Positions 1 to 64,000 of a stretch of DNA of 64,000 bases are shown here, one piece after another. The DNA is taken from the NCBI GenBank assembly GCA_964645605.1, contig CAZYCE010000003.1, positions 57,135 to 121,134 of the forward strand. The letters run 5' to 3'. The stretch is from an uncultured Gammaproteobacteria bacterium. Lineage in GTDB: Bacteria > Patescibacteriota > Microgenomatia > UBA8517. Positions within the stretch are counted from its first letter, which is position 1; every line of letters begins with the position of its first letter. The notes under the pieces are model-generated. The model was given only the letters and a program-made list of their open reading frames with translations, made no database searches and was not told the origin of the DNA. A program made the position numbers and the translations under genes.

Positions 1-36
1 CCTCGCTTTACAACAGTCAATTTGAAGATTGATGGG

Positions 37-1968
37 TCATAAATTTTCGACAGGGTTTTCTTTCAGAGAATTTAGAAGTTTGGGAAGACCGATAGTTGCT
101 ACCGCAACCGTGGTGTCGCCTGCTCCGTAATAAACGAAAAGTTCTTCTTTGATAACAACCGCACCGCAGGAAAAAATCGTCCCGGGTCTGAAGCCGGAGT
201 TTTCGTAAGGGGTTTCAGGTTCAATTATCGGATAGGGTAGCTGCGCCTTTATCTTTAATAAATTTTTTGAGTCGAGAAGCAACGCTCCAAGTCTGTACTT
301 TTTATCTTCTTTTGAAAGCCCGTGGAAAATAAGAAGCCATCCGTCGGTTGTTTTAATTGGAGGAGCCGCTATACCGACCTTTTCCGAATACCAGGTACCT
401 TCAGCAGGTTCCAAAAGAATATTTCCCTGGATCCAGCGCCCGTCGGAGAAATCCAGATTTTGTTCCTCCGCGACCCAAATTTTATGGTTTGTCCGGTGAA
501 AAATGACGTACTTGCCGTTAATTTTTTCCGAAACTATACATGCATTTTTGTCATTTATCTCGGAGGGAGAAATTATGACAGGCTTTGTCCAGTTCCAGTT
601 TTTATTCAGGAAATCGGTCTTGTCAATTGTGCTTATGGCGACATGGGTTCTGCCTTCCTTGAAAGCCGTATAAAAAAGATAAAGTGTGTCTTCGATTTTA
701 CTGATTCTGGGATCTTCACAGCCGTCTTTCTCTCTTTCAATTTCGGGTTTGTAAACGGGTTCAGGGAGTCTTTCGTCTATATGAAATCCGTCCGAGGAAG
801 ATGCATATCCCAAAGTTGATATACCGGATTCTCCCTGAGCCCTATAAAGGATATGGACTCGGTCTTCAAGATAAATCGCCGCGGCATTTAGGGTATATTT
901 CGACTCCCAAGAATGATCTTTAATGGGGGCGATGATCGGATTTTCCGGAAACCGGGTAAGAGTGGCCTTTTCATTTTGACGTCCCTCACCCGATTTGGAG
1001 TTTATCAACATCTTGTTAATTAAGGTTTGTAAATCTATTGTTGCAACGGCAGATACGGTGTCGGCGGCGCCGTAATAAACATAAAGGTTTTCATCGTAGA
1101 TGACCGCGCCGGTCGGAAAAATAGTGTAGGAAACTTTTCCGAAAAGCTCATATTGTTCCCTCGGGGTAAGGAGAGGTTCCTCGGTTCTTGCAACGATTTT
1201 TTGGGGGTTATCTATGTCAAGAATTGCCGTCTCTATCCCAAATTTGATATTCGGAGTGAAATAATCGCGAGCGTAGGAGTAAACAAAAAGCCAGCCGTAT
1301 TTGGTCTTGATCGGCACGGCTCCGACCTCAACCTGATGGCCGGAGTCTCTTAACAAATCAAGCTTGTGGCTCTCAAGATCCTTGTACCATCCGTCCCAGA
1401 TTTCCTGGTTCCAAATATCTTCTATTTTGTCAAAATAGGCAATTCCGATTGTTGAAGGCAGCGGCGGTCTGTCTGTGTTTGCGGTTAAGATTACCGCATA
1501 CTTGCCGTTAATTTTTTCCGGAAGAAGGCAGGCCGCTTTGGCATTAAAAGGCGTAACCAAATGCTTTTCGTCAATTGATTTAAAGTCTTTGGTTGTAGCT
1601 ACGGCGACTTTGATATTATCGGCCTTGTATGGATAACCTCCGAGGGCAGTATAAAAAATATAGTAAGTATCTCCCATTTTTGTTATTCTTGGGTCTTCAC
1701 AGCCGTACCTTTCCCAGTCATACCCGGGGGCTATAAGCTGCTTTCTTCCCACAAAGTGTATCGGGTCGGGGGATTCCGCATAGCCGATTGTTGAAAGTTC
1801 GAGTTCCTGATCCAAATACTGCATTTTTGTGGAAATAGCCCTATAAACCATTCTGAAAACCGAAGGATCCTGCCAAACGGACGGATTAAACGAAGCTTCG
1901 CTCTCCCACTTATTGCGGGAGTCGGGAACCAATATCGGATTTTCGAATGACCTAGTTAGTTTCAGCAT
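37..1968 (-). CDS. GH130-family glycosidase/phosphorylase-like protein with two tandem beta-propeller domains
   Basis: Repeated motif blocks WESxxxFNPSV...GYAxSxDxxHF...GCEDPRI(T/S)K..DTYY(I/L)FYTA in both halves. This is typical of the GH130 (DUF377) glycosidase fold. Confidence 0.5.
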   Translation of the reverse strand: MLKLTRSFENPILVPDSRNKWESEASFNPSVWQDPSVFRMVYRAISTKMQYLDQELELSTIGYAESPDPIHFVGRKQLIAPGYDWERYGCEDPRITKMGDTYYIFYTALGGYPYKADNIKVAVATTKDFKSIDEKHLVTPFNAKAACLLPEKINGKYAVILTANTDRPPLPSTIGIAYFDKIEDIWNQEIWDGWYKDLESHKLDLLRDSGHQVEVGAVPIKTKYGWLFVYSYARDYFTPNIKFGIETAILDIDNPQKIVARTEEPLLTPREQYELFGKVSYTIFPTGAVIYDENLYVYYGAADTVSAVATIDLQTLINKMLINSKSGEGRQNEKATLTRFPENPIIAPIKDHSWESKYTLNAAAIYLEDRVHILYRAQGESGISTLGYASSSDGFHIDERLPEPVYKPEIEREKDGCEDPRISKIEDTLYLFYTAFKEGRTHVAISTIDKTDFLNKNWNWTKPVIISPSEINDKNACIVSEKINGKYVIFHRTNHKIWVAEEQNLDFSDGRWIQGNILLEPAEGTWYSEKVGIAAPPIKTTDGWLLIFHGLSKEDKKYRLGALLLDSKNLLKIKAQLPYPIIEPETPYENSGFRPGTIFSCGAVVIKEELFVYYGAGDTTVAVATIGLPKLLNSLKENPVENL

Positions 1969-3793
1969 TTAATTGGGAAACGTTCCCCATGGCAATAGGA
2001 TCCAAGTGGGGAAAGTTGTCGAATTTCAGTTCATCCAAAAACTGGTCAAGGTTTGCGGTTGCAGCGGCAACGTAGGTATCACTTCCTCCGTAATAAACAA
2101 TTAGGGTGTTATCAATTACCACGGCACCGCAAGGGTAAACGACACCCTGTTTGAATCCTCCGTTTTCATAATAAGTTTCCGGTTCCAATAAGGGATGGGA
2201 CGAGCGGTACAAAACCTTTGACGGGTCATTGATATCTAAAAGCATCGCCCCAATTTTGTAACGGCCGTTATCTTGAAATCCAACCGCTTGATAAATTGCC
2301 AACCAACCGTCTTTGGTTCTTATTGGCGGAGGACCCATTCCGATTTTATTGCTGTCCCAAAAATCCGGTCGGGGATGGATTTGGTAAGTCCCTTTAAGCC
2401 AGATGTTTTTCCCGTCGAAATCATCAAGACTGTCCACCATGTCGATTAAAATGTCGGGGTAGATTCTATGAAAAACCACATATTTTCCGTTTATTTTTTC
2501 GGGAAGAATACAGGCATTCTTATCAACTACACCGGGCGGGGAAATAACCATGGGATCGCTCCAGCCCGTCCAATTTTGCTTCTCAAAATCCCTAGTGGTG
2601 ATATAGCTCAAAGCTACTCTTGGCGGGTTTTTACCGTCGTAGGCGACGTAGGTAAGATAAAACTTATCATCAATTTTCGTAATCCTGGGGTCTTCAATTC
2701 CGCCGTAGCCTCCGCCCCCGGACTCGTACGGTGAAAACTTGAGCGCTTTTCCGTATGACGGATGCTCAAATACCGCACGCGGAATGTAGGCCGGTCCGGA
2801 ACTCCTGAAATCGATATTTAATCCGTCATGGCTCACGGCATATCCCAAAACCGAAGTGTCGTGGTCTCCGATGGCTCTATACAAAAGATGAACAGCATTG
2901 TTGTGATAAATTGCGGCTGCATTAAACACCTGTTTTGATTCCCATGTTTTGTCATCCCTGGGCGAAAGAATCGGATTTCCGATGCTTCTTACAAGCTTTG
3001 CGTGAGGAAGAGGCGACTTTGCATCGGCGTATTTTTGCAAGTTATTGTGATCTACGACAAAGATGCCCTTGCCGGGCAGTTCCCAATACGAATAAAAAGT
3101 GTCGTTAAGATCCACAATTCCAACCGGCCTGACATGCATGTTTATCCACTCTTGAGGTTGATACCAAATTGCCCGGTCTGTCTTCCAAAGGATGTTTGTA
3201 GGATCTTTCGGGTCAAGAAGAACGGACCAGACGGAGTAATGGTTGTGGTCATCATGTTTTTCGTTTAGAAAATAGATTAGATGCGGTCCGTCTTTAGCCT
3301 CCTTAACACACCCGACGGTGTAATCTTTTTGAGGAACATCCATTTCTTTGATATTCCAGTTTTTTCCGTCCTCACTGAAACCTACGGATAGTTTTTTTTC
3401 GCCAAAAAAGATAACTTGCTGACCCTTATGTGTAAAATATGGAAGCTCCACTGCCGGAGTTGTGATGGGGAAAAGCCGCCCCTTGTTTTGCCACGAAGAA
3501 AAATCAAGCGATGTAGCATGATTTAAATAAGCTTTTCCTTCAAAGCTTGACAGATAAAATAAATTGTAAATATCTTGGGTTTTGGTAAACCTAAAAGAGG
3601 AAACATTCTCTATCTCTTCCCGTTTCCCGTCAGATTCAATAAAGGCTCCGCTTGCCAGCCGTACAAAAGTTTTTCCGTCTTTGCTGTAATCTATGTTAAA
3701 TTCATCGGATTTACTGCCTTCTGATTGATAGCACACAAAGATTTTCTCATCCAACGCAAAAACTCCCAATATTTTTAAATGGGCAGAACGCAT
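1952..3793 (-). CDS. GH130-like glycosidase paralogue (C-terminal GH130 domain, N-terminal unassigned propeller-like domain)
   Basis: The C-terminal half carries GNPILSPRDDKTWESKQVFNAAAI...GGIEDPRITKIDDKFYLTYVAYDG, parallel to the upstream gene. It overlaps the neighbouring gene's start by 17 nt. Confidence 0.45.
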   Translation of the reverse strand: MRSAHLKILGVFALDEKIFVCYQSEGSKSDEFNIDYSKDGKTFVRLASGAFIESDGKREEIENVSSFRFTKTQDIYNLFYLSSFEGKAYLNHATSLDFSSWQNKGRLFPITTPAVELPYFTHKGQQVIFFGEKKLSVGFSEDGKNWNIKEMDVPQKDYTVGCVKEAKDGPHLIYFLNEKHDDHNHYSVWSVLLDPKDPTNILWKTDRAIWYQPQEWINMHVRPVGIVDLNDTFYSYWELPGKGIFVVDHNNLQKYADAKSPLPHAKLVRSIGNPILSPRDDKTWESKQVFNAAAIYHNNAVHLLYRAIGDHDTSVLGYAVSHDGLNIDFRSSGPAYIPRAVFEHPSYGKALKFSPYESGGGGYGGIEDPRITKIDDKFYLTYVAYDGKNPPRVALSYITTRDFEKQNWTGWSDPMVISPPGVVDKNACILPEKINGKYVVFHRIYPDILIDMVDSLDDFDGKNIWLKGTYQIHPRPDFWDSNKIGMGPPPIRTKDGWLAIYQAVGFQDNGRYKIGAMLLDINDPSKVLYRSSHPLLEPETYYENGGFKQGVVYPCGAVVIDNTLIVYYGGSDTYVAAATANLDQFLDELKFDNFPHLDPIAMGNVSQLNAETN

Positions 3794-3962
3794 ACTACTT
3801 TATAATAAGTCCACAAGCCCTACTTAATCAAGCTTAATTAAGCTTGACAGTTTTGACGTTTGATTTTTCAGGTTCAAATTAGCGCAATTGCCTAAAAAAA
3901 AGAGTTTATTTATCTTCAAAATTTATTTTAGGTAAATTAGAAATGCACTGTATAATGTTCTT

Positions 3963-4787
3963 GTGCCTCATGCAAAAGTAAAGACCGTCGGTTTAGCTCT
4001 CGGGAGCGGTGGTTGGCGCGGGCTTGCGCACCTAGGCGTTATTAAGGAATTGGAAAAAGAAGGGATTCCGATAGATTATATTGCCGGGAGCAGTGCCGGG
4101 GCTCTCATCGGAGGGCTTTACAGTTTTTTCGGGGAAACCCGCGAAATTGAGGAGATAAATCAAAAGCTCAACTATCGTTCACTCTACGGTATGCTTTTAG
4201 ATCCGGTACGTGGCCCGGGGCTTATCGGAGGCAGAAAATACCTTGATTTTTTGGAAAAACGCGTGGGGGATGCCAGAATTGAGGACCTTAAGATAAAATT
4301 CACCGCTGTTTGTTCCGATCTTTTGGAAGGAGATACTATCGGAATTGCCAGCGGAAAACTAAGTACCGCAATCAGGGCAAGTTCTTCAATTCCCATTGTT
4401 TTTAAACCGGCAGTTATTAATGGCCGTCTTCTTGTTGACGGCGGAAATACCATGCCTGTGCCCGTAAGGATCGTAAAGGAAATGGGAGCGGATATCGTTA
4501 TCGCGGTGAATGTTTACAATAATATTTTTCCGTTCAAAAATGAATACATTAAAGGTGAAAAACTTAACTATATGGATATAACCAAAATTTCCTACCAGAT
4601 GATGCTTTCAGAGCTGGCCCGCGAAAATGTAAAAGAGGCGGATTTTGTAATCAACCCAAAAATTGTGGAGGGAAACTTCAGCTTATTCAAAAAGTTTGTT
4701 AATAATCCCGAAGCGATTGAGAGCGGGGCAAAGTCCGCAAGGGATATCATTCCTCTCCTGAAAAAAAGAATTTATGAGCCTTTATAA
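3963..4787 (+). CDS. patatin-like phospholipase
   Basis: GLALGSGGWRG oxyanion/Gly-rich motif, GSSAG nucleophile elbow (GxSxG), and DGG downstream. Confidence 0.75.
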   Translation: MPHAKVKTVGLALGSGGWRGLAHLGVIKELEKEGIPIDYIAGSSAGALIGGLYSFFGETREIEEINQKLNYRSLYGMLLDPVRGPGLIGGRKYLDFLEKRVGDARIEDLKIKFTAVCSDLLEGDTIGIASGKLSTAIRASSSIPIVFKPAVINGRLLVDGGNTMPVPVRIVKEMGADIVIAVNVYNNIFPFKNEYIKGEKLNYMDITKISYQMMLSELARENVKEADFVINPKIVEGNFSLFKKFVNNPEAIESGAKSARDIIPLLKKRIYEPL

Positions 4788-5462
4788 ATCGGTTGAGTTT
4801 TCGGTAATGTCGCTGTAAAAATTGGTTTTTTCGAACAGTCCGTCCATGTCAAAAATTATAAATTTCCTTGTAATCTGCTTTAGAATTTTTTCTTTTGCGA
4901 GTTTTTCTATTGCGACGCTTGCCGTTTCCCTTGAAATTCCTGCGAGATTGGCAATATCCTGATGCGTCAATTGTAGCTTAATAATAGTGCCGTCCTTAGT
5001 CTTTTCTCCGAATCTTTTTGCCGCAATGAGAAGGGCTGATGCCACTCTGGTGTCGGCATTGCCGACAAGGAGATGATTATAGTTGGTCAAAAGTCCGTCT
5101 ACACCCGAAAGAATCCTTTTAATAAGATCCAATGTCACCTCAGAATTTTCACTCAAAAAATTTTCGATATCATTCCTTGGAACTTTATAAAGGGCGGCAT
5201 TTGTCATGGTTTCAAAGGCATAATTGTTGGTAACTTGTCCGAGCGCCCAAAACATCGGGAAAAAAGAACCCTGTTTGAAAATATTCAGGGTAAGCTCATT
5301 GCCGTTAGCCAAAATAGTGTTCATTTTTACGTATCCTTCTTTTAGATAAAAAACGCCGCCCGGTTCATCTCCCAGAGAAACTAGAGTTGTCCCTTTTTTG
5401 TAGGAAAGAAGCTTCGATTTTGCAAAATGCTCGTCCAGCGTTTCGATTATTTTATCGTTCAT
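4782..5462 (-). CDS. Crp/Fnr-family transcriptional regulator
   Basis: N-terminal cNMP-binding beta-roll (GDEPGGVFYLKEGYVKM...) plus a C-terminal HTH (QDIANLAGISRETASVAIEKL). Confidence 0.7.
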   Translation of the reverse strand: MNDKIIETLDEHFAKSKLLSYKKGTTLVSLGDEPGGVFYLKEGYVKMNTILANGNELTLNIFKQGSFFPMFWALGQVTNNYAFETMTNAALYKVPRNDIENFLSENSEVTLDLIKRILSGVDGLLTNYNHLLVGNADTRVASALLIAAKRFGEKTKDGTIIKLQLTHQDIANLAGISRETASVAIEKLAKEKILKQITRKFIIFDMDGLFEKTNFYSDITENSTDL

Positions 5463-5722
5463 GCCTACCGTAATAAATATTACAAAAAGATTGTAACACA
5501 GCTTACAGAATATTAACTCAATTATTATTATGATCTTCTCATGACAATAAACATTAAGAAGTACATGGAGGAGGGTATCTCGGAAGTGTTTGGTTTTATG
5601 GACGATTTTTACAAGCTGTTCACGATGAGGGTAAGTTAATTAAAGCTATGACATTCCAAAGCGGATTACCGCCCTGAGTAGTTTAAACCGAAATTTGAGC
5701 TTAATATCCTTTTATAAGGGAG

Positions 5723-5756
5723 AGGCGGCAGCTAAAACTGCCGCCTCTTTTTATTT
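5723..5756 (+). terminator. rho-independent terminator hairpin (gaggcggcag-ctaaaa-ctgccgcctc followed by TTTTTATTT)
   Basis: Perfect 10-bp GC-rich stem followed by a T-tract, about 80 nt downstream of a 32-codon small ORF (5541..5639). Confidence 0.5.
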
Positions 5757-6040
5757 GTTTTAATCGACAAATGTCAGGTTAACGCCTTTTTTATCGGCCG
5801 GGGGACTCTCGAGCCGGCAATACTTATGACGAGATTTGGGATTCACACTCTCGGAATGAGTTTCCCTTAGGTCTATCAAATATAATGAGGTTATCGAGCT
5901 TCCGCGGGATATATTGTGAAGAAAAAAATCAAAATCGGCAGCAAGATAAAAACTGTTTTGTAATTTCCCTCTTCATAGTTGAAAGAAAAACGCCCTTTAG
6001 CCCGTATAACAAGTAGATAGATGAAAGGGGGTGAAAAAAT

Positions 6041-6412
6041 ATGAACAAAACAATTTTAACTTTAGCAGGTATCGCACTCGGGGTAGGAGCATTATTTGCT
6101 ATCTCTTCAAGCGCGCTTGCCTATAGAGGAGATCCAAATGTTACGGGTCCTAACTACACAGCCGAAAGGCATGAGGCTATGACAAGTGCATTTGAAAATA
6201 AAGACTACAGTGCCTGGAAGGCTCAGGTGCAGGGTAGGGGTAGAGTTGCCCAAGTAGTCAATGAGAGCAATTTTGGCAAGTTTGCCGAAATGCATCAGTT
6301 GATGCTTGACGGGAAAACCGCAGAGGCAAATGCAATTAGAACCGAACTTGGATTGGGACTACAAAACGGTTCCGGCCAAGGTATGGGTTACGGCAGAAAC
6401 GTTAACCGTTAA
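6041..6412 (+). CDS. small secreted protein (signal peptide), unknown function
   Basis: N-terminal MNKTILTLAGIALGVGALFAISSSALA signal-like segment, with a strong GGGGTG RBS upstream. Confidence 0.45.
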   Translation: MNKTILTLAGIALGVGALFAISSSALAYRGDPNVTGPNYTAERHEAMTSAFENKDYSAWKAQVQGRGRVAQVVNESNFGKFAEMHQLMLDGKTAEANAIRTELGLGLQNGSGQGMGYGRNVNR

Positions 6413-6511
6413 AGCCGTATAGCAATTACCGGGACCTCACCTAATAAGTGGGGTTTTGGTAATGGAATGAAGAAAAAAACATGAACGGAATTTATACTAA
6501 AATAGAAAATA

Positions 6512-7057
6512 ATGAAAGACTTACTGAAATTATCGGACGAAAGGATAGTTGAACTGATCCGAAAGAAAGACAAGGAACTCTTTGTTCACATAATAAAGCG
6601 TTATCAGGATAAGCTTATGAGATATGCAAATTATTTGCTGGGGGATGAGCACAAAGCTGCCGATGTCGTTCAGGAGTCATTTATAAAAACCTATATAAAC
6701 TTAAACGGTTTTGATACCAAAAAAAAGTTCAGCAGTTATATATATAGAATTGTCCATAATGAAGCCATAAACTTAATCCATAAGGAAAAAAAACAGGTTT
6801 CGTTATATGAGGGAATTGATTTTGAAAGCGGGATAGACATTGAAGATGAGTTTATTAAAAAGGAGTTGACGGACCGGACCCATAACTGTCTGGGGAAAAT
6901 GCCGGTTATTTACGGAGAGCCTTTATCTCTTTACTTTATGGAGGAAAAATCCTATGAAGAAATAAGTGATATTTTAAGAATTCCGATGGGGACGGTGGCA
7001 ACAAGAATCAATCGTGCAAAAGTTATAATGAAAAAAATATGTCAAAAAATAAAATAA
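6512..7057 (+). CDS. ECF-type RNA polymerase sigma-70 factor
   Basis: Region 2 (YIYRIVHNEAINLIHKEKK) and region 4 HTH (SYEEISDILRIPMGTVATRINRAKVIMKK). Confidence 0.8.
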   Translation: MKDLLKLSDERIVELIRKKDKELFVHIIKRYQDKLMRYANYLLGDEHKAADVVQESFIKTYINLNGFDTKKKFSSYIYRIVHNEAINLIHKEKKQVSLYEGIDFESGIDIEDEFIKKELTDRTHNCLGKMPVIYGEPLSLYFMEEKSYEEISDILRIPMGTVATRINRAKVIMKKICQKIK

Positions 7058-7533
7058 ATTTTGAAAAAGAAGTCATGTCGCGCGTTGCCTCGGGCAAGAT
7101 CGTTATGAAGCCGAAGTGGTATTTTGCTTTAGGCTCGGTTCTTTTACTTTCCGGGACAATTACAGCCTCGGTTGCTGCGGCCTTTCTTGTGAACTTAACC
7201 ATATTTCTTATTAAAAAGCAGGGTCGGGGCTATGGAAAACTTACGATGATGTTTGAAAGTTTTCCTTTCTGGGTCCCCGTTTTGGCAATTTTAGGGATCG
7301 GGGTAGGAATTCTGCTTCTTAGGAAATATGATTTTTCTTACAGGAAAAATTTCTTAGTAGTGATCATCGGGTTTATCGCCTCGGTAGTTATCGCGGGATT
7401 TGTAATTGATTCATTAGGCCTAAACAATACTTGGTCCAAAGGAGGCTTAATGAAGGGTTTTTACCAGGGGATTGAAAACCGGGGCAAAGGCTCCTTACAA
7501 AACGGCCGTGGAGGCAGGTACAATAGAAATTGA
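7039..7533 (+). CDS. membrane protein, candidate anti-sigma factor
   Basis: Overlaps the sigma gene's stop. Multiple hydrophobic TM segments. Function is assigned by position only. Confidence 0.35.
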   Translation: MSKNKINFEKEVMSRVASGKIVMKPKWYFALGSVLLLSGTITASVAAAFLVNLTIFLIKKQGRGYGKLTMMFESFPFWVPVLAILGIGVGILLLRKYDFSYRKNFLVVIIGFIASVVIAGFVIDSLGLNNTWSKGGLMKGFYQGIENRGKGSLQNGRGGRYNRN

Positions 7534-7575
7534 CAGTTATTAATTAGTAATGAATATAAAGGGGGTGAGTACAAG

Positions 7576-8256
7576 ATGAAGAAATTATTATATGTAATCC
7601 CGGTCTTGGCGGTCTTCGGATTGGCTTCTACTGTATATGCTGAAAGTAACGATGTAGGAGCTCAAACGGGACAGGGGACCCAGCAGCAGCTACATACAGC
7701 GTCTCCTTCTCCGACCGGTGTTCAAAATAAAAATCAGGTTAAAACTCAAAATGAGGCAGAGGACTCACAGCTCATGTTGAATACGGAGGAAAAAGAAAAT
7801 CTCGGGGACGAACAGCAAGTCGGCTCGCAAGGCGGCGGCTTAAACACCGAGCATATGAGCGAAGTTGCCAAGCAGGTTCAGGCTCTTCTGCAGGTAAGAA
7901 CAACTGGCGGAATTGGCCAGCAGGTCAGAGAAATCGCTCAAGCGCAAAATCAAGCCCAAATCCAGATTCAGGCACAGTTGGACAAACTCGAATCAAAAGG
8001 AAAATTGGCAAGATTTTTGACGGGTACAAATTTCGAGGCTGTCAAAGGCCTCCAACAGCAAATTGATGCGAATCAGCTAAGAATTCAAGAGCTGACTAAG
8101 CTTGCAACACAGCTTACTAATCAAAGCGATATCGCTTCCGTTCAGGCAACGATACAGGCTTTGATTCAGGAAAATGTGTCTTTACAGGATAGAATTGCGG
8201 CGGAAGTTCAAACCAGAAGTCTATTCGGCTGGTTATTTAGATTGTTTGTCCAATAA
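7576..8256 (+). CDS. secreted Gln-rich coiled-coil protein
   Basis: Signal peptide MKKLLYVIPVLAVFGLASTVYA followed by Q-rich heptad-like repeats. Confidence 0.4.
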   Translation: MKKLLYVIPVLAVFGLASTVYAESNDVGAQTGQGTQQQLHTASPSPTGVQNKNQVKTQNEAEDSQLMLNTEEKENLGDEQQVGSQGGGLNTEHMSEVAKQVQALLQVRTTGGIGQQVREIAQAQNQAQIQIQAQLDKLESKGKLARFLTGTNFEAVKGLQQQIDANQLRIQELTKLATQLTNQSDIASVQATIQALIQENVSLQDRIAAEVQTRSLFGWLFRLFVQ

Positions 8257-8283
8257 ATTGACGATGGTTCAATGTGGGCATTG

Positions 8284-8300
8284 ACACCCCAGGGGGGTGT
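8284..8300. promoter_or_regulatory. GC-rich palindrome acacccc-agg-ggggtgt, candidate CsoR-family operator
   Basis: Perfect 7-bp inverted repeat about 17 nt upstream of the CsoR-like gene start. CsoR/RcnR-family operators are G/C-tract palindromes. Confidence 0.45.
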
Positions 8301-8316
8301 GTGTTAATGTTTCTTC

Positions 8317-8556
8317 ATGAAGACAATCACGGCGCGGCTCAACAATATAACCGGTCAGATTGAAGGGGTCAAAAAGATGGTGGATAAAAATTCCGACTGC
8401 CTTCAGGTTCTTACTCAGTTAAAAGCAGTTAAATCAGCCGTCGGAAGCGTGATGGACACGGTCATTGAAGAACAGTTTAATACCTGCATGAAATCCATGA
8501 AGAAAGAGGATAAAGAAATGTTTATTAATATAAAAAGCTATGTCAAAACCAATTGA
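8317..8556 (+). CDS. CsoR/RcnR/FrmR-family (DUF156) sensing repressor, 2-Cys (CstR-like) variant
   Basis: Family signature RLNNITGQIEGVKKMVDKNSDCLQVLTQLKAVKSA. Cys28 and Cys57 are present. The position where CsoR has His is Gln53. Confidence 0.7.
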   Translation: MKTITARLNNITGQIEGVKKMVDKNSDCLQVLTQLKAVKSAVGSVMDTVIEEQFNTCMKSMKKEDKEMFINIKSYVKTN

Positions 8557-8884
8557 TCTAACACCCGAAAATTTTGAAAAAGAGGTAATAAAATCAAATA
8601 TTCCTACACTTGTTGACTTCTGGGCTCCCTGGTGCGGACCTTGTCGCATGATGGCACCCGTTCTCGAAGATATGGCCGAAAAATTTGACGGTAAATTTAA
8701 GATTGCAAAATTAAACACCGAAGAACCTCAAAACCAAAGTTTAGCGGCAATATTTCAAATCCAAAGTATTCCGAATATGAAAGTCTTTAAGGACGGTAAA
8801 ATCGTTCATGAATTTATAGGTTTCAGACCGAAGGAAGTTTTTGAGAAAGAAATCTCCGAACTCACTGAGAAGTTTGGTTTATAA
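8540..8884 (+). CDS. trxA: thioredoxin
   Basis: WAPWCGPC active site. Overlaps the upstream repressor gene by 17 nt. Confidence 0.85.
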   Translation: MSKPIDLTPENFEKEVIKSNIPTLVDFWAPWCGPCRMMAPVLEDMAEKFDGKFKIAKLNTEEPQNQSLAAIFQIQSIPNMKVFKDGKIVHEFIGFRPKEVFEKEISELTEKFGL

Positions 8885-8945
8885 ACTTTTGGGAATCACC
8901 GCGAAAAAAAAGATTAACCCTCCGGTTCGCTCCGCTTTTCTGAAA

Positions 8946-9773
8946 TTATTTTATCTTAAGGCGTTTTGGTAAGTAGTTTTGCTTTGAAACAATTTTTCTA
9001 CCGGTTTCTTTTTCTAACTTCTTCCTCGCATCACCCGCAATATTTCCACCACGTCTCGAAACCAATTTATTTTTCTCAAATCCAATCGGATGTTCGACCT
9101 TTGTAATTTCGGTGGTAGATGCCTCTCCAAGGGCGGAAAACAAAAGTTCTAAATCGTTCATGTGATCTCTTAGATTTTGTCTTTTTATTCCTTTATATTT
9201 TTTATACTCCGTCGGTGTTATACCAAATGTTGCCTTGGAAATTTCAGCAGTTAAAATTTGATATTCCTTGGGCAGTTCCACGCCGTGTTTTTGCCATTGG
9301 TCTGTTAATGTTTCACGAATCTCAATACCGCGCATGCGCATCTCAATCCATCTGTCCGGATAGCCTTTAGCTTTATAAATTGCACGCGCACGCTTTTGTG
9401 CAAGTTCCGGATCTTCAATTTCCTGGATTCTCTCATAACCTACTTTTGCCAACCAGCGCTTAAACGGTTCGGCTTTTGGAGATGGAATTGACTCAATTAA
9501 GCGGAAAAGTGTCTCTGTGTTTACACAGTCAGTTAAATACATTTTTCCATCCTTTGATTTTAATTTCAGTTGTCCGATTTTATCGGACAACTCAACATAA
9601 CCCTCAGTTTTGATTTTTTTCTTGAGGTCGCTCCAATACTTGCGGGGTCTATCCGAACCAGTCAACGTTTCTATAACATCAATAACCGAGAACCACCACT
9701 CATTTTTATGAATTAATTTTCTAATTTCTTTTTGCCTAAAAATAGCAATTTTTGTCTCTGAAGAACTATTCAT
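8946..9773 (-). CDS. DinD-like (DNA-damage-inducible protein D) Bro-N domain protein
   Basis: N-terminal Bro-N-like WFSVIDVIETLTGSDRPRKYW. The C-terminal block QWQKHGVELPKEYQILTAEISKATFGITPTEYKKYKGIKRQNLRDHMNDLELLFSALGE closely parallels E. coli DinD. Confidence 0.65.
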   Translation of the reverse strand: MNSSSETKIAIFRQKEIRKLIHKNEWWFSVIDVIETLTGSDRPRKYWSDLKKKIKTEGYVELSDKIGQLKLKSKDGKMYLTDCVNTETLFRLIESIPSPKAEPFKRWLAKVGYERIQEIEDPELAQKRARAIYKAKGYPDRWIEMRMRGIEIRETLTDQWQKHGVELPKEYQILTAEISKATFGITPTEYKKYKGIKRQNLRDHMNDLELLFSALGEASTTEITKVEHPIGFEKNKLVSRRGGNIAGDARKKLEKETGRKIVSKQNYLPKRLKIK

Positions 9774-9865
9774 AATTCAATTTAAACCGAATATTTACCG
9801 AAGTCAATAACTAACTAAGTTAAAAAACTTGATGCAAGCTCCCCCTGCAGTTAAACTAGGGCTAC

Positions 9866-10459
9866 ATGATTAAAACTGTTCTTTTTGATTACGCGGGCGT
9901 CATAACTCCCACAAAAAACAATTTTGATTTTGCTCTTAAATACAGCAAGCGTTTCGGCTTAGCTCCGGAGGAGCTGATGAAGCTTACTTATGAAAATTGG
10001 GACGAAGCCGCCACAGGGGGCTTGGAAAGCAGTGTTTTTTGGAGGCAGATTGCCGGAAAACTTAAAATTAAACCCGATGAGCTGATCGGCCTTCTTATAG
10101 AAACATTTCCTATTGATGAAAGAGTGGTAGATATAATCAGGAAAACAAAGGAAAATCACGCGACCGTTCTTTTTTCCAATCAGGAGAAAGCTTGGCTAGA
10201 AAAAGTAATTGACGACAATGATTTGAGAGGGATATTTACTTATTTTGTGAACTCGTATAATGTCGGGGCCAGAAAACCGGATCCGGAAATTTTTCTTGAA
10301 GCTTTAAAAATATCGGGCTCTCTTCCCGAAGAAACTCTTTTAGTGGATGATTCTTTAGAGAATGTCGAGGCGGCCAAAAAATTGGGGATTAATGCAATTC
10401 AATTTGAGAATTTTAACCAGTTTCTTGAGGAGTATAAAAAATACATAAATATTGATTAG
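9866..10459 (+). CDS. HAD-superfamily hydrolase (subfamily IA)
   Basis: Motif I (LFDYAGVIT) and motif IV (LLVDDSLENVEAAKKLGI). Confidence 0.7.
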   Translation: MIKTVLFDYAGVITPTKNNFDFALKYSKRFGLAPEELMKLTYENWDEAATGGLESSVFWRQIAGKLKIKPDELIGLLIETFPIDERVVDIIRKTKENHATVLFSNQEKAWLEKVIDDNDLRGIFTYFVNSYNVGARKPDPEIFLEALKISGSLPEETLLVDDSLENVEAAKKLGINAIQFENFNQFLEEYKKYINID

Positions 10460-10496
10460 TAAGAATCTTCCCCAAGTGAGTTTTTTCAAGGGGTAT

Positions 10497-10519
10497 TTTG
10501 CAAGGTACCGCCTTGTAAA
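10497..10519. promoter_or_regulatory. palindromic site ttttgCAAGGTaccgCCTTGtaaa (motif copy 1)
   Basis: Near-perfect dyad CAAGGTG-n-CACCTTG. It is one of three copies: 10497, 10943 and 34577. Confidence 0.4.
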
Positions 10520-10539
10520 TACTTATTTATTCCTTCCTG

Positions 10540-10920
10540 CTATTTCTGCTTCCAAATGAAACCAAGCGTGGCGATCAAAGATTTGATAGAAATATAGAAT
10601 ACCTGAATCAGATAAATAACCAAAAATATAGGTAAAAATATGAAATATGGAATAAAAAGACAAGCACAGATGATTGCCGTATACATTATTCCGTCAGGCT
10701 TTTTATTAAGAAACATAAACACCACCGTCGTCACGGCGACTACAGCTAATAAATAACGGACAGAAAATCCCAAAAAATTGAACCGTGCAGTGTTATTCTT
10801 CAGACGCCTTCCAATCCTTCCATAATTATCCTTATACGCCCTCACAAATGAAGCAATAAGATCTATTTCGTCAAAAATCTCCCACTCGAGATCGATCTTC
10901 ATTAATCTTGATTTTACCAC
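10540..10920 (-). CDS. small integral membrane protein, unknown function
   Basis: Three predicted TM helices. The gene is bracketed on both sides by the CAAGGTG-N-CACCTTG palindrome. Confidence 0.4.
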   Translation of the reverse strand: MVKSRLMKIDLEWEIFDEIDLIASFVRAYKDNYGRIGRRLKNNTARFNFLGFSVRYLLAVVAVTTVVFMFLNKKPDGIMYTAIICACLFIPYFIFLPIFLVIYLIQVFYISIKSLIATLGFIWKQK

Positions 10921-10942
10921 CTACGGTTACTTAGTTCCCAAT

Positions 10943-10962
10943 TTCAAGGTGCCACCTTGCAA
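10943..10962. promoter_or_regulatory. palindromic site ttCAAGGTGcCACCTTGcaa (motif copy 2)
   Basis: Perfect 7+1+7 dyad immediately upstream of the membrane-protein gene start. Confidence 0.4.
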
Positions 10963-10978
10963 AACCCTGCAAATGAAA

Positions 10979-11359
10979 TTACTCAACAGGCTCGATAAAA
11001 ATCGGGGGGATATGGTGCTCGGAACGGATGGTATTACAATCCGTAGAACCAATGGAAAAATGTCTTGCGGCATATTCCCTTTCCTCATGTCTTGAGCAAT
11101 CCCCATCGGGGAGTCTGTTGGGACACGGGCCGTTTAAAGAAACAACATAGAAATCTCCGCCTTCCAAACCTTCTCTTGAGTACTCCGTGTAAAACACGCC
11201 GGGAATTTTGGAATATTTGATGTCCGCAAGCTCCTTTATAGAATCGACATGCTTGGCTTTCGGAAAGAGTCTTGTTCTTTCGCACCCTGTGACCTCAATA
11301 TCAATATTTTCGCAGCAATAGCCGTAGCATCCGGAATCCGTGCATCTGTTTCTTTCCAT
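10979..11359 (-). CDS. Cys-rich protein (CxxxxCxxxCC cluster), possible metal-chelating domain
   Basis: The track ORF (10979..11563) overlaps the NUDIX gene. The internal Met at 11359 (MERNRCTDSGCYGYCC...) removes the overlap. Multiple Cys residues are present. Function is unknown. Confidence 0.3.
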   Translation of the reverse strand: MERNRCTDSGCYGYCCENIDIEVTGCERTRLFPKAKHVDSIKELADIKYSKIPGVFYTEYSREGLEGGDFYVVSLNGPCPNRLPDGDCSRHEEREYAARHFSIGSTDCNTIRSEHHIPPIFIEPVE

Positions 11360-11445
11360 AGAGAAAGTATTATACCCCGCAAGGTTCACACTTAAAAGAT
11401 TATTGTGATACAAAAAATTAGCTGAAGTACTATATAATAAGATCC

Positions 11446-11865
11446 ATGAAGCAAGTTGTACAAAAAGTAATTGCCGGGGTGGCAATAGTAGATAACGGCA
11501 AAATTTTAATTGTCCAAAGATCGGCGGAAGAAGATATCTTTCCAAATCTTTGGGAATTTCCAAGCGGGAAAAAAGAACCGATGGAAAAAGTTGAGGAAGC
11601 TGCGAAGCGCGAAGCCAAGGAAGAAACGGGGCTTGAAGTTAAAATCGGAAAGCCGGTTTACGTTTTTAATTTCGGATGGGAAAAAGAGGGTGAAATAAGA
11701 GATGCCACGGAAATAGTTTTTCTGGGAAAGGTTGATGGTAAACCCGAAGTTAAGATAAGTCGCGAGCATCAAAATTTTGCTTGGGTAGACGCAGACGAAA
11801 TTGAAAATTACGATGCTTTAAAAGAAACCAAAGAAGCGGCGAGGGAAGCCCTATTCGATGCTTAG
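11446..11865 (+). CDS. NUDIX hydrolase
   Basis: Nudix box GKKEPMEKVEEAAKREAKEETGL. Confidence 0.8.
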   Translation: MKQVVQKVIAGVAIVDNGKILIVQRSAEEDIFPNLWEFPSGKKEPMEKVEEAAKREAKEETGLEVKIGKPVYVFNFGWEKEGEIRDATEIVFLGKVDGKPEVKISREHQNFAWVDADEIENYDALKETKEAAREALFDA

Positions 11866-12309
11866 TATTTCCCCTTCAAATTCTTGTTCGCCGGAAGTAT
11901 AGGAAAAACTTTCTCCAATTTTCTTTCCGTTCAATGACTTTCCAAGGGGAGAGTCAATTGAAATTAAATTAAACCCGTTTATAAAAACGGGATTCTCCAC
12001 AAAATACAGTTCTTTTTCGCTGCCGTTTGTGTATTTGACTAAGACATAAGAGACGGTCCTAATTTTCTCCGGCACTTCCGTGTCTAAAGATTTTTGAAGC
12101 TCGTCGAACAACTTTTTAACTACCGAGTACTTCTGCATACTCAAATTCGCCGTATTTTTGGCATGTTCCACGTCTCCGGCCAGTGAATATGAAGCAACCA
12201 GCCCTGCACTTAATTCGTTTGCGTCGCTTTTGGATTTATGGGCGGTTTGCCCGGCAGCTTCTTCCAGTCTCTTTACTTCTTCAAAAAGTATTCCAATTTT
12301 TTGTCTCAT
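11851..12309 (-). CDS. GreA/GreB-family transcript cleavage factor paralogue (divergent)
   Basis: N-terminal coiled coil plus a C-terminal FKBP-like segment PLGKSLNGKKIGESFSYTSGEQEFEGEILSIE. A canonical GreA also lies at 63144..63602. Confidence 0.5.
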   Translation of the reverse strand: MRQKIGILFEEVKRLEEAAGQTAHKSKSDANELSAGLVASYSLAGDVEHAKNTANLSMQKYSVVKKLFDELQKSLDTEVPEKIRTVSYVLVKYTNGSEKELYFVENPVFINGFNLISIDSPLGKSLNGKKIGESFSYTSGEQEFEGEILSIE

Positions 12310-12310
12310 G

Positions 12311-12859
12311 TCAGGAGAGTTTTTTATACATCAAAACGGAGTCTTCAAATTGTCCGTTTCTATAAATTCCTTCGGGGAGCATTCCGTATTCAACAAATCC
12401 CATTTTCTTATATAAATCTTTGGCAATACTATTTGTGGAAAAAACATCCAATGTGACAATTCTAATATCCGGAATTTTTCCTTTCGCTTCTTTTAGAACC
12501 AAATCCATTAACAATTTTCCCATTCCCTCGCCTCTGAAACCTTTTCTAATGGTAATTCCAAAAATTCCAATATGCTTTTCAACTTTATCCATCATGTGTA
12601 TCTCGCTTTCACCCACTAATTCATTGTTACAAAATGCCAAAAGCTGGACCGATTTAGCCTCTTTTATTGTCTTCAATTTATCTTTCAAATATTTCGTCTC
12701 GCTTTCCAAAGTTTCCTTTTCACCTTGGGAAGAAATAAAGGTCCTTTCTTCCGAAGCCTCATTTATAAATTGGAGCATTTTTTCCACGTCACCAATTTCC
12801 GGATAACGGACAATAATATCTCTTCCTTTTTTAGTCTTTCCCCGAAAAACAATGCTCAT
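12311..12859 (-). CDS. GNAT-family N-acetyltransferase
   Basis: Motif A (IRKGFRGEGMGKLLM). Confidence 0.75.
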   Translation of the reverse strand: MSIVFRGKTKKGRDIIVRYPEIGDVEKMLQFINEASEERTFISSQGEKETLESETKYLKDKLKTIKEAKSVQLLAFCNNELVGESEIHMMDKVEKHIGIFGITIRKGFRGEGMGKLLMDLVLKEAKGKIPDIRIVTLDVFSTNSIAKDLYKKMGFVEYGMLPEGIYRNGQFEDSVLMYKKLS

Positions 12860-13422
12860 GTATTAATTATTTTTTTAAATTCATTTAATGTTTCAATTTT
12901 ATCACTTTCCTTATTCCACCAAATTGTTTCCATTCCGAGCTTTTCGGCAACTTCAACGTTTTCTAAAGTATCATCCATAAAAAGACAATCTTCCGGTTTA
13001 ACCTTTAGTCTGTCACATGTAATCAAAAATATTTCCGGATCCGGTTTTCTAACACCTTCTATTGCCGAGTTGACAAAAAGATCGAACTCCTTAAAACCAA
13101 ATTTATTGTACCAATATTCCCTGGCTATAGCATTACCGTTATTGATAACTGCCAGTTTGTACTTCTTTTTAAGTTCGGGTAAAAGTTTCCACAAATATTC
13201 AAACCGCTCAAATCTTTCGGGCATGATTTTTGCAGCCCTTTCGATTTCATCATCGTTCAACTTGAGCTCCCTTTTAACATCTTTGATAAGTTTTGCATCA
13301 TCGACATGATTAAAAAGTTTTTCTATATTTTCCGTGTTTATCTCGTCGATTGTTTTGGGAACATAATCCTTCTTTTTAAAAACTAACACTCCGACCATGT
13401 CGAAAAGAATTGCCTTGATCAT
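12856..13422 (-). CDS. HAD-superfamily hydrolase
   Basis: MIKAILFDMVGVLV DxD motif. It is a paralogue of 9866..10459. Confidence 0.7.
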   Translation of the reverse strand: MIKAILFDMVGVLVFKKKDYVPKTIDEINTENIEKLFNHVDDAKLIKDVKRELKLNDDEIERAAKIMPERFERFEYLWKLLPELKKKYKLAVINNGNAIAREYWYNKFGFKEFDLFVNSAIEGVRKPDPEIFLITCDRLKVKPEDCLFMDDTLENVEVAEKLGMETIWWNKESDKIETLNEFKKIINT

Positions 13423-13443
13423 GGGTCAATTTTACCACTTTTA

Positions 13444-13953
13444 ATGGGGAATACTTTGCCCGTCATTTTTGATAGAATTGTTGGAATGGAAATAAAAATT
13501 ACTTTAGTTAATTTCAAAGATAAAGAAGTATTGAGAGCTCTGATCAATGATTATCAAAAGGGGATTCTAAAATCGGAAAAACCGGAAGAGTACAAATATC
13601 TGGGCAGTTATTGGCAAAAACCTGACAGATATGCTTATTTTATTGAAGTTGACGGAAAGATTGCAGGATTTGTTTTGGTTAATAACTATAATTTGGTTGA
13701 AATGGATGCCAAAAATATTTCCGAATTTTATATTAAGCCGGAGTTTAGGAAAAAAGGTGTTGGCAAGATGTCCTCAAAAAAAGTTTTTGATCTTTTTCCG
13801 GGTAAGTGGGAAGTCAGAGAACTTGAATCAAACCCCACGGCTCAAAAATTTTGGAGAAATGTCATAGCGGAATATACGGATAATAATTATAAAGAGGTTA
13901 TTTTGGATAATGAAAAATGGCACGGTCCGGTCCAGACTTTTAATTTATTATAA
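13444..13953 (+). CDS. GNAT-like acetyltransferase
   Basis: FYIKPEFRKKGVGK acetyl-CoA binding motif. Confidence 0.5.
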   Translation: MGNTLPVIFDRIVGMEIKITLVNFKDKEVLRALINDYQKGILKSEKPEEYKYLGSYWQKPDRYAYFIEVDGKIAGFVLVNNYNLVEMDAKNISEFYIKPEFRKKGVGKMSSKKVFDLFPGKWEVRELESNPTAQKFWRNVIAEYTDNNYKEVILDNEKWHGPVQTFNLL

Positions 13954-14451
13954 AACCCTAATACTTTTTTCAATTAATTTTCCTTCTTTATCGTGGTCAA
14001 AGAATCCGAAGATAAAAGCATCGGGGTGTTTGGAAAGAATCTTAATATACTCTTTGATGTCTGTCGGCGTAGGTAGGGGGTCGATATCTTTCGGGTCAAT
14101 CCAGTGAAAAGTCCCGTCTTTCGTGGGTTTTACGTTAATTTGTTTTGCAATATTTACGATAAAATAAACATTTACCCATTCTGAATCTGACGGGGGGTAC
14201 GGATGTTGTGTTATCGAGTAAGGTCTAATCGACCCAAACTCTGTTATTCCGCTTTCTTCCTCAATTTCGCGGATGAGGGCGTCATAAAAACTCTCGTGAG
14301 GTTCTACTTTTCCGCCAATTCCGGAATAAAGTCCCGGGTCAACTTTCTTATCGTCGGCTCTTTTGAGCAATAAAACCTTGCCGTCGCACCAAATTAAAGC
14401 ATTGACCGAAAGAACTGTTTTGTAGTCAGTGTATTTTTTAAAGTCATTCAT
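13948..14451 (-). CDS. NUDIX hydrolase
   Basis: GIGGKVEPHESFYDALIREIEEESGI Nudix box. Confidence 0.75.
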   Translation of the reverse strand: MNDFKKYTDYKTVLSVNALIWCDGKVLLLKRADDKKVDPGLYSGIGGKVEPHESFYDALIREIEEESGITEFGSIRPYSITQHPYPPSDSEWVNVYFIVNIAKQINVKPTKDGTFHWIDPKDIDPLPTPTDIKEYIKILSKHPDAFIFGFFDHDKEGKLIEKSIRVL

Positions 14452-14508
14452 ATTGTTTGCTGTCCATCCGCAATGGTTATTTTAGCACCGGCGGGTTAAA
14501 ATCAAAAC

Positions 14509-14853
14509 ATGAATATCAAGGCCTATCTGGGTCAGAAAGTTGATGTAGTGGTAGACCGGCCGCTCGGTTCCAAACATCCCGAACACGGTTTTACATATGA
14601 AGTTAATTACGGATATGTTCCGAAAACTCTTGCTCCCGATGGAGAAGAGATCGATGCATACGTATTGGGTTTGGGCAAACCTGTCGACAAAATTTCGGGA
14701 GTTTGTATGGCCATAATCCATCGGATCAACGATAAAGATGATAAATTGGTTGTGGCTCCGAATGGTGAAAACTTTTCGGATGCAGAAATAGAAAAATTAA
14801 TAGAGTTTCAAGAGAAATGGTTTAAACACATTATCCTTAGAGCGAAGATTTAG
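14509..14853 (+). CDS. short inorganic-pyrophosphatase-like protein (N-terminally truncated relative to family I PPases)
   Basis: NYGYVPKTLAPDGEEIDAYVLG parallels PPase NYGYI..T...DGDPVDVLV. KLVVAP parallels KLVAVP. It is 114 aa versus about 175 aa for a full PPase. Confidence 0.45.
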   Translation: MNIKAYLGQKVDVVVDRPLGSKHPEHGFTYEVNYGYVPKTLAPDGEEIDAYVLGLGKPVDKISGVCMAIIHRINDKDDKLVVAPNGENFSDAEIEKLIEFQEKWFKHIILRAKI

Positions 14854-15039
14854 GTAGTTCCAATTCTTCTTTGTAAACTTCCTGCGCCGGATTAAATTCC
14901 CATGGGGAATGTTTAATATCTTAACTTGTAGTCCCTTTTCTTTTGCTGCATTTACAACCCTGTCTCTGAGTTCTTGGGAAAAATATCAAAACTTCCGGAT
15001 AGTCTGACCCTTTCAGGAAAGATTACTTGTTTCCGTCTT

Positions 15040-15120
15040 ACCGGAAAAAGGATTCGAAACAGATTTGCTGCCGCCGGACGGTTTGCACTGAAGCTTTAGC
15101 GTCCGGAACCTTTCTTATGG
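15040..15120. repeat. intergenic repeat family copy (J): ggattcgaaacaga...ctgccgccggacggtttgcactgaagctttagcgtccgg
   Basis: Shares the gattcgaacaga block with copies at 37.28 and 40.26 kb, and the gctgccg..tttgcactg.agc..gc.tccgg block with the copy at 36.19 kb. The ccggacg/cgtccgg 7-bp stem covaries. Confidence 0.5.
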
Positions 15121-15126
15121 TTTTAT

Positions 15127-15134
15127 TGTATAAT
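15127..15134 (+). promoter_or_regulatory. extended -10 promoter element TGTATAAT upstream of the P-type ATPase
   Basis: TGnTATAAT about 50 nt upstream of the ATG at 15186. Confidence 0.35.
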
Positions 15135-15185
15135 TTTTTAAGATGCCCATGAGTCACAGAGTGCATCGGTGGCAGTAGAGACATC

Positions 15186-17627
15186 ATGTTTACTAATGAA
15201 ACCGGACTTTTAAGCGAAGAGGTGGAGAAAAGGCAATTGCAATATGGCCAAAATATTCTGCCTGAAAAACCGCCCCCCAGCAAACTTTCGCTCTTCGTTC
15301 AACAACTGAAAAATCCGTTTGTGTACGTTCTGCTGTCGGCGGCTATTATCACACTCGTAATCGGTCAAATTACTGATTCTTTAATCATTTTTCTTGCCGT
15401 AATTATCAACACTGTCTTGGGTTTTATTCAGGAAAGTCGGGCAAGTAACGCGCTCTACGCACTTAAACATTATGTTACAAGTAAGGCGAATGTTATCCGG
15501 AACGGAAAAAGAATGTCTATTGATACGGCCGATATTGTTCCGGGGGATACGGTAATTCTGGATCAGGGTACCAAAATACCTGCTGACGGAAAACTTACTT
15601 TCGCCAACCGCTTATATATTGATGAAGCAGTGCTCACGGGAGAAAGTCTACCGGTCAATAAAAATAAAGGCGACACGGTTTATATGGGTACGGTGGTATC
15701 TTCAGGACAAGCGGTTTTAAAGGTTGAAATGATTGGGGCGGCAACCAAGATTGGGGCAATTGCGCTTCAAATTCAAGAAAACGAAGAAGACACCCCGCTT
15801 CAAAAGCAGCTTAAGGCATTTAGTAAACAACTGGTAATAGTGATTGGTATACTGACAGCGTTCGTTTTTATCCTAGGAATTTTACACAAGTTTAGCCTAA
15901 TAGAAATATTCATTACTTCGGTTGCCCTGGCAGTATCGAGCATTCCGGAAGGACTTCTTGTCTCGTTCACGGTAGTTTTGGCCATTGGAATGCAGAAGAT
16001 AATAAAACACAGGGGTTTGGTTAGAAAACTTTCGGCAGCCGAAACACTCGGAGGAGTTACTGTTATTTGTGTTGATAAAACCGGCACTCTAACGCAGGGA
16101 AAAATGGAAGTAGTTGATTATCTGGGTGACAAAAAACAACTTGCCGAGCAGGTACTATTGGCAAACGATTTGGACGATCCAATCGTGGTTTCTGCATTCG
16201 AGTGGGGCAGAACGGTTATAGGTAATTTTATTTCAAAACATCAGCGGATTGACAGCATCCCCTTCTCTTCAAAAGAACGGTTTTTTGTCAGTCTTCACAA
16301 ATGGTCTGACGATAAAAATACGCTTTTTGTAAATGGAGCCCCGGAGATTTTACTGGAATGGACAACGGCATCGGAAGAGGAAAAGGGTGAGATTATCAAA
16401 AATATTGACGAATTAACAAAACATGGCAAGAGGTTGATAGGGTTTGCAAGAAAAGAAGTATCGCCGGATAAAAAGGAATTGGATACCGAGGATGCCAAAG
16501 GTGGGCTTACCTGGATCGGAATATTGGCCTTTAATGATCCTGTACGGGATGGAGTCAAGGAAGCTCTGGGTTTAACCCGTGACGCCGGAATAAAAACAAT
16601 AGTGATTACAGGAGACTATCCGAAAACTTCAGAATTTGTCCTGTCTGAGTTGGGGATTCCTGTAAAAAAAGATGAAATATTGCTTGGAAGTGAGCTGGAA
16701 AAGTTAACCCTGGAAGAATTATCCCGGAAGGTAAAGTTTATCAAACTTTTTGCCAGGACTTCTCCCGATCAAAAGTTAAAAATAGTAGAGGCTTTGAAAA
16801 AAAACGGTGAAATAGTGGCTATGATGGGCGATGGAGTTAATGATGCTCCCGCGCTTCATAGATCTGACATTGGCGTCGTGGTCGGTGATGCCACGGATGT
16901 TGCTAAAGAATCGGCAGATCTGGTTCTCTTGGACTCTAATTTTGCGACAATAATCGGAGCAATAGAAGAGGGAAGAGTAATGTTTGAAAATATCAGAAAA
17001 ATTATTCTTTATCTTTTGAGTGATGCATTTGCCGAAATAATTGTGGTTACGGGAAGTATCGCCATCGGTTTGCCCTTGCCTATTACTGCCGTTCAGATAT
17101 TGTGGATAAATCTAGTTTCCGACGGTTTTCCGAATCTTGCCTTGACCGTAGATCCCAAAAGAGTTGATATTATGAAGGAAAAGCCCCGCCCGCCCCAAGA
17201 ACAATTGGTAAATAGATGGATGATTACTCTAATAGGCCTTGTGAGTCTAATCGCGGGTCTCATTACTTTTTCTTCCTTTATGATTGTTTACAAAATGACA
17301 AACGATATCACTATGGCCCGTTCTATGGCCTTTATCACGCTTGGGCTCGATTCACTCGCCTATGTTTTCTCGGTTAGGGCTCTTATGACTCCTTTTTGGA
17401 AGAATCACCTTTTTGAAAATAAATGGCTGGTAATTGCTGTTCTTACCGGATTTACTTTTCAAGTGGTACCGTTCTTAACGCCTTCTTTAAGACAATTTTT
17501 CGGACTAAGTAATCTTAGCTTGGTTTATTGGATAATAGCGATTTGCTTGTCCGTCTTTATGTTTTTTGTGATCGAAATATTTAAGGCTGGTTACAAATTA
17601 AATGAGGTAAAAAAGTGGTTAAAATAG
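15186..17627 (+). CDS. cation-transporting P-type ATPase (P2-type, Ca2+/Mg2+-like)
   Basis: DKTGTLT phosphorylation motif, TGDYPKT, and the MGDGVNDAPAL hinge. About 10 TM segments. Confidence 0.85.
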   Translation: MFTNETGLLSEEVEKRQLQYGQNILPEKPPPSKLSLFVQQLKNPFVYVLLSAAIITLVIGQITDSLIIFLAVIINTVLGFIQESRASNALYALKHYVTSKANVIRNGKRMSIDTADIVPGDTVILDQGTKIPADGKLTFANRLYIDEAVLTGESLPVNKNKGDTVYMGTVVSSGQAVLKVEMIGAATKIGAIALQIQENEEDTPLQKQLKAFSKQLVIVIGILTAFVFILGILHKFSLIEIFITSVALAVSSIPEGLLVSFTVVLAIGMQKIIKHRGLVRKLSAAETLGGVTVICVDKTGTLTQGKMEVVDYLGDKKQLAEQVLLANDLDDPIVVSAFEWGRTVIGNFISKHQRIDSIPFSSKERFFVSLHKWSDDKNTLFVNGAPEILLEWTTASEEEKGEIIKNIDELTKHGKRLIGFARKEVSPDKKELDTEDAKGGLTWIGILAFNDPVRDGVKEALGLTRDAGIKTIVITGDYPKTSEFVLSELGIPVKKDEILLGSELEKLTLEELSRKVKFIKLFARTSPDQKLKIVEALKKNGEIVAMMGDGVNDAPALHRSDIGVVVGDATDVAKESADLVLLDSNFATIIGAIEEGRVMFENIRKIILYLLSDAFAEIIVVTGSIAIGLPLPITAVQILWINLVSDGFPNLALTVDPKRVDIMKEKPRPPQEQLVNRWMITLIGLVSLIAGLITFSSFMIVYKMTNDITMARSMAFITLGLDSLAYVFSVRALMTPFWKNHLFENKWLVIAVLTGFTFQVVPFLTPSLRQFFGLSNLSLVYWIIAICLSVFMFFVIEIFKAGYKLNEVKKWLK

Positions 17628-17639
17628 TATGGAAGTTGT

Positions 17640-17830
17640 ACGTCGGCTTCGAAGAGCTTAATTTGACCGGTATAGACTGATTGTTTTTGATGGAAAACGA
17701 TTATTCAATGACCGGTACATGGGGGTGCAATGCTTGGCTAAGCATTGGGTTTTCGAACCTCTCGAACCCATAACTGCCATTCCAAGTGCGCCGCTTTTTA
17801 AGGTTAAGTGAGTCATTTGGGGCACCATAA
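17640..17830. repeat. intergenic repeat family copy (I) with perfect hairpin gcaatgctt-ggct-aagcattg
   Basis: Contains the ..tgcttggct(g/a)agcat.. core and the gaacc..cgaacccataactg tail, both shared with copies at 46.6 and 47.2 kb. Confidence 0.5.
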
Positions 17831-17904
17831 AGAGGGACATATTTACAATATAATATCTATGATATTGATTTTTCCTATAGTATAATGTACAATCACGCCA
17901 ATTT

Positions 17905-19014
17905 ATGAATACTGAAAGATTGACTGGTTTGAGGATAAACCCAATCTTGAAAGACTTGGGTGAGGCCTCTTTTCTCTCAGAAAAATATGGTATTCCCCGA
18001 CAGGACATAATATTGACATCCCTCAACCTGTCTGGAGTTTCTTCTGATATTTCAGAATCTCGTGTACGTTTTCATTTTACACCGGAAGGGACGAAAAAAG
18101 ATTTCTACCTTGCTCTTTGTGTTAATACCACCCCCGGTACATTCGAACTCAAGAACCAAGCAATTTTTCTGTCGGGAGAAAAAATAGGCGATACTTCTTC
18201 CATAGAGAATGATACATGTAATGACAATTATTTTAGAAGGAATGGCACTGAATTGACCCTGAATACAAACTCAAGAAGTTTGTGTAAAGGATGCGCAATC
18301 TGTGGAACTTATTCTCTGGAAGCTGATGATAAAGAACGGCTTCTTAGAAAAACATTGCTTTCACAGAGAGTCAAGGAAATCATGAATCAGCAGCAACAGA
18401 ATGATTGCTCAAGCCTTTGCCGTGTAACTCTTTGTACTGGATGCTTTGGGAATGAAAAGGCTACTGTGGATCATATTTTGGATTTGAACGATGTATTAAA
18501 AGATCTTAACTTTCATGGAACCCTACGCTACATAGGCTCCGAAATTACAACAGAAGAAGCTCTTGACGAAATCGCCGGCAAAGTTGATCGTTTTGCTCTA
18601 TCCTTCTCCGTTGAAACCTTTACCAGAAGGGCGGAACTGCTACGCAATATAAAATCAAGATTTTCATTTGAAGACATTAAAAGTGCTCTTGAAAGATCTG
18701 CTGAAAGGGGAATTGAAACCAATATTCTATACGTTTTGGGTCTTGATCCGCTACGCGCTTTTGAGGAAGGCTTTAAAGAACTCCAGCCACTGATGAATCA
18801 TTTCCCTGTTGTTAATTTGTTTCAGATATATAGTCCTGAGCAAGCATTACTTAGAACAAGCGAGGCGAATGGAATTGAATATTATTTAACTGCCAGGAAG
18901 ATCCTAGAGGAGATGTACGCTGGTTCAGACTTAAGACCGGAATCATGGGAAAACTACCGTCCGTTGTGGTATTTATCTTTTGGAAGGGATGGCAAAAATG
19001 ACATCAGAATTTGA
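17905..19014 (+). CDS. Cys-rich protein with CX2CX2C and CX3CX4CX2C clusters, possible Fe-S / radical-SAM-like enzyme
   Basis: SLCKGCAICGTY and DCSSLCRVTLCTGC clusters. Downstream segments (RFALSFSVETF, ILYVLGLD) resemble radical-SAM barrel strands. This is not canonical CX3CX2C. Confidence 0.3.
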   Translation: MNTERLTGLRINPILKDLGEASFLSEKYGIPRQDIILTSLNLSGVSSDISESRVRFHFTPEGTKKDFYLALCVNTTPGTFELKNQAIFLSGEKIGDTSSIENDTCNDNYFRRNGTELTLNTNSRSLCKGCAICGTYSLEADDKERLLRKTLLSQRVKEIMNQQQQNDCSSLCRVTLCTGCFGNEKATVDHILDLNDVLKDLNFHGTLRYIGSEITTEEALDEIAGKVDRFALSFSVETFTRRAELLRNIKSRFSFEDIKSALERSAERGIETNILYVLGLDPLRAFEEGFKELQPLMNHFPVVNLFQIYSPEQALLRTSEANGIEYYLTARKILEEMYAGSDLRPESWENYRPLWYLSFGRDGKNDIRI

Positions 19015-19528
19015 CAGGCCGATAAAAGAGGAAAGTAGAAAAGAGGCAGAGAGAAAATATGTAGAATTACTTATAAATCAGGGGGTCGATTTTGCGACAG
19101 GAGTACCCTGTGGAGTGCAGAAATATGTGATTGAATCACTTTCCTCAAGGCAAGAGGTTGCTCATATTCCGGCAACTCGAGAGTCCGAAGCTATAGGAAT
19201 AGCAGCTGGTGCATACCTTGCAGGCAAGAAACCACTTGTTTATATGCAAAATTCAGGGTTGCTTGAGTGTGTAAATGATATCTCATCATTATTATTGAGC
19301 TATAAAATTCCTGTATTATTATCTGTTTCATGGCGTGGTGCTCCGGGTGAAGATGCACCTCAACATTTTCTTAACGGTACCGCAACACCATTAATTTTGA
19401 AGGATTTGGGAATTTCCCACTTTATTATTAAGAATGATGAACAGGACTCGATTGTTAAAAAAGCCTATGAAGAAATGAAATCTACTCAAAAACCTGTGGC
19501 AATTTTGATTAGAAGGGAGGAATTCTAA
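18980..19528 (+). CDS. sulfopyruvate/phosphonopyruvate decarboxylase alpha-subunit-like protein (TPP enzyme N-terminal domain, ComD/Ppd family)
   Basis: GIAAGAYLAGKKPLVYMQNSGL is near-identical to the ComD/Ppd signature. The likely start is the ATG at 18998, which overlaps the upstream stop. Confidence 0.65.
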   Translation: MEGMAKMTSEFDRPIKEESRKEAERKYVELLINQGVDFATGVPCGVQKYVIESLSSRQEVAHIPATRESEAIGIAAGAYLAGKKPLVYMQNSGLLECVNDISSLLLSYKIPVLLSVSWRGAPGEDAPQHFLNGTATPLILKDLGISHFIIKNDEQDSIVKKAYEEMKSTQKPVAILIRREEF

Positions 19529-19529
19529 T

Positions 19530-20579
19530 ATGGACCGAAAAGAAGCAATTGATACAATTTTCCAAAATCTAGACAAAAATGACGCAGTTATTTCTTCTAC
19601 GGGACTTATAAGTCGGGAGATATTTAAAAGTTATGATAGCGAGAGAAATTTTTACATGGTCGGTTCGATGGGATTGGCTTCTTCAATAGCGCTGGGCGTC
19701 GCATTAAATAGACAAGATAGAGAGGTTTTTGTTATCGAAGGAGATGCGTCGGTATTAATGAACCTTGGTAGTTTAGCTACAATCGGGCATTTTCAGCCAA
19801 AAAATTTAGCACACATTGTTCTGGATAATAAAGCCTATGCATCCTGCAGCGAAGAGCCGTCAGTTTCAACAACGACTGATTTAAGTGAAATCGCTAAAGT
19901 TACAGGCTACAAGAGGATTGCAAGAGTAGATAACTCTACAGATTTGGTTAAAATGTTGTCTGGTGCCGATAAAAGTACTGGGCCTACATTCATATTGGTT
20001 GAGATTGAATTGGGGGGTGAAAGGAATTTACCTAGACCGATGGATTTACCAAAAAATGCAGACAATTTTCGAACATTTTTGTCACAAGTGCCGGAAAGTA
20101 ATTTTGGACACTCAAATATTGAGGTAGAGGGGACTGAACTCATTGAAAAATTTAAAAATACCTTAAAAGACATTTCGGTTTCAAATATAGAAGATTTTTC
20201 CGGTATTGGTATCATTTTATACAATTCGAACGTTCTGCTGGAAAATACTCACACAGACACTCGTTTAAGCACACCTCCACTGAACCATTTCAGGTTAGGA
20301 GAACAAGATTGCTTAAACTTTCTCGCGGATATCTCGCAGCATCGTAATCCATTTCATGACGGTTTCGTTTTCTTTAATGAAAAAGGGGTGTTAACGCATA
20401 TAGCTCAATACTTTGTCCCGTCAGTTGTTCCGGGAATTATCCCCAATGAAAGTGCGGGAATCAGGTTTCATTCGGCAAAATACGGTTCGTTTGTTAACGG
20501 AGTGATAGCAACAGGTGTCGTCAGTCGCAAACAGTCAGCCTATTTTTTCATAAAAGGTGAACAAAATCTTATTAAGTAG
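19530..20579 (+). CDS. decarboxylase beta-subunit-like (TPP-binding, ComE/Ppd family) fused to a C-terminal DAC (diadenylate cyclase)-like domain
   Basis: The N-terminal half carries ISSTGLISRE...NFYMVGSMGLASSIALGVAL...GDASVLMNLGSLATIG...LDNKAY (TPP-binding GDG-like fold). The C-terminal residues ~215-349 carry FHDGFVFF...KGVLTHIAQYFVPS...AGIRFHSAKYGSFVNGVIATGVVSRK. This parallels CdaA LHDGAMIV...RIAAAACYLPLS...LGTRHRAAVGISEVTDSLTIIVSEE. Confidence 0.6.
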   Translation: MDRKEAIDTIFQNLDKNDAVISSTGLISREIFKSYDSERNFYMVGSMGLASSIALGVALNRQDREVFVIEGDASVLMNLGSLATIGHFQPKNLAHIVLDNKAYASCSEEPSVSTTTDLSEIAKVTGYKRIARVDNSTDLVKMLSGADKSTGPTFILVEIELGGERNLPRPMDLPKNADNFRTFLSQVPESNFGHSNIEVEGTELIEKFKNTLKDISVSNIEDFSGIGIILYNSNVLLENTHTDTRLSTPPLNHFRLGEQDCLNFLADISQHRNPFHDGFVFFNEKGVLTHIAQYFVPSVVPGIIPNESAGIRFHSAKYGSFVNGVIATGVVSRKQSAYFFIKGEQNLIK

Positions 20580-20581
20580 AC

Positions 20582-21235
20582 ATGGCTAATATTGAACGGG
20601 AGATGCAAAGGGAATGGGATAATATATATACAGGGCGGGATCCCGCCGTTTATAAAAACCATAAAACATATCAAGACGGCCTGGTGGAAGTTATAAAATT
20701 GTGGAAGACTCGGGGTGTGGAAACGGTTCTGGATTTGGGTTGTGGAATCGGTAGAAATTCATTACAGATAAAGAAAAACGGCCTTAACGTTTTTGGCATT
20801 GATATTTCACTGTATGCCCTCACCTTACTTAACTCAGATCTTCACACGCAGAACTCAGTTGAAGGAAGTTTTAGCAATCTCCCATTTGCCAATGGATCTT
20901 TTGATGCAGTTTTGGCCACGAGGGTACTTCAACACGGTTCCTTAGAAAATGTTCAAACAGGCATTAAGGAAATAGCACGGGTATTAAAACCAAATGGAAC
21001 TGCTTTTGTCACCGTTTGCGGCAGATTCTCGCATGGAGAAGTGCGACCTAATTTAATTAAAACTGCTACAAAAATTAAAGACCATCTTTATGTCCCAAAT
21101 TATGGACAAGAAAAAGGTGTCACTCACTATATTTTCAATAAAAAAAATATTAAAGAAACGTTCCGTAATTTCTCAATACCAAAAATCTGGAAAGATAGTG
21201 ACGATTATTATTGTTTTTTAGCTTATAAAAAATGA
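20582..21235 (+). CDS. class I SAM-dependent methyltransferase (1 of 3 tandem)
   Basis: VLDLGCGIGRNS motif I and the acidic-loop FDAVLATRVLQH post-I motif. Confidence 0.75.
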   Translation: MANIEREMQREWDNIYTGRDPAVYKNHKTYQDGLVEVIKLWKTRGVETVLDLGCGIGRNSLQIKKNGLNVFGIDISLYALTLLNSDLHTQNSVEGSFSNLPFANGSFDAVLATRVLQHGSLENVQTGIKEIARVLKPNGTAFVTVCGRFSHGEVRPNLIKTATKIKDHLYVPNYGQEKGVTHYIFNKKNIKETFRNFSIPKIWKDSDDYYCFLAYKK

Positions 21236-21981
21236 CTATTAATATCGAAGGAGAAACAAGCGAGCGTTACACGGAAATAGCCGGTAGCTACGCTTCTGAT
21301 TCGAGGAGTGTGTTAAATCAAGATCAAAGAAAAGAGCTGGACATATTCGGATCGCTGCTTCCCCGTCATCCGTCAAAAATAATAGATATCGGTTGTGGAA
21401 CGGGTAAGGCCGGAAAGTATTTGGCTTCGCTTGGAAACGAACTTTACGGATTAGATTTGTCAAGTGGAATGCTCAACGAAGCAAAAAGTGCCTTTAATCT
21501 TGGCGGTTTGGAGTTCAAACCAATCCGAGCAAATATGAGAAGTTTACCCTTCCGGGATGATTCCTTCGACGGTATTAGTTCCGTTGCTTCTTTAATTCAT
21601 GTATCACCGGAAAATCGGGATTTTGTATTTCAGGAGTTTTCAAGAATATTAAAGCCGGAAGGTGTAATTTATTTGTCTGTTCAAAATATGCTCTCGCCCA
21701 AGCATGTTAAACGGGTAATACAATCTTCCTTTTGCAATCTCGGTTTTGATGAAAAAGGACAATATTATTTAAAGCCAAAAAAGATAGACGAGTTACTGCT
21801 CACCAATATTTTCACAAGGCTCAGGCAGGGATATGCTTATCTTGATCAAAGGCATTGGTATTATCCGACAAAAAAAGAACTTTATCAAAAACTCAAAATT
21901 AATAATCTGGCACCTGTCTGGAGTTGTGGCTCTTTATCTGATAGATTAAGTATTATTGCTATAAAAGAAAAAGATAAATAG
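21232..21981 (+). CDS. class I SAM-dependent methyltransferase (2 of 3)
   Basis: IIDIGCGTGKAGKYL motif I. Overlaps the upstream gene by 4 nt (ATGA). Confidence 0.75.
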   Translation: MTINIEGETSERYTEIAGSYASDSRSVLNQDQRKELDIFGSLLPRHPSKIIDIGCGTGKAGKYLASLGNELYGLDLSSGMLNEAKSAFNLGGLEFKPIRANMRSLPFRDDSFDGISSVASLIHVSPENRDFVFQEFSRILKPEGVIYLSVQNMLSPKHVKRVIQSSFCNLGFDEKGQYYLKPKKIDELLLTNIFTRLRQGYAYLDQRHWYYPTKKELYQKLKINNLAPVWSCGSLSDRLSIIAIKEKDK

Positions 21982-21985
21982 AGTT

Positions 21986-22648
21986 ATGGATACCCAGTGG
22001 AATAAAATCTACAAACAGAAAAAATTATCTTATGTAAGCAGCCTCTCAACATGGAGTGATATGGTATTTTTTTTACAAAAAAGATCCGCTCGTACCGTTT
22101 TAGATGTGGGTTGCGGCAGCGGCCAACATCTGCTGGATCTGGCAAAAAAAGGCTTTAATGTTTCGGGAATTGATAATTCAGGTGAAGCAATAGCTCTTGC
22201 ACAAAACCTTTTCAAAAAAAATAAACTAAAAGCAAATTTGCTGGTCGCAGACATGCACAAGAAGATTCCGTTTAAAGATAATAGTTTTGATGCGGTCTAC
22301 AGTTTACGGACACTCAACCATGGGGATAGTAAGGATATCGAAAATACTTTTTCTGAGATAAAAAGAGTTTTAAAAAAGAATGGCATATTCTTTTTTACCG
22401 TTCAGAAAATTTTAGGCTTCAGAGACAATCTTGGAAAACATAGGCTGAACAATTTAATCATCAATTTTGTAAAACCACGTACATATATCAAACTCGAAAG
22501 TGACGAAAAAGGCGTCAAACACTTTTTGTTTAATAAAAATATTTTAATAAGACTTTTAAAGGGATACAAAATATTGAAATTTTGGGTTGATTACGGAAAA
22601 CAAGATTGGGAAAAGTATTATTGCGTTCTTGCGGAAAAGATCAATTAA
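21986..22648 (+). CDS. class I SAM-dependent methyltransferase (3 of 3, paralogue of the first)
   Basis: VLDVGCGSGQHLLDL motif I. The C-terminal KGVKHFLFNKN...YYCVLAEK parallels MT1's KGVTHYIFNKK...YYCFLAYK. Confidence 0.75.
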   Translation: MDTQWNKIYKQKKLSYVSSLSTWSDMVFFLQKRSARTVLDVGCGSGQHLLDLAKKGFNVSGIDNSGEAIALAQNLFKKNKLKANLLVADMHKKIPFKDNSFDAVYSLRTLNHGDSKDIENTFSEIKRVLKKNGIFFFTVQKILGFRDNLGKHRLNNLIINFVKPRTYIKLESDEKGVKHFLFNKNILIRLLKGYKILKFWVDYGKQDWEKYYCVLAEKIN

Positions 22649-23271
22649 CTTTGCCTTATACCGTCAAGCCACAGATTAAGCTTTTTGTAAAAAACAGGTT
22701 CCATACCGGTTGAATCCATTTTGCTTTTGACGGACTCAACGAACAAAAATCTTTCAAGTCCGGAGTTGTGGACAATTTCCTTATCTATGGGTCTAACGGC
22801 CGGAATGTTTCCGTCTATACCGTTTTCAAAATGACTTATTGGGAAACTTGCTTTTTCAAGTCCCCTATCCCACGTAGCATCAATTGGAATTTCTATACCG
22901 TTTGACTCGACTTCTAAGGAAAGGTGTAATTGCACGGGCATTAAATCTGCTAATTTTTTTAGATGTATAGGATAATCAACGGCCAAATCCTGCCAGAGAA
23001 ACGGTGTAGTAACATACTTTACCTTAAATTGTTTCTTGGAAAGAACTTCTCCCAGAAAATAATGTTTTGCCGAACAGGCACCCCTTCTGCGCCTGGCAAA
23101 GTCGTCTATGAGTTCATCGTAGGAAAAATGGCGTTCATACTTAATGTGTTCAAATGGGTAGTCCCGTATAAGGACGCACAATCTTGTTAGAGATTCGTCA
23201 TTTTCACCCGTCTCTCTGGACTGCAAATGTCCGGCTGGCTCATTTTCTTTTGGCATATTCGTGAACGGCAT
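22645..23271 (-). CDS. hypothetical protein, possible Cys-His-Asp transglutaminase/NAT-fold enzyme
   Basis: RRRRGACSAKHYFLGEVL resembles the catalytic-Cys segment of arylamine N-acetyltransferase and transglutaminase-like proteins. This is a weak call. Confidence 0.25.
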   Translation of the reverse strand: MPFTNMPKENEPAGHLQSRETGENDESLTRLCVLIRDYPFEHIKYERHFSYDELIDDFARRRRGACSAKHYFLGEVLSKKQFKVKYVTTPFLWQDLAVDYPIHLKKLADLMPVQLHLSLEVESNGIEIPIDATWDRGLEKASFPISHFENGIDGNIPAVRPIDKEIVHNSGLERFLFVESVKSKMDSTGMEPVFYKKLNLWLDGIRQS

Positions 23272-23351
23272 CCAAATATATACTATAAGTCTAAAAAGGT
23301 CAACTTTTGGTTACCCTCACCGGTAAAATCTTTATATGCTAAAATCGGTCT

Positions 23352-23975
23352 ATGGTTATCTATTTCGTGCGGCATGGAGAATCGGAAGGAAATAAAAATG
23401 GTCTTCACCAAGGGCCTGATGTACCGCTTTCTCAAGAGGGGATTCGACAAGCTCAGGTTCTTGCCGAAAGGCTCACAAAACACTCGATTGACATAATCTA
23501 CGCGAGCCCAATGGTTAGGACGAAACAAACTTCTGAAATAATTTCCGATAGACTGAAGATCCCTGTTGAACTTTGGGAGAATCTTAGAGAAATAAGGAAC
23601 CCGAGTGAGATCTGGGGTAAATCTGCCGAAGATAAAAAGATTTTAGAAATCAAGGAATCAGCAAAAAAGGAATTCCTCAAGGGGAATAGCCGTTATTCTG
23701 ATGAGGAGACATTTGAAGAATTAGATAAAAGGGCTAAAGGAATTCTTGAACATTTGCTTTTACGTCATAAGGACCAAAATGTCTTGTGCGTGTCTCATGC
23801 GACTATGATAAAAATGGTTGTCCTTAAAGCTTTACTTGAAGAGGGGCTGACTCCCGAAATCTTTCTGCAATTAAGAGAACACATGTGGATCAAGAATACC
23901 GGAATTACAGTTCTGGAAAATACAGATAAGTGGGGTTGGACTCTTGTAAACTGGAATGACACAGCACACCTATAA
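23352..23975 (+). CDS. histidine phosphatase family protein (phosphoglycerate-mutase-like)
   Basis: YFVRHGESEGN RHG motif and CVSHATMIK. Confidence 0.75.
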   Translation: MVIYFVRHGESEGNKNGLHQGPDVPLSQEGIRQAQVLAERLTKHSIDIIYASPMVRTKQTSEIISDRLKIPVELWENLREIRNPSEIWGKSAEDKKILEIKESAKKEFLKGNSRYSDEETFEELDKRAKGILEHLLLRHKDQNVLCVSHATMIKMVVLKALLEEGLTPEIFLQLREHMWIKNTGITVLENTDKWGWTLVNWNDTAHL

Positions 23976-24069
23976 CCACAGAGATTTTAATGTCAAAAGC
24001 TGTTTTAGGTAAGGATGACACTACCCCTTTTGCGACAAATGCTTGAAGCTTAACTGTTTTTAACAGATG

Positions 24070-24612
24070 TCAATTACCTGGTTTTAGTACAAGGTGATGG
24101 GTTTCATATTCAAATAACACAGGGTCTTGCAGATTAAATAACTCTTTGATAATGAGTATCGCAAAATTCGCAGCTTTGGTATAATTCTCGTGGAAATTTA
24201 TACTTACATCTATTTTGCCTTTCCCAAAGTTTCTTCTTCCTATTGCCGACTCTTCAATATTTGATTTTTTTATTAATTTAGAAAGTTCCTTACTTTTTCT
24301 TTCATATTCGTTCTCCTTCCAAGCCGGAACGATAAGATAAATATCCACTCCGCTTCTCATGAACTGAACCCCAACGTTTCTGTAGTCATCAAAAATGAAA
24401 ATAACAAATGAGCGGTTTGGCAAATGTTTTAGGGCAAATTTGATAAAAGGGAAAGTCGAATCGCTTTTAAACGACATTTTATGGCTCCAGTAGTAAAAAA
24501 GTCTCCATGAATAAATCTTCTGCCAAGTTCTAAATACTGAACCCCAGAAATCAAATTCAATAACAACTTCTACTCCTAAAATTTTCTTCTTAAAAATAAA
24601 GGGTGAAAACAT
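24070..24612 (-). CDS. hypothetical protein
   Basis: ORF only. No motif was recognised. Confidence 0.3.
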   Translation of the reverse strand: MFSPFIFKKKILGVEVVIEFDFWGSVFRTWQKIYSWRLFYYWSHKMSFKSDSTFPFIKFALKHLPNRSFVIFIFDDYRNVGVQFMRSGVDIYLIVPAWKENEYERKSKELSKLIKKSNIEESAIGRRNFGKGKIDVSINFHENYTKAANFAILIIKELFNLQDPVLFEYETHHLVLKPGN

Positions 24613-24624
24613 TGAAAAATTATA

Positions 24625-25908
24625 TTATTCATAGAACCAATCCCATCCGGGGTTGTCTACTTCAACAATTTTACTTTTTAACATTTTATAAACCCCGTCT
24701 TCCAAAACAGTTTTCCATGTTCCTTCGTAATAATGATCCTCAACCTCACCGTCTACCCAGTTTTTGGTGGAGAATTTTACAAATGCGGTATCTTTTGTAT
24801 TTTCGAACCTCTCCGATTTAATAATATCGACGTCAAGAATATCGGTAAACCTGCCGGTCCACTCTTCAAAATTGGTTTTCTGTAAGTATTCCGTACTAAG
24901 AAGATTGAATCCGTCTTCCATTCTTCTTGCCTTAAGATATGTATAGAAAGCATAAACAGCATCCTCGGGGGATTTTGAAGGATCAACCTGAATTTTTGCT
25001 ATATCGTTATCGGTGAAGTTGGGAATCAAAGTTGAAATATTCTGAGCCCCTATAAATAGGGACAGACCTGCAACTCCCATTGTGTTTACCCCGACAAGGC
25101 TTCCGCATTGGTCAACAAGGGGTCCGCCGCTCATTCCGGGAACAAGACTCATATTTGTTTGGACATACCCGATCGGGTCTTTCCTGGAGGTTCTGTAATC
25201 TATGAAGTTTCCTTTAACTACGGTAGCGTTGCCTACCATATCGGTACCCAGCGCATACCCTGCAGAGATAAGCGGCTCATTGTCGTAAAATCCAAGCTCC
25301 TCGGGTAGGGAATATACGAAATCGGGATATTTGCCGTCGATAAATAGCAGTGCAAGGTCCGTATTTTTATCCCCGATAATTTTCGTAGGAGTCACAATCG
25401 TTCCTTCAGCCAAAATAATTTTTGGACTTGGTTCACCGGCAATCACATGGAAATTTGTTAATACCTGATTTTCACTTATAAAGAATCCCGACCCTTCCAT
25501 ATAACTTCCTTCAATTCTGACAACGGATTTTTTAAGTTTATCCGTTGTCGCGGGACCGCAGAAAATTTTTGCGAATGATCCGTATTGTTTTCTTAAATAA
25601 TCGGCAATTACCACTAGCGAAAAGAAGAGATAGATGATGATAACTACGTACACAATAGATTTCAAAAAGTTTTTGAGGCTTTTGAAAGGATATTTAATGC
25701 AGTCGATGATAAGCCCGATAATGGCAAGGATTAGTTTTATCAAAAACTTGATTAGGTAGTAAAGGGTATAGGTTATAAACTTGATGGGGAAGAGGTAAAT
25801 GGGAAAAAGAAGTTTTTTAAAATAAGCCTTAAGCCTTGAAGTAATATTTTTAAATTTAGACTTAATTTTCCCGGCCAGTCTTTCAAAAATGTCCATGTTA
25901 TTTTTCAA
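24625..25908 (-). CDS. membrane-anchored trypsin-like (S1) serine protease with unassigned C-terminal domain
   Basis: TM helices in the first ~100 aa. Catalytic triad context TNFHVIAG, DLALL and GMSGGPLV. Confidence 0.7.
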   Translation of the reverse strand: MKNNMDIFERLAGKIKSKFKNITSRLKAYFKKLLFPIYLFPIKFITYTLYYLIKFLIKLILAIIGLIIDCIKYPFKSLKNFLKSIVYVVIIIYLFFSLVVIADYLRKQYGSFAKIFCGPATTDKLKKSVVRIEGSYMEGSGFFISENQVLTNFHVIAGEPSPKIILAEGTIVTPTKIIGDKNTDLALLFIDGKYPDFVYSLPEELGFYDNEPLISAGYALGTDMVGNATVVKGNFIDYRTSRKDPIGYVQTNMSLVPGMSGGPLVDQCGSLVGVNTMGVAGLSLFIGAQNISTLIPNFTDNDIAKIQVDPSKSPEDAVYAFYTYLKARRMEDGFNLLSTEYLQKTNFEEWTGRFTDILDVDIIKSERFENTKDTAFVKFSTKNWVDGEVEDHYYEGTWKTVLEDGVYKMLKSKIVEVDNPGWDWFYE

Positions 25909-26653
25909 ATTTTCTTATCGCTTTTCTGTAATTGCAAAAATCGCAATCTTCCCCGGACTCCGGTAGTTTATCCGACTTAAGGCACTCAATAGCTTCTTGA
26001 ACTGTTCCATCCACCCAAGAATCATCCCCTTTATAGGGAATAATTTTAATATCAAACTCAAGTTTTCCGTCAAAAGCCTTTTTGTCTGTTTTTCCGTTGC
26101 AGTAAACAAAGTAGCCTGTTTTTGAAACATCATAACCGTTTTTTCTAAACAGCCATTGGTATATCTCCATTTGCCTTTTATATCCTTTCTGCCAATCGGC
26201 ATCCAAGTTTACTTCATCCTCTTTGGAAGTGGCTTTGTAGTCCACGATAATAAACTCACCCTTGGGATTAACCCAAACATCATCAACCCCTCCGGCTATT
26301 ACGACATTTGTTCCCGGAACATTATATGTAACCCCTCTCTTCATGGAATCCCTCCATTCGTCAATTTTTTCATGAGCGAGGGGAATTGCATCAATTCCGT
26401 ATGTTTCCATTAATGGGTGTTTTGTCCCGTTGGCTCTATGAATGTCAAATTCCTTCTTGAGAAGCTTATCTACGGCGGAGTTAAGCGAAAAAGGATATCC
26501 GGGCGGTTGGGCAACACCAAGTTTCCTATCGAGGTAAAAACAGCGGGGACATTTGATAAAATCATCAACCTTCCCTCGGCTCAATCTAAATGGTGCTTTT
26601 GAATCAGAATCATAAAGCCTCGTTAAACGGTTTGGGTTGTAATATTCACTCAT
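25898..26653 (-). CDS. Cas4-like / RecB-family PD-(D/E)XK nuclease with 4-Cys Fe-S cluster
   Basis: N-terminal CPRCFY and C-terminal CDFC cysteines. GGVDDVWV (motif II), IVDYKAT (D/ExK) and QMEIYQWL (QxxxY). No CRISPR array lies nearby. Confidence 0.6.
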   Translation of the reverse strand: MSEYYNPNRLTRLYDSDSKAPFRLSRGKVDDFIKCPRCFYLDRKLGVAQPPGYPFSLNSAVDKLLKKEFDIHRANGTKHPLMETYGIDAIPLAHEKIDEWRDSMKRGVTYNVPGTNVVIAGGVDDVWVNPKGEFIIVDYKATSKEDEVNLDADWQKGYKRQMEIYQWLFRKNGYDVSKTGYFVYCNGKTDKKAFDGKLEFDIKIIPYKGDDSWVDGTVQEAIECLKSDKLPESGEDCDFCNYRKAIRKFEK

Positions 26654-26680
26654 ATTTATCTTCGGTTACAGTAAGAAGTG

Positions 26681-26872
26681 TCATTTAATTCTTCCTGGAT
26701 CTCCTTTATTTATGTCATGAACAACCCTCTTAACGTAATCATTAATCCATACGTCAATATAGCTTATTGAACTCCCCTTTTTACTTTTGGGTTTGTTCTG
26801 AATATTCTTTATTTTATTTTCAATATTTTTCATCATATTTGTTTTTTTGTTGGGATTATAATACTGTGACAT
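26681..26872 (-). CDS. small hypothetical protein; its N-terminus (MSQYYNPNKK) parallels the downstream nuclease (MSEYYNPNRL)
   Basis: ORF plus the shared N-terminal motif. It may be a duplicated gene-start remnant. Confidence 0.25.
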   Translation of the reverse strand: MSQYYNPNKKTNMMKNIENKIKNIQNKPKSKKGSSISYIDVWINDYVKRVVHDINKGDPGRIK

Positions 26873-27624
26873 CAGGATTCGGTAAACTTGTCTATGACAA
26901 TCTCGGATAAAATATTAAAATATAATAATTCTTTCTGGGTTAATTCATCATTGTGTTGAATTTTATTTCTGTACAAGGCAAGTTCCCGAAGGTGATACTT
27001 ATATTGCAGCGCTTCATCACGGTCTATAAATAGATCGGAAAACATTTCCATGTTTTCCCTGAATATTTTGAAAAAATCCATAATTCCTGCAGCGGATAGC
27101 ACGTCGGATGGATTAGAATAATCAGGCCTCATATGAATATTTCTTTCGTAAATACCAACCAAATCCAAACGGATAGGTTCTGGTATGTGAAGTAACCAAT
27201 GTGTTGAATATCTAACCATGAAATGACTACAAAATGAATTTCTTAATACAGTTTCGAGTGTTGCAATATTCTTTCTGGCAGTTTCGAGAAGAATCAGGTC
27301 TTTTAAATTTAAATTTTTGGGTTTTGTTTTGGAGACGATTATGGCATCCTCACCAGGGTTTCTTATAGACCACCTTATTCCCCCAGACATGAGGACTCTC
27401 TTTTTAAGTAATCCCTTATTTCCCATCTGAATAATAGAGCTTTTTACCCTTCTCTTCATGTTTCCGTACGTTCTTTCTACTCCAAAAACCTTTTTCGCAA
27501 CCGCCGTCACAAGACTTGATTCGTCTCTTTCCCGACCTTCGGAAATTTCCAATAAAATTGCATCCTTAAACGACATCTTCATTCTTTTCATTCTTCTTTT
27601 CCGTGCTTTTCTTTTTTTAATCAT
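26872..27624 (-). CDS. basic N-terminal DNA-binding-like domain protein with C-terminal HEPN-type Rx4H motif
   Basis: N-terminal KRKARKRRMKRMK basic tract. C-terminal ALYRNKIQHN (R-x4-H) in a predicted helical segment. Confidence 0.35.
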   Translation of the reverse strand: MIKKRKARKRRMKRMKMSFKDAILLEISEGRERDESSLVTAVAKKVFGVERTYGNMKRRVKSSIIQMGNKGLLKKRVLMSGGIRWSIRNPGEDAIIVSKTKPKNLNLKDLILLETARKNIATLETVLRNSFCSHFMVRYSTHWLLHIPEPIRLDLVGIYERNIHMRPDYSNPSDVLSAAGIMDFFKIFRENMEMFSDLFIDRDEALQYKYHLRELALYRNKIQHNDELTQKELLYFNILSEIVIDKFTES

Positions 27625-27632
27625 CTATTATT

Positions 27633-28028
27633 TTAGCCAATTTCCTCTTTAATTTTGTTTATACAAAATTGTAAGTTGTCATATATATCGGTTTCCCAAA
27701 AACGAAAGACTTTCCACCCATCTTTTTTTAATTCGTTATTCACTTTTTTATCCCTTTCCATGTTAATTCTGATTTTTTCTTTCCAGAATTTATTGTAATT
27801 GGGTGCTTCCTTGCTATAGTTTCTTCCATGCCAAAAATCACCGTCGCAGAAAATAACAATTTTACTGTCTATTATGACCATATCCGGTTTTCCCGGAAGC
27901 GGAAAATTTTTTTCAAATCCAATTCCCGAAGTATTCAAAGCGGCACCCAGCATTAATTCAATATCCGTATCCTTATTTCTCACCTTTGCCATTAACTCCT
28001 TTCTTTTTTTAATGGAAATTCTATCCAT
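27633..28028 (-). CDS. vsr: very-short-patch repair endonuclease
   Basis: LPGKPDMVIIDSKIVIFCDGDFWHG...WKEKIRINMERD...GWKVFRFWE, the full Vsr signature. Confidence 0.85.
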   Translation of the reverse strand: MDRISIKKRKELMAKVRNKDTDIELMLGAALNTSGIGFEKNFPLPGKPDMVIIDSKIVIFCDGDFWHGRNYSKEAPNYNKFWKEKIRINMERDKKVNNELKKDGWKVFRFWETDIYDNLQFCINKIKEEIG

Positions 28029-28029
28029 A

Positions 28030-29064
28030 TTACTGATTATTATTTATGGTCTTAATTATATTGGCCGCAATTGCTTCAATAACGGGAATTGCCACACTAT
28101 TACCGATCTGTTTCATCCTTTGGTTGGGCGACAGCTGATCAGGAAATTTGAAGTTACTCGGAAAGCCCATCATTGATTTTGCCTCGTCAACGGTGAGTTG
28201 ATGAGGTTTTCTTTTTTTGGAATTCTTTTCGAAGAATAAATAAGAATCCCATGTTCTTTTATCGTTTACCCAAATTTTATTGTCATCGACTCTGATATAA
28301 GAATCGTCTGGCGTTTTGTGTTTATCTAGCCAATTGTTACTTTTATATGCCGAGCCTACACCACCCAACCTAATTGTTCTTCCGACACGATTGGGCCAAC
28401 CCAATCGTGTTATGTCTGACGAGTCCCACTCTTCGTTCAAGTTTTTAAAGAATTCTGATAAGGTAACAGGTTCTTCATGCGTCGGCTTCGGCCACCACGA
28501 ATCATCAGGAGCCGCGCGTAAAACATCTTCCCTAAAACCGACCATGTACACTCTATCTCTTTTTGTGGGGAGTCCAAATTGTGAAGCCTTATAGGTGTGG
28601 ATAGAAATTGGATAACCCGCACTTTTCATTTCGCTTTTAATAAAATCGATTAGTTTGCCGTTGTTTCCATTGGGAATATTAAGTAAGTTTCTGACATTTT
28701 CCAAAAATACGGCTTTTGGTTTTTTTTCGCGAACAATCTGAACAATATATTGGAAAAGTGTTCCTCTGTGATCATCAACTCCTCTTTTTTTACCGACAAC
28801 ACTAAAAGGTTGGCATGGAAATCCCGCACAAACAATATCTATACCTGTGGGGATGCCTCTTCTTACAACGGGATCTTTTATATCACCAAGGAGCTTCGTT
28901 CCTTTAAAGTTTTTTGAATATGTCAAACTCGCTTTATCGTCGATATCTACTGCAAGTACGCATTCTGAGGGTATTCTAAGTTTTTCTGAGGACTGTTTTA
29001 TTCCCAAATGAAATCCACCAATTCCGGAAAAAAGATCAACGAATTGTAATTTGTTCTTTCTCAT
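28030..29064 (-). CDS. dcm: DNA (cytosine-5)-methyltransferase
   Basis: Motif I FVDLFSGIGGFHLG, motif IV GFPCQPFS, ENV motif VI (FLENVRNL) and C-terminal GNSV. Confidence 0.9.
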   Translation of the reverse strand: MRKNKLQFVDLFSGIGGFHLGIKQSSEKLRIPSECVLAVDIDDKASLTYSKNFKGTKLLGDIKDPVVRRGIPTGIDIVCAGFPCQPFSVVGKKRGVDDHRGTLFQYIVQIVREKKPKAVFLENVRNLLNIPNGNNGKLIDFIKSEMKSAGYPISIHTYKASQFGLPTKRDRVYMVGFREDVLRAAPDDSWWPKPTHEEPVTLSEFFKNLNEEWDSSDITRLGWPNRVGRTIRLGGVGSAYKSNNWLDKHKTPDDSYIRVDDNKIWVNDKRTWDSYLFFEKNSKKRKPHQLTVDEAKSMMGFPSNFKFPDQLSPNQRMKQIGNSVAIPVIEAIAANIIKTINNNQ

Positions 29065-29076
29065 GCAAACACCGTT

Positions 29077-29826
29077 TCAACTTAGCTTAGAGAGAAAATC
29101 ACGGCAACCATCAAGTAACTGTCGCATTTGGATGTCACTCATCGAAGAGAGTATTTTATATGATCCGTAATAGTTAAGTTTTTTCATTAATTCACGATAC
29201 TTAAGTTCCCTGCCTGGTTCAAATAATTTAGGGTTGTCCTTCTCAAAATCCAAAATTGAGCTAATCATTTTTTTGTTTTTTCCCTGATATCCTGAATAAA
29301 TTGTCCTTGTTTGATCCAAGTCACGAAAGGCTAATCGCGATAATTCATAAGGGTCACGTCTTTTATTGTCAAAGGTTAAATAAATAATCCACCAAAGTTT
29401 TGAGATCTCATTTCTCATCAAGTCGTTTGCAGAACTATTTTCTACAAACCAATGAGTTAAGACGTGGTTAACCAACTGTTCATTAGTTTTGTGGCTCGAA
29501 GGAACAGGGCTTCTTTTTTGCATATAGTTCCAAAATACCGTGTGTGAAAGACATGACCAAATCCTTGGATCTGTTGCATAATCTGGCTTTAATCCGTGAA
29601 TTTTTTCAAAAAGAATTTTGCCGTTCTCAAACTCGAATTGAGTTTTGTCTTTACCCTCTGGCTCAAGGAGTTTGATATCGTCATCAATGGTAACTGTGGG
29701 GTGTTCCCAAACGCATTCCTCTTTTATCGGAAATGAACTAGCCGAATAAAGGGGCAATGATTTGGAATTTTTCACTGCATCTTTGAGCTCCACCAAGTAG
29801 GCGTTTGTAAAAAGTTTAAGTTTCAT
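29077..29826 (-). CDS. hypothetical protein (candidate cognate nuclease/effector)
   Basis: ORF translationally coupled to dcm. No motif was recognised. Confidence 0.3.
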   Translation of the reverse strand: MKLKLFTNAYLVELKDAVKNSKSLPLYSASSFPIKEECVWEHPTVTIDDDIKLLEPEGKDKTQFEFENGKILFEKIHGLKPDYATDPRIWSCLSHTVFWNYMQKRSPVPSSHKTNEQLVNHVLTHWFVENSSANDLMRNEISKLWWIIYLTFDNKRRDPYELSRLAFRDLDQTRTIYSGYQGKNKKMISSILDFEKDNPKLFEPGRELKYRELMKKLNYYGSYKILSSMSDIQMRQLLDGCRDFLSKLS

Positions 29827-30739
29827 TATATTGTTCGTTTATGCTTTCCTTAGTTGTGAGGGGAATAAGGCCCTCAATACTTATTAATTGCCTTGAAAAA
29901 GGAAGCCTCATTATTAATTGTGAAATTCTTGGTATATCTACAACTTGAAAATCTAAAGAGTCTGTTTCTTCGTTGTAGTAAATAGATAATTTCTCATCTC
30001 TTTTAATCTTGTGTTTAAGCATTTTATACCACGTATATTTTGGTTGTTCTGAGGATTGGTTTATGTATGCCAATATATAATTCAAAACTGGAAATACTAA
30101 CGAACTATGATAAATTGCCGGAATAAATTGATTTCTTCCAAAATAATCGAATTTTTTATGATCTTCGTGGGTCATATAAATTATTATTTTCTGGTTATCA
30201 AAACCGATTTCGAGTGGTTCCGCCTTTCCACCATTTGGATTGTCTACTACAACAAAAAAATTTTTAACTAATTTTGTTGATTGGAAAATTTTCTCCGCCC
30301 AAAAAATTTTTTCATTTGTAAAAGCTAAAATATCACCCGCATCTAAATCAAAACCGTTATCCAAATACTCATCATTAAAATTAGGGCTTTTATATTGGGC
30401 AATAGATGCTGTCGCTACGATAAAAAACTGAATTGCTACCTCCTCCGAAACATCATCCGCAGAGATCATAATTTCTTGAGTTTCACTCTTACTGTTGTAT
30501 GTGCTTCTGTAAATTGTACTTTCACACTGTATATCGACACAAAAACAAGCCTTATCATCTTGTATTAATTTTTCAATTGTCCTCTCAGCAAGATGGTGTT
30601 TGATCTTAAAATTATAAAAATGACCCCCATCTTTTTCTGTTATACTCGTTGCAACCATCCCAACATCATATTCTCCAGCAATGTCGCCCTCCCTTCCTAA
30701 AACTGGATATGGATATGATTTATTAGTCAATATTTTCAT
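29816..30739 (-). CDS. hypothetical protein
   Basis: ORF overlapping both neighbours. No motif was recognised. Confidence 0.3.
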   Translation of the reverse strand: MKILTNKSYPYPVLGREGDIAGEYDVGMVATSITEKDGGHFYNFKIKHHLAERTIEKLIQDDKACFCVDIQCESTIYRSTYNSKSETQEIMISADDVSEEVAIQFFIVATASIAQYKSPNFNDEYLDNGFDLDAGDILAFTNEKIFWAEKIFQSTKLVKNFFVVVDNPNGGKAEPLEIGFDNQKIIIYMTHEDHKKFDYFGRNQFIPAIYHSSLVFPVLNYILAYINQSSEQPKYTWYKMLKHKIKRDEKLSIYYNEETDSLDFQVVDIPRISQLIMRLPFSRQLISIEGLIPLTTKESINEQYNET

Positions 30740-32735
30740 ATTTTGCCTTTAGTCCTAAAGAGTATTTTTCATTGCTTTCAAAATATACAATCAGTTTAAC
30801 TTTTCCTTCATTGTCCGTAACAATATTATGAATTATATTGCCGTTAGTTATTAATGACTTCCCGGATATTTCTTCTGCGCCTGAAATTATTGGTGAGTTA
30901 TAGTCTATGCCGCTTTCGGTACCCCAGCCCAATATTAAATCCAATTTTTTATATTCCTGAAGGTCTAAGTTAATGTTGTATTTCCATTCACCATTTTTAC
31001 TCTTCGTTGCGAATGATCTAAAATCAGCATTCTTTAAGACAACCTCTTCACCTGAATGATTTTCATTACCCCCGTAGCCGTGACCGTGACCGTGGCCGCC
31101 TTCACGAATTAATACACCATTTTTCCCTTTTACACCCATCGTTGACACTGGAATAGTAACTACTGTTCGCCTTTCGAGCTTTTCAATTTCATGAATGTCG
31201 CCGGTGGCTCTGAGTGCGGTTTCTTCATCTGTTGGTTCACCGAATCCTGAATTCTCCATTGATGTGTCAAAACCTGCAAACTCATCGGGATTTTCTATCC
31301 CCAGCATGTCTTCCATTTCGGGTATTTCGCTTTCTTTAACAGATATAGTTTTACCTATCTCTCCCATAAAATCACTAACAAAGTCACGGAGTTCAACTTC
31401 TGCCGCCTCCGCCATCCGTTTTACCTGATCACTTTCTCCTGGTTTAACATAACTTGCCTTCCATTCATTGTGGGGGGCGTTTTCCATTTTGCGTAAAATT
31501 ATATTTCCCTCTCTACTCTCACATACGAATACAGCTGCAAATTTTTGAGGAAAAGCAAATACTTTATTCATAACCACCATTCCGTTATTCCTAACAAATT
31601 GAATTTTATTCTGGAAATCATTATTAAAGGAATAATACATTTTTAAATCGCCAAGAATTGTTGTCTTTTTCATGTACGGTTTTTCTTTATGTTCTGTATA
31701 TGCCCAGAGGTACGGAAAAGGATTCGGTCTAGTTTTGGTATCTGGTTTGTAAGTATCAAAAATCCCAGTTAAGCTTTTACCTAAATTATCCTTATTAACA
31801 ATAATGTCTTCAATTTGAACTTCCAAAAGTCCATCTTGAATTGCTTTCCAAAAATTGTACAGAATTTTTGTTGTCATCAGTTTTTTCCAGAAACCGCTAT
31901 CATCGAAATCGACAACATAAATATCTGTTCCTTGTTTTTCATCTAACCTCCGGAACATATATGGAATCTGATTCTTGGTACGAACCGGTTCCTGATTTTT
32001 TAAACCAAATGATCCACTACCTTGTTTCTTTTTGTTGTTAAAAATATGTGTATTTAAATCTAATAGGCCCCCAAAAACATATTTGTCTGTGTCAAAAATG
32101 CTGGAGTAAAAAAGAGTTCTAAATCCAGATAAATTATAAAAAGAAGCTTTTCCAAGACCCCACGAGCCACCACTTGTTTCACCTTTATTTGTTGATCCCT
32201 CTGTTTTAGCGAAACAGTAGAAATTGCTCTCGAGATATTTGGGGTCATTGGGGTCGCCACTCAAGCCCTGCGTATTATAATCACTAATTTTCAAAATTTT
32301 AATAAATTCATTTTTGGTAATCTTGTCTATGGCATCACCGTAAAATTTCTTTACATTCGGGTCGCGATAATATTCTTGACAAGCCTGGAATATGGATTTT
32401 AGTTGATCTGGGTTGGGAATTTCTTTCGCTTTTATTTTTAATAACTCGAATTTGGCAATTGCAGGGCCTTCCACGTTTTCGTCTTTAGCATCGAGTATGT
32501 TTTGAATAGCTTCTCTGGCCAAAGATTGTCTGGGGTCTTCTAAGAAATTAGATCCAAGAGGCGCATTAAATCCGTCATCTCTTCCATGTCCCAGATCTTC
32601 GAATTCGTAATTTAAATCAGCCATTTTATAATTGGAATTTAACTTTCTTTGTATAAGTAAATTTGGATTTTGCGTTATTTTTTGCCCCATCGATTGCGGT
32701 AAATATCTTTTGAATTTCGGAATCAGTATAATCAT
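30723..32735 (-). CDS. GHKL (Bergerat-fold, HATPase_c) ATPase, MORC/paraMORC-like
   Basis: N-box SLAREAIQNILDA and G2 box GGSWGLGKASF. The likely true start is MADLNYE at about 32624, 1 nt after the stop of the upstream 79-aa ORF. A GHGHGHGYGG low-complexity tract lies in the C-terminal third. Confidence 0.55.
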   Translation of the reverse strand: MIILIPKFKRYLPQSMGQKITQNPNLLIQRKLNSNYKMADLNYEFEDLGHGRDDGFNAPLGSNFLEDPRQSLAREAIQNILDAKDENVEGPAIAKFELLKIKAKEIPNPDQLKSIFQACQEYYRDPNVKKFYGDAIDKITKNEFIKILKISDYNTQGLSGDPNDPKYLESNFYCFAKTEGSTNKGETSGGSWGLGKASFYNLSGFRTLFYSSIFDTDKYVFGGLLDLNTHIFNNKKKQGSGSFGLKNQEPVRTKNQIPYMFRRLDEKQGTDIYVVDFDDSGFWKKLMTTKILYNFWKAIQDGLLEVQIEDIIVNKDNLGKSLTGIFDTYKPDTKTRPNPFPYLWAYTEHKEKPYMKKTTILGDLKMYYSFNNDFQNKIQFVRNNGMVVMNKVFAFPQKFAAVFVCESREGNIILRKMENAPHNEWKASYVKPGESDQVKRMAEAAEVELRDFVSDFMGEIGKTISVKESEIPEMEDMLGIENPDEFAGFDTSMENSGFGEPTDEETALRATGDIHEIEKLERRTVVTIPVSTMGVKGKNGVLIREGGHGHGHGYGGNENHSGEEVVLKNADFRSFATKSKNGEWKYNINLDLQEYKKLDLILGWGTESGIDYNSPIISGAEEISGKSLITNGNIIHNIVTDNEGKVKLIVYFESNEKYSLGLKAKYENID

Positions 32736-32865
32736 ACGAGCTTCTGTTGGATAAATTTCCCAACAACCGCAGGTCGTTTAAAATACGATTTACCCTTCGG
32801 GTTGCCAATCTTTCAAATCTTTGGTGTCTTGTTTCCGACATGTCTATTATATGGGATACTATCAC
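32626..32865 (-). CDS. small basic protein, possible DNA-binding partner of the ATPase
   Basis: 79-aa ORF whose stop abuts the inferred ATPase start. RFERLATRRVNRILNDL helix. Confidence 0.3.
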   Translation of the reverse strand: MIVSHIIDMSETRHQRFERLATRRVNRILNDLRLLGNLSNRSSYDYTDSEIQKIFTAIDGAKNNAKSKFTYTKKVKFQL

Positions 32866-32930
32866 TAAATATAGTATTTGTCAATAGTTATATACATATT
32901 TAATCTACAGAGTATATTTAACAACTTAAA

Positions 32931-33791
32931 TCAACCTAATCCAAACTTTTCTTTTAATGAAGATTCTTGTATTAAATATTTAAAGAATTCCTCAACTTGT
33001 TCAATTCTTACAATTTTAATGAATGGTCTTAGCTCGTGAAAAGTGCCGGAAAGAAGTTCGCTTACTTTCTCGAAATTGACACTATCTACAACTATGAATG
33101 GCTCACTATTCCATAGATCAAATGCATGTTTTAGTTTTGACAATGCCTGATGTGGACTTCCACCAATCTGAACTTCAAAAACTTTAGTCGGAACCCCTCG
33201 TGGGACTCTACGCCATGCAACATCCAATCTTTCACTATCAATCCCGTATTCTTTTTCACTTATAAAATGTTCCATTTGACCGATTTCCGTAAGTTTGTCC
33301 CTAATTTGATTATGTAAAGAAAGCTCGGGAGTCACCGTTTTTATTGGAATCTCCAGTTTGACGGCGTTGATAGTCAAATTGAGTTTGTCCGAAAGCCTGG
33401 CCATTAACTCTTTAACAACTTCTTCCTTACTAACGGGGTTAACTCCCGCCTGTAGACTTAACGATAAGTCATTTACGGCAACGGCGCTTTCTTGCCATTT
33501 TTCGGGAGAAAGAACACCCAAAATTTGAAAATCAAAACGGTACGGATAAATAACACTCTTCGCTCTAATCTCATCGGGCCAGAGCGGTTTATCTTGCTTA
33601 AACTTAGACTCAAGCTTACCGAGACCAATTAACCCTTTTATTGGAGATTTTGCGTAAAAAAGAAGATAATCACCCCTTTCGAGCTTTTTCCATCTGGAGA
33701 CAAGACCACCTTCCCGAACTCCCCAAATATTGCCGTTATTAAATGCCGTTTCCCAATTTTCTTCGTTGCCAGTCAGTATCCAAACTCTCAT
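32931..33791 (-). CDS. EVE/PUA-like domain protein with possible C-terminal nuclease domain (candidate modification-dependent restriction enzyme)
   Basis: N-terminal MRVWILTGNEENWETAFNNGNIWGVREGG...GDYLLFYAKSP matches the EVE fold. The C-terminal D..(VFEVQ)..K spacing is weakly PD-(D/E)XK-like. Confidence 0.45.
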   Translation of the reverse strand: MRVWILTGNEENWETAFNNGNIWGVREGGLVSRWKKLERGDYLLFYAKSPIKGLIGLGKLESKFKQDKPLWPDEIRAKSVIYPYRFDFQILGVLSPEKWQESAVAVNDLSLSLQAGVNPVSKEEVVKELMARLSDKLNLTINAVKLEIPIKTVTPELSLHNQIRDKLTEIGQMEHFISEKEYGIDSERLDVAWRRVPRGVPTKVFEVQIGGSPHQALSKLKHAFDLWNSEPFIVVDSVNFEKVSELLSGTFHELRPFIKIVRIEQVEEFFKYLIQESSLKEKFGLG

Positions 33792-33866
33792 TCTTGCCTA
33801 TTTTAGCACTATTTTATTTCAAAGGCTTAATATACCTACAACAAGACAATTGGCCAACTCTTATGT

Positions 33867-34289
33867 TTAGTTGGCAGCCCCGCTAGGCTGCAAGCGCACA
33901 AAACCGCATTTTTCCCCGTCGCTCAATCCGACGATGGTCAGGCGGGAAAAAAATTCCTCCCAAGTCTTTCCTACCGTTTTAAGAAGCACAAAGGTTCCGT
34001 TTACAACCTTAAGCCCTTCCCAATGGTCCAGGCATTTAGTTATGACCACAATATTTTCCGGATTATAGATATTCCTGTAAACCATGTTTTTTTCATCAGA
34101 TTTTCCGTTATAAGTATCAAGATCTGGTTCATAAAGCGCCGTAGCGGACATATTGACCCCTTGCTCTCTATAAAAATTAGCAAAAAGTATGTTGAGAGGA
34201 AACTCGGACAGCTCCGGCTTGCCCTCGATCTCAAGTTTTTTTGGGACAAACCCGAATCCCTGCGTTTGGTTATTATTTACTTCCATCAT
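33867..34289 (-). CDS. hypothetical protein
   Basis: ORF only. Confidence 0.3.
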   Translation of the reverse strand: MMEVNNNQTQGFGFVPKKLEIEGKPELSEFPLNILFANFYREQGVNMSATALYEPDLDTYNGKSDEKNMVYRNIYNPENIVVITKCLDHWEGLKVVNGTFVLLKTVGKTWEEFFSRLTIVGLSDGEKCGFVRLQPSGAAN

Positions 34290-34518
34290 TTTTAATCACC
34301 TCCCTTCTTTACCAACAAAAAACCTCTCCGAAAGAGAGGTTTGAAAAAAACATTGCCAGTAAAAAATCGGCCAAATCTTTCCCTTTCGGGCTGGATTTAG
34401 CACCGTAATAAAAAACTTTTTACCCGGTTGCTGAGTGGATCAACGGGCCAGTGCCCTAACCACTACTCTAGATTTTTTGCCTTATGAGGTAATTATAATA
34501 CCAATTCTTCAAATTCTT

Positions 34519-34538
34519 CAAGGTATTTTTTTACCTTG
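34519..34538. promoter_or_regulatory. palindrome CAAGGTA-T7-TACCTTG
   Basis: Dyad related to the CAAGGTG-N-CACCTTG motif. A further half-site ttCAAGGTA lies at 34552. Confidence 0.35.
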
Positions 34539-34576
34539 CGGGGACTATTCTTTCAAGGTACTTTTCTAAAAATTAA

Positions 34577-34598
34577 TTTGAAGGTGGCACCTTGTGAA
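34577..34598. promoter_or_regulatory. palindromic site tttgAAGGTGgCACCTTgtgaa (motif copy 3)
   Basis: Same dyad as the copies at 10.5 and 10.9 kb. Confidence 0.4.
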
Positions 34599-34730
34599 TA
34601 AAAACACGGGCTATTTGAGGGATCGGGTCACTAGGGAGGTGCATATGCCGATTCGGTACCTCGGTCCGGACCCATTGTATCATTATAACTCTTGTCCCGC
34701 CCCAAGGCTAAATGAGAAAAATGAGACACC
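34595..34730. repeat. intergenic repeat family copy (D)
   Basis: ggctatttgaggg...gggtcactaggg...cctcggtccggacc...ccccaaggctaaatgagaaaaatgagaca. It shares blocks with copies at 37.3, 40.3 and 47.2 kb. Confidence 0.5.
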
Positions 34731-34780
34731 GTAAAGGAGTGATTGATTGTATTTTCAAGCTCGGATGGTAAAATTCAAAC

Positions 34781-36049
34781 ATGTCTACATCCGAAGGCAT
34801 TATTGAAAGATCGAGATTTGGGAAAAAGTTTATTAAACCACTTTATGATTCGTACTGTTTTTCAAATATTCCGGCAACCATTCAATCCCTTCTGGGTGTG
34901 ACAGGAAACACGGGGCTTCCCGGGGACGTTTTACCCTCAGGGGAATACAAGGAATACCAAAAAGTTGTTTTTCTCTTCATAGACGCTTTTGGCTGGAAGT
35001 TTTTCGAAAAATATAAAAATAAATATCCGGTTTTGCAAAGATTTGTAGATAAAGGAGTTGTTTCTAAAATTACTGCACAATTTCCGTCAACGACCGCGGC
35101 TGAGGTTACAACAATGAATACCGGATTATCGGTTGGGGAGAGCGGAGTTTATGAATGGTTTTATTATGAACCAAAACTTGATGCCGTTATCGCACCCCTC
35201 CTTTTTTCTTATGCGAAAGATGACGGACGGGGAACGTTGGCACAAACAGGTATTGATCCTGCCAAGCTATATCCAACAGAAACGTTATATGAAAAGCTTA
35301 AAAACCGAGGAGTTAAATCCAATCTTTTTCTCTCTTCCGAATTTGCGAATTCAGAGTACAACTTGGCTGTAGGTAGAGGCGCAAATATATATCCTTTTGG
35401 TTCGGTTGCAGAAGCCCTAACAAATCTTTCCGAAATGCTTGTTAAAGAGTCGGAAAAGTCTTATTTTTATTTCTATTACGGAAAGATTGACACAATGGGC
35501 CATGAATACGGAACAGAATCAAGATATTTTGAATCCGAAGTTGACCTTCTTTTTACCGCTTTGGAGCACATATTTATGAAGTTTGTTGAAGGAAAAGTTA
35601 AAGACACAATAATTCTTCTCAGTGCCGATCACGGCCAAACAAACGTGGACCCCAAAACAACCTTTTATTTAAACAGGGAAATTAAAGATATTTCCAAATA
35701 TCTGAAAACCGCCAAGAATGGCGAGGTGATTGTCCCGGCAGGGTCGTGCAGGGATATGTTTTTACATGTAAGGGAAAATTCTTTGGATGAGCTTTCCGGA
35801 ATACTTAATGAAAAATTGAAAGGGAAGGTTGAAATATATAAAGTCGAAAAACTTATCAAGGACGGATTCTTTGGCAGAAATATATCAAAAGAATTTACCG
35901 AGCGGGTCGGAAATCTTGTAATACTTCCGTATGCAGGAGAATCTGTTTGGTGGTATGAAGAAGGGGTTTTTGAACAAAAACATATAGGACATCACGGTGG
36001 CTTAACTCCGGAAGAAATGGAAATTCCATTTCTGGTTTTACCTATGTAG
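34781..36049 (+). CDS. alkaline-phosphatase-superfamily protein (type I phosphodiesterase / nucleotide pyrophosphatase family)
   Basis: FIDAFGW metal-ligand motif, FPSTTAAEVTTMNTG nucleophile region and LSADHGQ. Confidence 0.6.
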   Translation: MSTSEGIIERSRFGKKFIKPLYDSYCFSNIPATIQSLLGVTGNTGLPGDVLPSGEYKEYQKVVFLFIDAFGWKFFEKYKNKYPVLQRFVDKGVVSKITAQFPSTTAAEVTTMNTGLSVGESGVYEWFYYEPKLDAVIAPLLFSYAKDDGRGTLAQTGIDPAKLYPTETLYEKLKNRGVKSNLFLSSEFANSEYNLAVGRGANIYPFGSVAEALTNLSEMLVKESEKSYFYFYYGKIDTMGHEYGTESRYFESEVDLLFTALEHIFMKFVEGKVKDTIILLSADHGQTNVDPKTTFYLNREIKDISKYLKTAKNGEVIVPAGSCRDMFLHVRENSLDELSGILNEKLKGKVEIYKVEKLIKDGFFGRNISKEFTERVGNLVILPYAGESVWWYEEGVFEQKHIGHHGGLTPEEMEIPFLVLPM

Positions 36050-36089
36050 TTAATTCAACGGGGATTATATTGGATTATAAATCATCTCT

Positions 36090-36240
36090 TGTGCGATTTT
36101 TCCGAACAATAAACGTACCGTCCGGATGTTGGGAGAAAAAACTGGCGGTTTTGGAGGTATTTTTGGGCTCTTGAGGAATCTTGGTTGTTGGCCGCTGCCG
36201 AACGATTTGCACTGCAGCCTCGGCATCCGGCGATCCTAGA
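36090..36240. repeat. intergenic repeat family copy (H)
   Basis: Starts ctcttgtgcgattt. Contains ttttggaggtatttttgggctc and gctgccgaacgatttgcactgcagcctcggcatccgg. Confidence 0.5.
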
Positions 36241-37066
36241 GCCTATTTTTTCTTATTAAGTTACCGGTTGAGTCAAGTTCATCCAATCTTAAACGAAAAG
36301 TTTCCGTTGTTCCGTCCGGCATTCTTAAAATATCTTCCGCATTTGCCAAGAAAGACTTTGCCAAATCCGCACGTTCGGAATCCTTGTTTTTTGCGATATT
36401 ATCGGCAGTTCTTATTTCAATTCCCGATTTCCAAACTGCCCATGTATAATAATTATTTTCTTTTAGCCATTTCCCCTCATCTGAATCATCAAAATCTTTC
36501 AGAGTCTGTTGCGCCAAACCCAACCCCTCCTCAGTTTTACCTTGTTTTATTAGTGAGTAGGAAAGAAAACCAAGGAATTCTAATCTGTTAAATCTTTCCT
36601 CGGGTTTAGTTGATTGATCGAAATATTCAAGCCCTTTTCTGTAATGAGCTTCAGATTTTCCAAATTGTCCTTTATAATCCGCATACCTTCCTAAAAATCT
36701 ATACACCCTGGCTTTTATAACTGGGTCTAAATTTTCATCATTTCCTTCGGTATATTTTTCCATAGCTTTTGATGTGGTTTCCATGATAAATATTCCTTTG
36801 GCCGCTCTGAGTGGATTTGCTTTCAGTTTTTTGGCTTTTTCCTCCATAACCATATGTTGTGCGGAAAGGAACTCTTCTTGATAAAGCTGTACAAATGTGG
36901 ATGTTTCGCCCAATTTTTCCGCTTCTTCACGAACCTTGTGGATATAGGGAATCAGCACTTCCGAGGTACCCTTCTTTTCTCTTTCAATTGCAATCTGGGT
37001 TAAAATCGCCGGTAGATTTTCTTTGGTAATTATTTCCTGTTCAACGGAACGATCTTTGTTTTCCAC
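36236..37066 (-). CDS. hypothetical alpha-helical protein
   Basis: ORF with no strong motif. It may be TPR-like. Confidence 0.3.
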   Translation of the reverse strand: MENKDRSVEQEIITKENLPAILTQIAIEREKKGTSEVLIPYIHKVREEAEKLGETSTFVQLYQEEFLSAQHMVMEEKAKKLKANPLRAAKGIFIMETTSKAMEKYTEGNDENLDPVIKARVYRFLGRYADYKGQFGKSEAHYRKGLEYFDQSTKPEERFNRLEFLGFLSYSLIKQGKTEEGLGLAQQTLKDFDDSDEGKWLKENNYYTWAVWKSGIEIRTADNIAKNKDSERADLAKSFLANAEDILRMPDGTTETFRLRLDELDSTGNLIRKNRL

Positions 37067-37154
37067 GCAGAGATTTTATCACTAAGAGACTGGTGATATC
37101 AAGCAATAATAGCCTATAGGCCTACATTGTCCGAATCCTTTTTTGTCATGGATT

Positions 37155-37192
37155 GTGGAGTCGATTAGTTCGAATCTCACTTACCCTGCCAA
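37155..37192 (+). other. tRNA 3'-end-like fragment (GGAGTCGATTAGTTCGAATCTCACTTACCCTGCCA)
   Basis: TTCGAAT T-loop-like heptamer and terminal CCA. No matching 5' acceptor strand is present upstream, so this is a fragment, not a gene. Confidence 0.3.
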
Positions 37193-37269
37193 TCTCTATA
37201 CTTATAACTCAGCCCAAAAATGCTATGAGAAGAGCGAAATATTACTGGTACCAACTGATTGTTTTTAGT

Positions 37270-37500
37270 ATACGAAACAAAGATTCGAACAGAGGCTATT
37301 TGAGGGTAGAAAACCGTTATGACATCTTTGAGATGACATGTCAGCGGTTGCCGCTGTCATAACTCTCACTTTTGAAAATACCTTTGGGCTTTTTGGATCT
37401 TATGATCGCTTAGTGTCCAATCTTGCCGCGGGATAACGATTCTCACTGTAGTCTCAGCATTCAGATGTCGAAACAACCATAAGGTCTTTGGCCGTAAATA
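37270..37500. repeat. intergenic repeat family copy (C) with internal nested hairpins
   Basis: gattcgaacagaggctatttgagggtagaaaaccgttat...cttttgaaaatacctttgggcttt...gattctcactgtagtctcagcattcagatg. Confidence 0.5.
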
Positions 37501-37608
37501 TGTTATAATTCTAAGAATGGAATTCAGATTGAGTATAAATTATTGGTACAGCAGACCTCTCGGGGAGGCCTTGTTGACGTGAGTTAGAAACTCTAGGTGC
37601 AATAAGCA

Positions 37609-37632
37609 AACCTCCCAAACGGGAGGTTTTTT
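37609..37632 (+). terminator. hairpin cctccc-aaac-gggagg + T6 directly upstream of the racemase start; the 3' arm is the only SD-like sequence
   Basis: Perfect 6-bp stem followed by TTTTTT. The ATG lies at 37644. Confidence 0.4.
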
Positions 37633-37643
37633 AATGGAAAAAT

Positions 37644-38345
37644 ATGAAAAAGGTAGGAATCATCGGAGGGTTAGGGCCAGAAACTTCAGCAGAGTTTTGT
37701 CTGAATGTGGGTTTTGCGTGTTCAAAAGTAACCGAAGTCAGGCCTAATTTGTTAGTCTCAAATGTCGCGATCCCATTAAGAATTGAAAGTGAAATCATAA
37801 ACGGTGAAAGTAAAGAAAAAGTCTTGCCGCTTTTGATTGACTCCGCAAAACAGTTGGAAAAAGCCGGGGCTGATTTTATAGTGATTCCCTGCAACACGGT
37901 TCATGTTTTTATTGAAAATATAAGAAAATCTGTAAACGTTCCTGTTCTAAGTATTATAGAAGAAGCCGGTGATTTCTTGGCAGTAAAAAATGTAAAAAGA
38001 GTTGGACTTTTAGGAACTCAGACAACGATTAAAGAAAGGTTGTTTGACAAAATTTTGAAGGAAAATAAAGTCAAGGTAGTTACCCCGGAAATGTCGGATC
38101 AATTGGAATTGAGCCGGTTGATAGACCGTTTAGTTAAAAATTCTCACGGTAAAAACGATAAAGACATATTGCTAAAGATAATCGACAATCTAATAAAGAA
38201 GAATGTTGATTGCATCCTTTTGGCATGCACAGATTTACAACTTTTAGTTAAAAGTCATCACAAAATACAGATTTTCGACACACTCGGAATTCTTGAAATA
38301 GCGACAACCAGGGAAATAATCAGCAGGTCTCCGGATCTTTTATAG
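37644..38345 (+). CDS. Asp/Glu racemase family protein (aspartate-racemase-like)
   Basis: Two catalytic Cys contexts: IVIPCNTVH and LLACTDL. Confidence 0.8.
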   Translation: MKKVGIIGGLGPETSAEFCLNVGFACSKVTEVRPNLLVSNVAIPLRIESEIINGESKEKVLPLLIDSAKQLEKAGADFIVIPCNTVHVFIENIRKSVNVPVLSIIEEAGDFLAVKNVKRVGLLGTQTTIKERLFDKILKENKVKVVTPEMSDQLELSRLIDRLVKNSHGKNDKDILLKIIDNLIKKNVDCILLACTDLQLLVKSHHKIQIFDTLGILEIATTREIISRSPDLL

Positions 38346-38575
38346 GATAATTTGGTTCGAATCCTATGCTAGTCCTATGTTAGGGATAGAAAACGGATTC
38401 TACACTATCCCCAATATCCGGAGAGAGTTTTAAACAATATCTATCTGTATAATTCACTAAAAAACCCACTTTACAGTATTTAGCAAGAAAGATTGAGAAG
38501 TTCGAGAGTACTTGGTTATATAAGTGCCTGTCATGATTGAGCTTCCGAGTCCAGTACCATTTAGGCCCATATGTT

Positions 38576-38857
38576 CTAACTCCAAGTTGTCAGAAAGTAG
38601 CGGATATATTCCGATTGTCTGACACCGTCTAAATGGCTTTGGATTACCTCAGTTGTGAGCAGTAATGGTTTTTTGTTAGTATAATCACTGAATTTACCTC
38701 CTTTTGCCTTAAATTTGTTGTATTCAGTCCAGTCCACTTCGTATACTGGACTGTAACCGCTTTTTCCGTCTTTTTCCCAACGTCGGGCGTAAACATCATT
38801 TCTACCTCTGAAAAGAGATATAAATAGTTGGATTTGATCAAAAGTAGTTTTACCCAT
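38576..38857 (-). CDS. hypothetical ORF / possible gene fragment
   Basis: Two overlapping minus-strand ORFs in different frames in a 627-nt gap. This may be a frameshifted remnant. Confidence 0.2.
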   Translation of the reverse strand: MGKTTFDQIQLFISLFRGRNDVYARRWEKDGKSGYSPVYEVDWTEYNKFKAKGGKFSDYTNKKPLLLTTEVIQSHLDGVRQSEYIRYFLTTWS

Positions 38858-38972
38858 TGTCTATATGCCTGATTGTACCAAACGGTATCACTTTTCCCAT
38901 TTGGGCTTATGGCTTTGGAAAAATTCGGAAAGTGGCACTTGACAAAAAGTAGCACTTTCTGTAAAGTTATAG

Positions 38973-40157
38973 TTGCATATGTTCTACAGGCGCAAAATTT
39001 ACACAGAGCTTTTTTCTCACGCTCAAACTTCTCTCGTAACAGTCCTTACAGGCATGAGAAGGACCGGTAAAACTACCCTAATTCAGCAGCTTCTTTTGGA
39101 TATTCCCAACAAAAACTCGCTTTATCTTGATTTACAACGTCCCGATAATCGTGAGCTTTTCAATCAAAAGAACTATGAAGCAATCCGGGAAGCGTTTATT
39201 GCCAGAGGAATATCTGCTGAAGAGCCAATGGTCATAGCTCTAGACGAAATCCAATTAGCGCCGGAAAGTCCAAGTGCAATCAAATATCTATCAGATCACC
39301 ATAAAATCAAATTTATTGTTACTGGATCAAGTTCATATTATCTCAAAAATTTGTTTTCCGAATCTCTGTCCGGAAGAAAAAAGCTCTTTGAATTATACCC
39401 ATTAGACTTTGGAGAGTTTTTAACTTTTAAAAATATTTCTTTTTCTCAAACTAATTGGTCAAAGGGAACATTTAATGTTTCGGAGTTTAACCGTCTTTCT
39501 TCATATTACGAAGAATACGTCCGTTTTGGAGGTTTCCCCCAAGTGGTGCTTGCGGAGTCTGAGAACGATAAACGGGATTTGTTGTCAGATATTATGTCAT
39601 CTTATGTAAATATTGACATTCGCTCACTTGCTGACTTTTCAGATGAACGCAATTTGTATTCACTTGCCAAGCTTTTAGCCGAAAGAATTGGTAGTAGAGT
39701 GGAGTATTCCAAGTTATCGAGACTTACGGGAATATCCCGCCCAACTGTTACTAATTATATCTCTTTTTTTGAGAAGACTTATTTAATTAACACTATTCCT
39801 GTTTATACAAAAAGTGTTGATAGAGAAATCGTAAAATCCAGAAAACTTTATTTTTGCGATACTGGGCTTGCTAACATTCTGGCGGAACTTTCGAGCGGAG
39901 CCCAATTTGAAAATACCCTTTTTAATCAACTAGCCAGAATTGGACGAGTTCAATATTTTGCTCTCAAAACTGGGCATGAAATTGATTTTATATTAAATGA
40001 AGATCTGGCAATTGAAGTAAAAGAAACCCCTTTGGAAAATGATCTAACACATTTATCTCACATGGCAACCAGGGCCAAAGTACCAAACTTCAAACTTGTT
40101 GGGAGGTATCAATCTCCAAAGTTTACAAATTATGCGTGGGCAGGGTCAATATTGTAA
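38973..40157 (+). CDS. AAA-family ATPase (AAA_14 + DUF4143 architecture)
   Basis: Walker A GMRRTGKTT, Walker B IALDEIQ, and the C-terminal DUF4143-like region. Confidence 0.7.
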   Translation: MHMFYRRKIYTELFSHAQTSLVTVLTGMRRTGKTTLIQQLLLDIPNKNSLYLDLQRPDNRELFNQKNYEAIREAFIARGISAEEPMVIALDEIQLAPESPSAIKYLSDHHKIKFIVTGSSSYYLKNLFSESLSGRKKLFELYPLDFGEFLTFKNISFSQTNWSKGTFNVSEFNRLSSYYEEYVRFGGFPQVVLAESENDKRDLLSDIMSSYVNIDIRSLADFSDERNLYSLAKLLAERIGSRVEYSKLSRLTGISRPTVTNYISFFEKTYLINTIPVYTKSVDREIVKSRKLYFCDTGLANILAELSSGAQFENTLFNQLARIGRVQYFALKTGHEIDFILNEDLAIEVKETPLENDLTHLSHMATRAKVPNFKLVGRYQSPKFTNYAWAGSIL

Positions 40158-40159
40158 TA

Positions 40160-40490
40160 CGGGTAATCCCGTATACTACCCCTTGTGCGACGTATTCATA
40201 AGTAGGTCTAATTTAACTGACATAAACTAGTCGTTTCTGGCTCACAGAAAAGGGATTCGAACAGAGGTTTTTCGAGGGTAAACAACCGTTATAATCCTCG
40301 CTTTTGAAAATAGCACTATTGGAGGAAAACAAGGTCTTTTCGAGGGGACCGGGTCACTGAGGCTGCAAATGCTTGCTGAGCATCTCGGTCTAGTCTCATT
40401 CTATCCCATTTCTCAAAGAGAAGACATCTCGGGCTTCATCACATAACTCGTGTCTTACCCCAAGGCTAAATGAGACAGCATAAAAAGAAA
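40160..40490. repeat. intergenic repeat family, longest copy (A, ~310 nt)
   Basis: atactaccccttgtgcgacg...cataagtagg...gattcgaacagagg...ttttgaaaatagcactattggagg...gggtcactgaggctgcaaatgcttgctgagcatctcggtctag...ccccaaggctaaatgagacag. Confidence 0.55.
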
Positions 40491-40603
40491 ATCATTCTCG
40501 AGTTGGGCTGGAACTTGCTCGATTTTGTAGACAGAAGTCAAAAGACCCATTAAAATACTTAGCATTGCTAATATTTAGCATATTTAATATATAATAGGGA
40601 TTT

Positions 40604-41098
40604 ATGGACAGTCTTACATTACAAACAAAACAAATGAGCAAACTCCTACCCAAGATTGTTAGAGACCTGCGGATAGCTCGTCTAATTGATGAAGTAAAAC
40701 CGGGCTTAACTACATCTCAATTAATGATTCTTTTAATTTTAAAGGACACAAAAGGTGTTCCACTCCCTGTGGGAAAATTGGCTCAGGAGTTGAGCGTTTC
40801 TTTTCCATCAGTCAGTGGGATTGTTGATAGATTGCATAAAGAGAAACTTATTGAAAGAAGTCATAGTAGGAAGGATCGTCGCTTGGTGCTTGTGAAATTG
40901 ACAGATACGGGGAAAGACATCGTTGAAAAATTACTAAACGATTTTGAGAAACTCTTGTTTAATGTTCTTGAGAAAATGCCCGAAACAGAGCGGCGAACAG
41001 TCATGAAAGCGATTGAAAAAGTTTTCGAGTTTTCGGCCGCTTTATCTAAAAATGCTTATAACAAAGGGTCATCTTTATCAGAGGCGGATATAGATTAA
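40604..41098 (+). CDS. MarR-family transcriptional regulator
   Basis: Winged HTH: LTTSQLMILLIL...LAQELSVSFPSVSGIVDRLHKEKLIER...DRRLVLVKLTDTG. Confidence 0.7.
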   Translation: MDSLTLQTKQMSKLLPKIVRDLRIARLIDEVKPGLTTSQLMILLILKDTKGVPLPVGKLAQELSVSFPSVSGIVDRLHKEKLIERSHSRKDRRLVLVKLTDTGKDIVEKLLNDFEKLLFNVLEKMPETERRTVMKAIEKVFEFSAALSKNAYNKGSSLSEADID

Positions 41099-41120
41099 AA
41101 GGACCTTTATTTTATATAAA

Positions 41121-41828
41121 ATGAGCAAATCTCCTTCCAAACAAAAAGATCTACCCTACCATATTTGTTTTATTGTTGATGGTAATCGCCGTTGGGCAAA
41201 AGAAAAAGGCTTACCCGCATTTATGGGTCATAAAAAGGGTGCGGAGCGAATAGAGGAAATTGTCAAATACGCTCAAGACTTGGGTATAAAAATTGTTACT
41301 GTTTATGCTTTTTCGACCGAGAATTGGAAAAGATCTGAAAAAGAAGTTTCCTATTTAATGAACCTTTTTGAAAATTTTGCCATCAATAAAATGAAAGACG
41401 CGGAAAAACTGGGAATGAAAATAAGAGTTTTGGGCAATCTTCAGGATCTTCCTCTATCTTTACAAAAAGTTTTGAAAAAGGGAATGAAACTGACCGAGAA
41501 CAATCAAAAAATGATTGTCAATGCCGCCTTAAGTTACGGAGGTAGAGACGAAATTACCAGAACCTTCCGTAAATTGACAGTTTTAGGAGTTAAACCTGAA
41601 GAAATCACTGAAGATTTGATAAATCAAAACTTAGATACAGCCGGTTTACCCGATCCGGATTTTATTATCAGAACATCAGGTGAGCAGAGGCTTTCTAATT
41701 TTCTTCCCTGGCAAGCCACTTATTCAGAACTATATTTTCCTAGAGTCTATTGGCCGGACTTTGACAAAAGGCAGCTTGACATTGCCATTTTAGAATTTCA
41801 AATGCGCCAAAGGAGGTTGGGAAAATAA
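41121..41828 (+). CDS. uppS: undecaprenyl-diphosphate synthase (cis-prenyltransferase)
   Basis: HICFIVDGNRRWA, AFSTENWKR and RTSGEQRLSNFLPWQ signature blocks. Confidence 0.85.
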   Translation: MSKSPSKQKDLPYHICFIVDGNRRWAKEKGLPAFMGHKKGAERIEEIVKYAQDLGIKIVTVYAFSTENWKRSEKEVSYLMNLFENFAINKMKDAEKLGMKIRVLGNLQDLPLSLQKVLKKGMKLTENNQKMIVNAALSYGGRDEITRTFRKLTVLGVKPEEITEDLINQNLDTAGLPDPDFIIRTSGEQRLSNFLPWQATYSELYFPRVYWPDFDKRQLDIAILEFQMRQRRLGK

Positions 41829-43271
41829 ATGAAAACGAGAAGTATTTTTTATAAATACCCCAAGCTTTACATAAATGGCCTCAAGTGGATTCATAAAAGC
41901 AATTTTGCCAAACGTTATCAATATATGGCCGGTTTTGCCAAAAAAAACGATTTAGTTCTGGAACCTGCCTGTGGACCGGCAACATTGGCAGATTATCTTC
42001 CCAAAAGAGTTAAATATTGCGGCTTTGATACTAATAAGGAATTTATTAACTATGCCCTCAAAAAACATTTGGATGTCTTTCTGGGAAATGTTCTTGACCC
42101 AAAAAATTATTGTCAGGCAGATGTGGTTATTGCTTGCGATATTCTTCATCATTTGAACCCAGATGATAGACAAAAGTTTATTAAAAATTGTTTTGCATCT
42201 TCCAGAAAGGTGTTTATCATTTGCGAACCGGGAAAGAATAACGGGAAAAGAAATGGCGCTTTTTACTCTTTGAGGAAACGTCTGGCAGAGTGGAGCGAAA
42301 AAGATGGTACCGGAAATTTTAAGACCGAATATTTTTTAACCCGTAGCCAACTTCTTGGTCAAATTGAGTATGGTTTTGGCATCATTCCTTCATCGGTCGA
42401 AAGAAAAACTAAAAACTTTGGGGAAGATGTTGTGGCTGTCTTTTTCAAAGATAATAATTATTATCAAGAATTAAAAACGCAAAAAACCATTTCTGCTATT
42501 GTTCCTGTTTTTAATGAAGAAAAGACCGTTGCGGGTGTAATCGAGGTTCTATTAAAAAATCCTTTAATAAACGAGGTCATTTGTATAAACGACGGTTCTA
42601 CCGATAAAACCTTGATGGTTTTGGAGGATTATAAAGATAAAATTCAACTGATTAACTTTGATAAAAACAAAGGGAAAAGTTACGCTTTGGTTGAAGGAAT
42701 AAAGAGAGCTAAAGGAGAAATTGTCTCCTTTTTTGACGCCGATTTAACCAATCTTTCTGATGGTCATATAAATACCCTTCTCGAACCAGTTTTAGAAAAC
42801 AAATTTAGGGCCGTCTTAGGACATCCGTCAAATGGATGGGTGCCTGACGTTTTCTCAAACTTGACCGGTGAACGGGTGTATTACAGAAAAGACTTAATTC
42901 CTCATCTTGAAAAAATGGCTAAAACTAGGTTTGGGGTGGAAATTTTTTTGAATAACCTTTTTTCTGAAGAGGAAACAAAAAAGATTCCCCTTAAAAAGTT
43001 AAGAGGACTTTATAAATATGAGAAACGCAATTCAACAAATGCTTTTAAAGAATATCTTGGCGAAGCAGTAGAGATCGCTCAAGAAATTGGCAAAAGAGAA
43101 GGTTTACTCCCAGGGGACTATCAAATTATTGCCCAAATTTCCAAAGTAACTAATTTTAAAGAGTTAAAAGCTAAAATAGAAAATATTTCAAATAAAAATG
43201 TTCGACAATTTTTCGAAAAATATGTCTTGATATACATAAAAATTGCCCAACACTGGTGGAGTAATTTTTGA
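41829..43271 (+). CDS. bifunctional SAM-methyltransferase / family-2 glycosyltransferase (polyprenyl-phosphate glycosyltransferase-like)
   Basis: The N-terminal half carries LEPACGPATLADYL (MT motif I). The C-terminal half carries ISAIVPVFNEEKTV...CINDGSTDKT...FFDADL (GT2 DxD). Confidence 0.65.
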   Translation: MKTRSIFYKYPKLYINGLKWIHKSNFAKRYQYMAGFAKKNDLVLEPACGPATLADYLPKRVKYCGFDTNKEFINYALKKHLDVFLGNVLDPKNYCQADVVIACDILHHLNPDDRQKFIKNCFASSRKVFIICEPGKNNGKRNGAFYSLRKRLAEWSEKDGTGNFKTEYFLTRSQLLGQIEYGFGIIPSSVERKTKNFGEDVVAVFFKDNNYYQELKTQKTISAIVPVFNEEKTVAGVIEVLLKNPLINEVICINDGSTDKTLMVLEDYKDKIQLINFDKNKGKSYALVEGIKRAKGEIVSFFDADLTNLSDGHINTLLEPVLENKFRAVLGHPSNGWVPDVFSNLTGERVYYRKDLIPHLEKMAKTRFGVEIFLNNLFSEEETKKIPLKKLRGLYKYEKRNSTNAFKEYLGEAVEIAQEIGKREGLLPGDYQIIAQISKVTNFKELKAKIENISNKNVRQFFEKYVLIYIKIAQHWWSNF

Positions 43272-43282
43272 GATATCAGGTT

Positions 43283-43455
43283 TGAAATTACCCTTTGTGC
43301 GATTTCTCTGGACCGCGAGCGCATCGTCCGAACGTTTTGGTTTCAAAACAGCCATTTTGAAGGTGTTATTGGGCTATTCCAGGCTTCACGGTCACACGGG
43401 CGCACTGCTTGGCTGAGTATCATGTCTAGACAGGTTTAGACTCATAAGTAGGAAA
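43283..43455. repeat. intergenic repeat family copy (G)
   Basis: ccctttgtgcgattt...cattttgaaggtgttattgggctatt...cacggtcacacgggcgcactgcttggctgagtatcatgtctagac...ctcataagtagg. Confidence 0.5.
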
Positions 43456-43460
43456 GTGTA

Positions 43461-43667
43461 TTGTGTAATTACAGGTATACATTACAACTTCTTCTATTTC
43501 TTTTGCAACAAGACATCAATCCCAACACAAAGGTTTGGGATATTAGAGACTATGCGAGATATGTTCTAACAAACAAAAACATTGAAGAAAAACGGGAGTT
43601 ATTTAGCCTTTTCAATTATCCATTATTTATCCAAGACAAAAACGTTACTTCACTTCGAGCACATTGA
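43461..43667 (+). pseudogene. remnant homologous to the C-terminal tail of the recombinase fragment at 58.2-58.5 kb
   Basis: DINPNTKVWDIRDYARYVLTNKNIEEKREL parallels NINPDKIPFDFREYAKYTLTRGTTPDKREI at 58206..58508. Confidence 0.4.
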
Positions 43668-43682
43668 CAACAACCCACTGAA

Positions 43683-44501
43683 ATGGTTTGTTTGTTGATA
43701 TATAATTATTTTATAAATAAGACAATAAAAGGTAATCCTGTTCTGGCACAGATAAATACAATATCTGCATACTTGTGGTTTGTTTCAGTTATTGTTTTTT
43801 CTGTCTCCATCTTCACCCAAACTTTTGGATGGTTCGGACATGAATCTTGTACATGGTTACCAGATTGTGGTGACAATAAATTGCTGGTTTGGACATTAAT
43901 TTCTCTTGGTTTGGGAATTTTATCATTTATTGTTATGTTAATTTCTGGCATTTTAAGAAAAGTGCTTAAGGGGCAAAAATGGAACGCACCGTTTAGAATC
44001 GGTGCTGGGAAGATTTCTATTCTAGCAATTTTTGTCTTAATGATCTCGCTTGCTTATTTTGTGATTATGGGTAGGATGGTGCAGGGTACTGATTCTACGT
44101 TAGATGGTCAACACATTTGGGATGCCGTCAACGTCTACAGGAAAGAAAATGGTGTTTCTGAATTACAGCAAAACGAACTTCTTTGCAATAATCTTGTAGC
44201 AAGATGGAAGCAATTTAACGAAGAAAACAATCATGATGGTTTTGAGCCCTGGTTAAAAGAATATGTCTATCCATTCGATACTTCTCACAAGTTAAAATCA
44301 GTTGCAGAGGACTACGTGGGAGGTATTAAAACAGCTGCTGGAGCCATAGTTAAATGGAAAGAATCACCAGGACATAACCTTTCACTTCTTGATCCAAAGT
44401 ACAATATTGGTTGTGCATATGCAGGAACAATACCCGGGACGGGAGGAATAGACACTGATTACGGTACTGCGATCATTATTTTAGGCGAACTTCAAAAATA
44501 G
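43683..44501 (+). CDS. membrane protein with C-terminal CAP/SCP (YkwD-like) domain
   Basis: Four TM segments. The extracellular part carries VNVYRKENGV...WKESPGHNLSLLDPKYNIGCAYAG (CAP motifs). Confidence 0.5.
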   Translation: MVCLLIYNYFINKTIKGNPVLAQINTISAYLWFVSVIVFSVSIFTQTFGWFGHESCTWLPDCGDNKLLVWTLISLGLGILSFIVMLISGILRKVLKGQKWNAPFRIGAGKISILAIFVLMISLAYFVIMGRMVQGTDSTLDGQHIWDAVNVYRKENGVSELQQNELLCNNLVARWKQFNEENNHDGFEPWLKEYVYPFDTSHKLKSVAEDYVGGIKTAAGAIVKWKESPGHNLSLLDPKYNIGCAYAGTIPGTGGIDTDYGTAIIILGELQK

Positions 44502-44544
44502 ATATTTATAAAGGACTGCTCATGGTTTTTGGAGAAAGGATCCG

Positions 44545-44700
44545 GATAGTGGTTTTTCGAGGGTAAACAACCGTTATAATCCTCGCTTTTGAAAATAGCA
44601 CTATTGGAGGAAAATAAGGGCTTTTCGAGAGGACGGGGTCACTGAGGCTGTAAATGCTTGCTGCTCGTGAGTGATTCTCACTACGGCTTCAACATTCAGG
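44545..44700. repeat. intergenic repeat family copy (B), ~90% identical to the core of copy A
   Basis: gtttttcgagggtaaacaaccgttataatcctcgcttttgaaaatagcactattggaggaaaataagggcttttcgagaggacggggtcactgaggctgtaaatgcttgctg. Confidence 0.6.
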
Positions 44701-45801
44701 CGCCCACTTGACTTTAATCGTATCATTTTGATACGATTACTGTATATGAATGATACGAAACTTAACTCTCGCCAAAAACAAATCCTTGAGCTCATAGCAA
44801 AATCGAATGGTCTTTCCCGATTGCAAATTAAGGGAAAACTAGCTGACCAATTTCAGGCTTCTATTCCTACTATCGCACGGGATCTGACTTATTTGTTAAA
44901 AAACAAATTTATTATAGTCCATGGTGACGGTAGAAATACCAACTATTCTGGAATCAATGTTTCCCCTCTCCTTAAATATTTTGATATTGACCAATATTTT
45001 TCCGTTGGGCCAGATCAAAGAACTAATGTCAAGAAAAATTTTGATTTTGGCATATTTAATAATCTTACAAAGCTGTTTACTCCAGTAGAATTATCTGGTC
45101 TGGCTCGGATTTATAAGAATTTTGACACAGAAAGTAAAATTGCCAATAAAGATGTCTATTTAAAAGAAGTTGAGAGATTTGTTATCGAACTTTCTTGGAA
45201 ATCCTCAAAGATTGAGGGCAACACCTATTCTCTTCTGGATACGGAAACTTTAATCAAACAAGAGGTGGAAGCAGAAGGACACTCCAGAGAAGAAGCTGTT
45301 ATGATTTTGAATCACAAAAGTGCCTTTGAAATCATATTGGAAAATCGGAAAGACTACCGAGAAATATCTTTCTCTCAAATCACTCAACTTCACAATATTT
45401 TAGTAAAAGGTCTGAATGTTACGACTGGAATTAGAAAACAAGCGGTGGGGATTACAGGGACAGTTTATCAACCATTAAGTAACGAGTGGCAAATTCAGAA
45501 AGCTATGGACAAGTTTGTTATTGTTTTAAATCATTCTACCCATCCACTAGAAAAAGCTCTAATAACAATTGCTATGATTTCGTATATTCAGCCATTTACT
45601 GACGGAAATAAGAGAACAGCCAGAATGCTGGCTAACGCGGTTTTGCTGGCTAATGATTATTACCCACTTTCCTACAGGAGTGTGGATGAAACCTTTTATA
45701 AAAAGGCTCTGGTTTTATTTTACGAGCAGAACAGTCTCTATTATCTAAAGCAAATTATTTTGGACCAGTATAAATTTGCGTTAAACACTTATTTCAAGTA
45801 G
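44671..45801 (+). CDS. Fic-family protein (AMPylase-type) with N-terminal HTH
   Basis: Fic motif IQPFTDGNKRTARML (HxFx[DE]GNGRxxR, with H replaced by Q). Confidence 0.75.
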   Translation: MILTTASTFRRPLDFNRIILIRLLYMNDTKLNSRQKQILELIAKSNGLSRLQIKGKLADQFQASIPTIARDLTYLLKNKFIIVHGDGRNTNYSGINVSPLLKYFDIDQYFSVGPDQRTNVKKNFDFGIFNNLTKLFTPVELSGLARIYKNFDTESKIANKDVYLKEVERFVIELSWKSSKIEGNTYSLLDTETLIKQEVEAEGHSREEAVMILNHKSAFEIILENRKDYREISFSQITQLHNILVKGLNVTTGIRKQAVGITGTVYQPLSNEWQIQKAMDKFVIVLNHSTHPLEKALITIAMISYIQPFTDGNKRTARMLANAVLLANDYYPLSYRSVDETFYKKALVLFYEQNSLYYLKQIILDQYKFALNTYFK

Positions 45802-46524
45802 TTTGATAAGTTTTTCCTCCCAGCCGAAACATGTTTTCCTCCCTTTCAAATTCCTAAATTCCTTTTTGCATTCGGGATCAATTTTTGCAAATTCGATGAG
45901 CACATCTATCACCTCTTCAATAAACCCCCCAACAGTTCCTTCAGAGTCGTCAACTCCACTCTGAAGTTTTTTATCCAGACGGAGTAAGAGCTCAATTATT
46001 AAATCTGTAGTTTGTACACTAATCGGCAATTTACTAATTAGTGTTGAAAGTCTATTAACACCTTCGGTTAAAGAATTCTGATATGCAAACCAAGTTTTTG
46101 AAGGCCCCGAATAATATTTAATAAAACTGATAGCGTAGGTTATTTCTTTCTTGATATTTTTTAACTCGTTGTTGGTTAATTGGCCAATATTTCCGCTGGC
46201 ACTTGGTTTAGTAATCTGAATCTTATCACCTGTCTTTATCTTCTTTCCCCTTAGAATTCCGTAAATTGCTGTAGCGACCATATGTTTACAAAGGGTGTTG
46301 TTTTGGCCCAAATAGCACTCACACATTCCTGAATCATATTTTTGAGTGGATACTGATACGCGGTAAGGTTGACTACCCAAGACCGTTGATATAAAAGTAT
46401 AACCGTTATCTTTGAACTCGGTCACCTTCCCACCTTCATACAAAATTATGGCTTTTTGAAAAGTGTCTTCGTCAACTCCGTACTTAATCTTTTCTAAATC
46501 GTATTTGGGAATTGTGAGAACCAT
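45781..46524 (-). CDS. SWIM-zinc-finger protein
   Basis: CECYLGQNNTLCKH (CxCx(n)CxH). Convergent with fic and overlapping it by 21 nt. Confidence 0.45.
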   Translation of the reverse strand: MVLTIPKYDLEKIKYGVDEDTFQKAIILYEGGKVTEFKDNGYTFISTVLGSQPYRVSVSTQKYDSGMCECYLGQNNTLCKHMVATAIYGILRGKKIKTGDKIQITKPSASGNIGQLTNNELKNIKKEITYAISFIKYYSGPSKTWFAYQNSLTEGVNRLSTLISKLPISVQTTDLIIELLLRLDKKLQSGVDDSEGTVGGFIEEVIDVLIEFAKIDPECKKEFRNLKGRKTCFGWEEKLIKLLEISV

Positions 46525-46599
46525 TTGATATCAACTTGTATTATATTCCAATAAGGATAAAAAAGACTGTCATACGGTCTTTATCCTGACAACGAGCGT

Positions 46600-46720
46600 A
46601 CGGTACGAGAATTTGGTATTTAAAATAGCACTTTTGAAGGTATTGTTGGGCTTATTTAGGCATTACGGTCACTGGGGTGCCCTGTTTGGCTGAGCATCTC
46701 GGTCTAGGACCATTCGAGCC
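46600..46720. repeat. intergenic repeat family copy (F)
   Basis: tagcacttttgaaggtattgttgggcttatttaggcattacggtcactggggtgccctgtttggctgagcatctcggtctaggaccattcgagcctataa. Confidence 0.55.
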
Positions 46721-46746
46721 TATAAACAATTATTTAAAAATTATTC

Positions 46747-47121
46747 TTACAACGAGTTTATATAGGTGGCAGCCACCAATAAAAATTCGGGATGTTCCTC
46801 GGTGACAAGATGGTCTCCAGGCAAATAAGGTTTTATACCATGCCCGACCATCGTCTTAGACAAAACCTCCTTAAGTACGTCTGCCTGGTTTTCACTTAAA
46901 TCTACATCTTTATTACATAATTCGAGTAATCTTAACTTCTCTCTGGCAGAAAGTTCCTGTAATTGTTCTGATACCTGTGTGTCAGTTATGGTTCCATCTG
47001 GGGGGATATTTCTAAACTTAATACCATCGGTAAATTTTCCCAACAGAGGTTTTTCGTTTTTTACTTGTGCATACTTCTCTGCAAAAGAAGTGTTTGCTAA
47101 TGCTTTTTCTTCGTTATCCAT
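46747..47121 (-). CDS. hypothetical protein
   Basis: ORF only. Confidence 0.3.
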   Translation of the reverse strand: MDNEEKALANTSFAEKYAQVKNEKPLLGKFTDGIKFRNIPPDGTITDTQVSEQLQELSAREKLRLLELCNKDVDLSENQADVLKEVLSKTMVGHGIKPYLPGDHLVTEEHPEFLLVAATYINSL

Positions 47122-47179
47122 TTTATCTCACCCCCTTTCCTTAAAAATTTCATCTTGGTTCGTAAATTGAGACTGAGCT

Positions 47180-47290
47180 CGTTTTATTTGCTTGGCTGAG
47201 CAGTGTGGTCTCGGACCATTCAGACCCATAACTGATTACTCCAAGTGTATCACACTCGAGGCTAAATGAGACAGATGAGACACTATAAAA
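47180..47290. repeat. intergenic repeat family copy (E)
   Basis: tgcttggctgagcagtgtggtctcggaccattcagacccataactg...ctcgaggctaaatgagacagatgagaca. Confidence 0.5.
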
Positions 47291-47413
47291 AGGGAATGTC
47301 TTAAATAACAGACCTGATGTAGTTTGATATACTAACTAATTCGGGTATGTTTCATTACAATTTAAGTACAGCAATTAATAGCAAGAATTAGAAAACGTGA
47401 GTAAAATATAGCT

Positions 47414-47704
47414 ATGACAGTTGAGTTTGCTGATAAATATAGGCAAAAGCAAATAGAAGAATACAGCCTGATTTTTAAAACTTACCCGGAGCTTAAAAAA
47501 ACTGCTCAAAAATACTGGGCTCAAGTTCAGGGTATGAATTCAAGACAGGAAAGAAAATTATTTGATGGCGTAGTTTTGGAAATCTCTAACCAATTATTAG
47601 ATAACACAGTATTCCTGGCAGCCATGGATCGGGAGGGAAAAGATCCTATAGAATGTGCTATAATTGAAAGCTTTTTTATGATAGACATTGTCCCAGATGT
47701 CTAG
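47414..47704 (+). CDS. hypothetical protein
   Basis: ORF only. Confidence 0.3.
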   Translation: MTVEFADKYRQKQIEEYSLIFKTYPELKKTAQKYWAQVQGMNSRQERKLFDGVVLEISNQLLDNTVFLAAMDREGKDPIECAIIESFFMIDIVPDV

Positions 47705-47719
47705 TTTAAAGCTAAATAT

Positions 47720-49486
47720 ATGACTGAACAGAAAGGAGATGTGCTAAGATTTTCTAAAGATATGTCGGAGGCAAGATCTGCCAAACCGCTTGTCGTACAA
47801 AATATTCACAAGGAGTATGGGGATCGTGTGGTTTTGGATAATGTAAGTATTTCAATAAACACAGGTGACAGGATTGCACTTGTGGGTAAAAATGGATCTG
47901 GTAAATCAACGCTTATGAGAATAGTAGCGGGTTTGGAAACTTCAGATAAGGGATCTGTAATAAATCCAGGATTGAGAGTTGGGTTTCTCGGCCAGGATTT
48001 TACTTTAGATAACGATAAATCCGTTTACAAAGTTGCGACTGAAGGCGTTGCAGAGTTTACGGACCTTCTACAGAAATTCGAACAAATGTCAGAAAATTAT
48101 CAATCTAATAATTCTGAGTTTGTAGAGAATTACACCAGAATCCTAGATATCCTTCAAAGAAATGATGCTTTTAAAATTCCGGACAGAGTTAGTACTGTAC
48201 TTAAAAACTTGGGAATTGATCACGATCTGGAATCTAAGGTATCAACACTAAGCGGAGGTCAAATGGTGCGGCTTGCACTTGCTAGGATATTAATTTCGAA
48301 ACCCGATATACTCTTTTTGGATGAACCAACCAACCATCTAGATCTTCATGCAAATTTATGGCTAAGAAACTTTCTAAATAGTTGGGAAGGTGGTTTTGTT
48401 GTTGTTTCTCACGATAGAGATTTCCTTAACGAAGTGACGAAATCAACATGGGAATTGGATGAGGGTCACATTGAGCAATTTGGTGGTAACTATAATTTCT
48501 ATAAAGAACAAAAAGGTCTAAAGGAATCAGCGCAGGAAAGAGAGGTTGTTCGGCTGGGTAAGGAAGTTAGGAAAGCAAAGAAGAAAATAGAAAAAGAAAA
48601 AGAACGGGCTGCCCATAGTGCTAGACGTGATTTAAGCAAAAATCCTGAAGACTTGGACCGATTTAGAGCACATTATTTCAAAGAAAGAGCCGAAAAATCA
48701 GCTGGCAAAAATAAGGGTGTTTCTGAAGATAAACACTCAGAACTTTCTGAGCAACTAAGACAATCGAAAAGAAAAATACCTCAAAGAATATCTCCTAATA
48801 TGACAGAGTCAGAAACCCACAAAGGTAAACGTCTTCTTTCTGCAAAAGATATTTCCTGCTCATACGGCGATAGTGTTGTCATAGAACAGGCATCCATTAA
48901 CGTCTCTTTCGGTGATCGTATTGCTCTTTTTGGAAATAATGGAGCCGGTAAATCGACTTTAATTCAAGGTTTGATTGGTTCTGATTCTGTACATGTTGAC
49001 GGTGATTTAGAATCTTCTCCTAATATAAACATCCAGTATATGGATCAAAACTATCGCTTTGTCGATAGAAACAGATCTGTCTTGGAAAATATGCAAAGCG
49101 CCGCACCGTCTACTAATGTTGATGATTTGAGAGTACACCTGGCGCGTTTTTTATTTAGGCAAGGAAACGACGTTACAAAAATGGCTAAAGTTTTAAGCGG
49201 GGGCGAAATCGCACGCTTGGCGCTTGCAATGATCTCCTTACAACCAATTGATTTATTGATTTTGGATGAACCGACAAACAATCTCGATGTGTCGTCCATT
49301 GAAGAGGTTGAGTCTGTCTTATCAAACTTTAAAGGGGCAATTCTGGTAGTTTCGCACGACATTACATTTCTTAAAAATATAGGAATAAATGAATCGTATG
49401 TCATAGCAGATGGATCTTTAAAACATCTAATTTCCAACCCGGACAACACAGATTCTTTCAAAAAAGAACTTCTTTCCAATCTCTGA
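47720..49486 (+). CDS. ABC-F family ATPase (two ABC domains, long charged linker)
   Basis: Two Walker A motifs (GKNGSGKST, GNNGAGKST), two LSGG signatures, and a basic linker about 100 aa long. Confidence 0.85.
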   Translation: MTEQKGDVLRFSKDMSEARSAKPLVVQNIHKEYGDRVVLDNVSISINTGDRIALVGKNGSGKSTLMRIVAGLETSDKGSVINPGLRVGFLGQDFTLDNDKSVYKVATEGVAEFTDLLQKFEQMSENYQSNNSEFVENYTRILDILQRNDAFKIPDRVSTVLKNLGIDHDLESKVSTLSGGQMVRLALARILISKPDILFLDEPTNHLDLHANLWLRNFLNSWEGGFVVVSHDRDFLNEVTKSTWELDEGHIEQFGGNYNFYKEQKGLKESAQEREVVRLGKEVRKAKKKIEKEKERAAHSARRDLSKNPEDLDRFRAHYFKERAEKSAGKNKGVSEDKHSELSEQLRQSKRKIPQRISPNMTESETHKGKRLLSAKDISCSYGDSVVIEQASINVSFGDRIALFGNNGAGKSTLIQGLIGSDSVHVDGDLESSPNINIQYMDQNYRFVDRNRSVLENMQSAAPSTNVDDLRVHLARFLFRQGNDVTKMAKVLSGGEIARLALAMISLQPIDLLILDEPTNNLDVSSIEEVESVLSNFKGAILVVSHDITFLKNIGINESYVIADGSLKHLISNPDNTDSFKKELLSNL

Positions 49487-49491
49487 TAAAT

Positions 49492-50346
49492 TTATAATTC
49501 AGGGGCAATCTTAGTAAGCAGATTGGTTAATTCTTTATCTATTTCAGATATTCTCTTTAGAACAAAATCTTTCTCACCTTTGTCTTTAAACTGGTTATTT
49601 GAAAGAATTAAGCCAATAGCTTTAAAAATCTCCAGATATGTCCCAATTTTTCCGGTTGGGCGTTCTTTGCGACGCCAATAGATCTCGCTTACTTGTTTTT
49701 GGTGAATTCTATAGTCAGTAAGAATCTTGTCTAAAAAGTAAACGTCATATTTAGCCGCAATTTTTATGTACATATTAAAATCAAATGTATTTTTTGCAAA
49801 TTCCGCTTCATATAGACCTACTTTATCGTAGACGCTTTTGTTACATATCATTGTCGATGAATTTGTTAGGCAACAACCATATTTGATTGTATAGAACAAA
49901 TAATCTAACCCCGAAAGATATCCCGAAGGGGTAAAATCATAACCCCACCTCATTAGATAATTACCCTTCACATCCATTTTATTGGCATGAGCAAAAACAA
50001 AACCAAGTTTTGGATATTTGTTGTAGATCTTCATTGTTTCCGAAATAAAATTAGAATGTAAAATGTCATCGTCACCAAGAATGACAATGTACTTGCCTTT
50101 GGCAAGCTGTATGCTTCTGTTCCAGCTTCCCATCATTCCTATATTTATTTCGTTTTTTGTATATACAATTCTGGAATCTTTGTAGGATTTAACCACAGAC
50201 TCGGTGTTGTCAGTTGAACCACCGTCAATTATTAAGACTTCTATATTGATATATTTTTGGACAAGACAACTTTCAATGGCAGTTTTTAGGAATTCTGCAC
50301 GGTTATATGTAGGAATAGCGATTGTAACTAGATGTTGTTTATTCAT
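49492..50346 (-). CDS. family-2 glycosyltransferase
   Basis: IAIPTYNRAEFL...IIDGGSTDNT and the DDD DxD motif. Confidence 0.8.
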   Translation of the reverse strand: MNKQHLVTIAIPTYNRAEFLKTAIESCLVQKYINIEVLIIDGGSTDNTESVVKSYKDSRIVYTKNEINIGMMGSWNRSIQLAKGKYIVILGDDDILHSNFISETMKIYNKYPKLGFVFAHANKMDVKGNYLMRWGYDFTPSGYLSGLDYLFYTIKYGCCLTNSSTMICNKSVYDKVGLYEAEFAKNTFDFNMYIKIAAKYDVYFLDKILTDYRIHQKQVSEIYWRRKERPTGKIGTYLEIFKAIGLILSNNQFKDKGEKDFVLKRISEIDKELTNLLTKIAPEL

Positions 50347-51562
50347 AATGTTTTATAATCTGACGAAGCATATTCCTCGGACTGTTTACTCTCTGATAAT
50401 TTATTGATTGATTCCCCGATTCATTGCTGCTTTTCATTTCCGATTTTCCTTTAATTATAATCTCCAATTCTTTACGTAAATTATCTATTGTTTGCTTCGG
50501 TTCATTAAGTTTGTAGTCAAAAATATGACCTGCATTAAATCTCCGTGATTCGTCAGCCATCCAAGTTCCAGACGACACTACACAAATCTGATTATACATT
50601 CTAGCTATAATATAAATTTCCGAGACTCTTTTATCATAACTTTGCGGATGGTATGGCATTACGACCACGTCCGAGGTTGCAACTATTCTTTGAAAATTCA
50701 GAGGATCAATAGCTGATTCTATAAATTCCACTCTACTATCAGACTCCAATTCTTGCCGGACTCTTTTGAATTGAACTGATTCCTGGACGTCGTAACCCCT
50801 GCCGTTATAATCTTGAATAATAATCCTTTCTCCAGCTGAAGGCGTATCTTTTACAGCTTCGAGAAATAACAAAAGACCCTTCTCATATCTGCCATCGCCC
50901 AAAAAGGAAATAGTAAATCCAACACTTTCAGGTTTGTCATCTGTCTTTAAGTCTTTGTGAAATTCGATAGGCAAAGGGAGCATGCCAATATTCATTGGTG
51001 AAAACGAATTTAAAAGCTGGTTTAGTTTTCGGCTTCGCGTTGTCCAAATAGAAACAACATTTTTAAAATCCACGGCTTCAATAAACGATTCGGCTAAGAG
51101 TTCTTTGTTTGTCAAAAAGTAACTATCCTCAAGAGTTTGTCTAAATGTTAACGCCGGTGGAAAAAATTGATGAATTTGAAATGCAAACTTAGGTTGTTTA
51201 TCCTTATGTTTTCCAAGGAATGTTTTAACGCCCAAAATCTCATTCGAGTAGGCAGTTGGGATTACCACAAGATCGCTTGTGCCTAATTGTAATTTTTCAT
51301 GAACTTTCTCCATATCCTCATGGAAGGTCGATCCCTTGTCATCTAAATTCTGAAAACATGTGTTTGTGATAACCGGATGAACCTCTCCAAGCAATCTTTG
51401 TACAGAGCTGTCTGTGTCTCGATTTGTTACGATCTCCAAGTCAACTTTACTCGTGTCAGTTACAGAACTTTTTATGGAACAAGCCCCTTCAATAGGATGA
51501 CCAAAATTCGTCTTAAGATTGGGGTCTATCCAAACAATTCTCTCTATTTCAGAATTAACCAT
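50339..51562 (-). CDS. hypothetical protein (possibly a GT-B glycosyltransferase)
   Basis: ORF in a glycan operon. No confident motif. Confidence 0.3.
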   Translation of the reverse strand: MVNSEIERIVWIDPNLKTNFGHPIEGACSIKSSVTDTSKVDLEIVTNRDTDSSVQRLLGEVHPVITNTCFQNLDDKGSTFHEDMEKVHEKLQLGTSDLVVIPTAYSNEILGVKTFLGKHKDKQPKFAFQIHQFFPPALTFRQTLEDSYFLTNKELLAESFIEAVDFKNVVSIWTTRSRKLNQLLNSFSPMNIGMLPLPIEFHKDLKTDDKPESVGFTISFLGDGRYEKGLLLFLEAVKDTPSAGERIIIQDYNGRGYDVQESVQFKRVRQELESDSRVEFIESAIDPLNFQRIVATSDVVVMPYHPQSYDKRVSEIYIIARMYNQICVVSSGTWMADESRRFNAGHIFDYKLNEPKQTIDNLRKELEIIIKGKSEMKSSNESGNQSINYQRVNSPRNMLRQIIKHYE

Positions 51563-52352
51563 TTTGTTTATTAATTAACTCCTTTCTAATCTTATCCGCA
51601 CATTGTGTGAAATCTTTACTCAAAATTCCCCTGTTTGTTTCCGCTAAGTTATAAAGAGTCGCAACTTGTAAATCTTCAGAATTATTTACATTTATAAAAT
51701 CAGGTATTTCTATAAGGGATGTTTTGTAACCTAGCTGTCTGCAATATTCAAAAAAATCTTCGATTTCACGCTTATCAAATTCCAGAAACCTTTCCAGATA
51801 TTGCTTTATCTCGGCTTTAAAAAGTGCGGTGCCTGACCATTTATATCCATCTTTGTTTTTCGGAATAGCCTTTTTAATTACTGACGTAACTTCTGATCCA
51901 TCCGTAAAAACAATACCCCCGAGAGACAGATCTTTAGAATGAAAAGCCTTTGCGGCTGCGAGATATATTTGCTTCCCGTTTATCTCTACATCAAATTTGT
52001 CAAAAGGGTTATCTCGAAAGTAAATATCCCCAAGAGTCAGAAGTACAATGGTATCAGGGTCAATATTTTTTAACAGATTTCTAAGTGTTGACAGCGGCCC
52101 TTTCTCATCGTTGGTTTTGTATACAACTTCGACACGGGAGTAATCCTCCAGCGATCTTTTTATTTGGTTATAAAATAATTCATTAGTTGCGATCGTTATA
52201 TTGTTTGACCCATTTTGGATTGACTGTTGAACTTGTCTATGAAGCAAAGTGGTATTCCCCAGGGGCATAAGAGCCTTCGGAACACCTTTTGATAGATATC
52301 CCAAACGGCTTGCCTTACCCCCAGCCAGAATAATATGTAATTTGTTTGTCAT
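51555..52352 (-). CDS. sugar-phosphate nucleotidyltransferase
   Basis: IILAGGKASRLG nucleotide-binding signature. Confidence 0.65.
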   Translation of the reverse strand: MTNKLHIILAGGKASRLGYLSKGVPKALMPLGNTTLLHRQVQQSIQNGSNNITIATNELFYNQIKRSLEDYSRVEVVYKTNDEKGPLSTLRNLLKNIDPDTIVLLTLGDIYFRDNPFDKFDVEINGKQIYLAAAKAFHSKDLSLGGIVFTDGSEVTSVIKKAIPKNKDGYKWSGTALFKAEIKQYLERFLEFDKREIEDFFEYCRQLGYKTSLIEIPDFINVNNSEDLQVATLYNLAETNRGILSKDFTQCADKIRKELINKQNG

Positions 52353-52354
52353 AG

Positions 52355-53146
52355 TTAAGTTAATTTCTGATCAAATATTACTTTTGCCTCTTTTTCCCAG
52401 CTTATTAGTGGAGCCAGCCATGGCAAATGAACGTGAGTGGCAAGCGATGGAATTGGTCCGACAAGTACTCTTTTATTTAACGTACCCTCTGCGTATTTAC
52501 CAAGTCCTTGTAAATCCCGAAACAACTCTCTGTCTTCCGGCCTTCCTTTGCTGTTCTCTTTGTATCTTTCAAAATATTTGATATCTTCTGCAAGAGTTCT
52601 GCTTGTTGTCGCAAAAGTCATACAGGTAGATTCCTGCGTTCTCCAATGCCTTTCGTTGGTAATATATATGACATTGTGCCAATGGGGAAGGTCGGGCCCT
52701 TTTACATAGTCAGGCTGATAACGAACAGGGTGGTCATACGGAGTTGAATAGTGAACCGGTAATTGTTTAAGAGAATGTTGTAAACCCAAAAGTGCGGGAG
52801 TAAGCCATAGATAATCGTCTTCTGCAAAAACGACTATTTTGTTTCCAGATATTGCAGAAGCTTTTCGAATAATATTAATGCTAGATTCAACATTTCCAAG
52901 TGGTTTTTGTTCAATAATCAAACCCCGTGGTTCAACCATCTGTTTTACTTTCTTCGACCATTCATCATGGGGTTTTAGATATCCATCAACAAAAACTGTC
53001 ATTTCCGATTCAGTTTCACTTTTAAGTTGATCAAACGATAACAAAAAACTTTTAAGACACAATTCCTTAGAATACCAGGTAGGTCTTGGGGCATTATTCT
53101 CTCCAGGGCAGGTTCTATAAAAAATAAATGTGGGTGATTCTATCAT
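52355..53146 (-). CDS. hypothetical protein, possible glycosyltransferase (EDD DxD-like)
   Basis: VVFAEDDYLW. Lies in the glycan operon. Confidence 0.3.
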   Translation of the reverse strand: MIESPTFIFYRTCPGENNAPRPTWYSKELCLKSFLLSFDQLKSETESEMTVFVDGYLKPHDEWSKKVKQMVEPRGLIIEQKPLGNVESSINIIRKASAISGNKIVVFAEDDYLWLTPALLGLQHSLKQLPVHYSTPYDHPVRYQPDYVKGPDLPHWHNVIYITNERHWRTQESTCMTFATTSRTLAEDIKYFERYKENSKGRPEDRELFRDLQGLGKYAEGTLNKRVLVGPIPSLATHVHLPWLAPLISWEKEAKVIFDQKLT

Positions 53147-53922
53147 TTGTTTGAAAAAACTCCGGTTTTATCGGCAATTAGTATTCTGGTTGCACTGATC
53201 ATTTGAGATAATATCTTTTTCAATGGCCTTCTTTCCTTCCAAATGTGTGATTCCAATGTGATTGGAACTATATTGCCATATTCACTTGCCAACCTAATTG
53301 TTATCAAATCTAAGCCCCATTTAAGATCTTTTTTTGAAACATATCGTTCTAGTGTTGGTAGCATGGCCTCAACAACCTCTCTCCTATAAACCTGTAATCC
53401 TGGGCTGTGTTGGCTCATTGGAAAGCCAAGCAGCGTATTACCTTCGATATTACCCATGATATTGTGGAATGCCGAATCTATGAAGCCATTCGACTCGAGA
53501 CTACGCCTATGTTCAACAAAGACACCTGTGTTTTTACTATCCTGTAAAATATCCACGGCTTTGCTAACTGCAGACATGGGATATTCACCGTCAGCGTCGG
53601 CTCGAATAATTATCTCTGCCTTGGTTTCCAGAGCTTTTCTGTAACCATCAACTAGAGATCGCGCCAGTCCAAGGTTTGATTCGTGCCTGAGGATTGTAAT
53701 GGGAGGTTCGTTCGATCCCAAGATCAGTTTTGAACTGCCGTCGTCAACTGCAATAACAGAATACTGACTACCCTCAAAAAGTAATCTAATATCTGCTACC
53801 TGGCTATCTATGGGGTGGTTGTAGGAGGGAATTACAAAGACCAATTCAGGCACAATCATACTCGCCTCGGTTCTGCTGAACCCTTCTGTAATTTGGCCAT
53901 GATAAATAGAGTCAATTTCCAT
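53143..53922 (-). CDS. family-2 glycosyltransferase
   Basis: VIPSYNH...VIAVDDGSS and ADADGE. Confidence 0.7.
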   Translation of the reverse strand: MEIDSIYHGQITEGFSRTEASMIVPELVFVIPSYNHPIDSQVADIRLLFEGSQYSVIAVDDGSSKLILGSNEPPITILRHESNLGLARSLVDGYRKALETKAEIIIRADADGEYPMSAVSKAVDILQDSKNTGVFVEHRRSLESNGFIDSAFHNIMGNIEGNTLLGFPMSQHSPGLQVYRREVVEAMLPTLERYVSKKDLKWGLDLITIRLASEYGNIVPITLESHIWKERRPLKKILSQMISATRILIADKTGVFSNK

Positions 53923-53983
53923 GCGAAGCAGTATATACTATAAGATATCAGAAGTCAAGCTCAGAATAGCCTTGATGATTAAA

Positions 53984-54736
53984 CTAATCTTCACCTAGAG
54001 CTTGTTTTATCTTTTGGGTAATTATCGCTCTATCACCCTCGTCGTTCCTGATCTGGAAATAGTTCTTTATGTTTTGGTCAGTCATAAAAGAGTTAGTGAC
54101 AGTAGAAAAGGAGTCTTTAGTAAAAAAATAATAATCAACCATAACCTGGTCAATATGTTTAACTTTGAAGGGGTACTTTAGTGCAATTCTCGCAAACAGA
54201 TCCCAATCTTCCAAAATTCCAAGACTCTCATCGAATTTGCCGATTTCATCAAATAGAGTTTTATTTATAAGCACCGAGTTGATATCTATGAAATTTGTAT
54301 AAGTTAGCTTGACCGGATTGTACTCTACATTTCTAACCTTCCTGCCAATTATTTGTCGAGACTCTTTATTTCCTGACACAAGAAACATATTTTCGCTGCA
54401 ATACCCCATCAAATATGGTTTGCAAACTTCTTGAATCATCGTTTCCAAAAAACTTGGATGCCAGTAATTGTCTGTATCTAAAAATGCAATAAATTTACCC
54501 TTGGCTAATGATAAGCCCTTATTCCTGGCTGCAGAAGCTCCTTTGTGATCTATGTGTTCATAAACAAGTCGTTTGTCTTTAATCTTTGAAAGCGTCTCTT
54601 TTGTGTTGTCAGACGATCCGTCGTCAACAATTATCAATTCAAAATCTTCATAGTTTTGGTTTAATACGCTGTTCACTGCCGTTCTAATCGTTTGAGACCG
54701 ATTATAGCTAGGCATAACAACGCTTACATTAGGCAT
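53984..54736 (-). CDS. family-2 glycosyltransferase
   Basis: VVMPSYNRSQTI...IIVDDGSSDNT and the LDTDN DxD motif. Confidence 0.8.
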   Translation of the reverse strand: MPNVSVVMPSYNRSQTIRTAVNSVLNQNYEDFELIIVDDGSSDNTKETLSKIKDKRLVYEHIDHKGASAARNKGLSLAKGKFIAFLDTDNYWHPSFLETMIQEVCKPYLMGYCSENMFLVSGNKESRQIIGRKVRNVEYNPVKLTYTNFIDINSVLINKTLFDEIGKFDESLGILEDWDLFARIALKYPFKVKHIDQVMVDYYFFTKDSFSTVTNSFMTDQNIKNYFQIRNDEGDRAIITQKIKQALGED

Positions 54737-54759
54737 AATCTATTTTAACATACATCGTC

Positions 54760-54790
54760 ACAAATGGTTGTGATCCGCATACTACCCCTT
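54760..54790. repeat. intergenic repeat family fragment (K): atactaccccttgtgcgacg, 20/20 identical to the 5' end of copy A
   Basis: Exact 20-mer shared with 40171-40190. Confidence 0.5.
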
Positions 54791-54964
54791 GTGCGACGCT
54801 GAATTAGGTCAGTTTCTTTTTGTCTTCATAGAGTTTCATCCGATGTTTTTTACTGTATTCCAAAGCAGGATTGGTGAATCCCTTCTTGGCAATAAATTTA
54901 ACAACACCTTTTCTATTACTCACCATTTCTTATCACCACCTTATTATATTTATCCTAAGGATAT

Positions 54965-56671
54965 TTATCTTTTAGTCCAAAAACTTTTCATAAACTCGTT
55001 GTAATCCAAAGAATCTTTACTCATTTCGCTTTTCTTCATAATCATTGGGTAATCCTTATAAAAATGCTTCAAATATGTTGTGACCAGTGGATAATATTTC
55101 TCATAACTGGCACCAATTTGAGGCACGAAATATTCACCGTCATATCGGTATATTCCCCAAACAACTCTGTTGCCCCTTCCCCCTTGTTCTCTTTTCGCGA
55201 TTCTGGTCATCTTATTAATCACGTCTTGTCCTAAGTCTTTAAATTCTTCATTAATCACTTTCTCGATATCGGGAGTAATTGGTCCGTCCTTCGGATATTC
55301 ATCAACCATCTCTGCTACCTCTAAATATCCGTCATTATCAAAATCGGCTGCAGTTAAACTTCCGACCTCACCCGACCAAAACAAACAATCGTATGCGCTT
55401 TTTACATCCCGAGTCAGACAAATTGGCAATATTCCATACCCTCCGGTCTTTAGTTCAAATAGTCCGAAGAACATTGTTTGGGATGAATGAGGGCCAACTA
55501 CAAACTCATAACTTACGAATTGCTTCCCGTCTTTTTTCATACCTACAAAAGCTTTTGCGCTGCCGGAGAGAGGCTGCTCAATCGGTATACTATCGGGGAG
55601 TCTTCCGATTTCATTGCCTTTTTCATCATAAGCAACAAGGGAGATATCCGGAAACTCACTTGTTTCGCTCTGAGAATAGGTAAGACGAAGGGTTTCTTCT
55701 TTTCCGTCACCATTCAAATCAACCCTTTTGTCTTCTTTGCCTGAAGTATTGTTTTTTGAAAAAACATTTTTAGGATATTTTTTATCAAATTTGGAAAGGA
55801 TTACGCTTAAGGGGTCATAGGCAAGATTGTTGACATCATAATAATCTAAGGCCCCGTAGATTAATTCATCGGCCTGGTTATATAAATCACTCCATTCATT
55901 TTGTTTGACAGTCGTAATTTTATTGTAAGAATCATAAAAAAGTGTCAACAGGTCTCCATGTTTGTATTTTGCAATTATCTCTCCCGTTTTTTTATTCACT
56001 TCCGGGGCTGAATAATTATTCTCGGTAGCATCACTTAGAAGGTTATAAATGTCTATCTTGGTGTTTATATCAGCCAAGACCGCATTGTAATAATCGCTCG
56101 TCATAAATCCGTTATCAAAGAACTTCTTTAAATTGTCTCTGGTATCTCCCAAGTCCTTGACCTTGGTATAAAGCTCATCAAGAGTGACCCCTTTAGTATC
56201 CAACGCCTGACTGAATTGATCACTTTTAGTTAAAATAACATTCATTCCTCCTTCATATTCTTTTAATGAGTTAAATTTCCTTAAAGAAGAGTAATACTTA
56301 TCAAAAGCTTCCTTCTTTAAAGCCAGGAACTCCTTGTATTTTTTTGGTAAAAGGAACTTAAACTTTAACTGTTTATTTAGAATCGATTCATGTTCATTGA
56401 TAAGAAGATCTACCTTGTTCAGATCAGCCGCAATATCAATCGAGAGATTCTCAACTTCCGGACCTGTTTTTTGTCCGCCCTCTCTTCCGCTTCTTTGTTC
56501 AATATGATCATTGGCTACCTGTCTAGCTTCCTGAATTGAAGAAAAAATTTCTCTGCCTTTATACTCAAGTTGGTTAAAATAAAATCTGGGAAATAGGAAC
56601 AAAAATAAAGCAAGTAGAAGAAATACAGGAACAATAATGAGAAGTTTCAGTTTCATACTTCTTATTAACAT
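54965..56671 (-). CDS. membrane-anchored extracytoplasmic protein, unknown function
   Basis: N-terminal TM (LKLLIIVPVFLLLALFLFLF) and a large hydrophilic remainder. Confidence 0.35.
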   Translation of the reverse strand: MLIRSMKLKLLIIVPVFLLLALFLFLFPRFYFNQLEYKGREIFSSIQEARQVANDHIEQRSGREGGQKTGPEVENLSIDIAADLNKVDLLINEHESILNKQLKFKFLLPKKYKEFLALKKEAFDKYYSSLRKFNSLKEYEGGMNVILTKSDQFSQALDTKGVTLDELYTKVKDLGDTRDNLKKFFDNGFMTSDYYNAVLADINTKIDIYNLLSDATENNYSAPEVNKKTGEIIAKYKHGDLLTLFYDSYNKITTVKQNEWSDLYNQADELIYGALDYYDVNNLAYDPLSVILSKFDKKYPKNVFSKNNTSGKEDKRVDLNGDGKEETLRLTYSQSETSEFPDISLVAYDEKGNEIGRLPDSIPIEQPLSGSAKAFVGMKKDGKQFVSYEFVVGPHSSQTMFFGLFELKTGGYGILPICLTRDVKSAYDCLFWSGEVGSLTAADFDNDGYLEVAEMVDEYPKDGPITPDIEKVINEEFKDLGQDVINKMTRIAKREQGGRGNRVVWGIYRYDGEYFVPQIGASYEKYYPLVTTYLKHFYKDYPMIMKKSEMSKDSLDYNEFMKSFWTKR

Positions 56672-56865
56672 TAATTCAGATATTTATCAATTTTATCAAT
56701 ATTAGAATCACTTATTTTTTAAATCAACTAACATATGTGAATCATCACCAAGTTTTACAAGAAGATAATATTTACCTTTTATATAAACATTCATTTGACC
56801 GGTACCCCTTAAACTACACATAGTTTCTGTATAATCAGAAGCTTGTATTAAGGGGGTGAAAAAGG

Positions 56866-57120
56866 TTGAAATCTAAAATAGCACCGGAAGTTAAATCAGA
56901 AGTTTTAGGGAAAATTAAAGGTGGAGAAAGTGTTGCTTCATTAGCTGAAAAGTTTGGTATCTCAGTCAAAACAATATATGGCTGGTTAAGATGGGAAACT
57001 ACAAACAAGGTAAGTTGGATGGAATATTCAAGGCTAAAGAAGGAGAATCAAACATTAAAAGAGATTGTTGGAGTTCTTACACTGGAGCTTCAGAAGTCAA
57101 AAAAAAAGACAATTAATTGA
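56866..57120 (+). CDS. IS3 transposase OrfA (HTH)
   Basis: SVASLAEKFGISVKTIYGWLR HTH and a leucine-zipper-like C-terminus. Confidence 0.8.
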   Translation: MKSKIAPEVKSEVLGKIKGGESVASLAEKFGISVKTIYGWLRWETTNKVSWMEYSRLKKENQTLKEIVGVLTLELQKSKKKTIN

Positions 57121-57952
57121 GATTATTCAAATTAAGGTTAAAACTGCCACCAAGTCTCTTTTATCAGTTTTATTTGGTCTAACTAGAAAAAGTTTATATT
57201 GGCAATCAAGTTCAGAAGCCAAAGATGAACTTCTTAAAAACCAAATACTTGACTGTCTGGCAGTTAATCCCAGTTATGGCCACAGGAGGCTTGCTTTGGC
57301 CTTGGGGGTTGGCAAGAAAAGAGTGAGAAGGGTTATGAAGCTGTATGGAATCAAGCCTTACAAAAGGAAAGCCAGGTGGGCAAAGAAGAGAGACAAAGGC
57401 AAGCCTGACAGTGGATTTCCAAACCTAATCAAAGGTTCCTGCCCAATCAGGCCAAAAATTGTCTATGTTGATGACTTCACAAGACTAAGTTGGAATGGAA
57501 AGATAATTTATCTAGCTACTTTTATGGACCTTTTTACAAGGGAAATAGTGGGATGGAGTATTTCAACCAGGCACACCCATGAACTTATCCAAAATGCTTT
57601 TAAAGAAGTCTTAACTTATTTTGGCAAACCCCAAATAATCCACACTGACCAAGGAAGTGAATACACATCAAAGGAATATACAAAATTAATGACTAGCCTC
57701 AATGTCAAAATCAGTATGAGCAAGAAAGGCAGTCCTTGGGAAAATGGTTTCCAAGAATCTTTCTATGATAACTTTAAAACTGACCTGGGTTTGGAATTTG
57801 AAAGGTTTGAAACAATTGGAGAATTTGTTGAAGCAATTCACAAAACAATTAATTATTACAACACACAAAGGATTCACTTATCCTTAAAAACTTCACCCAC
57901 CAAATTCAGACAAAATTTCGTTTCAAAAACTCTCAGAAAGAGTGTGTATTAA
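57065..57952 (+). CDS. IS3 transposase OrfB (DDE integrase core, rve)
   Basis: YVDDFT...HTDQGSEYTS...ENGFQESFY (D, D, E triad contexts). Confidence 0.8.
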   Translation: MLEFLHWSFRSQKKRQLIEIIQIKVKTATKSLLSVLFGLTRKSLYWQSSSEAKDELLKNQILDCLAVNPSYGHRRLALALGVGKKRVRRVMKLYGIKPYKRKARWAKKRDKGKPDSGFPNLIKGSCPIRPKIVYVDDFTRLSWNGKIIYLATFMDLFTREIVGWSISTRHTHELIQNAFKEVLTYFGKPQIIHTDQGSEYTSKEYTKLMTSLNVKISMSKKGSPWENGFQESFYDNFKTDLGLEFERFETIGEFVEAIHKTINYYNTQRIHLSLKTSPTKFRQNFVSKTLRKSVY

Positions 57953-57969
57953 AAGGGGTACTTGACACC

Positions 57970-58507
57970 CGCCACTAACCAGTAAAGAAATATTTGATAA
58001 AGTACAGAGGAATTTAGTAATACCTTTTCAAAAAGCCAAATGGGGCAGCAAAACATTTACATTTAAAGACCTTGCTGTCTGTGGAAGCTGTGGAGCCGTA
58101 TTCGTAGCAGAAGATAAATATGGAAAAAGTAAATTCAGAGAGCCAAAATATCACGTCTACAACCACTGCACCAGAAGAAGAGATCCAAACTGTCCTGAAC
58201 CGTATGTGACTGAAGAAAAGCTCGTTAAAGAGCTGGTAAGGTATATTAACTTCACAACCGTAGCCCATCCACAGATGATTCACTATACAGAAAAGATCAA
58301 GTTTGGCATGGAACAGTACAAAAAACTGAGAAACGAGATATTTATCCAACAGAACATTAATCCAGATAAAATACCGTTTGATTTTAGAGAATATGCAAAA
58401 TACACCCTTACCCGAGGAACAACACCGGATAAAAGAGAAATCATTAACGCCTTGGGAGGCATTATTTACATCCACAATCAAATGGTTTGTTCAGCTCCGT
58501 CAAAATA
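57970..58507 (+). pseudogene. C-terminal remnant of a large serine recombinase (zinc beta-ribbon + tail), truncated at the IS3 right end
   Basis: The frame reads ...LAVCGSCGAVFVAEDKYGKSKFREPKYHVYNHCTRRRDPNCPEPYVTEEKLVKELV... (CxxC...C...C ribbon). The ORF 58206..58508 is its tail. No N-terminal catalytic domain is present. Confidence 0.45.
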
Positions 58508-58689
58508 AACACAACCTTCCTCCACGGTTCGAATCCAAATTGACGGGTTAACATGGATTAGAACACGTTTAGCTCAACACTAAAAAATCGAGCGTAGTTA
58601 TAGGTCCGATACATTTGACTAAAAATCAAGCTTTTAGAGGGCATTATTGGAATGAATAAACATCTCGATCAGAGGCTATAGAGTATTTA

Positions 58690-58760
58690 GCTGTGGGTCA
58701 GGGATTTGAACCCCGATAACATCCTCCAGAGGGATGTGTCCTACCGTTAGACGAACCCAC
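58690..58760 (-). tRNA. tRNA-Gln (anticodon CTG)
   Basis: Minus-strand cloverleaf. Acceptor TGTGGGT/ACCCACA, D-stem GTCT/GGAC, anticodon stem CATCC/GGATG with loop CTCTGGA, T-arm CGGGG-TTCAAAT-CCCTG. CCA is not encoded. Confidence 0.7.
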
Positions 58761-58894
58761 AATGTAAGTATGCGTATTCTAACATTTTGAAGCTTATTGT
58801 GGAATTGCTGGTGGTAGGAGGGCTAGTTATTTTTAAGATTTCTAAAAATAGCTTGTCGCTACCACCTATTCAATTGTTTGAAAGAAATAAATAA

Positions 58895-59323
58895 TTATGT
58901 GTATGGCACTTTTCTTGCACCAATTAAGAATTGTGCCCTGGGATCGAATGCAATACTGAGAGCCTTAAACCTGGTGTTGTCTTGGACTCTACCAAGCTTT
59001 AAGGCAAGTATTTTTCCAACACACGTGTATGGATCCCTATAATCATCATCGCCGTTATATCCAAGCGTGTGCAGATCTATACCTGTACAGCTGCAAAGCA
59101 GCTTAGAAAATAAGCAGTTCGTATTGCCGTCAATCGGGAGATCAAAGGCATTCCTAAAATCTGTTTCGATGTCGAGTGGAAGATAGCCTTTTGCCTGATT
59201 GATGCGTAACACAACTTCGTCTCCCCAAAAACCAAGGGCATATAGCCACCCTACTAGGGGATCTTCGTCAGGGTCGAGCAATTTCGACTTAAACTTAACG
59301 AGATGTAGAAACGTAACAACCAT
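58895..59323 (-). CDS. hypothetical protein
   Basis: ORF only. Confidence 0.3.
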   Translation of the reverse strand: MVVTFLHLVKFKSKLLDPDEDPLVGWLYALGFWGDEVVLRINQAKGYLPLDIETDFRNAFDLPIDGNTNCLFSKLLCSCTGIDLHTLGYNGDDDYRDPYTCVGKILALKLGRVQDNTRFKALSIAFDPRAQFLIGARKVPYT

Positions 59324-59439
59324 TTTGTTCCTTCCTTTCTTTTAAGATAGGTGGATATGAATGAATGATGTTTTGGCGAAAAATATTTCTTTCAAAGAGC
59401 GAGAACCTATAATAACATATTGTGATTGTTAATCAATAA

Positions 59440-59817
59440 TTAGGGAAATATTTTCGGAACAAAAATTAATAAACCTATAAATATTGCCGCAATTGAGGCT
59501 ACAAGCACGGCGCCGGCGGAGACATCTTTGGCAATTTTTGCCCTTGGATTAATTTCGGGACTGATAATATCCACCATTGCCTCTATTGCGGTATTAACCA
59601 GTTCCAAAATTAAGACTGAAGCAATAACTATGATAAGATCAAACCACTCCTCGGGCGAGATGTTTAAGATTGCTCCGGTGACAGCGGCCAGAACCCCCAT
59701 AAAAATTTGGATTCTGAAGTTTCTTCCTTTCTTAAATTCTGTTTTTATGCCTTCAAAAGCAAATCCAAAGCTTTTTAGCAGGGAATGTTTTGTCTCCAGG
59801 GAGTGATCTTCAATCAT
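59440..59817 (-). CDS. dgkA: diacylglycerol/undecaprenol kinase (DgkA family)
   Basis: Three TM helices and the conserved ELVNTAIEAMVD / AKDVSAG blocks. Confidence 0.8.
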   Translation of the reverse strand: MIEDHSLETKHSLLKSFGFAFEGIKTEFKKGRNFRIQIFMGVLAAVTGAILNISPEEWFDLIIVIASVLILELVNTAIEAMVDIISPEINPRAKIAKDVSAGAVLVASIAAIFIGLLIFVPKIFP

Positions 59818-59840
59818 AAATAAATGATATCATGAAATGA

Positions 59841-60314
59841 ATGGACGATATTATAGTTGAGATTTTTGCAACATTTCTAATCTGGGTTTTGTATGCAGGT
59901 TTGATCATTTTGTGGTTTATTGACGGCAAAATAAGAAAAGAACAGGTCCTTCATGCTCTTTTTGCCGGAGCCATTGCCTGGACCATTGTTTTTGCGATAA
60001 AGAGGCTTTTTCCCACAATCAGGCCATATATGACAAACGGCAAGGAAATTGAGGTTTTGGTTCCTCCCACCGATGGGGCTTTCCCTTCGTCCCATACGGC
60101 ATTGGCTTTCAGCCTTGCGGTGACTGTATTTATGCATGATCGTAAAATCGGGTATTGGTACCTGATAGGCGCACTAATTATCGGGGCGGCTCGAGTTTTG
60201 GCAAATGTTCATTATCCGATCGATATCCTTGGTGGAGCCTTCGTTGGAACCTTGGTTGCCGTAATCGTTGAGAAAACACATATGTTTCAGCTTCTTCCAA
60301 GAAAGAAAAAGTAA
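59841..60314 (+). CDS. PAP2-family phosphatase (undecaprenyl-diphosphatase-like)
   Basis: PSSHTA and HYPIDILGGAFVG (PAP2 motifs 2 and 3). Confidence 0.75.
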   Translation: MDDIIVEIFATFLIWVLYAGLIILWFIDGKIRKEQVLHALFAGAIAWTIVFAIKRLFPTIRPYMTNGKEIEVLVPPTDGAFPSSHTALAFSLAVTVFMHDRKIGYWYLIGALIIGAARVLANVHYPIDILGGAFVGTLVAVIVEKTHMFQLLPRKKK

Positions 60315-60365
60315 AATTGAACTTGACAATTAGCAGATCAAATAGTAGACTGCTAAAATACGCAT

Positions 60366-62804
60366 ATGGCAAAAGAAATTGCACCCGTTAAAGACGCGTC
60401 ACGAAGAGTGTTGATTGTTCCGGTTAGGGGATCGGTCGTTTTTCCCCATACGGACACGCTTGTTTCCTTCGGTAGAGCAAAAAGCGTGGCAGCCGTAAAC
60501 TCGGCATTCCAGGATGATCGTGTGATAGCCATCTTTTCCCAAAAGGACCCTCGAACGGCGGATCCCGTAGAGGATGATCTTAATACGATTGGTACAATCG
60601 CGACCATCACTCAAATGATGGCCACGGAAGGTGAAATACATGCACTCATACGTGGGCAGGCCAGGATTGAACTTAAGGAGATTATTTCGGATGAGCCGTA
60701 TCTTGTCGGCAAGGTAAAAGAAGTAACGGAAGAGCTGGAGGACAGTCCGGAGATTGGCGTTTTGGCAAAAAAAATTCAGGAGCTTTTCAAAAAAGCCATC
60801 AACCTAGGTAAACAGGCGGAAATAATGACCGTGATGAAGCTTGTTTCGGGCAACGTTGAACCGATCGAGGTAAGTGATCAAGTAGCCTCACTTTTGGATA
60901 TAAAACCGGCCGAGAAACAAAAGATTTTGGAGGAAATAAACGTTAAAAAAAGACTGAGAGTTGTTTTGGACTACCTGAGCAAAGAGATTAACGCACTAGA
61001 GGTTGAGCAGACAATTTCTTCAAAAACCCAAAAGAGATTTGAGGATCAAATGAAAAAAGCCATGCTTCGTGAGAAGAAAAGAACTATTGAGGAAGAACTG
61101 GGTGAAATGGATGAGGAGGGGGAAATCAGCAGCGAAGAGTTTAAGGAATATAAAACAAAAATTAAAGTTGCCGGCATGCCGCCCGATGTAAAAGACCGGG
61201 CGGAAAAAGAACTCAAGCGTTTAAGCGAAATGTCTCCGAATAACCCCGAGGGGGCTTATATCAGAAATTACCTGGACTGGCTTTGCGATGTGCCTTGGAG
61301 TAAAGAATCTCCCAATAATGTTGCCATGAGTAAAGCCTCAAAAATTTTGGAAGACGAGCATTACGGAATTGAAAAAGCAAAAGAGCGTATTTTGGAGTTT
61401 CTGGCAGTAATGAAACTCAAAAAAGAAGAAAAAAAACAAAAAAAAGGCACGTCTGAAGCTCACCCCACAATTTTGTGTTTCATAGGTCCTCCCGGGGTCG
61501 GCAAAACTTCTATAGGCCGTTCCATTGCCAAAGCCCTAAACCGCAAGTTTGTCCGTGTATCTTTGGGTGGTATCAGGGATGAAGCCGAAATCAGAGGACA
61601 TAGGAGAACTTATGTAGGGGCCATGCCCGGCAGGATTATTCAGGGAATGAAGACGGCTGGCACAAAAAACCCCGTTTTTATGCTTGATGAAATAGATAAG
61701 GTGGGAGTTGATTTTAGGGGAGATCCTTCAAGTGCCCTTTTGGAGGCATTGGATCCCGAGCAGAATAAAGAATTCTCCGACCATTATCTTGAAGTCCCAT
61801 TTGATCTTTCCGAAGTTATGTTTATATGTACCGGAAATGTGCTTGATACAATTCCTGCACCTCTTCGTGACAGGATGGAAGTAATTACATTCCCCGGCTA
61901 TACCGAAGAAGAAAAGTTTCAGATTGCCAAGAAATTCCTTTGGCCAAAGCAGGTTGAGGCCCAGGGTTTATCTAAACTAAACATAAAAATTTCAGATTCA
62001 GGAATCAGGGAGGTAATTGAAAGTTACACAAGAGAGGCGGGAGTTAGAAATTTGGAAAGAAATCTGGCCAGTGTTTGTAGAAAGGTCGCCAGACTTGTGG
62101 CTGAAAAGAAAAAATATCCAAAAATGATTGAGAAAGCGGATGTCAGGAAATTTTTGGGAAATCAAAGATTTTCCTCCCAAATTGCGGAAAAGAAAGATGA
62201 AATCGGAATGAGTACGGGTCTTTCGGTAACTCCATTCGGAGGGGAAATTCTTTTTATAGAAGTCTCTTTAATGCCCGGAAAGGGTAGGCTGACTCTCACG
62301 GGACAGCTGGGGGATGTTATGAAGGAGTCGGCAAAAGCGGCTTTCACTTGGACAAGATCGCATTATCACGAGCTTGGCCTTAGACCGGATTTTGCGGAAA
62401 ACATAGATGTCCATATACATGTTCCCGAGGGTGCGGTCCAGAAAGACGGTCCTTCGGCGGGCGTTGCGATTACCACCGCTCTTGTTTCAGCACTAACCGG
62501 CATTCCCGTAAAGCGCCATGTGGGTATGACCGGTGAAGTTACCCTAAGAGGAAGGGTTTTGGAAATAGGGGGTTTGAAGGACAAATCCATTGCCGGTCAT
62601 CGAGCCGGACTTACGACAATAATTGCCCCTAAAGAAAACAAAAAAGACTTGGACGACATTCCCGTGCAGGTTAAAAAGGATATTAAATTTGTATTTGCGG
62701 AAGAAGTGGAAGACGTATTGCGGGTTGCTTTTACAGGATGGCCACCCAAAACCATAATTAAAAAAGATTTTTCTCCTATTTCCGCCACGCTCGTGGCTAA
62801 TTAA
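60366..62804 (+). CDS. lon: ATP-dependent Lon protease
   Basis: Walker A GPPGVGKTS, the sensor region, and the catalytic DGPSAG serine / K dyad context. Confidence 0.9.
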   Translation: MAKEIAPVKDASRRVLIVPVRGSVVFPHTDTLVSFGRAKSVAAVNSAFQDDRVIAIFSQKDPRTADPVEDDLNTIGTIATITQMMATEGEIHALIRGQARIELKEIISDEPYLVGKVKEVTEELEDSPEIGVLAKKIQELFKKAINLGKQAEIMTVMKLVSGNVEPIEVSDQVASLLDIKPAEKQKILEEINVKKRLRVVLDYLSKEINALEVEQTISSKTQKRFEDQMKKAMLREKKRTIEEELGEMDEEGEISSEEFKEYKTKIKVAGMPPDVKDRAEKELKRLSEMSPNNPEGAYIRNYLDWLCDVPWSKESPNNVAMSKASKILEDEHYGIEKAKERILEFLAVMKLKKEEKKQKKGTSEAHPTILCFIGPPGVGKTSIGRSIAKALNRKFVRVSLGGIRDEAEIRGHRRTYVGAMPGRIIQGMKTAGTKNPVFMLDEIDKVGVDFRGDPSSALLEALDPEQNKEFSDHYLEVPFDLSEVMFICTGNVLDTIPAPLRDRMEVITFPGYTEEEKFQIAKKFLWPKQVEAQGLSKLNIKISDSGIREVIESYTREAGVRNLERNLASVCRKVARLVAEKKKYPKMIEKADVRKFLGNQRFSSQIAEKKDEIGMSTGLSVTPFGGEILFIEVSLMPGKGRLTLTGQLGDVMKESAKAAFTWTRSHYHELGLRPDFAENIDVHIHVPEGAVQKDGPSAGVAITTALVSALTGIPVKRHVGMTGEVTLRGRVLEIGGLKDKSIAGHRAGLTTIIAPKENKKDLDDIPVQVKKDIKFVFAEEVEDVLRVAFTGWPPKTIIKKDFSPISATLVAN

Positions 62805-62895
62805 TTAGCCGTCATATTGGTCTTTTGGCTTCAAGTTTGATAAGCAAAGCTTGCCGCTCGGCAATTGAATCTGCCTCGTGGTAAAATATCGACAA

Positions 62896-62971
62896 GGCCC
62901 CATCGTCTAGCGGTCTAGGACACCAGGTTCTCATCCTGGTAACTTGGGTTCGAGTCCCAATGGGGTCACCA
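62896..62971 (+). tRNA. tRNA-Glu (anticodon CTC), CCA encoded
   Basis: GGCCCCA...TTCTCAT loop...TTGGG-TTCGAGT-CCCAA...TGGGGTC-A-CCA cloverleaf. Confidence 0.8.
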
Positions 62972-63143
62972 AATGTTATTTTTTGATATATTTTGAGTTT
63001 CTTGACAAAGGCTGCATTTATAGCTACAATCTCCCCTTGTTGGGTAAAAAACCGTCCCTCTTCGGCAAAAAGGGGGACTATTTTTTTCACAAAATCTGTA
63101 GCAGAATTCAATTCTTGAATTTTGATACGTCATTAAAACTATC

Positions 63144-63602
63144 ATGAAAAGCGATGTCAAATTGACTAAGGAAGGACTGGAGACTTTAAAAGCAGAGCTC
63201 ACAGACCTTCGTGATGTCAAAAGACCAAGATTGGTTGACCGCCTTGCCAACGCGCGTTCTCAGGGAGATCTTAGCGAGAATAGCGATTATCAGTCTGCTA
63301 AAGAGGAACTTGAATTTCTTGACGGTAGGATTGAAGAGCTTGAAGAGGTTATTAAAACCGCTTCTGTTGCCCCGGCGGTCAAGTCGGGTGGAGTAGATGT
63401 AGGGACAAAAGTGACGGTTAAGGTTAACGGCAAAGAGATTGTGTTTAATATAGTGGGTGATTGGGAAGCAGACCCTGTTAATAAAAAGATTTCCCACGAG
63501 TCCCCTCTTGGAAGGGCATTGGTTGGCAAAAAAGTTGGCGATAAAGTCGAGGTCGAAGCCCCGGCAGGCAAAGTCCACTACGAAATACTTGCAATAGAAT
63601 AA
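63144..63602 (+). CDS. greA: transcription elongation factor GreA
   Basis: LTKEGLETLKAELTDL...DLSENSDYQSAKEE and the C-terminal FKBP-like domain. Confidence 0.85.
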   Translation: MKSDVKLTKEGLETLKAELTDLRDVKRPRLVDRLANARSQGDLSENSDYQSAKEELEFLDGRIEELEEVIKTASVAPAVKSGGVDVGTKVTVKVNGKEIVFNIVGDWEADPVNKKISHESPLGRALVGKKVGDKVEVEAPAGKVHYEILAIE

Positions 63603-63642
63603 GCATTGAATAAAACTCCCTTTGAAGCTAGAATAGCTTAGA

Positions 63643-64000
63643 ATGCATTGGGCAGACAAAATCGCTAAAGAAATAATAGCCTCAGGCAAATATAAACCTT
63701 ATTGGGTTGATGATATGAAGACACCATCGGGTTATGCCCATATTGGTTCTGTTTTGGGACCGATGATTCACAGTTCGATATACCGTGCATTGAAAGACGC
63801 GGGTCAAGATACCACTTTTACGTATGTGATTAACGATTTCGACGTAGCCGACGAATTCCCTCCAAATTTTAAGGACCAACTTCAGGAACATGCCGGCAAA
63901 GTACTAAAAATGATTCCGTCTCCGGTTGAAGGTTTTGATAATTTAGCGGATCTCTTGGCGGATGACCTTAAAAAATCATTAGCATATTTGGGTTTTGAGG
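63643..64000 (+). CDS. class I lysyl-tRNA synthetase-like (5' partial, runs off window)
   Basis: MHWADKIAKEII...TPSGYAHIGSVLGPM parallels class-I LysRS (HWAD.IA..II ... PSG..HIG). Not in the ORF track because no stop falls in the window. Confidence 0.5.
   Translation, partial: MHWADKIAKEIIASGKYKPYWVDDMKTPSGYAHIGSVLGPMIHSSIYRALKDAGQDTTFTYVINDFDVADEFPPNFKDQLQEHAGKVLKMIPSPVEGFDNLADLLADDLKKSLAYLGFE

Follow-up and report, generated by a model that had tools for sequence, protein, structure and literature searches.

The window (the whole stretch of DNA that was analysed, 64,000 nucleotides) very probably holds a mobile cassette, made up of a promoter, a 71-aa protein, a GHKL ATPase (A), a 307-aa protein (B), a DUF6339 protein (C), a C5-cytosine methyltransferase and a Vsr endonuclease, in which A-B-C corresponds to the defence candidate PDC-M33 and which was inserted upstream of two resident genes coding for a Cas4-like nuclease and a protease; an EVE protein and a HEPN-like protein are, on the same reading, swappable island neighbours and not components. 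The features are as follows:

24,070-24,612, minus strand: extra co-directional ORF, downstream of the protease gene
24,625-25,908, minus strand: membrane-anchored trypsin-like serine protease with a transmembrane segment (Trypsin_2, 7.6e-19), resident gene
25,898-26,653, minus strand: PD-(D/E)XK nuclease with Cas4-like cysteines (PDDEXK_1, 2.9e-12), resident gene
26,681-26,872, minus strand: 63-aa open reading frame, doubtful
26,872-27,624, minus strand: 250-aa protein with a HEPN-like RNKIQH motif near the C-terminus, variable accessory
27,633-28,028, minus strand: Vsr very-short-patch repair endonuclease (Pfam Vsr, 5.8e-18)
28,030-29,064, minus strand: C5-cytosine DNA methyltransferase, Dcm type (Pfam DNA_methylase, 3.2e-73)
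29,077-29,826, minus strand: C, 249-aa DUF6339 protein (Pfam, PADLOC), overlapping B by 11 nt
29,816-30,739, minus strand: B, 307-aa protein (PDC-M33B), overlapping A by 17 nt
30,723-32,624, minus strand: A, 633-aa GHKL ATPase of MORC/MutL type (GHKL motifs, PDC-M33A, predicted structure)
32,626-32,841, minus strand: small basic 71-aa protein, first cassette gene (homologues upstream of A)
32,856-32,884, minus strand: promoter-like site of the cassette (TTGACA, 17 nt, TG-TAGTAT)
32,931-33,791, minus strand: EVE (PUA-like) reader protein (Pfam EVE, 4.6e-6), variable neighbour
27,633-32,884, minus strand: the mobile cassette as a unit, in the order promoter, 71-aa protein, A, B, C, C5-methyltransferase, Vsr

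The ORF check showed that the open reading frames at 24,625-33,791 are all real and, as first claimed, all on the minus strand. The spacings of -17 to +14 nt given originally hold for most of them (-17, -11, +12, +1, +8, -1, +27, -11 (or +1) and +12 nt), the exception being the 27 nt that separate the 63-aa ORF from the Cas4-like gene. For the small gene, the start is ATG 32,841 and not GTG 32,865, which shortens its product from the 79 aa first reported to 71 aa and widens the gap to the EVE gene, correctly placed upstream, from 65 to 89 nt. The promoter-like site lies inside this gap and matches the consensus at 10 of 12 positions, with an extended -10 TG (consensus scan). Near-100% DNA identity between the window and the closest related locus (L009; A identity 99%) starts around this site, and the gene upstream of it is unrelated. 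The original prediction treated ten genes as one candidate defence system, naming independent occurrence of the genes beforehand as the observation that would speak against it; only the small protein, A, B, C, Dcm and Vsr were found to travel together, therefore a ten-gene functional unit is not supported, while the candidate system pairing a GHKL ATPase with Dcm and Vsr stands.

The conserved core and its match to PDC-M33

Two of the core proteins, previously described as having no recognisable motifs, match PDC-M33B (B) and DUF6339/PDC-M33C (C), and PADLOC assigns A, B and C to this candidate over near-full length and in the same order (A, 2e-91, residues 41-664 against profile positions 3-623 of 627; B, 3.1e-53, residues 4-291 against 3-282 of 289; C, 4e-42, residues 1-236 against 1-233 of 247). 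PDC-M33 is a computational 'guilt-by-embedding' candidate of three genes (Payne et al., 2024, bioRxiv 10.1101/2024.01.29.577857), such candidates having been found by their location in or beside defence loci. The earlier remark that this gene order was not recognised as a named system is overtaken by this assignment in part only, as the core A-B-C is already catalogued as a phage-defence candidate and is not a validated or named system; within the library searched, PDC-M33 and DUF6339 are mentioned in no paper. The entry, as matched, comprises only A, B and C, whereas the 71-aa gene, Dcm and Vsr match no PDC-M33 model, so that the 71-aa first gene and the strong Dcm/Vsr linkage go beyond it.

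In the window the three genes are adjacent and co-directional with overlaps of 17 and 11 nt, and A-B-C occurs in one order with overlapping genes in 87 non-redundant related loci, drawn from GTDB genomes of several phyla and from metagenome contigs. Among 89 fetched loci B was found in 87 and C in 86, and the order was the same in nearly all. Relatives of the cassette are present in 27 plasmid records and two phage records, and in the temperate phage inspected the cassette adjoins an integrase. Neighbours include TIR, KAP NTPase and SMODS/AGS_C (CBASS-type) proteins, type I and type IIG restriction-modification, serine recombinases and terminase, and some cassettes are embedded in, or adjoin, type I restriction-modification loci or other defence genes.

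A was read from the internal ATG at 32,624 (633 aa), since the 670-aa version would reach 110 nt into the gene upstream. Its original description as a Bergerat-fold ATPase was confirmed: E38, N42, D45, D115, G120, G153, G156 and G158 are invariant in 45 homologues, giving the N-box ExxxNxxD, a DxGxG-like G1 and the GxxGxG of G2, and the invariance of the catalytic E38 and of every ATP-binding motif suggests that the ATPase is intact. In the predicted structure, a GHKL plus S5-like module (residues 1-428) is joined by a disordered linker (442-526) to a C-terminal β-sandwich (530-630). The Bergerat fold is followed by an S5/transducer-like domain, and the module resembles the MORC/SMCHD1/MutL type, with MORC3 as the best structural match. 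This MORC likeness is structural only, with no HATPase_c or HATPase_c_3 match at E <= 0.1 (Pfam), and a PDB profile search revealed no resemblance to MutL in sequence. The S5-like domain has, in its later part, an ExxxH motif (E381 and H385 invariant in the homologue alignment), which is the hallmark of paraMORC2 (PMC2292703).

In its predicted structure, B begins with a β-rich, Ig-like region and ends in a helical domain. C matches Pfam DUF6339 (1.5e-43), and its homologue in one locus (L012) is fused to two Topo-I-type zinc ribbons (Zn_ribbon_Top1) of the DNA-binding type. Divergence of C correlates with that of Dcm when A and B are controlled for (partial Mantel r = 0.22, p = 0.001), which is not seen for B (r = 0.006), in a test that is prone to false positives on related sequences. 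From the fusion and this correlation, we propose C as a putative DNA-contacting, reader or specificity subunit.

The 71-aa protein, predicted by eye to be helical, ends 1 nt ahead of the A start, and in 58 of 89 loci a homologue of it immediately precedes A. The family has a mean column identity of 46% with F9, R16, N32 and Y36 invariant, and gave no Pfam, PADLOC or PHROG match. It is a probable fourth component that is not listed in PDC-M33.

Linkage to the methyltransferase and Vsr

The Dcm and Vsr pair of the original prediction is borne out by the Pfam matches listed above, and the methyltransferase translation shows the PCQ, ENV and QxGNSV motifs. A-B-C has a C5-methylase no more than 3 kb away in 43 of the 51 loci with full flanks (84%), compared to one of 80 control loci (~1%), and Vsr in 26 of 51 compared to none of 80; the controls are the best 80 of 588 stretches matching the Cas4-like gene, all without A, B and C. 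The small protein is likewise present in 26 of the 51. Vsr was found only in loci that also carry the C5-methylase and is missing from 17 of those 43 (~40%), hence it is not an obligate effector.

The linkage to the methylase is strong and variable in form. Between closely related pairs of loci the degree of conservation of the methylase is usually similar to that of A, B and C, and most loci hold no other restriction enzyme that it could serve. Mirror-tree correlations (Spearman 0.78 for A-B, 0.67 for A-C and 0.41 for A-Dcm) also speak for the link. The position and orientation of the methylase vary widely, however, and methylase swaps occur, as in one pair with Dcm only 22% identical where A and B are 81% and 88% identical (L064 and L066). 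In 8 of the 51 full-flank loci A-B-C is intact with no C5-methylase within 3 kb, an N6-methylase being near only one of them (L071), and some of these are closely related to methylase-bearing cassettes (L048 and L066, A identity 75%). Restriction-modification logic does not readily explain how a restriction module could persist once its methylase is gone, unless the genome encodes an unlinked one. In five loci, Dcm and Vsr are accompanied by a further small gene resembling a restriction enzyme, which in three of the five lies between them; here the pair may serve that enzyme and not A-B-C.

Proposed mechanism and related systems

The cassette is likely to be a methylation-linked, restriction-like candidate defence, as judged from gene content and linkage. 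Of the parts of a type II restriction-modification system with Vsr (M, R and V), the window contains M and V, and no recognisable restriction endonuclease was found in the folds of A and B or the profiles of A, B, C and the small protein. Predicted-structure comparison gave no nuclease fold for A or B, none of the four proteins has a nuclease profile match (Pfam, PADLOC), and sequence comparison of C showed no conserved acidic catalytic pattern.

We tentatively propose a stepwise mechanism resembling restriction-modification, to which we give somewhat less than an even chance; cassette identity and mechanism taken together come only just short of even. The methyltransferase would place a 5-methylcytosine mark on host DNA, and Vsr would mend the T:G mismatches arising from its deamination. 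A, by its fold and architecture, would dimerise and work as an ATP-driven clamp like MORC and MutL, tethered through the linker to the C-terminal domain, and together with B and the DNA-contacting C would act on incoming DNA that lacks the mark, with the small protein as a partner or regulator of the ATPase. Since neither A nor B has a recognisable nuclease fold, the effector step would be one of three: a new nuclease activity in C or B, the recruitment of the Vsr-type nickase, by analogy with the stimulation of Vsr by MutL in Escherichia coli (PMC2292703), or a non-cleaving block akin to BREX interference or MORC compaction. A more specific form of the last, which we regard as unlikely, is a nuclease-free, methylation-gated immunity, in which the DUF6339 subunit would read the state of Dcm sites and guide a MORC/SMCHD1-like clamp onto unmethylated incoming DNA, silencing or blocking it without cutting, with the 71-aa protein as a general partner of GHKL ATPases. 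If true, this would be a prokaryotic counterpart, and possibly an evolutionary forerunner, of eukaryotic MORC-type epigenetic silencing.

To our knowledge, BREX is a methylation-based defence whose nuclease step has not been identified. The cassette would resemble it in logic only, in that a methyltransferase accompanies effector genes that include an ATPase and no nuclease can be recognised; the BREX methylase is the N6-adenine enzyme PglX, whereas the cassette has a C5-cytosine enzyme with Vsr, and its proteins gave no BREX profile match (PADLOC). GHKL ATPases in restriction-modification operons (MORC/paraMORC) were discussed by Iyer, Abhiman and Aravind (2008; PMC2292703), and A is paraMORC2-like in its GHKL plus S5-type module, its ExxxH motif and its operon link to cytosine methylases and Vsr. 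An SF2 helicase and a restriction-endonuclease-fold partner are typical of paraMORC operons, whereas the cassette has neither as a recurrent neighbour, and the paper does not describe B or C. A GHKL ATPase does occur in a validated anti-phage system, the GHKL-Shedu protein VcSduA (paraMORC3; PMC12137116), but this is a single protein with a fused DUF4263 PD-(D/E)xK nuclease, whereas A has no nuclease domain and has separate partners.

Alternative readings and the neighbouring genes

A-B-C could be an autonomous, methylation-independent defence, with Dcm and Vsr as frequent but functionally separate passengers: the methylase could be an orphan or protect the element, with Vsr as its repair partner, or the two could be the modification half of a different restriction system. 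The eight loci with an intact core and no nearby C5-methylase, the variable placement of the methylase, its exchange with A and B barely changed, the five loci with a restriction-enzyme-like gene of their own and the cassettes in or beside type I restriction-modification or other defence genes are all consistent with this. We nevertheless consider it rather improbable, as the 84% adjacency, against ~1% in controls and across phyla, is far above ordinary defence-island clustering, close pairs have mostly inherited the methylase together with A-B-C, and most loci offer it no other restriction enzyme. A repair or maintenance role, with A as a MutL-like matchmaker and B and C as mismatch- or DNA-recognition partners aiding Vsr-type repair, which would offset the mutagenic cost of a mobile Dcm, is decidedly less probable. 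MutL stimulates Vsr in E. coli (PMC2292703), Vsr only ever occurs with Dcm in cassette loci, and A, encoded beside Dcm and Vsr, is MutL-like in that a long flexible linker joins its N-terminal GHKL plus transducer module to a distinct C-terminal domain. That domain, however, is a dimerisation/endonuclease domain in MutL and a small β-sandwich in A; moreover, Vsr is absent from 17 of 43 methylase-bearing loci, the methylase link is the stronger one, A-B-C persists where both Dcm and Vsr are missing, and the cassette, unlike MutL/Vsr, is mobile, being found in defence islands, on plasmids and, in the temperate phage inspected, next to the integrase.

That all ten or eleven co-directional genes, from EVE through the protease, form one multi-module defence system is highly improbable, and neighbourhood conservation has largely refuted it. 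Packing is tight and a terminator scan revealed no convincing terminator between these genes, making their co-transcription possible, which, if so, does not imply shared function. A PUA-like, restriction-enzyme-like gene lies upstream of a small-protein and GHKL pair in three arrangements of the lineage (the window, L009 and L115), and a HEPN-like homologue follows C in one distant locus. On the other hand, no other cassette locus fetched has a homologue of the EVE protein, the 63-aa ORF or the protease, the Cas4-like and HEPN-like proteins have one in a single locus each, and the EVE slot is replaced in L009. The Cas4-like gene is conserved without the cassette (588 metagenome stretches matched; A, B and C are absent from all of the best 80 of these, which are 65-85% identical). 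In four related contigs without the cassette the protease gene follows it directly, and in a fifth (L128) at a distance of ~0.7 kb. Both are therefore resident genes of the lineage. The junction of the 63-aa ORF with the Cas4-like gene is also where contigs are broken in one assembly of this sequence.

The Cas4-like label itself holds in part: the nuclease domain is clear, but the Cas4 models stay low (TIGR00372, 37.9 against a cut-off of 65; Pfam Cas_Cas4, E = 0.055), and no cas genes lie nearby. The only homologue at the fetched cassette loci is ~3.7 kb from a distant cassette (L011). The membrane serine protease was correctly recognised by its transmembrane segment and trypsin-like domain. 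The 63-aa ORF has no homologue in any fetched locus and begins much like the protein encoded next to it (MSQYYNPNK; MSEYYNPNR in the Cas4-like protein), a mimicry suggesting that it may be a scar at the island boundary. For the 250-aa protein, the Rx4H HEPN-type motif reported originally is present and is conserved in its one homologue (L014; directly after C, 35% identity, RNRIQH), but there was no HEPN profile match; PADLOC gave a weak match to PDC-M34B (3.5e-5). The EVE assignment was upheld (Pfam, 27.1 bits against a gathering cut-off of 23, residues 3-124), with no homologue in the 88 other cassette loci. The slot it occupies holds, in L009, an unrelated 369-aa PUA-like protein matching REase_II. 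The EVE protein may be a modification-dependent nuclease; its C-terminal 150 aa match no family, and a D...FEVQ pattern there aligns only weakly with this REase_II-like protein (E = 1.6).

Composition of the locus and its PDC-M33 core

Minus-strand ORFs run without interruption from 24.0 to 34.3 kb, with plus-strand histidine phosphatase and phosphodiesterase genes on the flanks. The genes and domain calls of the original prediction proved real, the minus-strand ORFs and Pfam matches being recovered, including the following features:

24625-25908, minus strand: membrane-anchored trypsin-like protease (domain match)
25898-26653, minus strand: PD-(D/E)XK nuclease of 251 aa with Cas4-like cysteines (PDDEXK_1, 3e-12)
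27633-28028, minus strand: very-short-patch repair endonuclease, Vsr (Pfam, 6e-18)
28030-29064, minus strand: C5-cytosine methyltransferase, Dcm (Pfam, 3e-73)
32931-33791, minus strand: EVE domain protein (Pfam, 27.1 bits; cut-off 23)

Two starts were corrected, to ATG 32624 for the GHKL ATPase (A, 633 aa) and to ATG 32841 for the small first gene (71 aa), and alignment to a near-identical relative agrees with both. With these corrections the gene spacings are near the -17 to +14 nt first reported, the only one outside this range being the 27 nt ahead of the Cas4-like gene. The 250-aa HEPN-like protein ends in RNKIQH, and the profile search found no HEPN match for it. A Cas4/CRISPR reading of the 251-aa nuclease was rejected, as its Cas4 model score fell below the cut-off and the gene is resident in the lineage.

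The core of the locus is already catalogued as PDC-M33, and the locus is a further member of that candidate group. PADLOC matches run end to end for A (PDC-M33A, 2e-91), for the 307-aa protein B (PDC-M33B, 3e-53) and for the 249-aa protein C (PDC-M33C, 4e-42; also Pfam DUF6339, 1.5e-43). This assignment is to a catalogued candidate and not to a validated or named system: PDC systems are 'guilt-by-embedding' candidates, put into PADLOC without individual testing (10.1101/2024.01.29.577857). Literature searches on PDC-M33, on DUF6339 and on defence by bacterial MORC proteins yielded nothing relevant, no cassette protein had a PHROGs match, and querying the PDB by profile, with alignments of A, B and C and with the EVE protein, gave no significant hit. 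A restriction-modification role has been predicted for bacterial GHKL (MORC-like) ATPases since 2008 (PMC2292703), and no characterised multi-protein restriction-modification system with such an ATPase was found in the literature searched. The present analysis adds statistics on Dcm/Vsr linkage, the small conserved gene that opens the cassette, the modelled folds of A (MORC/MutL-type) and B (non-enzymatic), and a DNA-binding fusion of C.

All GHKL motifs of A are invariant, including the catalytic glutamate, as are R345 and an ExxxH motif (E381/H385). The model of A (pLDDT 80.7) comprises a confident module (1-428), a disordered linker (442-526) and a β-sandwich (530-630). The ExxxH motif is the hallmark of paraMORC2 according to Iyer et al. 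(PMC2292703), but the helicase and nuclease partners of paraMORC2 operons are absent from the cassette. The model of B (pLDDT 91.4), whose family numbers 1,426 clusters at 50% identity, is β-rich in its N-terminal part and helical in its C-terminal domain, and its fold search gave generic β-sandwich matches only. Neither B nor C matched any characterised family. The top-conserved positions of C are aromatic (W90, W145, W146, H95, Y101), not acidic, and in an uncultured Saccharibacteria locus (L012:2855-4396) C is a 514-aa protein that ends in two C4 zinc ribbons of the DNA-binding topoisomerase-I type (Pfam, 1.6e-16). The small protein is the best conserved component, at 46% mean column identity.

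Conservation of the cassette and its link to cytosine methylases

A word-indexed search gave about 50 clusters of A homologues, and a profile-guided scan across GTDB, with a single genome for each species, recovered relatives of A in at least 502 stretches, from Patescibacteria, Bacteroidota, Paenibacillus, Gammaproteobacteria, Planctomycetia and further phyla. Eighty of these stretches and nine metagenome contigs were compared by jackhmmer, using the window's proteins against all ORFs of the 89 loci. All 89 encode A, 87 encode B and 86 encode C. The gene order is invariably A-B-C on a single strand, usually with overlaps, and the accompanying genes are a C5-methylase (74 loci), the small protein (58) and Vsr (50). 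Among the 51 loci whose flanks both reach 3 kb or more, a C5-methylase lay within 3 kb in 43, Vsr in 26 and the small protein in 26, the latter two only alongside a methylase; control loci fetched via an unrelated gene (n = 80, 563 kb) held one C5-methylase and no Vsr. The placement and orientation of the methylase differ among cassette loci. An N6-methylase that might stand in for Dcm was found at only two Dcm-less loci (L067 and L071), and so offers no general explanation for the loci that lack Dcm. Clustering of all neighbours across 87 loci gave no sign of a fifth obligatory component, for instance a nuclease: further families recurred in 10 loci at most, led by a large serine recombinase.

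Plasmids and phages carry relatives of A as well, in 27 plasmid records and two phage records. An inspected Deinococcus plasmid has the order Dcm, Vsr, one further gene and small-A-B-C, and in a temperate Clostridium innocuum phage the cassette adjoins the phage's integrase; these genes are all annotated as hypothetical.

Limits of the island and its resident neighbours

The original prediction united ten co-directional genes (24625-33791) in one candidate defence system. An uncharacterised, methylase-linked GHKL candidate stands, but neighbourhood conservation confines it to six genes, small-A-B-C-Dcm-Vsr (27,633-32,884, minus strand). The EVE protein, a 63-aa ORF and the protease have no homologue in the other 88 cassette loci, and the HEPN-like and Cas4-like proteins each have one in a single other locus (L014 and L011, respectively, the latter about 3.7 kb downstream of C). 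In a relative with 99% identity in A (L009), near-100% DNA identity to the window begins around the promoter-like site 5' of the small gene, and the EVE slot holds a gene without DNA-level relation to the window's EVE gene, coding for a 369-aa protein that is weakly PUA-like at the N-terminus and matches a PADLOC type II restriction-enzyme profile at the C-terminus. The EVE gene is absent from L008, a locus in which B is 93% identical; there the cassette lies within an element carrying a serine recombinase and a terminase, and is followed by a 168-aa match to a 'methyl-directed type II restriction enzyme' profile and then by DUF2130 and FtsK-like genes. A 140-aa ORF 5' of the window's EVE gene (33867-34289, minus strand) shares about 75% DNA identity with L009, and beyond it lies an intergenic stretch about 97% identical to L009, with a terminator-like hairpin (34320-34342).

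On the other side, 588 metagenome stretches gave a match to the Cas4-like protein; the best 80 of them, at 65-85% identity, contain neither A, B or C nor the 63-aa ORF or the HEPN-like protein. The protease lies downstream of the Cas4-like gene in five closer-related contigs, directly so in four. Their conservation in cassette-free contigs indicates that both are resident genes of the lineage, which places the end of the island just upstream of the Cas4-like gene. Contigs of identical sequence in one assembly break at the junction between this gene and the 63-aa ORF (26681-26872, minus strand). The start of this ORF (MSQYYNPNK) resembles that of the Cas4-like protein (MSEYYNPNR; 26627-26653, minus strand) and no homologues were found elsewhere; perhaps the resident gene's 5' end was duplicated at the island boundary and the copy has decayed into this ORF. 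A search for repeats or att sites flanking the island found short, chance-like repeats only, and the 64-kb window contains no integrase. For genome scanning, the lesson is that close co-directional packing does not make a system, as is seen from this island, which was inserted beside resident genes.

Other defence modules lie just 5' of Cas4-like homologues in two related contigs, so this position looks like a defence/integration hotspot of the lineage. One (L115:959-5198) encodes a 373-aa PUA-like/REase_II-like protein, 62% identical to the REase_II-like protein of L009, then a homologue of the small protein and a 505-aa HATPase_c_3 ATPase that is unrelated in sequence to A. The other (L111:1398-5980) has a type IIG restriction-modification enzyme, a small-protein homologue and a GIY-YIG-like ORF. 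The small protein thus seems to pair with more than one kind of GHKL ATPase, and could be a partner of these ATPases in general.

Further genes of the window were noted about 5 kb from the cassette and beyond its resident neighbours:

38973-40157, plus strand: AAA_14 and DUF4143 ATPase (PADLOC PDC-S01, 5.7e-66)
about 38576-38857, minus strand: 93-aa fragment with an AEP-TOTE primase domain (gene table of an identical contig), adjoining the PDC-S01 match
17905-22648, plus strand: radical-SAM-like protein, two thiamine-pyrophosphate enzyme halves and three class I SAM methyltransferases

The PDC-S01-type ATPase and the primase fragment, about 5 kb from the cassette, are defence-related genes or remnants, and the 17905-22648 run has the look of a small biosynthetic cluster with no connection to the cassette.

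Possible modes of action

Restriction-modification-like logic is the best-supported reading of the cassette, which in about 5.2 kb joins a MORC/MutL-type ATPase, B, C and a cytosine methylase, and in which no nuclease is visible. Dcm would mark self DNA and Vsr would limit the mutational cost of 5mC, while an ATP-driven MORC/MutL-type clamp (A), B and a putative DNA-contacting subunit (C) would act on unmarked DNA. As its effector step the cassette might use a hidden nuclease, recruit Vsr as a nickase (MutL does stimulate Vsr; PMC2292703) or impose a block without cleavage. The way such a cassette discriminates self from non-self and blocks foreign DNA could reveal new restriction chemistry or non-cleaving MORC-like immunity.

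The main evidence against the restriction-like reading is that 16% of full-flank loci have no nearby C5-methylase, some of these being closely related to methylase-bearing cassettes. An autonomous defence system with Dcm and Vsr as passengers is the alternative to be set beside these loci, and we consider it unlikely. Pairwise distances of A correlate (Spearman) with those of B (0.78) and C (0.67), and at lower values with Vsr (0.43), the methylase (0.41) and the small protein (0.39). Most closely related pairs show roughly equal conservation of the methylase and of A, B and C; clear methylase swaps also occur, for instance between L064 and L066 (Dcm 22% identical; A 81%, B 88%, C 61%). Partial Mantel tests against methylase divergence gave r = 0.22 for C (p = 0.001), 0.15 for A and 0.006 for B, a link of C and A to the methylase that is a hint only because such tests over-call on related sequences. 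A repair accessory serving Dcm and Vsr is an improbable role for genes that also occur at Dcm-less loci, and the ten-gene model, largely refuted by the neighbourhood data, is the most improbable of all.

Some cassette loci carry additional genes related to restriction or to GHKL ATPases. In five, a protein of ~170 aa with a PADLOC 'type II methyl-directed restriction enzyme' match (1e-58) and a weak DUF6998 match separates Dcm from Vsr or follows closely on Vsr, and could be either the cognate nuclease of the neighbouring methylase or a methyl-directed enzyme:

L008:13115-13621, ~170-aa restriction-enzyme-like protein
L001:10387-10929, the same
L014:8697-9221, the same
L023:2071-2622, the same
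L026:8725-9252, the same

A second protein, of 700 aa and with two GHKL-type domains (N-terminal HATPase_c_3, C-terminal HATPase_c), adjoins PDC-M33 cassettes of Bacteroidota (L041:6085-8187; also L047, L050, L053 and L080), and a 321-aa HNH_2 endonuclease recurs in six cassette loci.

Follow-up and report, generated by a model that had tools for sequence, protein, structure and literature searches.

What does it mean when a protein that may cut modified DNA is encoded beside a methylase that makes modified DNA? The question arises from a first-pass annotation of the window (the whole stretch of DNA analysed here, 64,000 nucleotides in length), which described an EVE-domain protein next to an operon encoding a Dcm C5-methylase and proposed a modification-dependent nuclease whose coexistence with that methylase would call for distinct specificities or a regulatory role. 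Here we examine that protein, referred to below as EVE-REase, together with its family and its neighbours (Table 1). We consider it on balance probable that EVE-REase is a type IV-like restriction endonuclease, encoded by one gene and dependent on DNA modification but not on NTP. It appears to be an autonomous unit, neither the restriction partner nor the regulatory partner of the adjacent Dcm.

Table 1. Positions of the features discussed, numbered from the first letter of the window.
Feature	Position	Strand	Details
EVE-REase gene	32931..33791	-	ATG-started ORF, 286 aa plus stop codon
N-terminal EVE/YTH-type PUA-like sensor	33420..33791	-	residues 1-124
EVE-REase linker	33324..33419	-	helix 123-137, then flexible segment 143-156, pLDDT <50 (DSSP + pLDDT)
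C-terminal restriction-endonuclease-like (PD-(D/E)XK fold) domain	32934..33323	-	residues 157-286
Putative catalytic core	33129..33251	-	E181 ... D190-x15-E206-V-Q208 ... K221, translation checked
EVE gene promoter candidate, weak, sigma-70-like	33829..33857	-	TTGGCC-17-TATATT, 9/12, consensus scan only
up140, 140-aa ORF	33867..34289	-	ends 75 nt before EVE start codon
Terminator hairpin after riboswitch	34320..34342	-	ahead of up140
SAM-I riboswitch aptamer	34370..34478	-	RF00162 45.3 bits vs gathering score 44.4, E=1.6e-8
Promoter, sigma-70-like, ahead of up140	34492..34521	-	consensus scan
Separate operon, outside EVE unit	27633..32884	-	promoter, leader, PDC-M33A/B/C, Dcm, Vsr
Operon promoter	32856..32884	-	TTGACA-17-TAGTAT, extended TG, sigma-70-like, 10/12
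71-aa leader gene	32626..32841	-	start = M9 of 79-aa ORF as called
PDC-M33A, GHKL-type ATPase	32624 (probable ATG) to 30723	-	PADLOC E 2e-91
PDC-M33B	29816..30739	-	PADLOC E 3e-53
PDC-M33C/DUF6339	29077..29826	-	PADLOC E 4e-42
Dcm C5-methylase	28030..29064	-	Pfam PF00145, E=3e-73
Vsr	27633..28028	-	Pfam Vsr

A conserved two-domain family

Among 5.8 billion proteins searched, EVE-REase has 524 homologues at E<=1e-3, nearly all of them full-length at ~285 aa (280-300), and an alignment of 37 diverse members holds 43 invariant columns, with both halves of the protein conserved. These figures rule out a chance ORF and establish a real two-domain family. An AlphaFold2 model built on the family alignment (mean pLDDT 86.7, pTM 0.74) contains a sole disordered stretch, residues 143-156 between the domains, and the linker is likewise the most variable and most gapped part of the alignment.

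The sensor domain

That the gene encodes an EVE-domain protein, as the first-pass annotation had it, is borne out by a Pfam EVE (PF01878) match over residues 3-124, which scores 27.1 bits where the gathering threshold is 23 (E=4.6e-6) and covers profile positions 2-138 of 145, and independently by Foldseek. A match to NCBIfam PRK00809/UPF0310 spans residues 1-93. In fold comparison the sensor is a PUA-like beta-barrel which can be superposed on solved EVE/YTH structures. The hallmark motifs W23-G24-V25 and G40-D41...F45-Y46 are present, and in the 37-member alignment the aromatic residues W4, W13, W34, F88 and W99 are invariant while W71 is nearly so. W23, V25 and Y82/Y84 may form the pocket for a flipped base; this putative assignment equates them, by residue numbering, with the P24/W82/Y130 pocket of the EVE-HNH enzyme VcaM4I (PMC7897488). 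A lack of EVE pocket residues had been named in the first-pass annotation as a ground against the proposal, and the motifs and invariant aromatics, an indirect check, did not show such a lack.

The fold does not point to one ligand. In fold comparison, YTH domains, which read m6A in RNA, score as well against the EVE-REase sensor as do the DNA-binding EVE domains for 5mC, and the base read may be 5mC/5hmC or m6A, the two being indistinguishable here.

The nuclease-fold domain

The C-terminal half had been called weakly PD-(D/E)XK-like, and the absence of a nuclease fold there had been named as grounds for abandoning the proposal. Fold comparison instead found a restriction-endonuclease fold with conserved acidic residues, and the initial impression is strengthened accordingly. 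The leading matches (fold-comparison scores in brackets) are NucS (9.2), AF1548 (8.9), YaeQ, BamHI (7.8) and NgoMIV (7.7), followed by BstYI, OkrAI and FokI (7.5), BglII (7.3) and Can2; among the nuclease folds, the top scores belong to DNA endonucleases. The model runs from a helix (159-173) through strands at 177-184, 187-194 and 203-208 to a second helix (213-227) and a final strand (230-235), an order which identifies the alpha-beta-beta-beta-alpha-beta core of PD-(D/E)XK enzymes. It places E181 on the first strand, D190 on the second, E206 on the third and K221 on the helix that follows.

This identity is recoverable through fold comparison only, and not through sequence annotation. Residues 157-286 have no Pfam match even at E<=10, one spurious match aside, their profile yields zero sequence matches in the PDB, and neither PADLOC nor PHROG contains a match to the domain.

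D190, E206, W193 and H160 are invariant and E181 nearly so, with Q or H at position 208 and K or R at position 221, a pattern which persists when the domain is joined to other sensors; the columns invariant across architectures are H160, G171, D190, W193, F205, E206, V207, L220, A223 and W227. The usual lysine of the (D/E)xK motif is occupied by Q208 in EVE-REase. Glutamine in place of the motif lysine, with a basic residue on the following helix, is an arrangement known in BglII. The Q/H at position 208 could represent a BglII-like variant, or it could signify altered or absent catalysis.

Re-use of the nuclease domain with other sensors

The profile of residues 157-286, run against 1.84 billion cluster representatives, recovered 588 clusters. 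Most of these are EVE fusions of ~290 aa, but the domain is also placed behind MrcB_N (PF12102; P0388), HARE-HTH (PF05066; P0366) and DUF1802 (P0280), precedes DUF5655 (P0336), and occurs as a stand-alone protein. MrcB_N and HARE-HTH are sensor modules tied to DNA modification or restriction. EVE-REase thus combines, in one polypeptide, a modification sensor with a nuclease fold which is common to other sensor types. Such exchange of sensors on a constant nuclease is the signature of modification-dependent restriction, and it provides the strongest argument for a DNA-directed and catalytically active module.

We infer nuclease activity, a dependence on modification and a DNA rather than an RNA target. 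A conserved aromatic pocket of the EVE/YTH-type domain would take up a modified base flipped from the DNA. The helical and flexible linker would join this sensor to the C-terminal PD-(D/E)XK-fold domain, and cleavage close by would rely on metal bound by E181, D190, E206, Q208 and K221. By likeness to VcaM4I, the enzyme would probably act as a dimer.

A different target would be RNA. EVE-REase might read an m6A or m5C ribonucleotide and either employ its PD-(D/E)XK fold as an RNase or serve as a reader of RNA modification, in housekeeping or RNA quality control, and the YTH-like sensor, the high conservation of the family and the housekeeping synteny described below are consistent with this. 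The fusion of the same nuclease domain to the DNA-directed McrB-N and HARE-HTH sensors argues against it, as do the DNA endonucleases heading the list of fold matches and a distribution which is patchy and not universal. We regard an RNA-directed role as unlikely.

Distribution and genomic neighbourhood

The carriers of EVE-REase are scattered over ~20 bacterial and archaeal lineages, and its homologues are seen only in metagenome-assembled genomes of uncultivated lineages (CPR, DPANN, Asgard, Dehalococcoidia and others). The bacterial carriers include CPR, Dehalococcoidia, Acidobacteriota, Omnitrophota and Planctomycetota, and the archaeal carriers include Hadarchaeota, Bathyarchaeia, Aenigmatarchaeota, Asgard and Thermoplasmatota. 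Bacterial and archaeal members share 45% identity, unusually high for a defence gene. The family has no match among PLSDB plasmids, INPHARED phages or IMG/VR contigs, and is absent from the PADLOC models; like the high conservation, this counts against a restriction enzyme.

We collected 72 loci encoding homologues. When 531 ORFs flanking the gene in 70 of them were clustered, no conserved partner emerged, no family being present in more than eight loci. The most frequent neighbour is an N6_N4 DNA methylase, found within 4 kb in 8/70 loci, mostly in convergent orientation and in a lineage-specific manner. Several loci are set among toxin-antitoxin, KAP-NTPase and PDDEXK genes. The closest homologues (90% and 84% identity) adjoin a glyoxalase and a PCMT-like methyltransferase, and a PIF1-like helicase.

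One lineage departs from this variability. In the Dehalococcoidia, EVE-REase keeps a stable position, flanked by SecA/PRPP synthetase and by Pol X, and these surroundings, suggestive of housekeeping or repair, count against the restriction reading. Together with the fold match to NucS, this Pol X neighbourhood invites comparison with DNA-repair endonucleases of the NucS/EndoMS kind, in which case the target of the PUA-like domain would be base damage or a non-canonical base in place of an epigenetic mark. The synteny is confined to that single lineage, the remaining contexts being variable and often of defence or toxin-antitoxin character; the family is far too sporadically distributed for core repair, and the swapping of McrB-N and HARE-HTH sensors is typical of restriction enzymes. 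A repair function consequently strikes us as quite improbable.

In the window, EVE-REase sits in a defence island. The island is supported by the genes near EVE-REase, among them a trypsin-like protease, a Cas4-like PDDEXK_1 gene, a PDC-S01 ATPase and a PrimPol fragment. The Lon protease of the window shares 85% identity with that of Candidatus Microgenomates, and is similarly close to those of Woesebacteria and other Patescibacteria, which assigns the window to a CPR (Microgenomates-like) bacterium.

The adjacent methylase operon

The first-pass annotation had placed the EVE protein next to the methylase and immediately upstream of its operon. The orientation holds, EVE-REase being upstream of the Dcm operon on the same strand, but the description is loose, as dcm itself lies four genes and ~3.9 kb further on. 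Dcm belongs to a separate operon comprising a leader gene, PDC-M33A, PDC-M33B, PDC-M33C, Dcm and Vsr. This operon has a strong promoter of its own, placed between the end of the EVE gene and the leader and kept in M33 loci which lack EVE. No terminator was detected after the EVE gene ahead of the leader operon, and transcripts may read through from the one into the other. The start of PDC-M33A is probably the ATG at 32624, one base past the leader stop codon. Literature searches on PDC-M33, DUF6339 and PH1033/UPF0310 returned nothing useful.

The 79-aa ORF at 32626..32865 was considered as a partner of EVE-REase and rejected. It is really a 71-aa leader, mostly found without EVE; in 80 metagenomic loci this leader heads GHKL-ATPase operons of many kinds, and stop and start codons usually overlap at the junction.

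The target of Dcm cannot be inferred from M.HhaI or M.HaeIII, since it aligns to either over its catalytic half only. The amino-methylase motif IV ([DNS]PP[YFW]) is absent from all ORF segments of 120 aa or more across the 64 kb, which leaves Dcm as the sole DNA methylase candidate of the window.

Comparison of loci lends no support to a functional or regulatory tie between EVE-REase and Dcm. A tblastn search with M33A/B/C, Dcm and Vsr found none of these genes in the 72 EVE loci, the window's own contig excepted; the 90% and 84% identical homologues reside in unrelated contexts; and the Dcm operon is self-contained, with its own promoter. The string leader-M33A-M33B-M33C-Dcm recurs without EVE in four loci (L074, L075, L081 and L142), in three of which Vsr is included, and the operon of L074 adjoins a terminase and a ParB-methylase.

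A broader form of this association deserves separate consideration, in which EVE-REase would serve the leader-PDC-M33-Dcm-Vsr system, or leader-led GHKL-ATPase defence operons as a whole, by acting as a second nuclease, a specificity factor or a regulator. The EVE and leader genes are co-stranded and only 89 nt apart. The EVE gene lies directly upstream of four types of leader-led GHKL operon (those of the window, L002/L003, L011=L124 and L131), and within the clade of at least 60% identity such an operon accompanies it in 4/8 contexts examined, or in 4/10 when L158 and L159 are counted. Moreover, L002 and L131 have a common intergenic sequence between EVE and leader, with different genes downstream. 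Against this stand the absence of M33A/B/C, Dcm and Vsr noted above (0/72) and the reciprocal count, EVE being found in only 2/44 leader loci having enough upstream sequence. The four M33-Dcm operons just listed are complete without EVE, and the operon promoter is conserved in loci without it. The leader protein tracks the downstream operon and not EVE, being 80% identical to that of L074 and 51% identical to that of L002, and the two closest EVE homologues possess neither neighbour. Membership of EVE-REase in these systems is thus very unlikely, and its position beside the Dcm operon looks like the crowding of a defence island, not a functional partnership. Because Dcm is part of the separate PDC-M33 operon, the pairing of methylase and methyl-reader is only apparent.

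Least probable of all is a catalytically dead reader which only binds modified nucleic acid, for instance in regulation or recruitment. In its favour, position 208 carries Q or H instead of K and no curated nuclease family is matched by sequence. Across more than 500 proteins of several architectures, however, D190 and E206 never vary, E181 hardly does and K/R221 is conserved, which argues for a preserved active site, and ExQ/ExE variants of the motif are active in BglII and BamHI.

Compatibility with self-methylation

If EVE-REase is a modification-dependent endonuclease, how it would spare DNA methylated by Dcm is a legitimate question, yet it poses no paradox. The E. coli K-12 genome carries dcm and vsr alongside the 5mC-dependent McrBC and Mrr, a combination tolerated through differing sequence contexts. 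The K-12 set of dcm-vsr with McrBC, Mrr and McrA resembles the present arrangement in joining the production of 5mC to modification-dependent nucleases, of which EVE-REase is a probable one, but here the Dcm operon and EVE-REase stand side by side. One system directed against unmodified DNA beside another directed against modified DNA is a common layout of defence islands. Furthermore, as m6A-reading YTH domains match the sensor as well as 5mC-binding EVE domains do, a conflict with Dcm is not established.

Relation to known systems

The EVE-PD(D/E)XK architecture has previously been predicted to represent type IV restriction (Bell et al. 2020, BMC Biol, PMC7641849), and EVE-REase is a new member of that predicted class. 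It shares with the class an N-terminal EVE domain and a C-terminal PD-(D/E)XK domain encoded by a single gene in bacteria and archaea. The likeness is one of architecture, as the class is a bioinformatic prediction without a characterised member and the nuclease domain described here matches no Pfam PD-(D/E)XK model.

The nearest characterised enzymes are more distant. VcaM4I and TspA15I are EVE-HNH modification-dependent endonucleases (PMC7897488, PMC6765204); their catalytic domain is HNH where that of EVE-REase is PD-(D/E)XK, and sensor identity is only 11-13%. YenY4I (EVE-DUF3427-PD-(D/E)XK; PMC6765204) likewise couples a sensor of the PUA superfamily to a PD-(D/E)XK nuclease, but has an intervening DUF3427 and lies in a prophage with methylases, whereas EVE-REase lacks DUF3427 and has a much shorter linker. 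The archaeal EVE-like proteins PH1033 and MJECL36 (UPF0310; PDB 1WMM and 2P5D) are, unlike EVE-REase, single-domain proteins with no nuclease. BglII, BamHI and NucS, although matched in fold, have no detectable sequence homology to the nuclease domain. BglII and BamHI read specific unmodified sequences and NucS reads mismatches, and none of the three has an EVE sensor. A published survey places a DNA methylase within 3 kb of fewer than 6% of PUA-nuclease ORFs, usually as part of another system (PMC6765204), a figure with which the absence of a C5-methylase from our loci (0/72) agrees.

Several consequences follow. Firstly, if active, EVE-REase would give the EVE-PD-(D/E)XK class, so far predicted and uncharacterised, its first tractable member; enzymes of the EVE-nuclease kind are useful as epigenetic tools, and this one would show how the DNA of phages infecting CPR bacteria is modified. 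Secondly, the nuclease domain is a compact module without a curated model, yet one re-used with EVE, McrB-N and HARE-HTH sensors. Thirdly, the reading of the locus is corrected: Dcm resides in a separate candidate defence operon (PDC-M33), and its juxtaposition with a methyl-reader reflects the island, not a new regulatory design.

An upstream riboswitch cassette

Upstream of the EVE gene lies a cassette composed of a SAM-I riboswitch (fold z-score of the region -3.3) and the short ORF up140. The 75-nt spacer between up140 and the EVE gene contains the weak promoter candidate of Table 1 and a 7-bp hairpin whose tail is T-rich, but no canonical terminator. As the riboswitch-up140 cassette is absent from all EVE-REase homologue loci, its position next to the EVE gene is a local juxtaposition, though a suggestive one. 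At low probability, the riboswitch may also gate the nuclease by read-through, such that expression would respond to falling SAM.

On that reading, the cassette could act as a SAM-depletion 'guard' which turns on a back-up nuclease, or an anti- or pro-restriction factor, and its trigger could be a phage SAM lyase draining SAM, or failed host methylation. Our literature search found no paper linking SAM riboswitches to anti-phage defence. The adjacency of riboswitch, orphan gene and nuclease is a cheap and testable lead towards metabolite-gated defence.

The up140 protein is itself rare, with three homologues besides itself among 5.8 billion proteins, and its model is confident while its fold is without any match. 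A SAM-I riboswitch precedes every up140 homologue with available DNA (49.5 and 62.2 bits). The gene after the riboswitch-up140 cassette is of nuclease or restriction type in 3/4 contexts, the three being independent of one another and the first of them that of EVE-REase. A PDDEXK_1/Cas4-like gene follows up140 by 22 nt in L154, with no terminator between them, and this is the sole context in which co-transcription of cassette and nuclease looks likely. In L156 the gene after the cassette is HsdR-like, with a terminator intervening, and in the fourth context a TPR protein is encoded downstream.

The Dcm-Vsr operon and its leader gene

Downstream of the EVE-REase gene, which encodes an EVE sensor with a PD-(D/E)XK-fold domain, lies a separate and conserved operon of six genes in the order leader, M33A, M33B, M33C, Dcm and Vsr. 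PDC-M33 is a PADLOC candidate system in which A is a GHKL ATPase and C a DUF6339 protein; its occurrence within a conserved operon alongside Dcm and Vsr suggests a methylation-linked, restriction-modification-like candidate defence system. In metagenomic locus L074, the operon has a terminase gene and a gene for a ParB-methylase as neighbours.

The leader protein carries a conserved motif, LR(I/L)LGNLSN...YDY, and drew no annotation from Pfam, PADLOC or PHROG; it may be a regulator or a small subunit. Its called reading frame begins at a GTG, eight codons too early, while that of M33A (start 32735) is probably 37 codons too long, with the true start at 32624. In most cases the leader stop codon overlaps the ATPase start. 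Across groundwater and sediment metagenomes, the leader gene opens a wide variety of defence-type operons built around a GHKL ATPase.

Four distinct kinds of leader-led GHKL operon lie directly downstream of close EVE-REase homologues (60-72% identity). In loci L002 and L131, the same EVE-leader intergenic sequence is followed by different downstream genes, a pattern suggestive of cassettes being exchanged behind a conserved junction. A minority of loci show this arrangement: two of 44 leader loci, and four of the ten contexts of the close EVE clade.

Features of the window and of homologous metagenomic loci (L-numbers; own coordinates)
Feature	Position	Strand	Remarks
Four co-oriented genes just downstream of vsr	24070..27624	-	
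250-aa unknown	within 24070..27624	-	weak PDC-M34B match
Trypsin-like protease	24625..25908	-	weak LmuA and RT-protease matches
PDDEXK_1/Cas4-like nuclease	25898..26653	-	
180-aa unknown	within 24070..27624	-	
PDC-M33-containing operon	27633..32884	-	also L074, L075, L081, L142
Leader, 71 aa	32626..32841	-	counterparts in L074-L153
EVE-leader junctions	32842..32930; L002 8859..8989; L011 3536..3648; L131 about 2332..2468		
up140, very rare 140-aa protein, fold unknown	33867..34289	-	under SAM-I riboswitch control
SAM-I riboswitch with terminator	34320..34521	-	ahead of up140
Riboswitch-up140 counterparts	L154 5816..6423; L156 3124..3692		
AEP/PrimPol-type primase fragment (93 aa) and adjoining AAA_14/DUF4143 ATPase	38576..40157		
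Lon protease	60366..62804	+	
DUF6804 gene	L158 2987..3289; L159 2757..3056; L156 989..1291		

The riboswitch cassette and other contexts of EVE-REase homologues

The pairing of riboswitch and up140, the gene upstream of the EVE-REase gene, is kept in every up140 homologue locus for which DNA was available. Directly downstream of this cassette, three of four contexts feature a nuclease or restriction gene, namely EVE-REase, a PDDEXK_1/Cas4-like gene and an HsdR-like gene.

In Dehalococcoidia (L019, L021, L037, L043, L047, L056), the EVE-REase homologue is syntenic: PRPP synthetase/SecA flanks it at one end, and a 70-aa ORF together with a Pol X-family polymerase at the opposite end. Such a setting is housekeeping or repair-like, in contrast to the variable contexts elsewhere. 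Both the closest EVE-REase homologues and one up140 homologue have a DUF6804 gene nearby, which probably reflects shared synteny of related CPR genomes rather than function.

Host genome and island edges

The Lon protease of the window shares 85% identity with that of Candidatus Microgenomates and is similarly close to that of Woesebacteria, placing the window in a CPR/Patescibacteria genome. That so reduced a genome should combine a multi-system defence island with a SAM riboswitch is notable. The four genes past vsr may form another defence module of the same island. At its other edge, the primase fragment, likely a pseudogene remnant, lies beside an ATPase matching PADLOC PDC-S01 (E 6e-66), a juxtaposition which hints at a decayed mobile element.

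What the first reader, a model, noticed from the sequence alone, without database searches (positions are those of the whole stretch)
34290..47413. Mosaic intergenic repeat family (~100-310 nt, >=10 copies or fragments) separating cassette-like genes
Almost every intergenic spacer between 34.3 and 47.3 kb carries a recognisable but divergent copy. Related copies lie at 15.0, 17.7 and 54.8 kb.

The shared blocks, in order, are:
- atactaccccttgtgcgacg (20/20 identical at 40171 and 54765);
- cataagtagg;
- gattcgaacagagg;
- ttttgaagg/aaaat...ttgggct;
- cggtcac(t/a)nggg...tgcttggctgagcatctcggtctag;
- gaccattc.agcc.ataa;
- ccaaggctaaatgagaca.

Copies A and B are ~90% identical over ~110 nt. Other copies share only subsets, hence mosaic.

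Several blocks contain hairpins whose stems covary between copies. Examples are gcaatgctt/aagcattg (17.7 kb), ggtc-tag-gacc versus ggtc-tcg-gacc versus ggtcc/ggacc, and ccggacg/cgtccgg. This pattern suggests an RNA- or recombination-site-level constraint.

The genes in between are unrelated cargo: a phosphodiesterase, a racemase, an AAA ATPase, a MarR-UppS-GT module, a CAP protein, fic, and a SWIM protein. The layout resembles a cassette array, but there is no integron integrase and the repeats are not attC-like. A tRNA 3' fragment and two recombinase remnants also lie in this region.
Basis: seen in the sequence. Interest (0 to 1): 0.7.

Follow-up and report, generated by a model that had tools for sequence, protein, structure and literature searches.

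The report
Relics of stacked integrative elements
The repeats are real. They are most likely the conserved non-coding ends of mobile elements that a serine recombinase inserted, one after another, next to a tRNA-Gln gene in a tiny-genome (CPR/Microgenomates) bacterium, leaving a decayed stack of gene cassettes rather than an RNA family.

Summary
The repeat family is real. Eight to ten copies lie at 34.5-47.3 kb, with more at 17.7 and 58.6 kb. All are on the + strand and collinear with a ~330-nt reference copy at 40173-40490.

It is not a structured RNA: there is no Rfam match, no fold-energy signal and no compensatory pairs on either strand.

The same ~135-200-nt core ('S') occurs in Microgenomates (Patescibacteria) MAGs and metagenome contigs. 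There its 3' end abuts, tail to tail, the 3' end of tRNA-Gln. In several independent contigs an intact ~400-aa large serine recombinase (LSR) gene ends just upstream of S.

The window shows this layout at 57966-58761: an LSR remnant cut by an IS3 element, then S, then tRNA-Gln(CTG). A second LSR remnant lies at 43512-43658.

A close relative (L023) has tRNA-Gln with no S and no LSR. S is better conserved than the adjacent tRNA, and the two similarity patterns disagree. The window's copies fall into at least four lineages.

Best reading: a composite island built by repeated LSR-mediated integration at tRNA-Gln, then eroded by deletions. This is a new variant of a known kind, comparable to SCC composite islands and tycheposon islands.

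An integron-like system of recombinase-less cassettes is not excluded.

The parts
34577..34741 (+). Copy W34: second half of the core (C2), a D(iii)-like hairpin module and the E module, upstream of the phosphodiesterase gene
   Evidence: nhmmer. Its C2 is closest to L010 (82%), not to any window copy.
36086..36246 (+). Copy W36: CTCTTGTGCGA motif, a divergent type-2 S and a D(ii) module
   Evidence: Type-2 profile E 1.9e-5.
37115..37195 (+). Two tandem tRNA-3'-end-like fragments (module A, ...GTTCGAATCTCACTTACCCTGCCA)
   Evidence: Sequence. The same motif precedes S in L003-L008 and L016.
37189..37468 (+). Copy W37: B extension, C1 (with a 25-nt insertion), C2 and a degenerate tRNA-Gln-like tail. 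It heads the racemase cassette.
   Evidence: nhmmer E 4e-44. Its C2 is closest to the L020 copy, which sits next to an intact LSR. The S-leader-racemase unit is shared with L006.
40173..40490 (+). Copy W40, the longest: 20-mer/CCCTTGTGCGA, B, C1, C2, junction TGCTTGCTG, D(iii) and E
   Evidence: E 2e-67. 86% identical to L006a over 174 nt.
43292..43440 (+). Copy W43: CCTTTGTGCGA, type-2 S and D(iii)
   Evidence: E 1e-22.
43512..43667 (+). Remnant 2 of a large serine recombinase (last ~49 aa)
   Evidence: BLASTP against remnant 1. tblastn with full-length LSRs: best hit P0024, 55%, E 5e-12.
44487..44709 (+). Copy W44: C1, C2 and D(ii). It runs into the annotated GTG start of the Fic ORF.
   Evidence: (E 3e-55).
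46581..46739 (+). Copy W46: type-2 S, junction TGTTTGGCTGAGCA and D(iii)
   Evidence: E 3e-23.
47188..47342 (+). Copy W47: junction, D(iii) and E only
17650..17839 (+). Outlying copy W17: end of C2, junction hairpin, D(iii) and E, upstream of a radical-SAM gene
   Evidence: E 2e-10 against W47.
54779..54810 (+). Solo 20-mer ATACTACCCCTTGTGCGACG. It may be the left boundary of the tRNA-proximal element.
   Evidence: The same motif lies about 0.7 kb upstream of the LSR remnant in L014.
57065..57952 (+). IS3-family transposase (rve) whose insertion truncates the LSR gene
   Evidence: Pfam rve, 89 bits.
57966..58508 (+). Remnant 1 of a large serine recombinase (C-terminal 180 aa: Zn ribbon, coiled coil and C-terminus)
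   Evidence: Pfam Zn_ribbon_recom, 27.3 bits. 73% identical to aa 219-398 of the full-length LSR P0013.
58603..58693 (+). Type-2 S copy abutting tRNA-Gln (the anchor junction)
   Evidence: Type-2 profile E 1.9e-8. Homologous to L014 3150-3258.
58690..58761 (-). tRNA-Gln(CTG), the inferred integration target
   Evidence: ARAGORN and Rfam.

Best explanation
**Proposed explanation**
- The repeats ('S') are the conserved non-coding terminal region of a family of integrative elements found in Microgenomates (Patescibacteria/CPR) bacteria.
- These elements encode a ~400-aa large serine recombinase (LSR) at one end.
- S is the stretch between the LSR stop codon and the recombination junction at the 3' end (discriminator/CCA) of tRNA-Gln.
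- The last ~30-40 nt of S (ACGGTCAC..GGGGTGCA..TTGG|CTG) would be the recombinase-bound half-site.
- The alternative modules that follow TGGCTG are either the tRNA-Gln body or the other ends of neighbouring elements (D(ii), or D(iii) plus E).

**How the array forms**
- Successive elements integrated at the same tRNA-Gln.
- Each newcomer pushed older elements away from the tRNA.
- Deletions then removed recombinase genes and parts of S.
- The result is a 24-kb (possibly 44-kb) stack of cargo genes separated by same-orientation, differently truncated S copies.

**Shown**
- The repeat family and its single orientation.
- S abutting tRNA-Gln in other genomes.
- The LSR-S-tRNA-Gln order in other genomes.
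- LSR remnants in the window.
- An S-less relative.
- S and tRNA histories that disagree.
- Several S lineages within the window.

**Inferred**
- That the LSR catalyses the insertion, and where it crosses over.
- That an occupied junction can be targeted again.
- That recombinase-less cassettes move with a recombinase supplied in trans.
For: 1. **S abuts tRNA-Gln elsewhere.** The S core abuts the 3' end of an opposite-strand tRNA-Gln in L003, L006, L007, L008, L010, L011, L012, L014, L019, L020 and L026. The window has the same junction at 58603-58761.
2. **Intact LSR genes end just upstream of S.** Resolvase+Recombinase+Zn_ribbon genes end 30-660 nt upstream of S in L016/L017, L019 (a prophage-like context with a terminase) and L020/L021. 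LSR remnants precede S in the window (twice), L013, L014 and L015.
3. **A candidate empty site exists.** In L023 (Lon 88% identical to the window's), tRNA-Gln sits 27 nt from a DUF1003 gene, with no S and no LSR.
4. **S and the tRNA have different histories.** S averages 81% identity across six loci against 73% for the adjacent tRNA-Gln, and the patterns are discordant. L010-L011 score 88% vs 69%; L003-L011 score 80% vs 94%. This places a recombination boundary between S and the tRNA.
5. **The window's copies were acquired separately.** They fall into at least 4 lineages, and W34 and W37 are closer to copies in other genomes than to any window copy. The two LSR remnants also belong to different lineages.
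6. **Other contigs show cassette arrays.** Arrays with about 0.9-1.2-kb spacing and single-gene cassettes occur in L005, L006 and L008. The S-leader-racemase unit lies next to tRNA-Gln in L006 but 21 kb from it in the window.
7. **No long tRNA direct repeats.** This is expected for serine recombinases.
8. **There is precedent.**
   - SCC composite islands with 6-8 integration-site copies and ccr-less elements (PMC3900703).
   - tRNA islands built by successive integrations, with fragmented integrases, in Prochlorococcus (bioRxiv 10.1101/2020.12.28.424599).
Against: - No intact LSR lies in the 64-kb window, and no excision or circular form has been observed.
- The other boundary (attL) of any single element was not mapped.
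- The conserved region (135-330 nt) is much longer than the ~50 bp an LSR att site needs. Modules A, B and C1 (which holds an invariant GTTATAAT) and module E have no assigned role.
- For canonical phage LSRs an attR junction is not a substrate. Repeated insertion at the same junction needs the element arm to resemble the native arm, or an SCC/TndX-like tolerance, and this was not shown.
- S copies also flank housekeeping genes in L004 (LeuRS).
- D(iii)/E modules occur in the opposite orientation in L025, which has no tRNA-Gln within the 22-kb locus fetched.
- L010-L012 have S next to tRNA-Gln with no recombinase nearby.
Confidence: 0.65

Rival explanations
1. S is a portable homology region. 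Cassettes are gained, lost and shuffled by RecA-dependent homologous recombination between S copies, for example Campbell-type insertion of circular DNA that carries an S. The recombinase genes are bystanders or only the original founders.
For: - S is long (135-330 nt) and 80-96% identical between genomes. That is enough for homologous recombination and much more than an LSR site needs.
- All copies are direct repeats.
- Copies are chimeric or mosaic.
- Assembly contigs break at S (L001, L005, L016, L026).
Against: - Window copies are only 45-77% identical to one another apart from one pair, which is too divergent for efficient RecA exchange now.
- The tight, repeated LSR-S-tRNA-Gln order in independent lineages points to site-specific insertion.
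- The sharp switch of sequence at TGGCTG in all copies fits a fixed crossover point, not variable homologous crossovers.
Confidence: 0.15
2. S, or part of it, is a functional cis-regulatory or small-RNA element, such as an outward promoter or 5' leader that drives the downstream cassette gene. It is repeated because each cassette needs it.
For: - S is more conserved than the neighbouring tRNA.
- It contains an invariant GTTATAAT, with TTGAGGG 12 nt upstream, in all 15 aligned copies.
- Most cassette genes lie downstream on the same strand.
- The E module sits 40-110 nt upstream of same-strand gene starts at four window sites and in L004 and L025.
Against: - No Rfam family matches.
- MFE z-scores are -0.9 and -0.07.
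- Consensus folds are -4.7 and -3.7 kcal/mol with no compensatory pairs.
- The TTGAGG-TATAAT spacing is 12 nt, not 16-18, and the promoter scan finds no excess.
- In single-copy loci S points into the 3' end of tRNA-Gln, not into a gene.
- This reading is compatible with the main explanation and is not really an alternative to it.
Confidence: 0.12
3. S is a non-autonomous transposable element (MITE/BIME/BOX-like) that spreads through intergenic regions.
For: - It has a modular, mosaic make-up and sits only in intergenic DNA.
- There are many copies within 13 kb.
- Some copies lie away from tRNA-Gln (17.7 kb; L004; L025).
Against: - No terminal inverted repeats or target-site duplications were seen.
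- All window copies share one orientation and one chromosomal neighbourhood.
- The complete Woesebacteria chromosome behind L011 matched the search pattern once, and that match lies next to tRNA-Gln. Only an 8-kb locus of that chromosome was read, and the exact pattern misses divergent copies.
- The only transposase is an unrelated IS3.
Confidence: 0.05

Closest known systems
SCC composite islands at rlmH (orfX) in staphylococci (Ccr large serine recombinases)
   Same: - A serine-recombinase-type integration at the 3' end of one conserved gene.
- Tandem stacks of elements and remnants, many lacking the recombinase.
- Units separated by repeated integration-site sequences in direct orientation (PMC3900703: 6-8 ISS copies, psi-SCC elements without ccr).
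   Different: - The target here is tRNA-Gln, not rlmH.
- The repeated unit is 135-330 nt, not a 15-18-bp ISS.
- The recombinase is a single ~400-aa LSR, not a CcrAB pair.
- The host is a CPR bacterium.
- Mobility has not been demonstrated.
Tycheposon-built tRNA genomic islands of Prochlorococcus
   Same: - A streamlined genome with a tRNA-anchored hypervariable island.
[quoted passage not shown]
- Fragmented integrases and partial tRNAs as relics.
- A minority of tycheposons carry an LSR (bioRxiv 10.1101/2020.12.28.424599).
   Different: - Most tycheposons use tyrosine recombinases and are bounded by partial-tRNA direct repeats.
- Here the repeated sequence lies outside the tRNA, and no long tRNA repeat is present.
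- No replication module is intact; only an AEP primase fragment remains.
Integron cassette arrays
   Same: Same-orientation, mostly single-gene cassettes, each carrying one copy of a recombination-associated repeat. The array is anchored at one end. Cassettes lack their own recombinase.
   Different: - No IntI tyrosine recombinase is present.
- The repeat is not an attC-type imperfect palindrome (no dyad or fold signal).
- The repeat lies upstream of its gene rather than downstream.
- The anchor is a tRNA gene.
Phage-type large serine integrases (phiC31, Bxb1, TP901-1) and LSR transposases (TnpX/TndX)
   Same: The domain architecture Resolvase+Recombinase+Zn_ribbon_recom, the int gene adjacent to the att site, and one prophage-like context (L019).
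   Different: - The proteins are about 400 aa, at the short end for LSRs.
- To my knowledge (not checked in the literature here), characterised LSRs mostly target protein-coding genes, so a tRNA 3' end would be an uncommon target.
- The att sites are undefined.

Membership tests
Integron (IntI / attI / attC cassette array) | IntI-type tyrosine recombinase adjacent to the array | tested here: not met
   Pfam scans of the window ORFs found no Phage_integrase domain (ORFs of 34-50 kb and 54-62.8 kb; ten selected ORFs of 19.5-33.8 kb). The only recombinase signals are serine-type remnants and an IS3 rve.
Integron (IntI / attI / attC cassette array) | attC: a 57-141-nt imperfect palindrome that folds as a single strand | tested here: not met
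   S has no consensus hairpin on either strand. The fold z-scores are -0.9 and -0.07.
Large-serine-recombinase integrative element | Resolvase + Recombinase + Zn_ribbon_recom protein encoded next to the att junction | tested here: met
   Intact in L016/L017, L019 and L020/L021, directly upstream of S. Only C-terminal remnants are present in the window itself.
Large-serine-recombinase integrative element | Junctions share only a short core, with no long direct repeats of the target | tested here: met
   No tRNA-Gln repeat longer than 12-14 nt was found in 8 of the 9 loci searched. The exception is L011, which has a 20-nt duplicate of the tRNA-Gln 5' end at 4883-4902. All copies switch sequence after TGGCTG.
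Large-serine-recombinase integrative element | Occupied and empty target sites in related genomes | tested here: inconclusive
   L023 has tRNA-Gln without S or LSR. No pair of otherwise collinear occupied and empty genomes, and no attL, was mapped.
Large-serine-recombinase integrative element | Recombinase-dependent integration and excision at defined attP and attB sites | not testable with these tools
   This needs an in vitro or in vivo recombination assay, or read-level detection of circular junctions.
tRNA-anchored genomic island built by tandem accretion | Intact tRNA at one end, relics of integrases and att sequences inside, and variable content between relatives | tested here: met
   tRNA-Gln at 58690-58761, two LSR remnants and at least 9 S relics. 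The relatives L006, L014, L023, L025 and L026 differ on the S side of tRNA-Gln, while the Lon side is syntenic in L014, L023 and L026. L006 shares no Lon-side synteny with the window, and no tRNA-Gln was found in the 22-kb L025 locus.
Structured non-coding RNA family (Rfam or novel) | Match to a curated covariance model, or a conserved structure supported by compensatory changes | tested here: not met
   Rfam at gathering and E-value thresholds finds nothing on the repeats. There are 0 compensatory pairs, and the named hairpins do no better than shuffles.
MITE / BIME / BOX-type dispersed repeat | Terminal inverted repeats and target-site duplications, with dispersal in both orientations | tested here: not met
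   All copies are on the + strand and clustered. No TIR or TSD was seen.

The most novel reading that the evidence does not exclude
S-bounded units are a working gene-cassette system of CPR bacteria. Single genes, each carrying its own ~200-300-nt S site, would be captured and reshuffled at tRNA-Gln by a large serine recombinase supplied in trans. The site may also carry an outward promoter. This would be a serine-recombinase analogue of the integron, in organisms otherwise thought poor in mobile DNA.
Probability: 0.2. Interest if true: 0.8.

Novelty: new variant of a known kind. Interest (0 to 1): 0.5.

Why it matters
CPR/Patescibacteria have genomes of about 1 Mb and few recognised mobile elements. 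How they acquire accessory genes such as defence, cell-surface and Fic-type toxin genes is largely unknown.

A tRNA-Gln-anchored hotspot, served by one recombinase family and marked by a sequence better conserved than the tRNA itself, would help in three ways:
- It gives a concrete, searchable signature for horizontal gene flow in these organisms.
- It provides a marker for assembly breaks and strain-level variation.
- It offers a set of compact (~400 aa) serine integrases with a predictable natural target, which may be of practical use.

Tried and rejected
1. **Known RNA family.** Rfam at gathering and E-value thresholds on the window and on six related loci found only a SAM riboswitch and tRNAs.
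3. **Decayed protein-coding gene.**
   - Six-frame translations show recurring peptides such as CLAEHLGLGPFEPI, but every frame has stops.
   - Pfam finds nothing at E up to 10.
4. **Phage or plasmid origin.** blastn against the phage and plasmid collections and three viral-contig pattern scans gave no hits.
5. **Sigma-70 promoter or terminator enrichment.** Counts are no higher than in shuffles.
6. **Long tRNA-Gln direct repeats as island boundaries.** None was found, apart from a 20-nt duplicate of the 5' end in L011.
7. **Modules A and D(iii) as real tRNA halves.** They have T-loop-like GGTYCGAA and ...CCA ends, but no consistent T-stem, and ARAGORN does not call them.
8. **ParB_N-Recombinase ORFs (L015, P0012) as the true enzyme.** The Recombinase domain is truncated at the fusion point, so they are more likely deletion chimeras.
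9. **First genome-collection scan.** The scan with the C1 block found nothing. The second scan, with the C2 junction block, succeeded.

Full report
**1. The observation**

The window is 38.5% G+C.

  - 40247-40378 vs 44532-44663 is 91.7% identical over 132 nt (E 6e-48).
  - 43336-43421 vs 46612-46698 is 78% identical (E 1e-11).
  - 17731-17837 vs 47189-47295 is 70% identical (families D1-D3, D5, D8, D10, D15).
- nhmmer searches started from single copies connect nine places: 17.65, 34.58, 36.09, 37.24, 40.16, 43.33, 44.52, 46.58 and 47.19 kb.
- Every hit is on the + strand, and every hit is collinear with the longest copy (40173-40490).
- 'Mosaic' therefore means different truncations of one ~330-nt template, plus alternative 3' modules.
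- The exact 20-mer is at 40173 and 54779.

**2. Not an RNA and not a dead gene**

- Rfam finds only a SAM riboswitch (34370-34478, - strand) and two tRNAs.
- The 331-nt copy folds no better than shuffles (z = -0.9 on + and -0.07 on -).
- With 15 copies from several genomes the consensus fold is -4.7 kcal/mol with no compensatory pair. The reverse strand gives -3.7 kcal/mol, also with none.
- All six reading frames contain stops, and Pfam finds nothing.

**3. The family outside this genome**

- A degenerate 22-mer from the best-conserved block hit six metagenome contigs, L003-L008.
- Each holds one or two copies of a ~200-nt core with nhmmer E-values of 1e-23 to 1e-38. Copies are about 0.9-1.2 kb apart in L005, L006 and L008.
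- A second block hit four MAG contigs, including Ca. Woesebacteria and Ca. Shapirobacteria.
- The window's Lon protease is 83-85% identical to its named Microgenomates and Woesebacteria homologues (Patescibacteria-group entries, 80-81%), so the organism is a CPR bacterium.

**4. The key anatomy**

- In L003, L006, L007, L008, L010, L011 and L012 the 3' end of the core runs into the 3' end of a tRNA-Gln(CTG) gene on the opposite strand.
- I call the core S and divide the unit into modules:
  - A: + strand tRNA-3'-end-like fragments.
  - B: a ~65-nt extension.
  - C1: contains an invariant GTTATAAT.
  - C2: ...GGGTCAC..GGGGTGCATATGC.
  - The junction TGGCTG, which is the reverse complement of the tRNA-Gln end CAGCCA.
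  - D: the tRNA-Gln body, or D(ii), or D(iii).
  - E: often present after D.
- All copies share sequence up to TGGCTG and diverge after it.

**5. The recombinase**

- Window 57966-58505 (+) encodes the C-terminal 180 aa of a large serine recombinase.
  - Pfam Zn_ribbon_recom scores 27.3 bits.
  - It is cut off by an IS3 transposase at 57065-57952.
- 43512-43658 is a second, shorter remnant.
- A profile search found about 400-aa full-length proteins with Resolvase+Recombinase+Zn_ribbon.
  - P0013 is 73% identical to remnant 1.
  - Remnant 2 is closest to P0024, at 55%.
- Their contexts repeat one order.
  - L020/L021: LSR, 30 nt of spacer, S (C2), tRNA-Gln(CTG).
  - L019: LSR, one ORF, S, tRNA-Gln(TTG), with a terminase, a methylase and an HTH gene upstream.
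  - L016/L017: LSR, an A-like fragment, S, then the start of a tRNA at the contig end.
- Remnants precede S in L013, L014 and L015. L014 is syntenic with the window.
- A profile of these recombinase-adjacent ('type 2') S copies finds window 58603-58693, exactly against tRNA-Gln at 58690-58761.
- The window therefore carries the canonical unit LSR(remnant)-S-tRNA-Gln at the right end of the array, and all other S copies point the same way.

**6. S belongs to the elements, not to the host**

- The closest long relative, L023 (Lon 88% identical), has tRNA-Gln 27 nt from a DUF1003 gene, with no S and no LSR. L026 has S at that position.
- Across six loci S averages 81% identity against 73% for the abutting tRNA-Gln, and the two matrices disagree.
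- Within the window, C2 copies form at least four lineages. W34 is nearest to L010 (82% against at most 68% inside the window), and W37 is nearest to the L020 copy.
- L006a is 86% identical to W40, while the adjacent racemase proteins are only about 57% identical.
- These facts argue for separate acquisitions of related elements, not local duplication.

**7. Mechanism (inferred)**

- Elements carrying an LSR at one end integrate at the 3' end of tRNA-Gln.
- S is their recombinase-proximal arm, and D/E is the other arm.
- Newcomers insert next to the tRNA and displace older units.
- IS insertion and deletions then erode recombinase genes and parts of S.
- The short single-gene units in L005, L006 and L008, and the shared S-leader-racemase unit, suggest that recombinase-less units persist and may be moved in trans. 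The racemase unit is next to tRNA-Gln in L006 but 21 kb from it in the window.
- There is precedent in SCC composite islands (PMC3900703) and in tycheposon islands (10.1101/2020.12.28.424599).

**8. What remains open**

- No attL or empty/occupied pair was mapped, and no activity was shown.
- The conserved tract is far longer than an LSR site.
- The roles of A, B, C1 and E are unexplained, as is the TTACCCYTTGTGCGA motif (36086, 40180, 43292, 54786 and L014).
- E lies 40-110 nt upstream of same-strand gene starts, so a promoter or leader role is possible.
- S-like pieces also occur away from tRNA-Gln (17.7 kb; L004 next to LeuRS; L025).
- Homologous recombination between S copies may contribute.

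**9. Verdict**

The RNA interpretation is rejected and the recombination-site interpretation is supported. The region is a decayed, tRNA-Gln-anchored composite island of serine-recombinase elements in a Microgenomates genome: a new variant of a known kind, and moderately interesting.

Noticed in passing
window 34370-34478 (-) and 33867-34289 (-): A SAM (S-box) riboswitch just above Rfam's gathering score (45.3 vs 44.4 bits) in a CPR genome. It sits in front of a 140-aa ORF with no Pfam or PHROG match.
   Followed up: no
window 37496-37643; L006 1973-2132: A conserved ~130-nt leader with a terminator-like hairpin (..cctcccaaacgggaggtttttt) in front of the Asp/Glu racemase gene in both genomes. 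Rfam Phe_leader matches weakly (24.9 and 32.1 bits, below the gathering score of 55). It may be an attenuator.
   Followed up: partly
window 38576-38857 (-): A fragment of an archaeo-eukaryotic primase of the TOTE conflict-system type (Pfam AEP-TOTE, 70 bits). It probably comes from another decayed element.
   Followed up: no
L015 2330-3103; proteins P0012 and P0108: ORFs that fuse a ParB_N domain to a truncated LSR Recombinase domain, seen in three samples. They are probably deletion chimeras, but they recur.
   Followed up: partly
L011 4883-4902: A 20-nt exact duplicate of the 5' end of tRNA-Gln, about 40 nt upstream of the intact gene in a Woesebacteria chromosome. This points to a second kind of recombination event at this tRNA.
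   Followed up: no
window 36086, 40180, 43292, 54786; L014 2072: The motif (T)TACCCYTTGTGCGA recurs on the + strand just after upstream genes and before S. Five matches were found, and 0 of 100 shuffles reach that number. Its role is unknown; it may be an element boundary.
   Followed up: partly
window 17801-17837, 34685-34741, 40443-40490, 47259-47342; L004 6706-6810; L013 2955-3109; L025 830-940 and 1666-1783: The E module (CCCCAAGGCTAAATGAGACAG..GAGACAC.ATAAA) is conserved across genomes. It usually lies 40-110 nt upstream of a gene on the same strand, so it may be a promoter or leader.
   Followed up: partly
window 18000-34000: The region left of the array also looks accessory. It holds radical-SAM and TPP enzymes, three SAM methyltransferases in a row, a C5 DNA methylase, a PD-(D/E)XK nuclease and an EVE-domain protein. 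The island may extend to about 15 kb.
   Followed up: partly
window 500-2700: Repeats with a period of about 985 nt lie inside two adjacent large - strand ORFs (37-1968 and 1952-3793). These are presumably paralogous genes.
   Followed up: no
window 44671 (GTG start of the Fic ORF): Copy W44 and its D(ii) module extend to 44709, so the true start of the Fic gene is probably downstream of the listed GTG.
   Followed up: no
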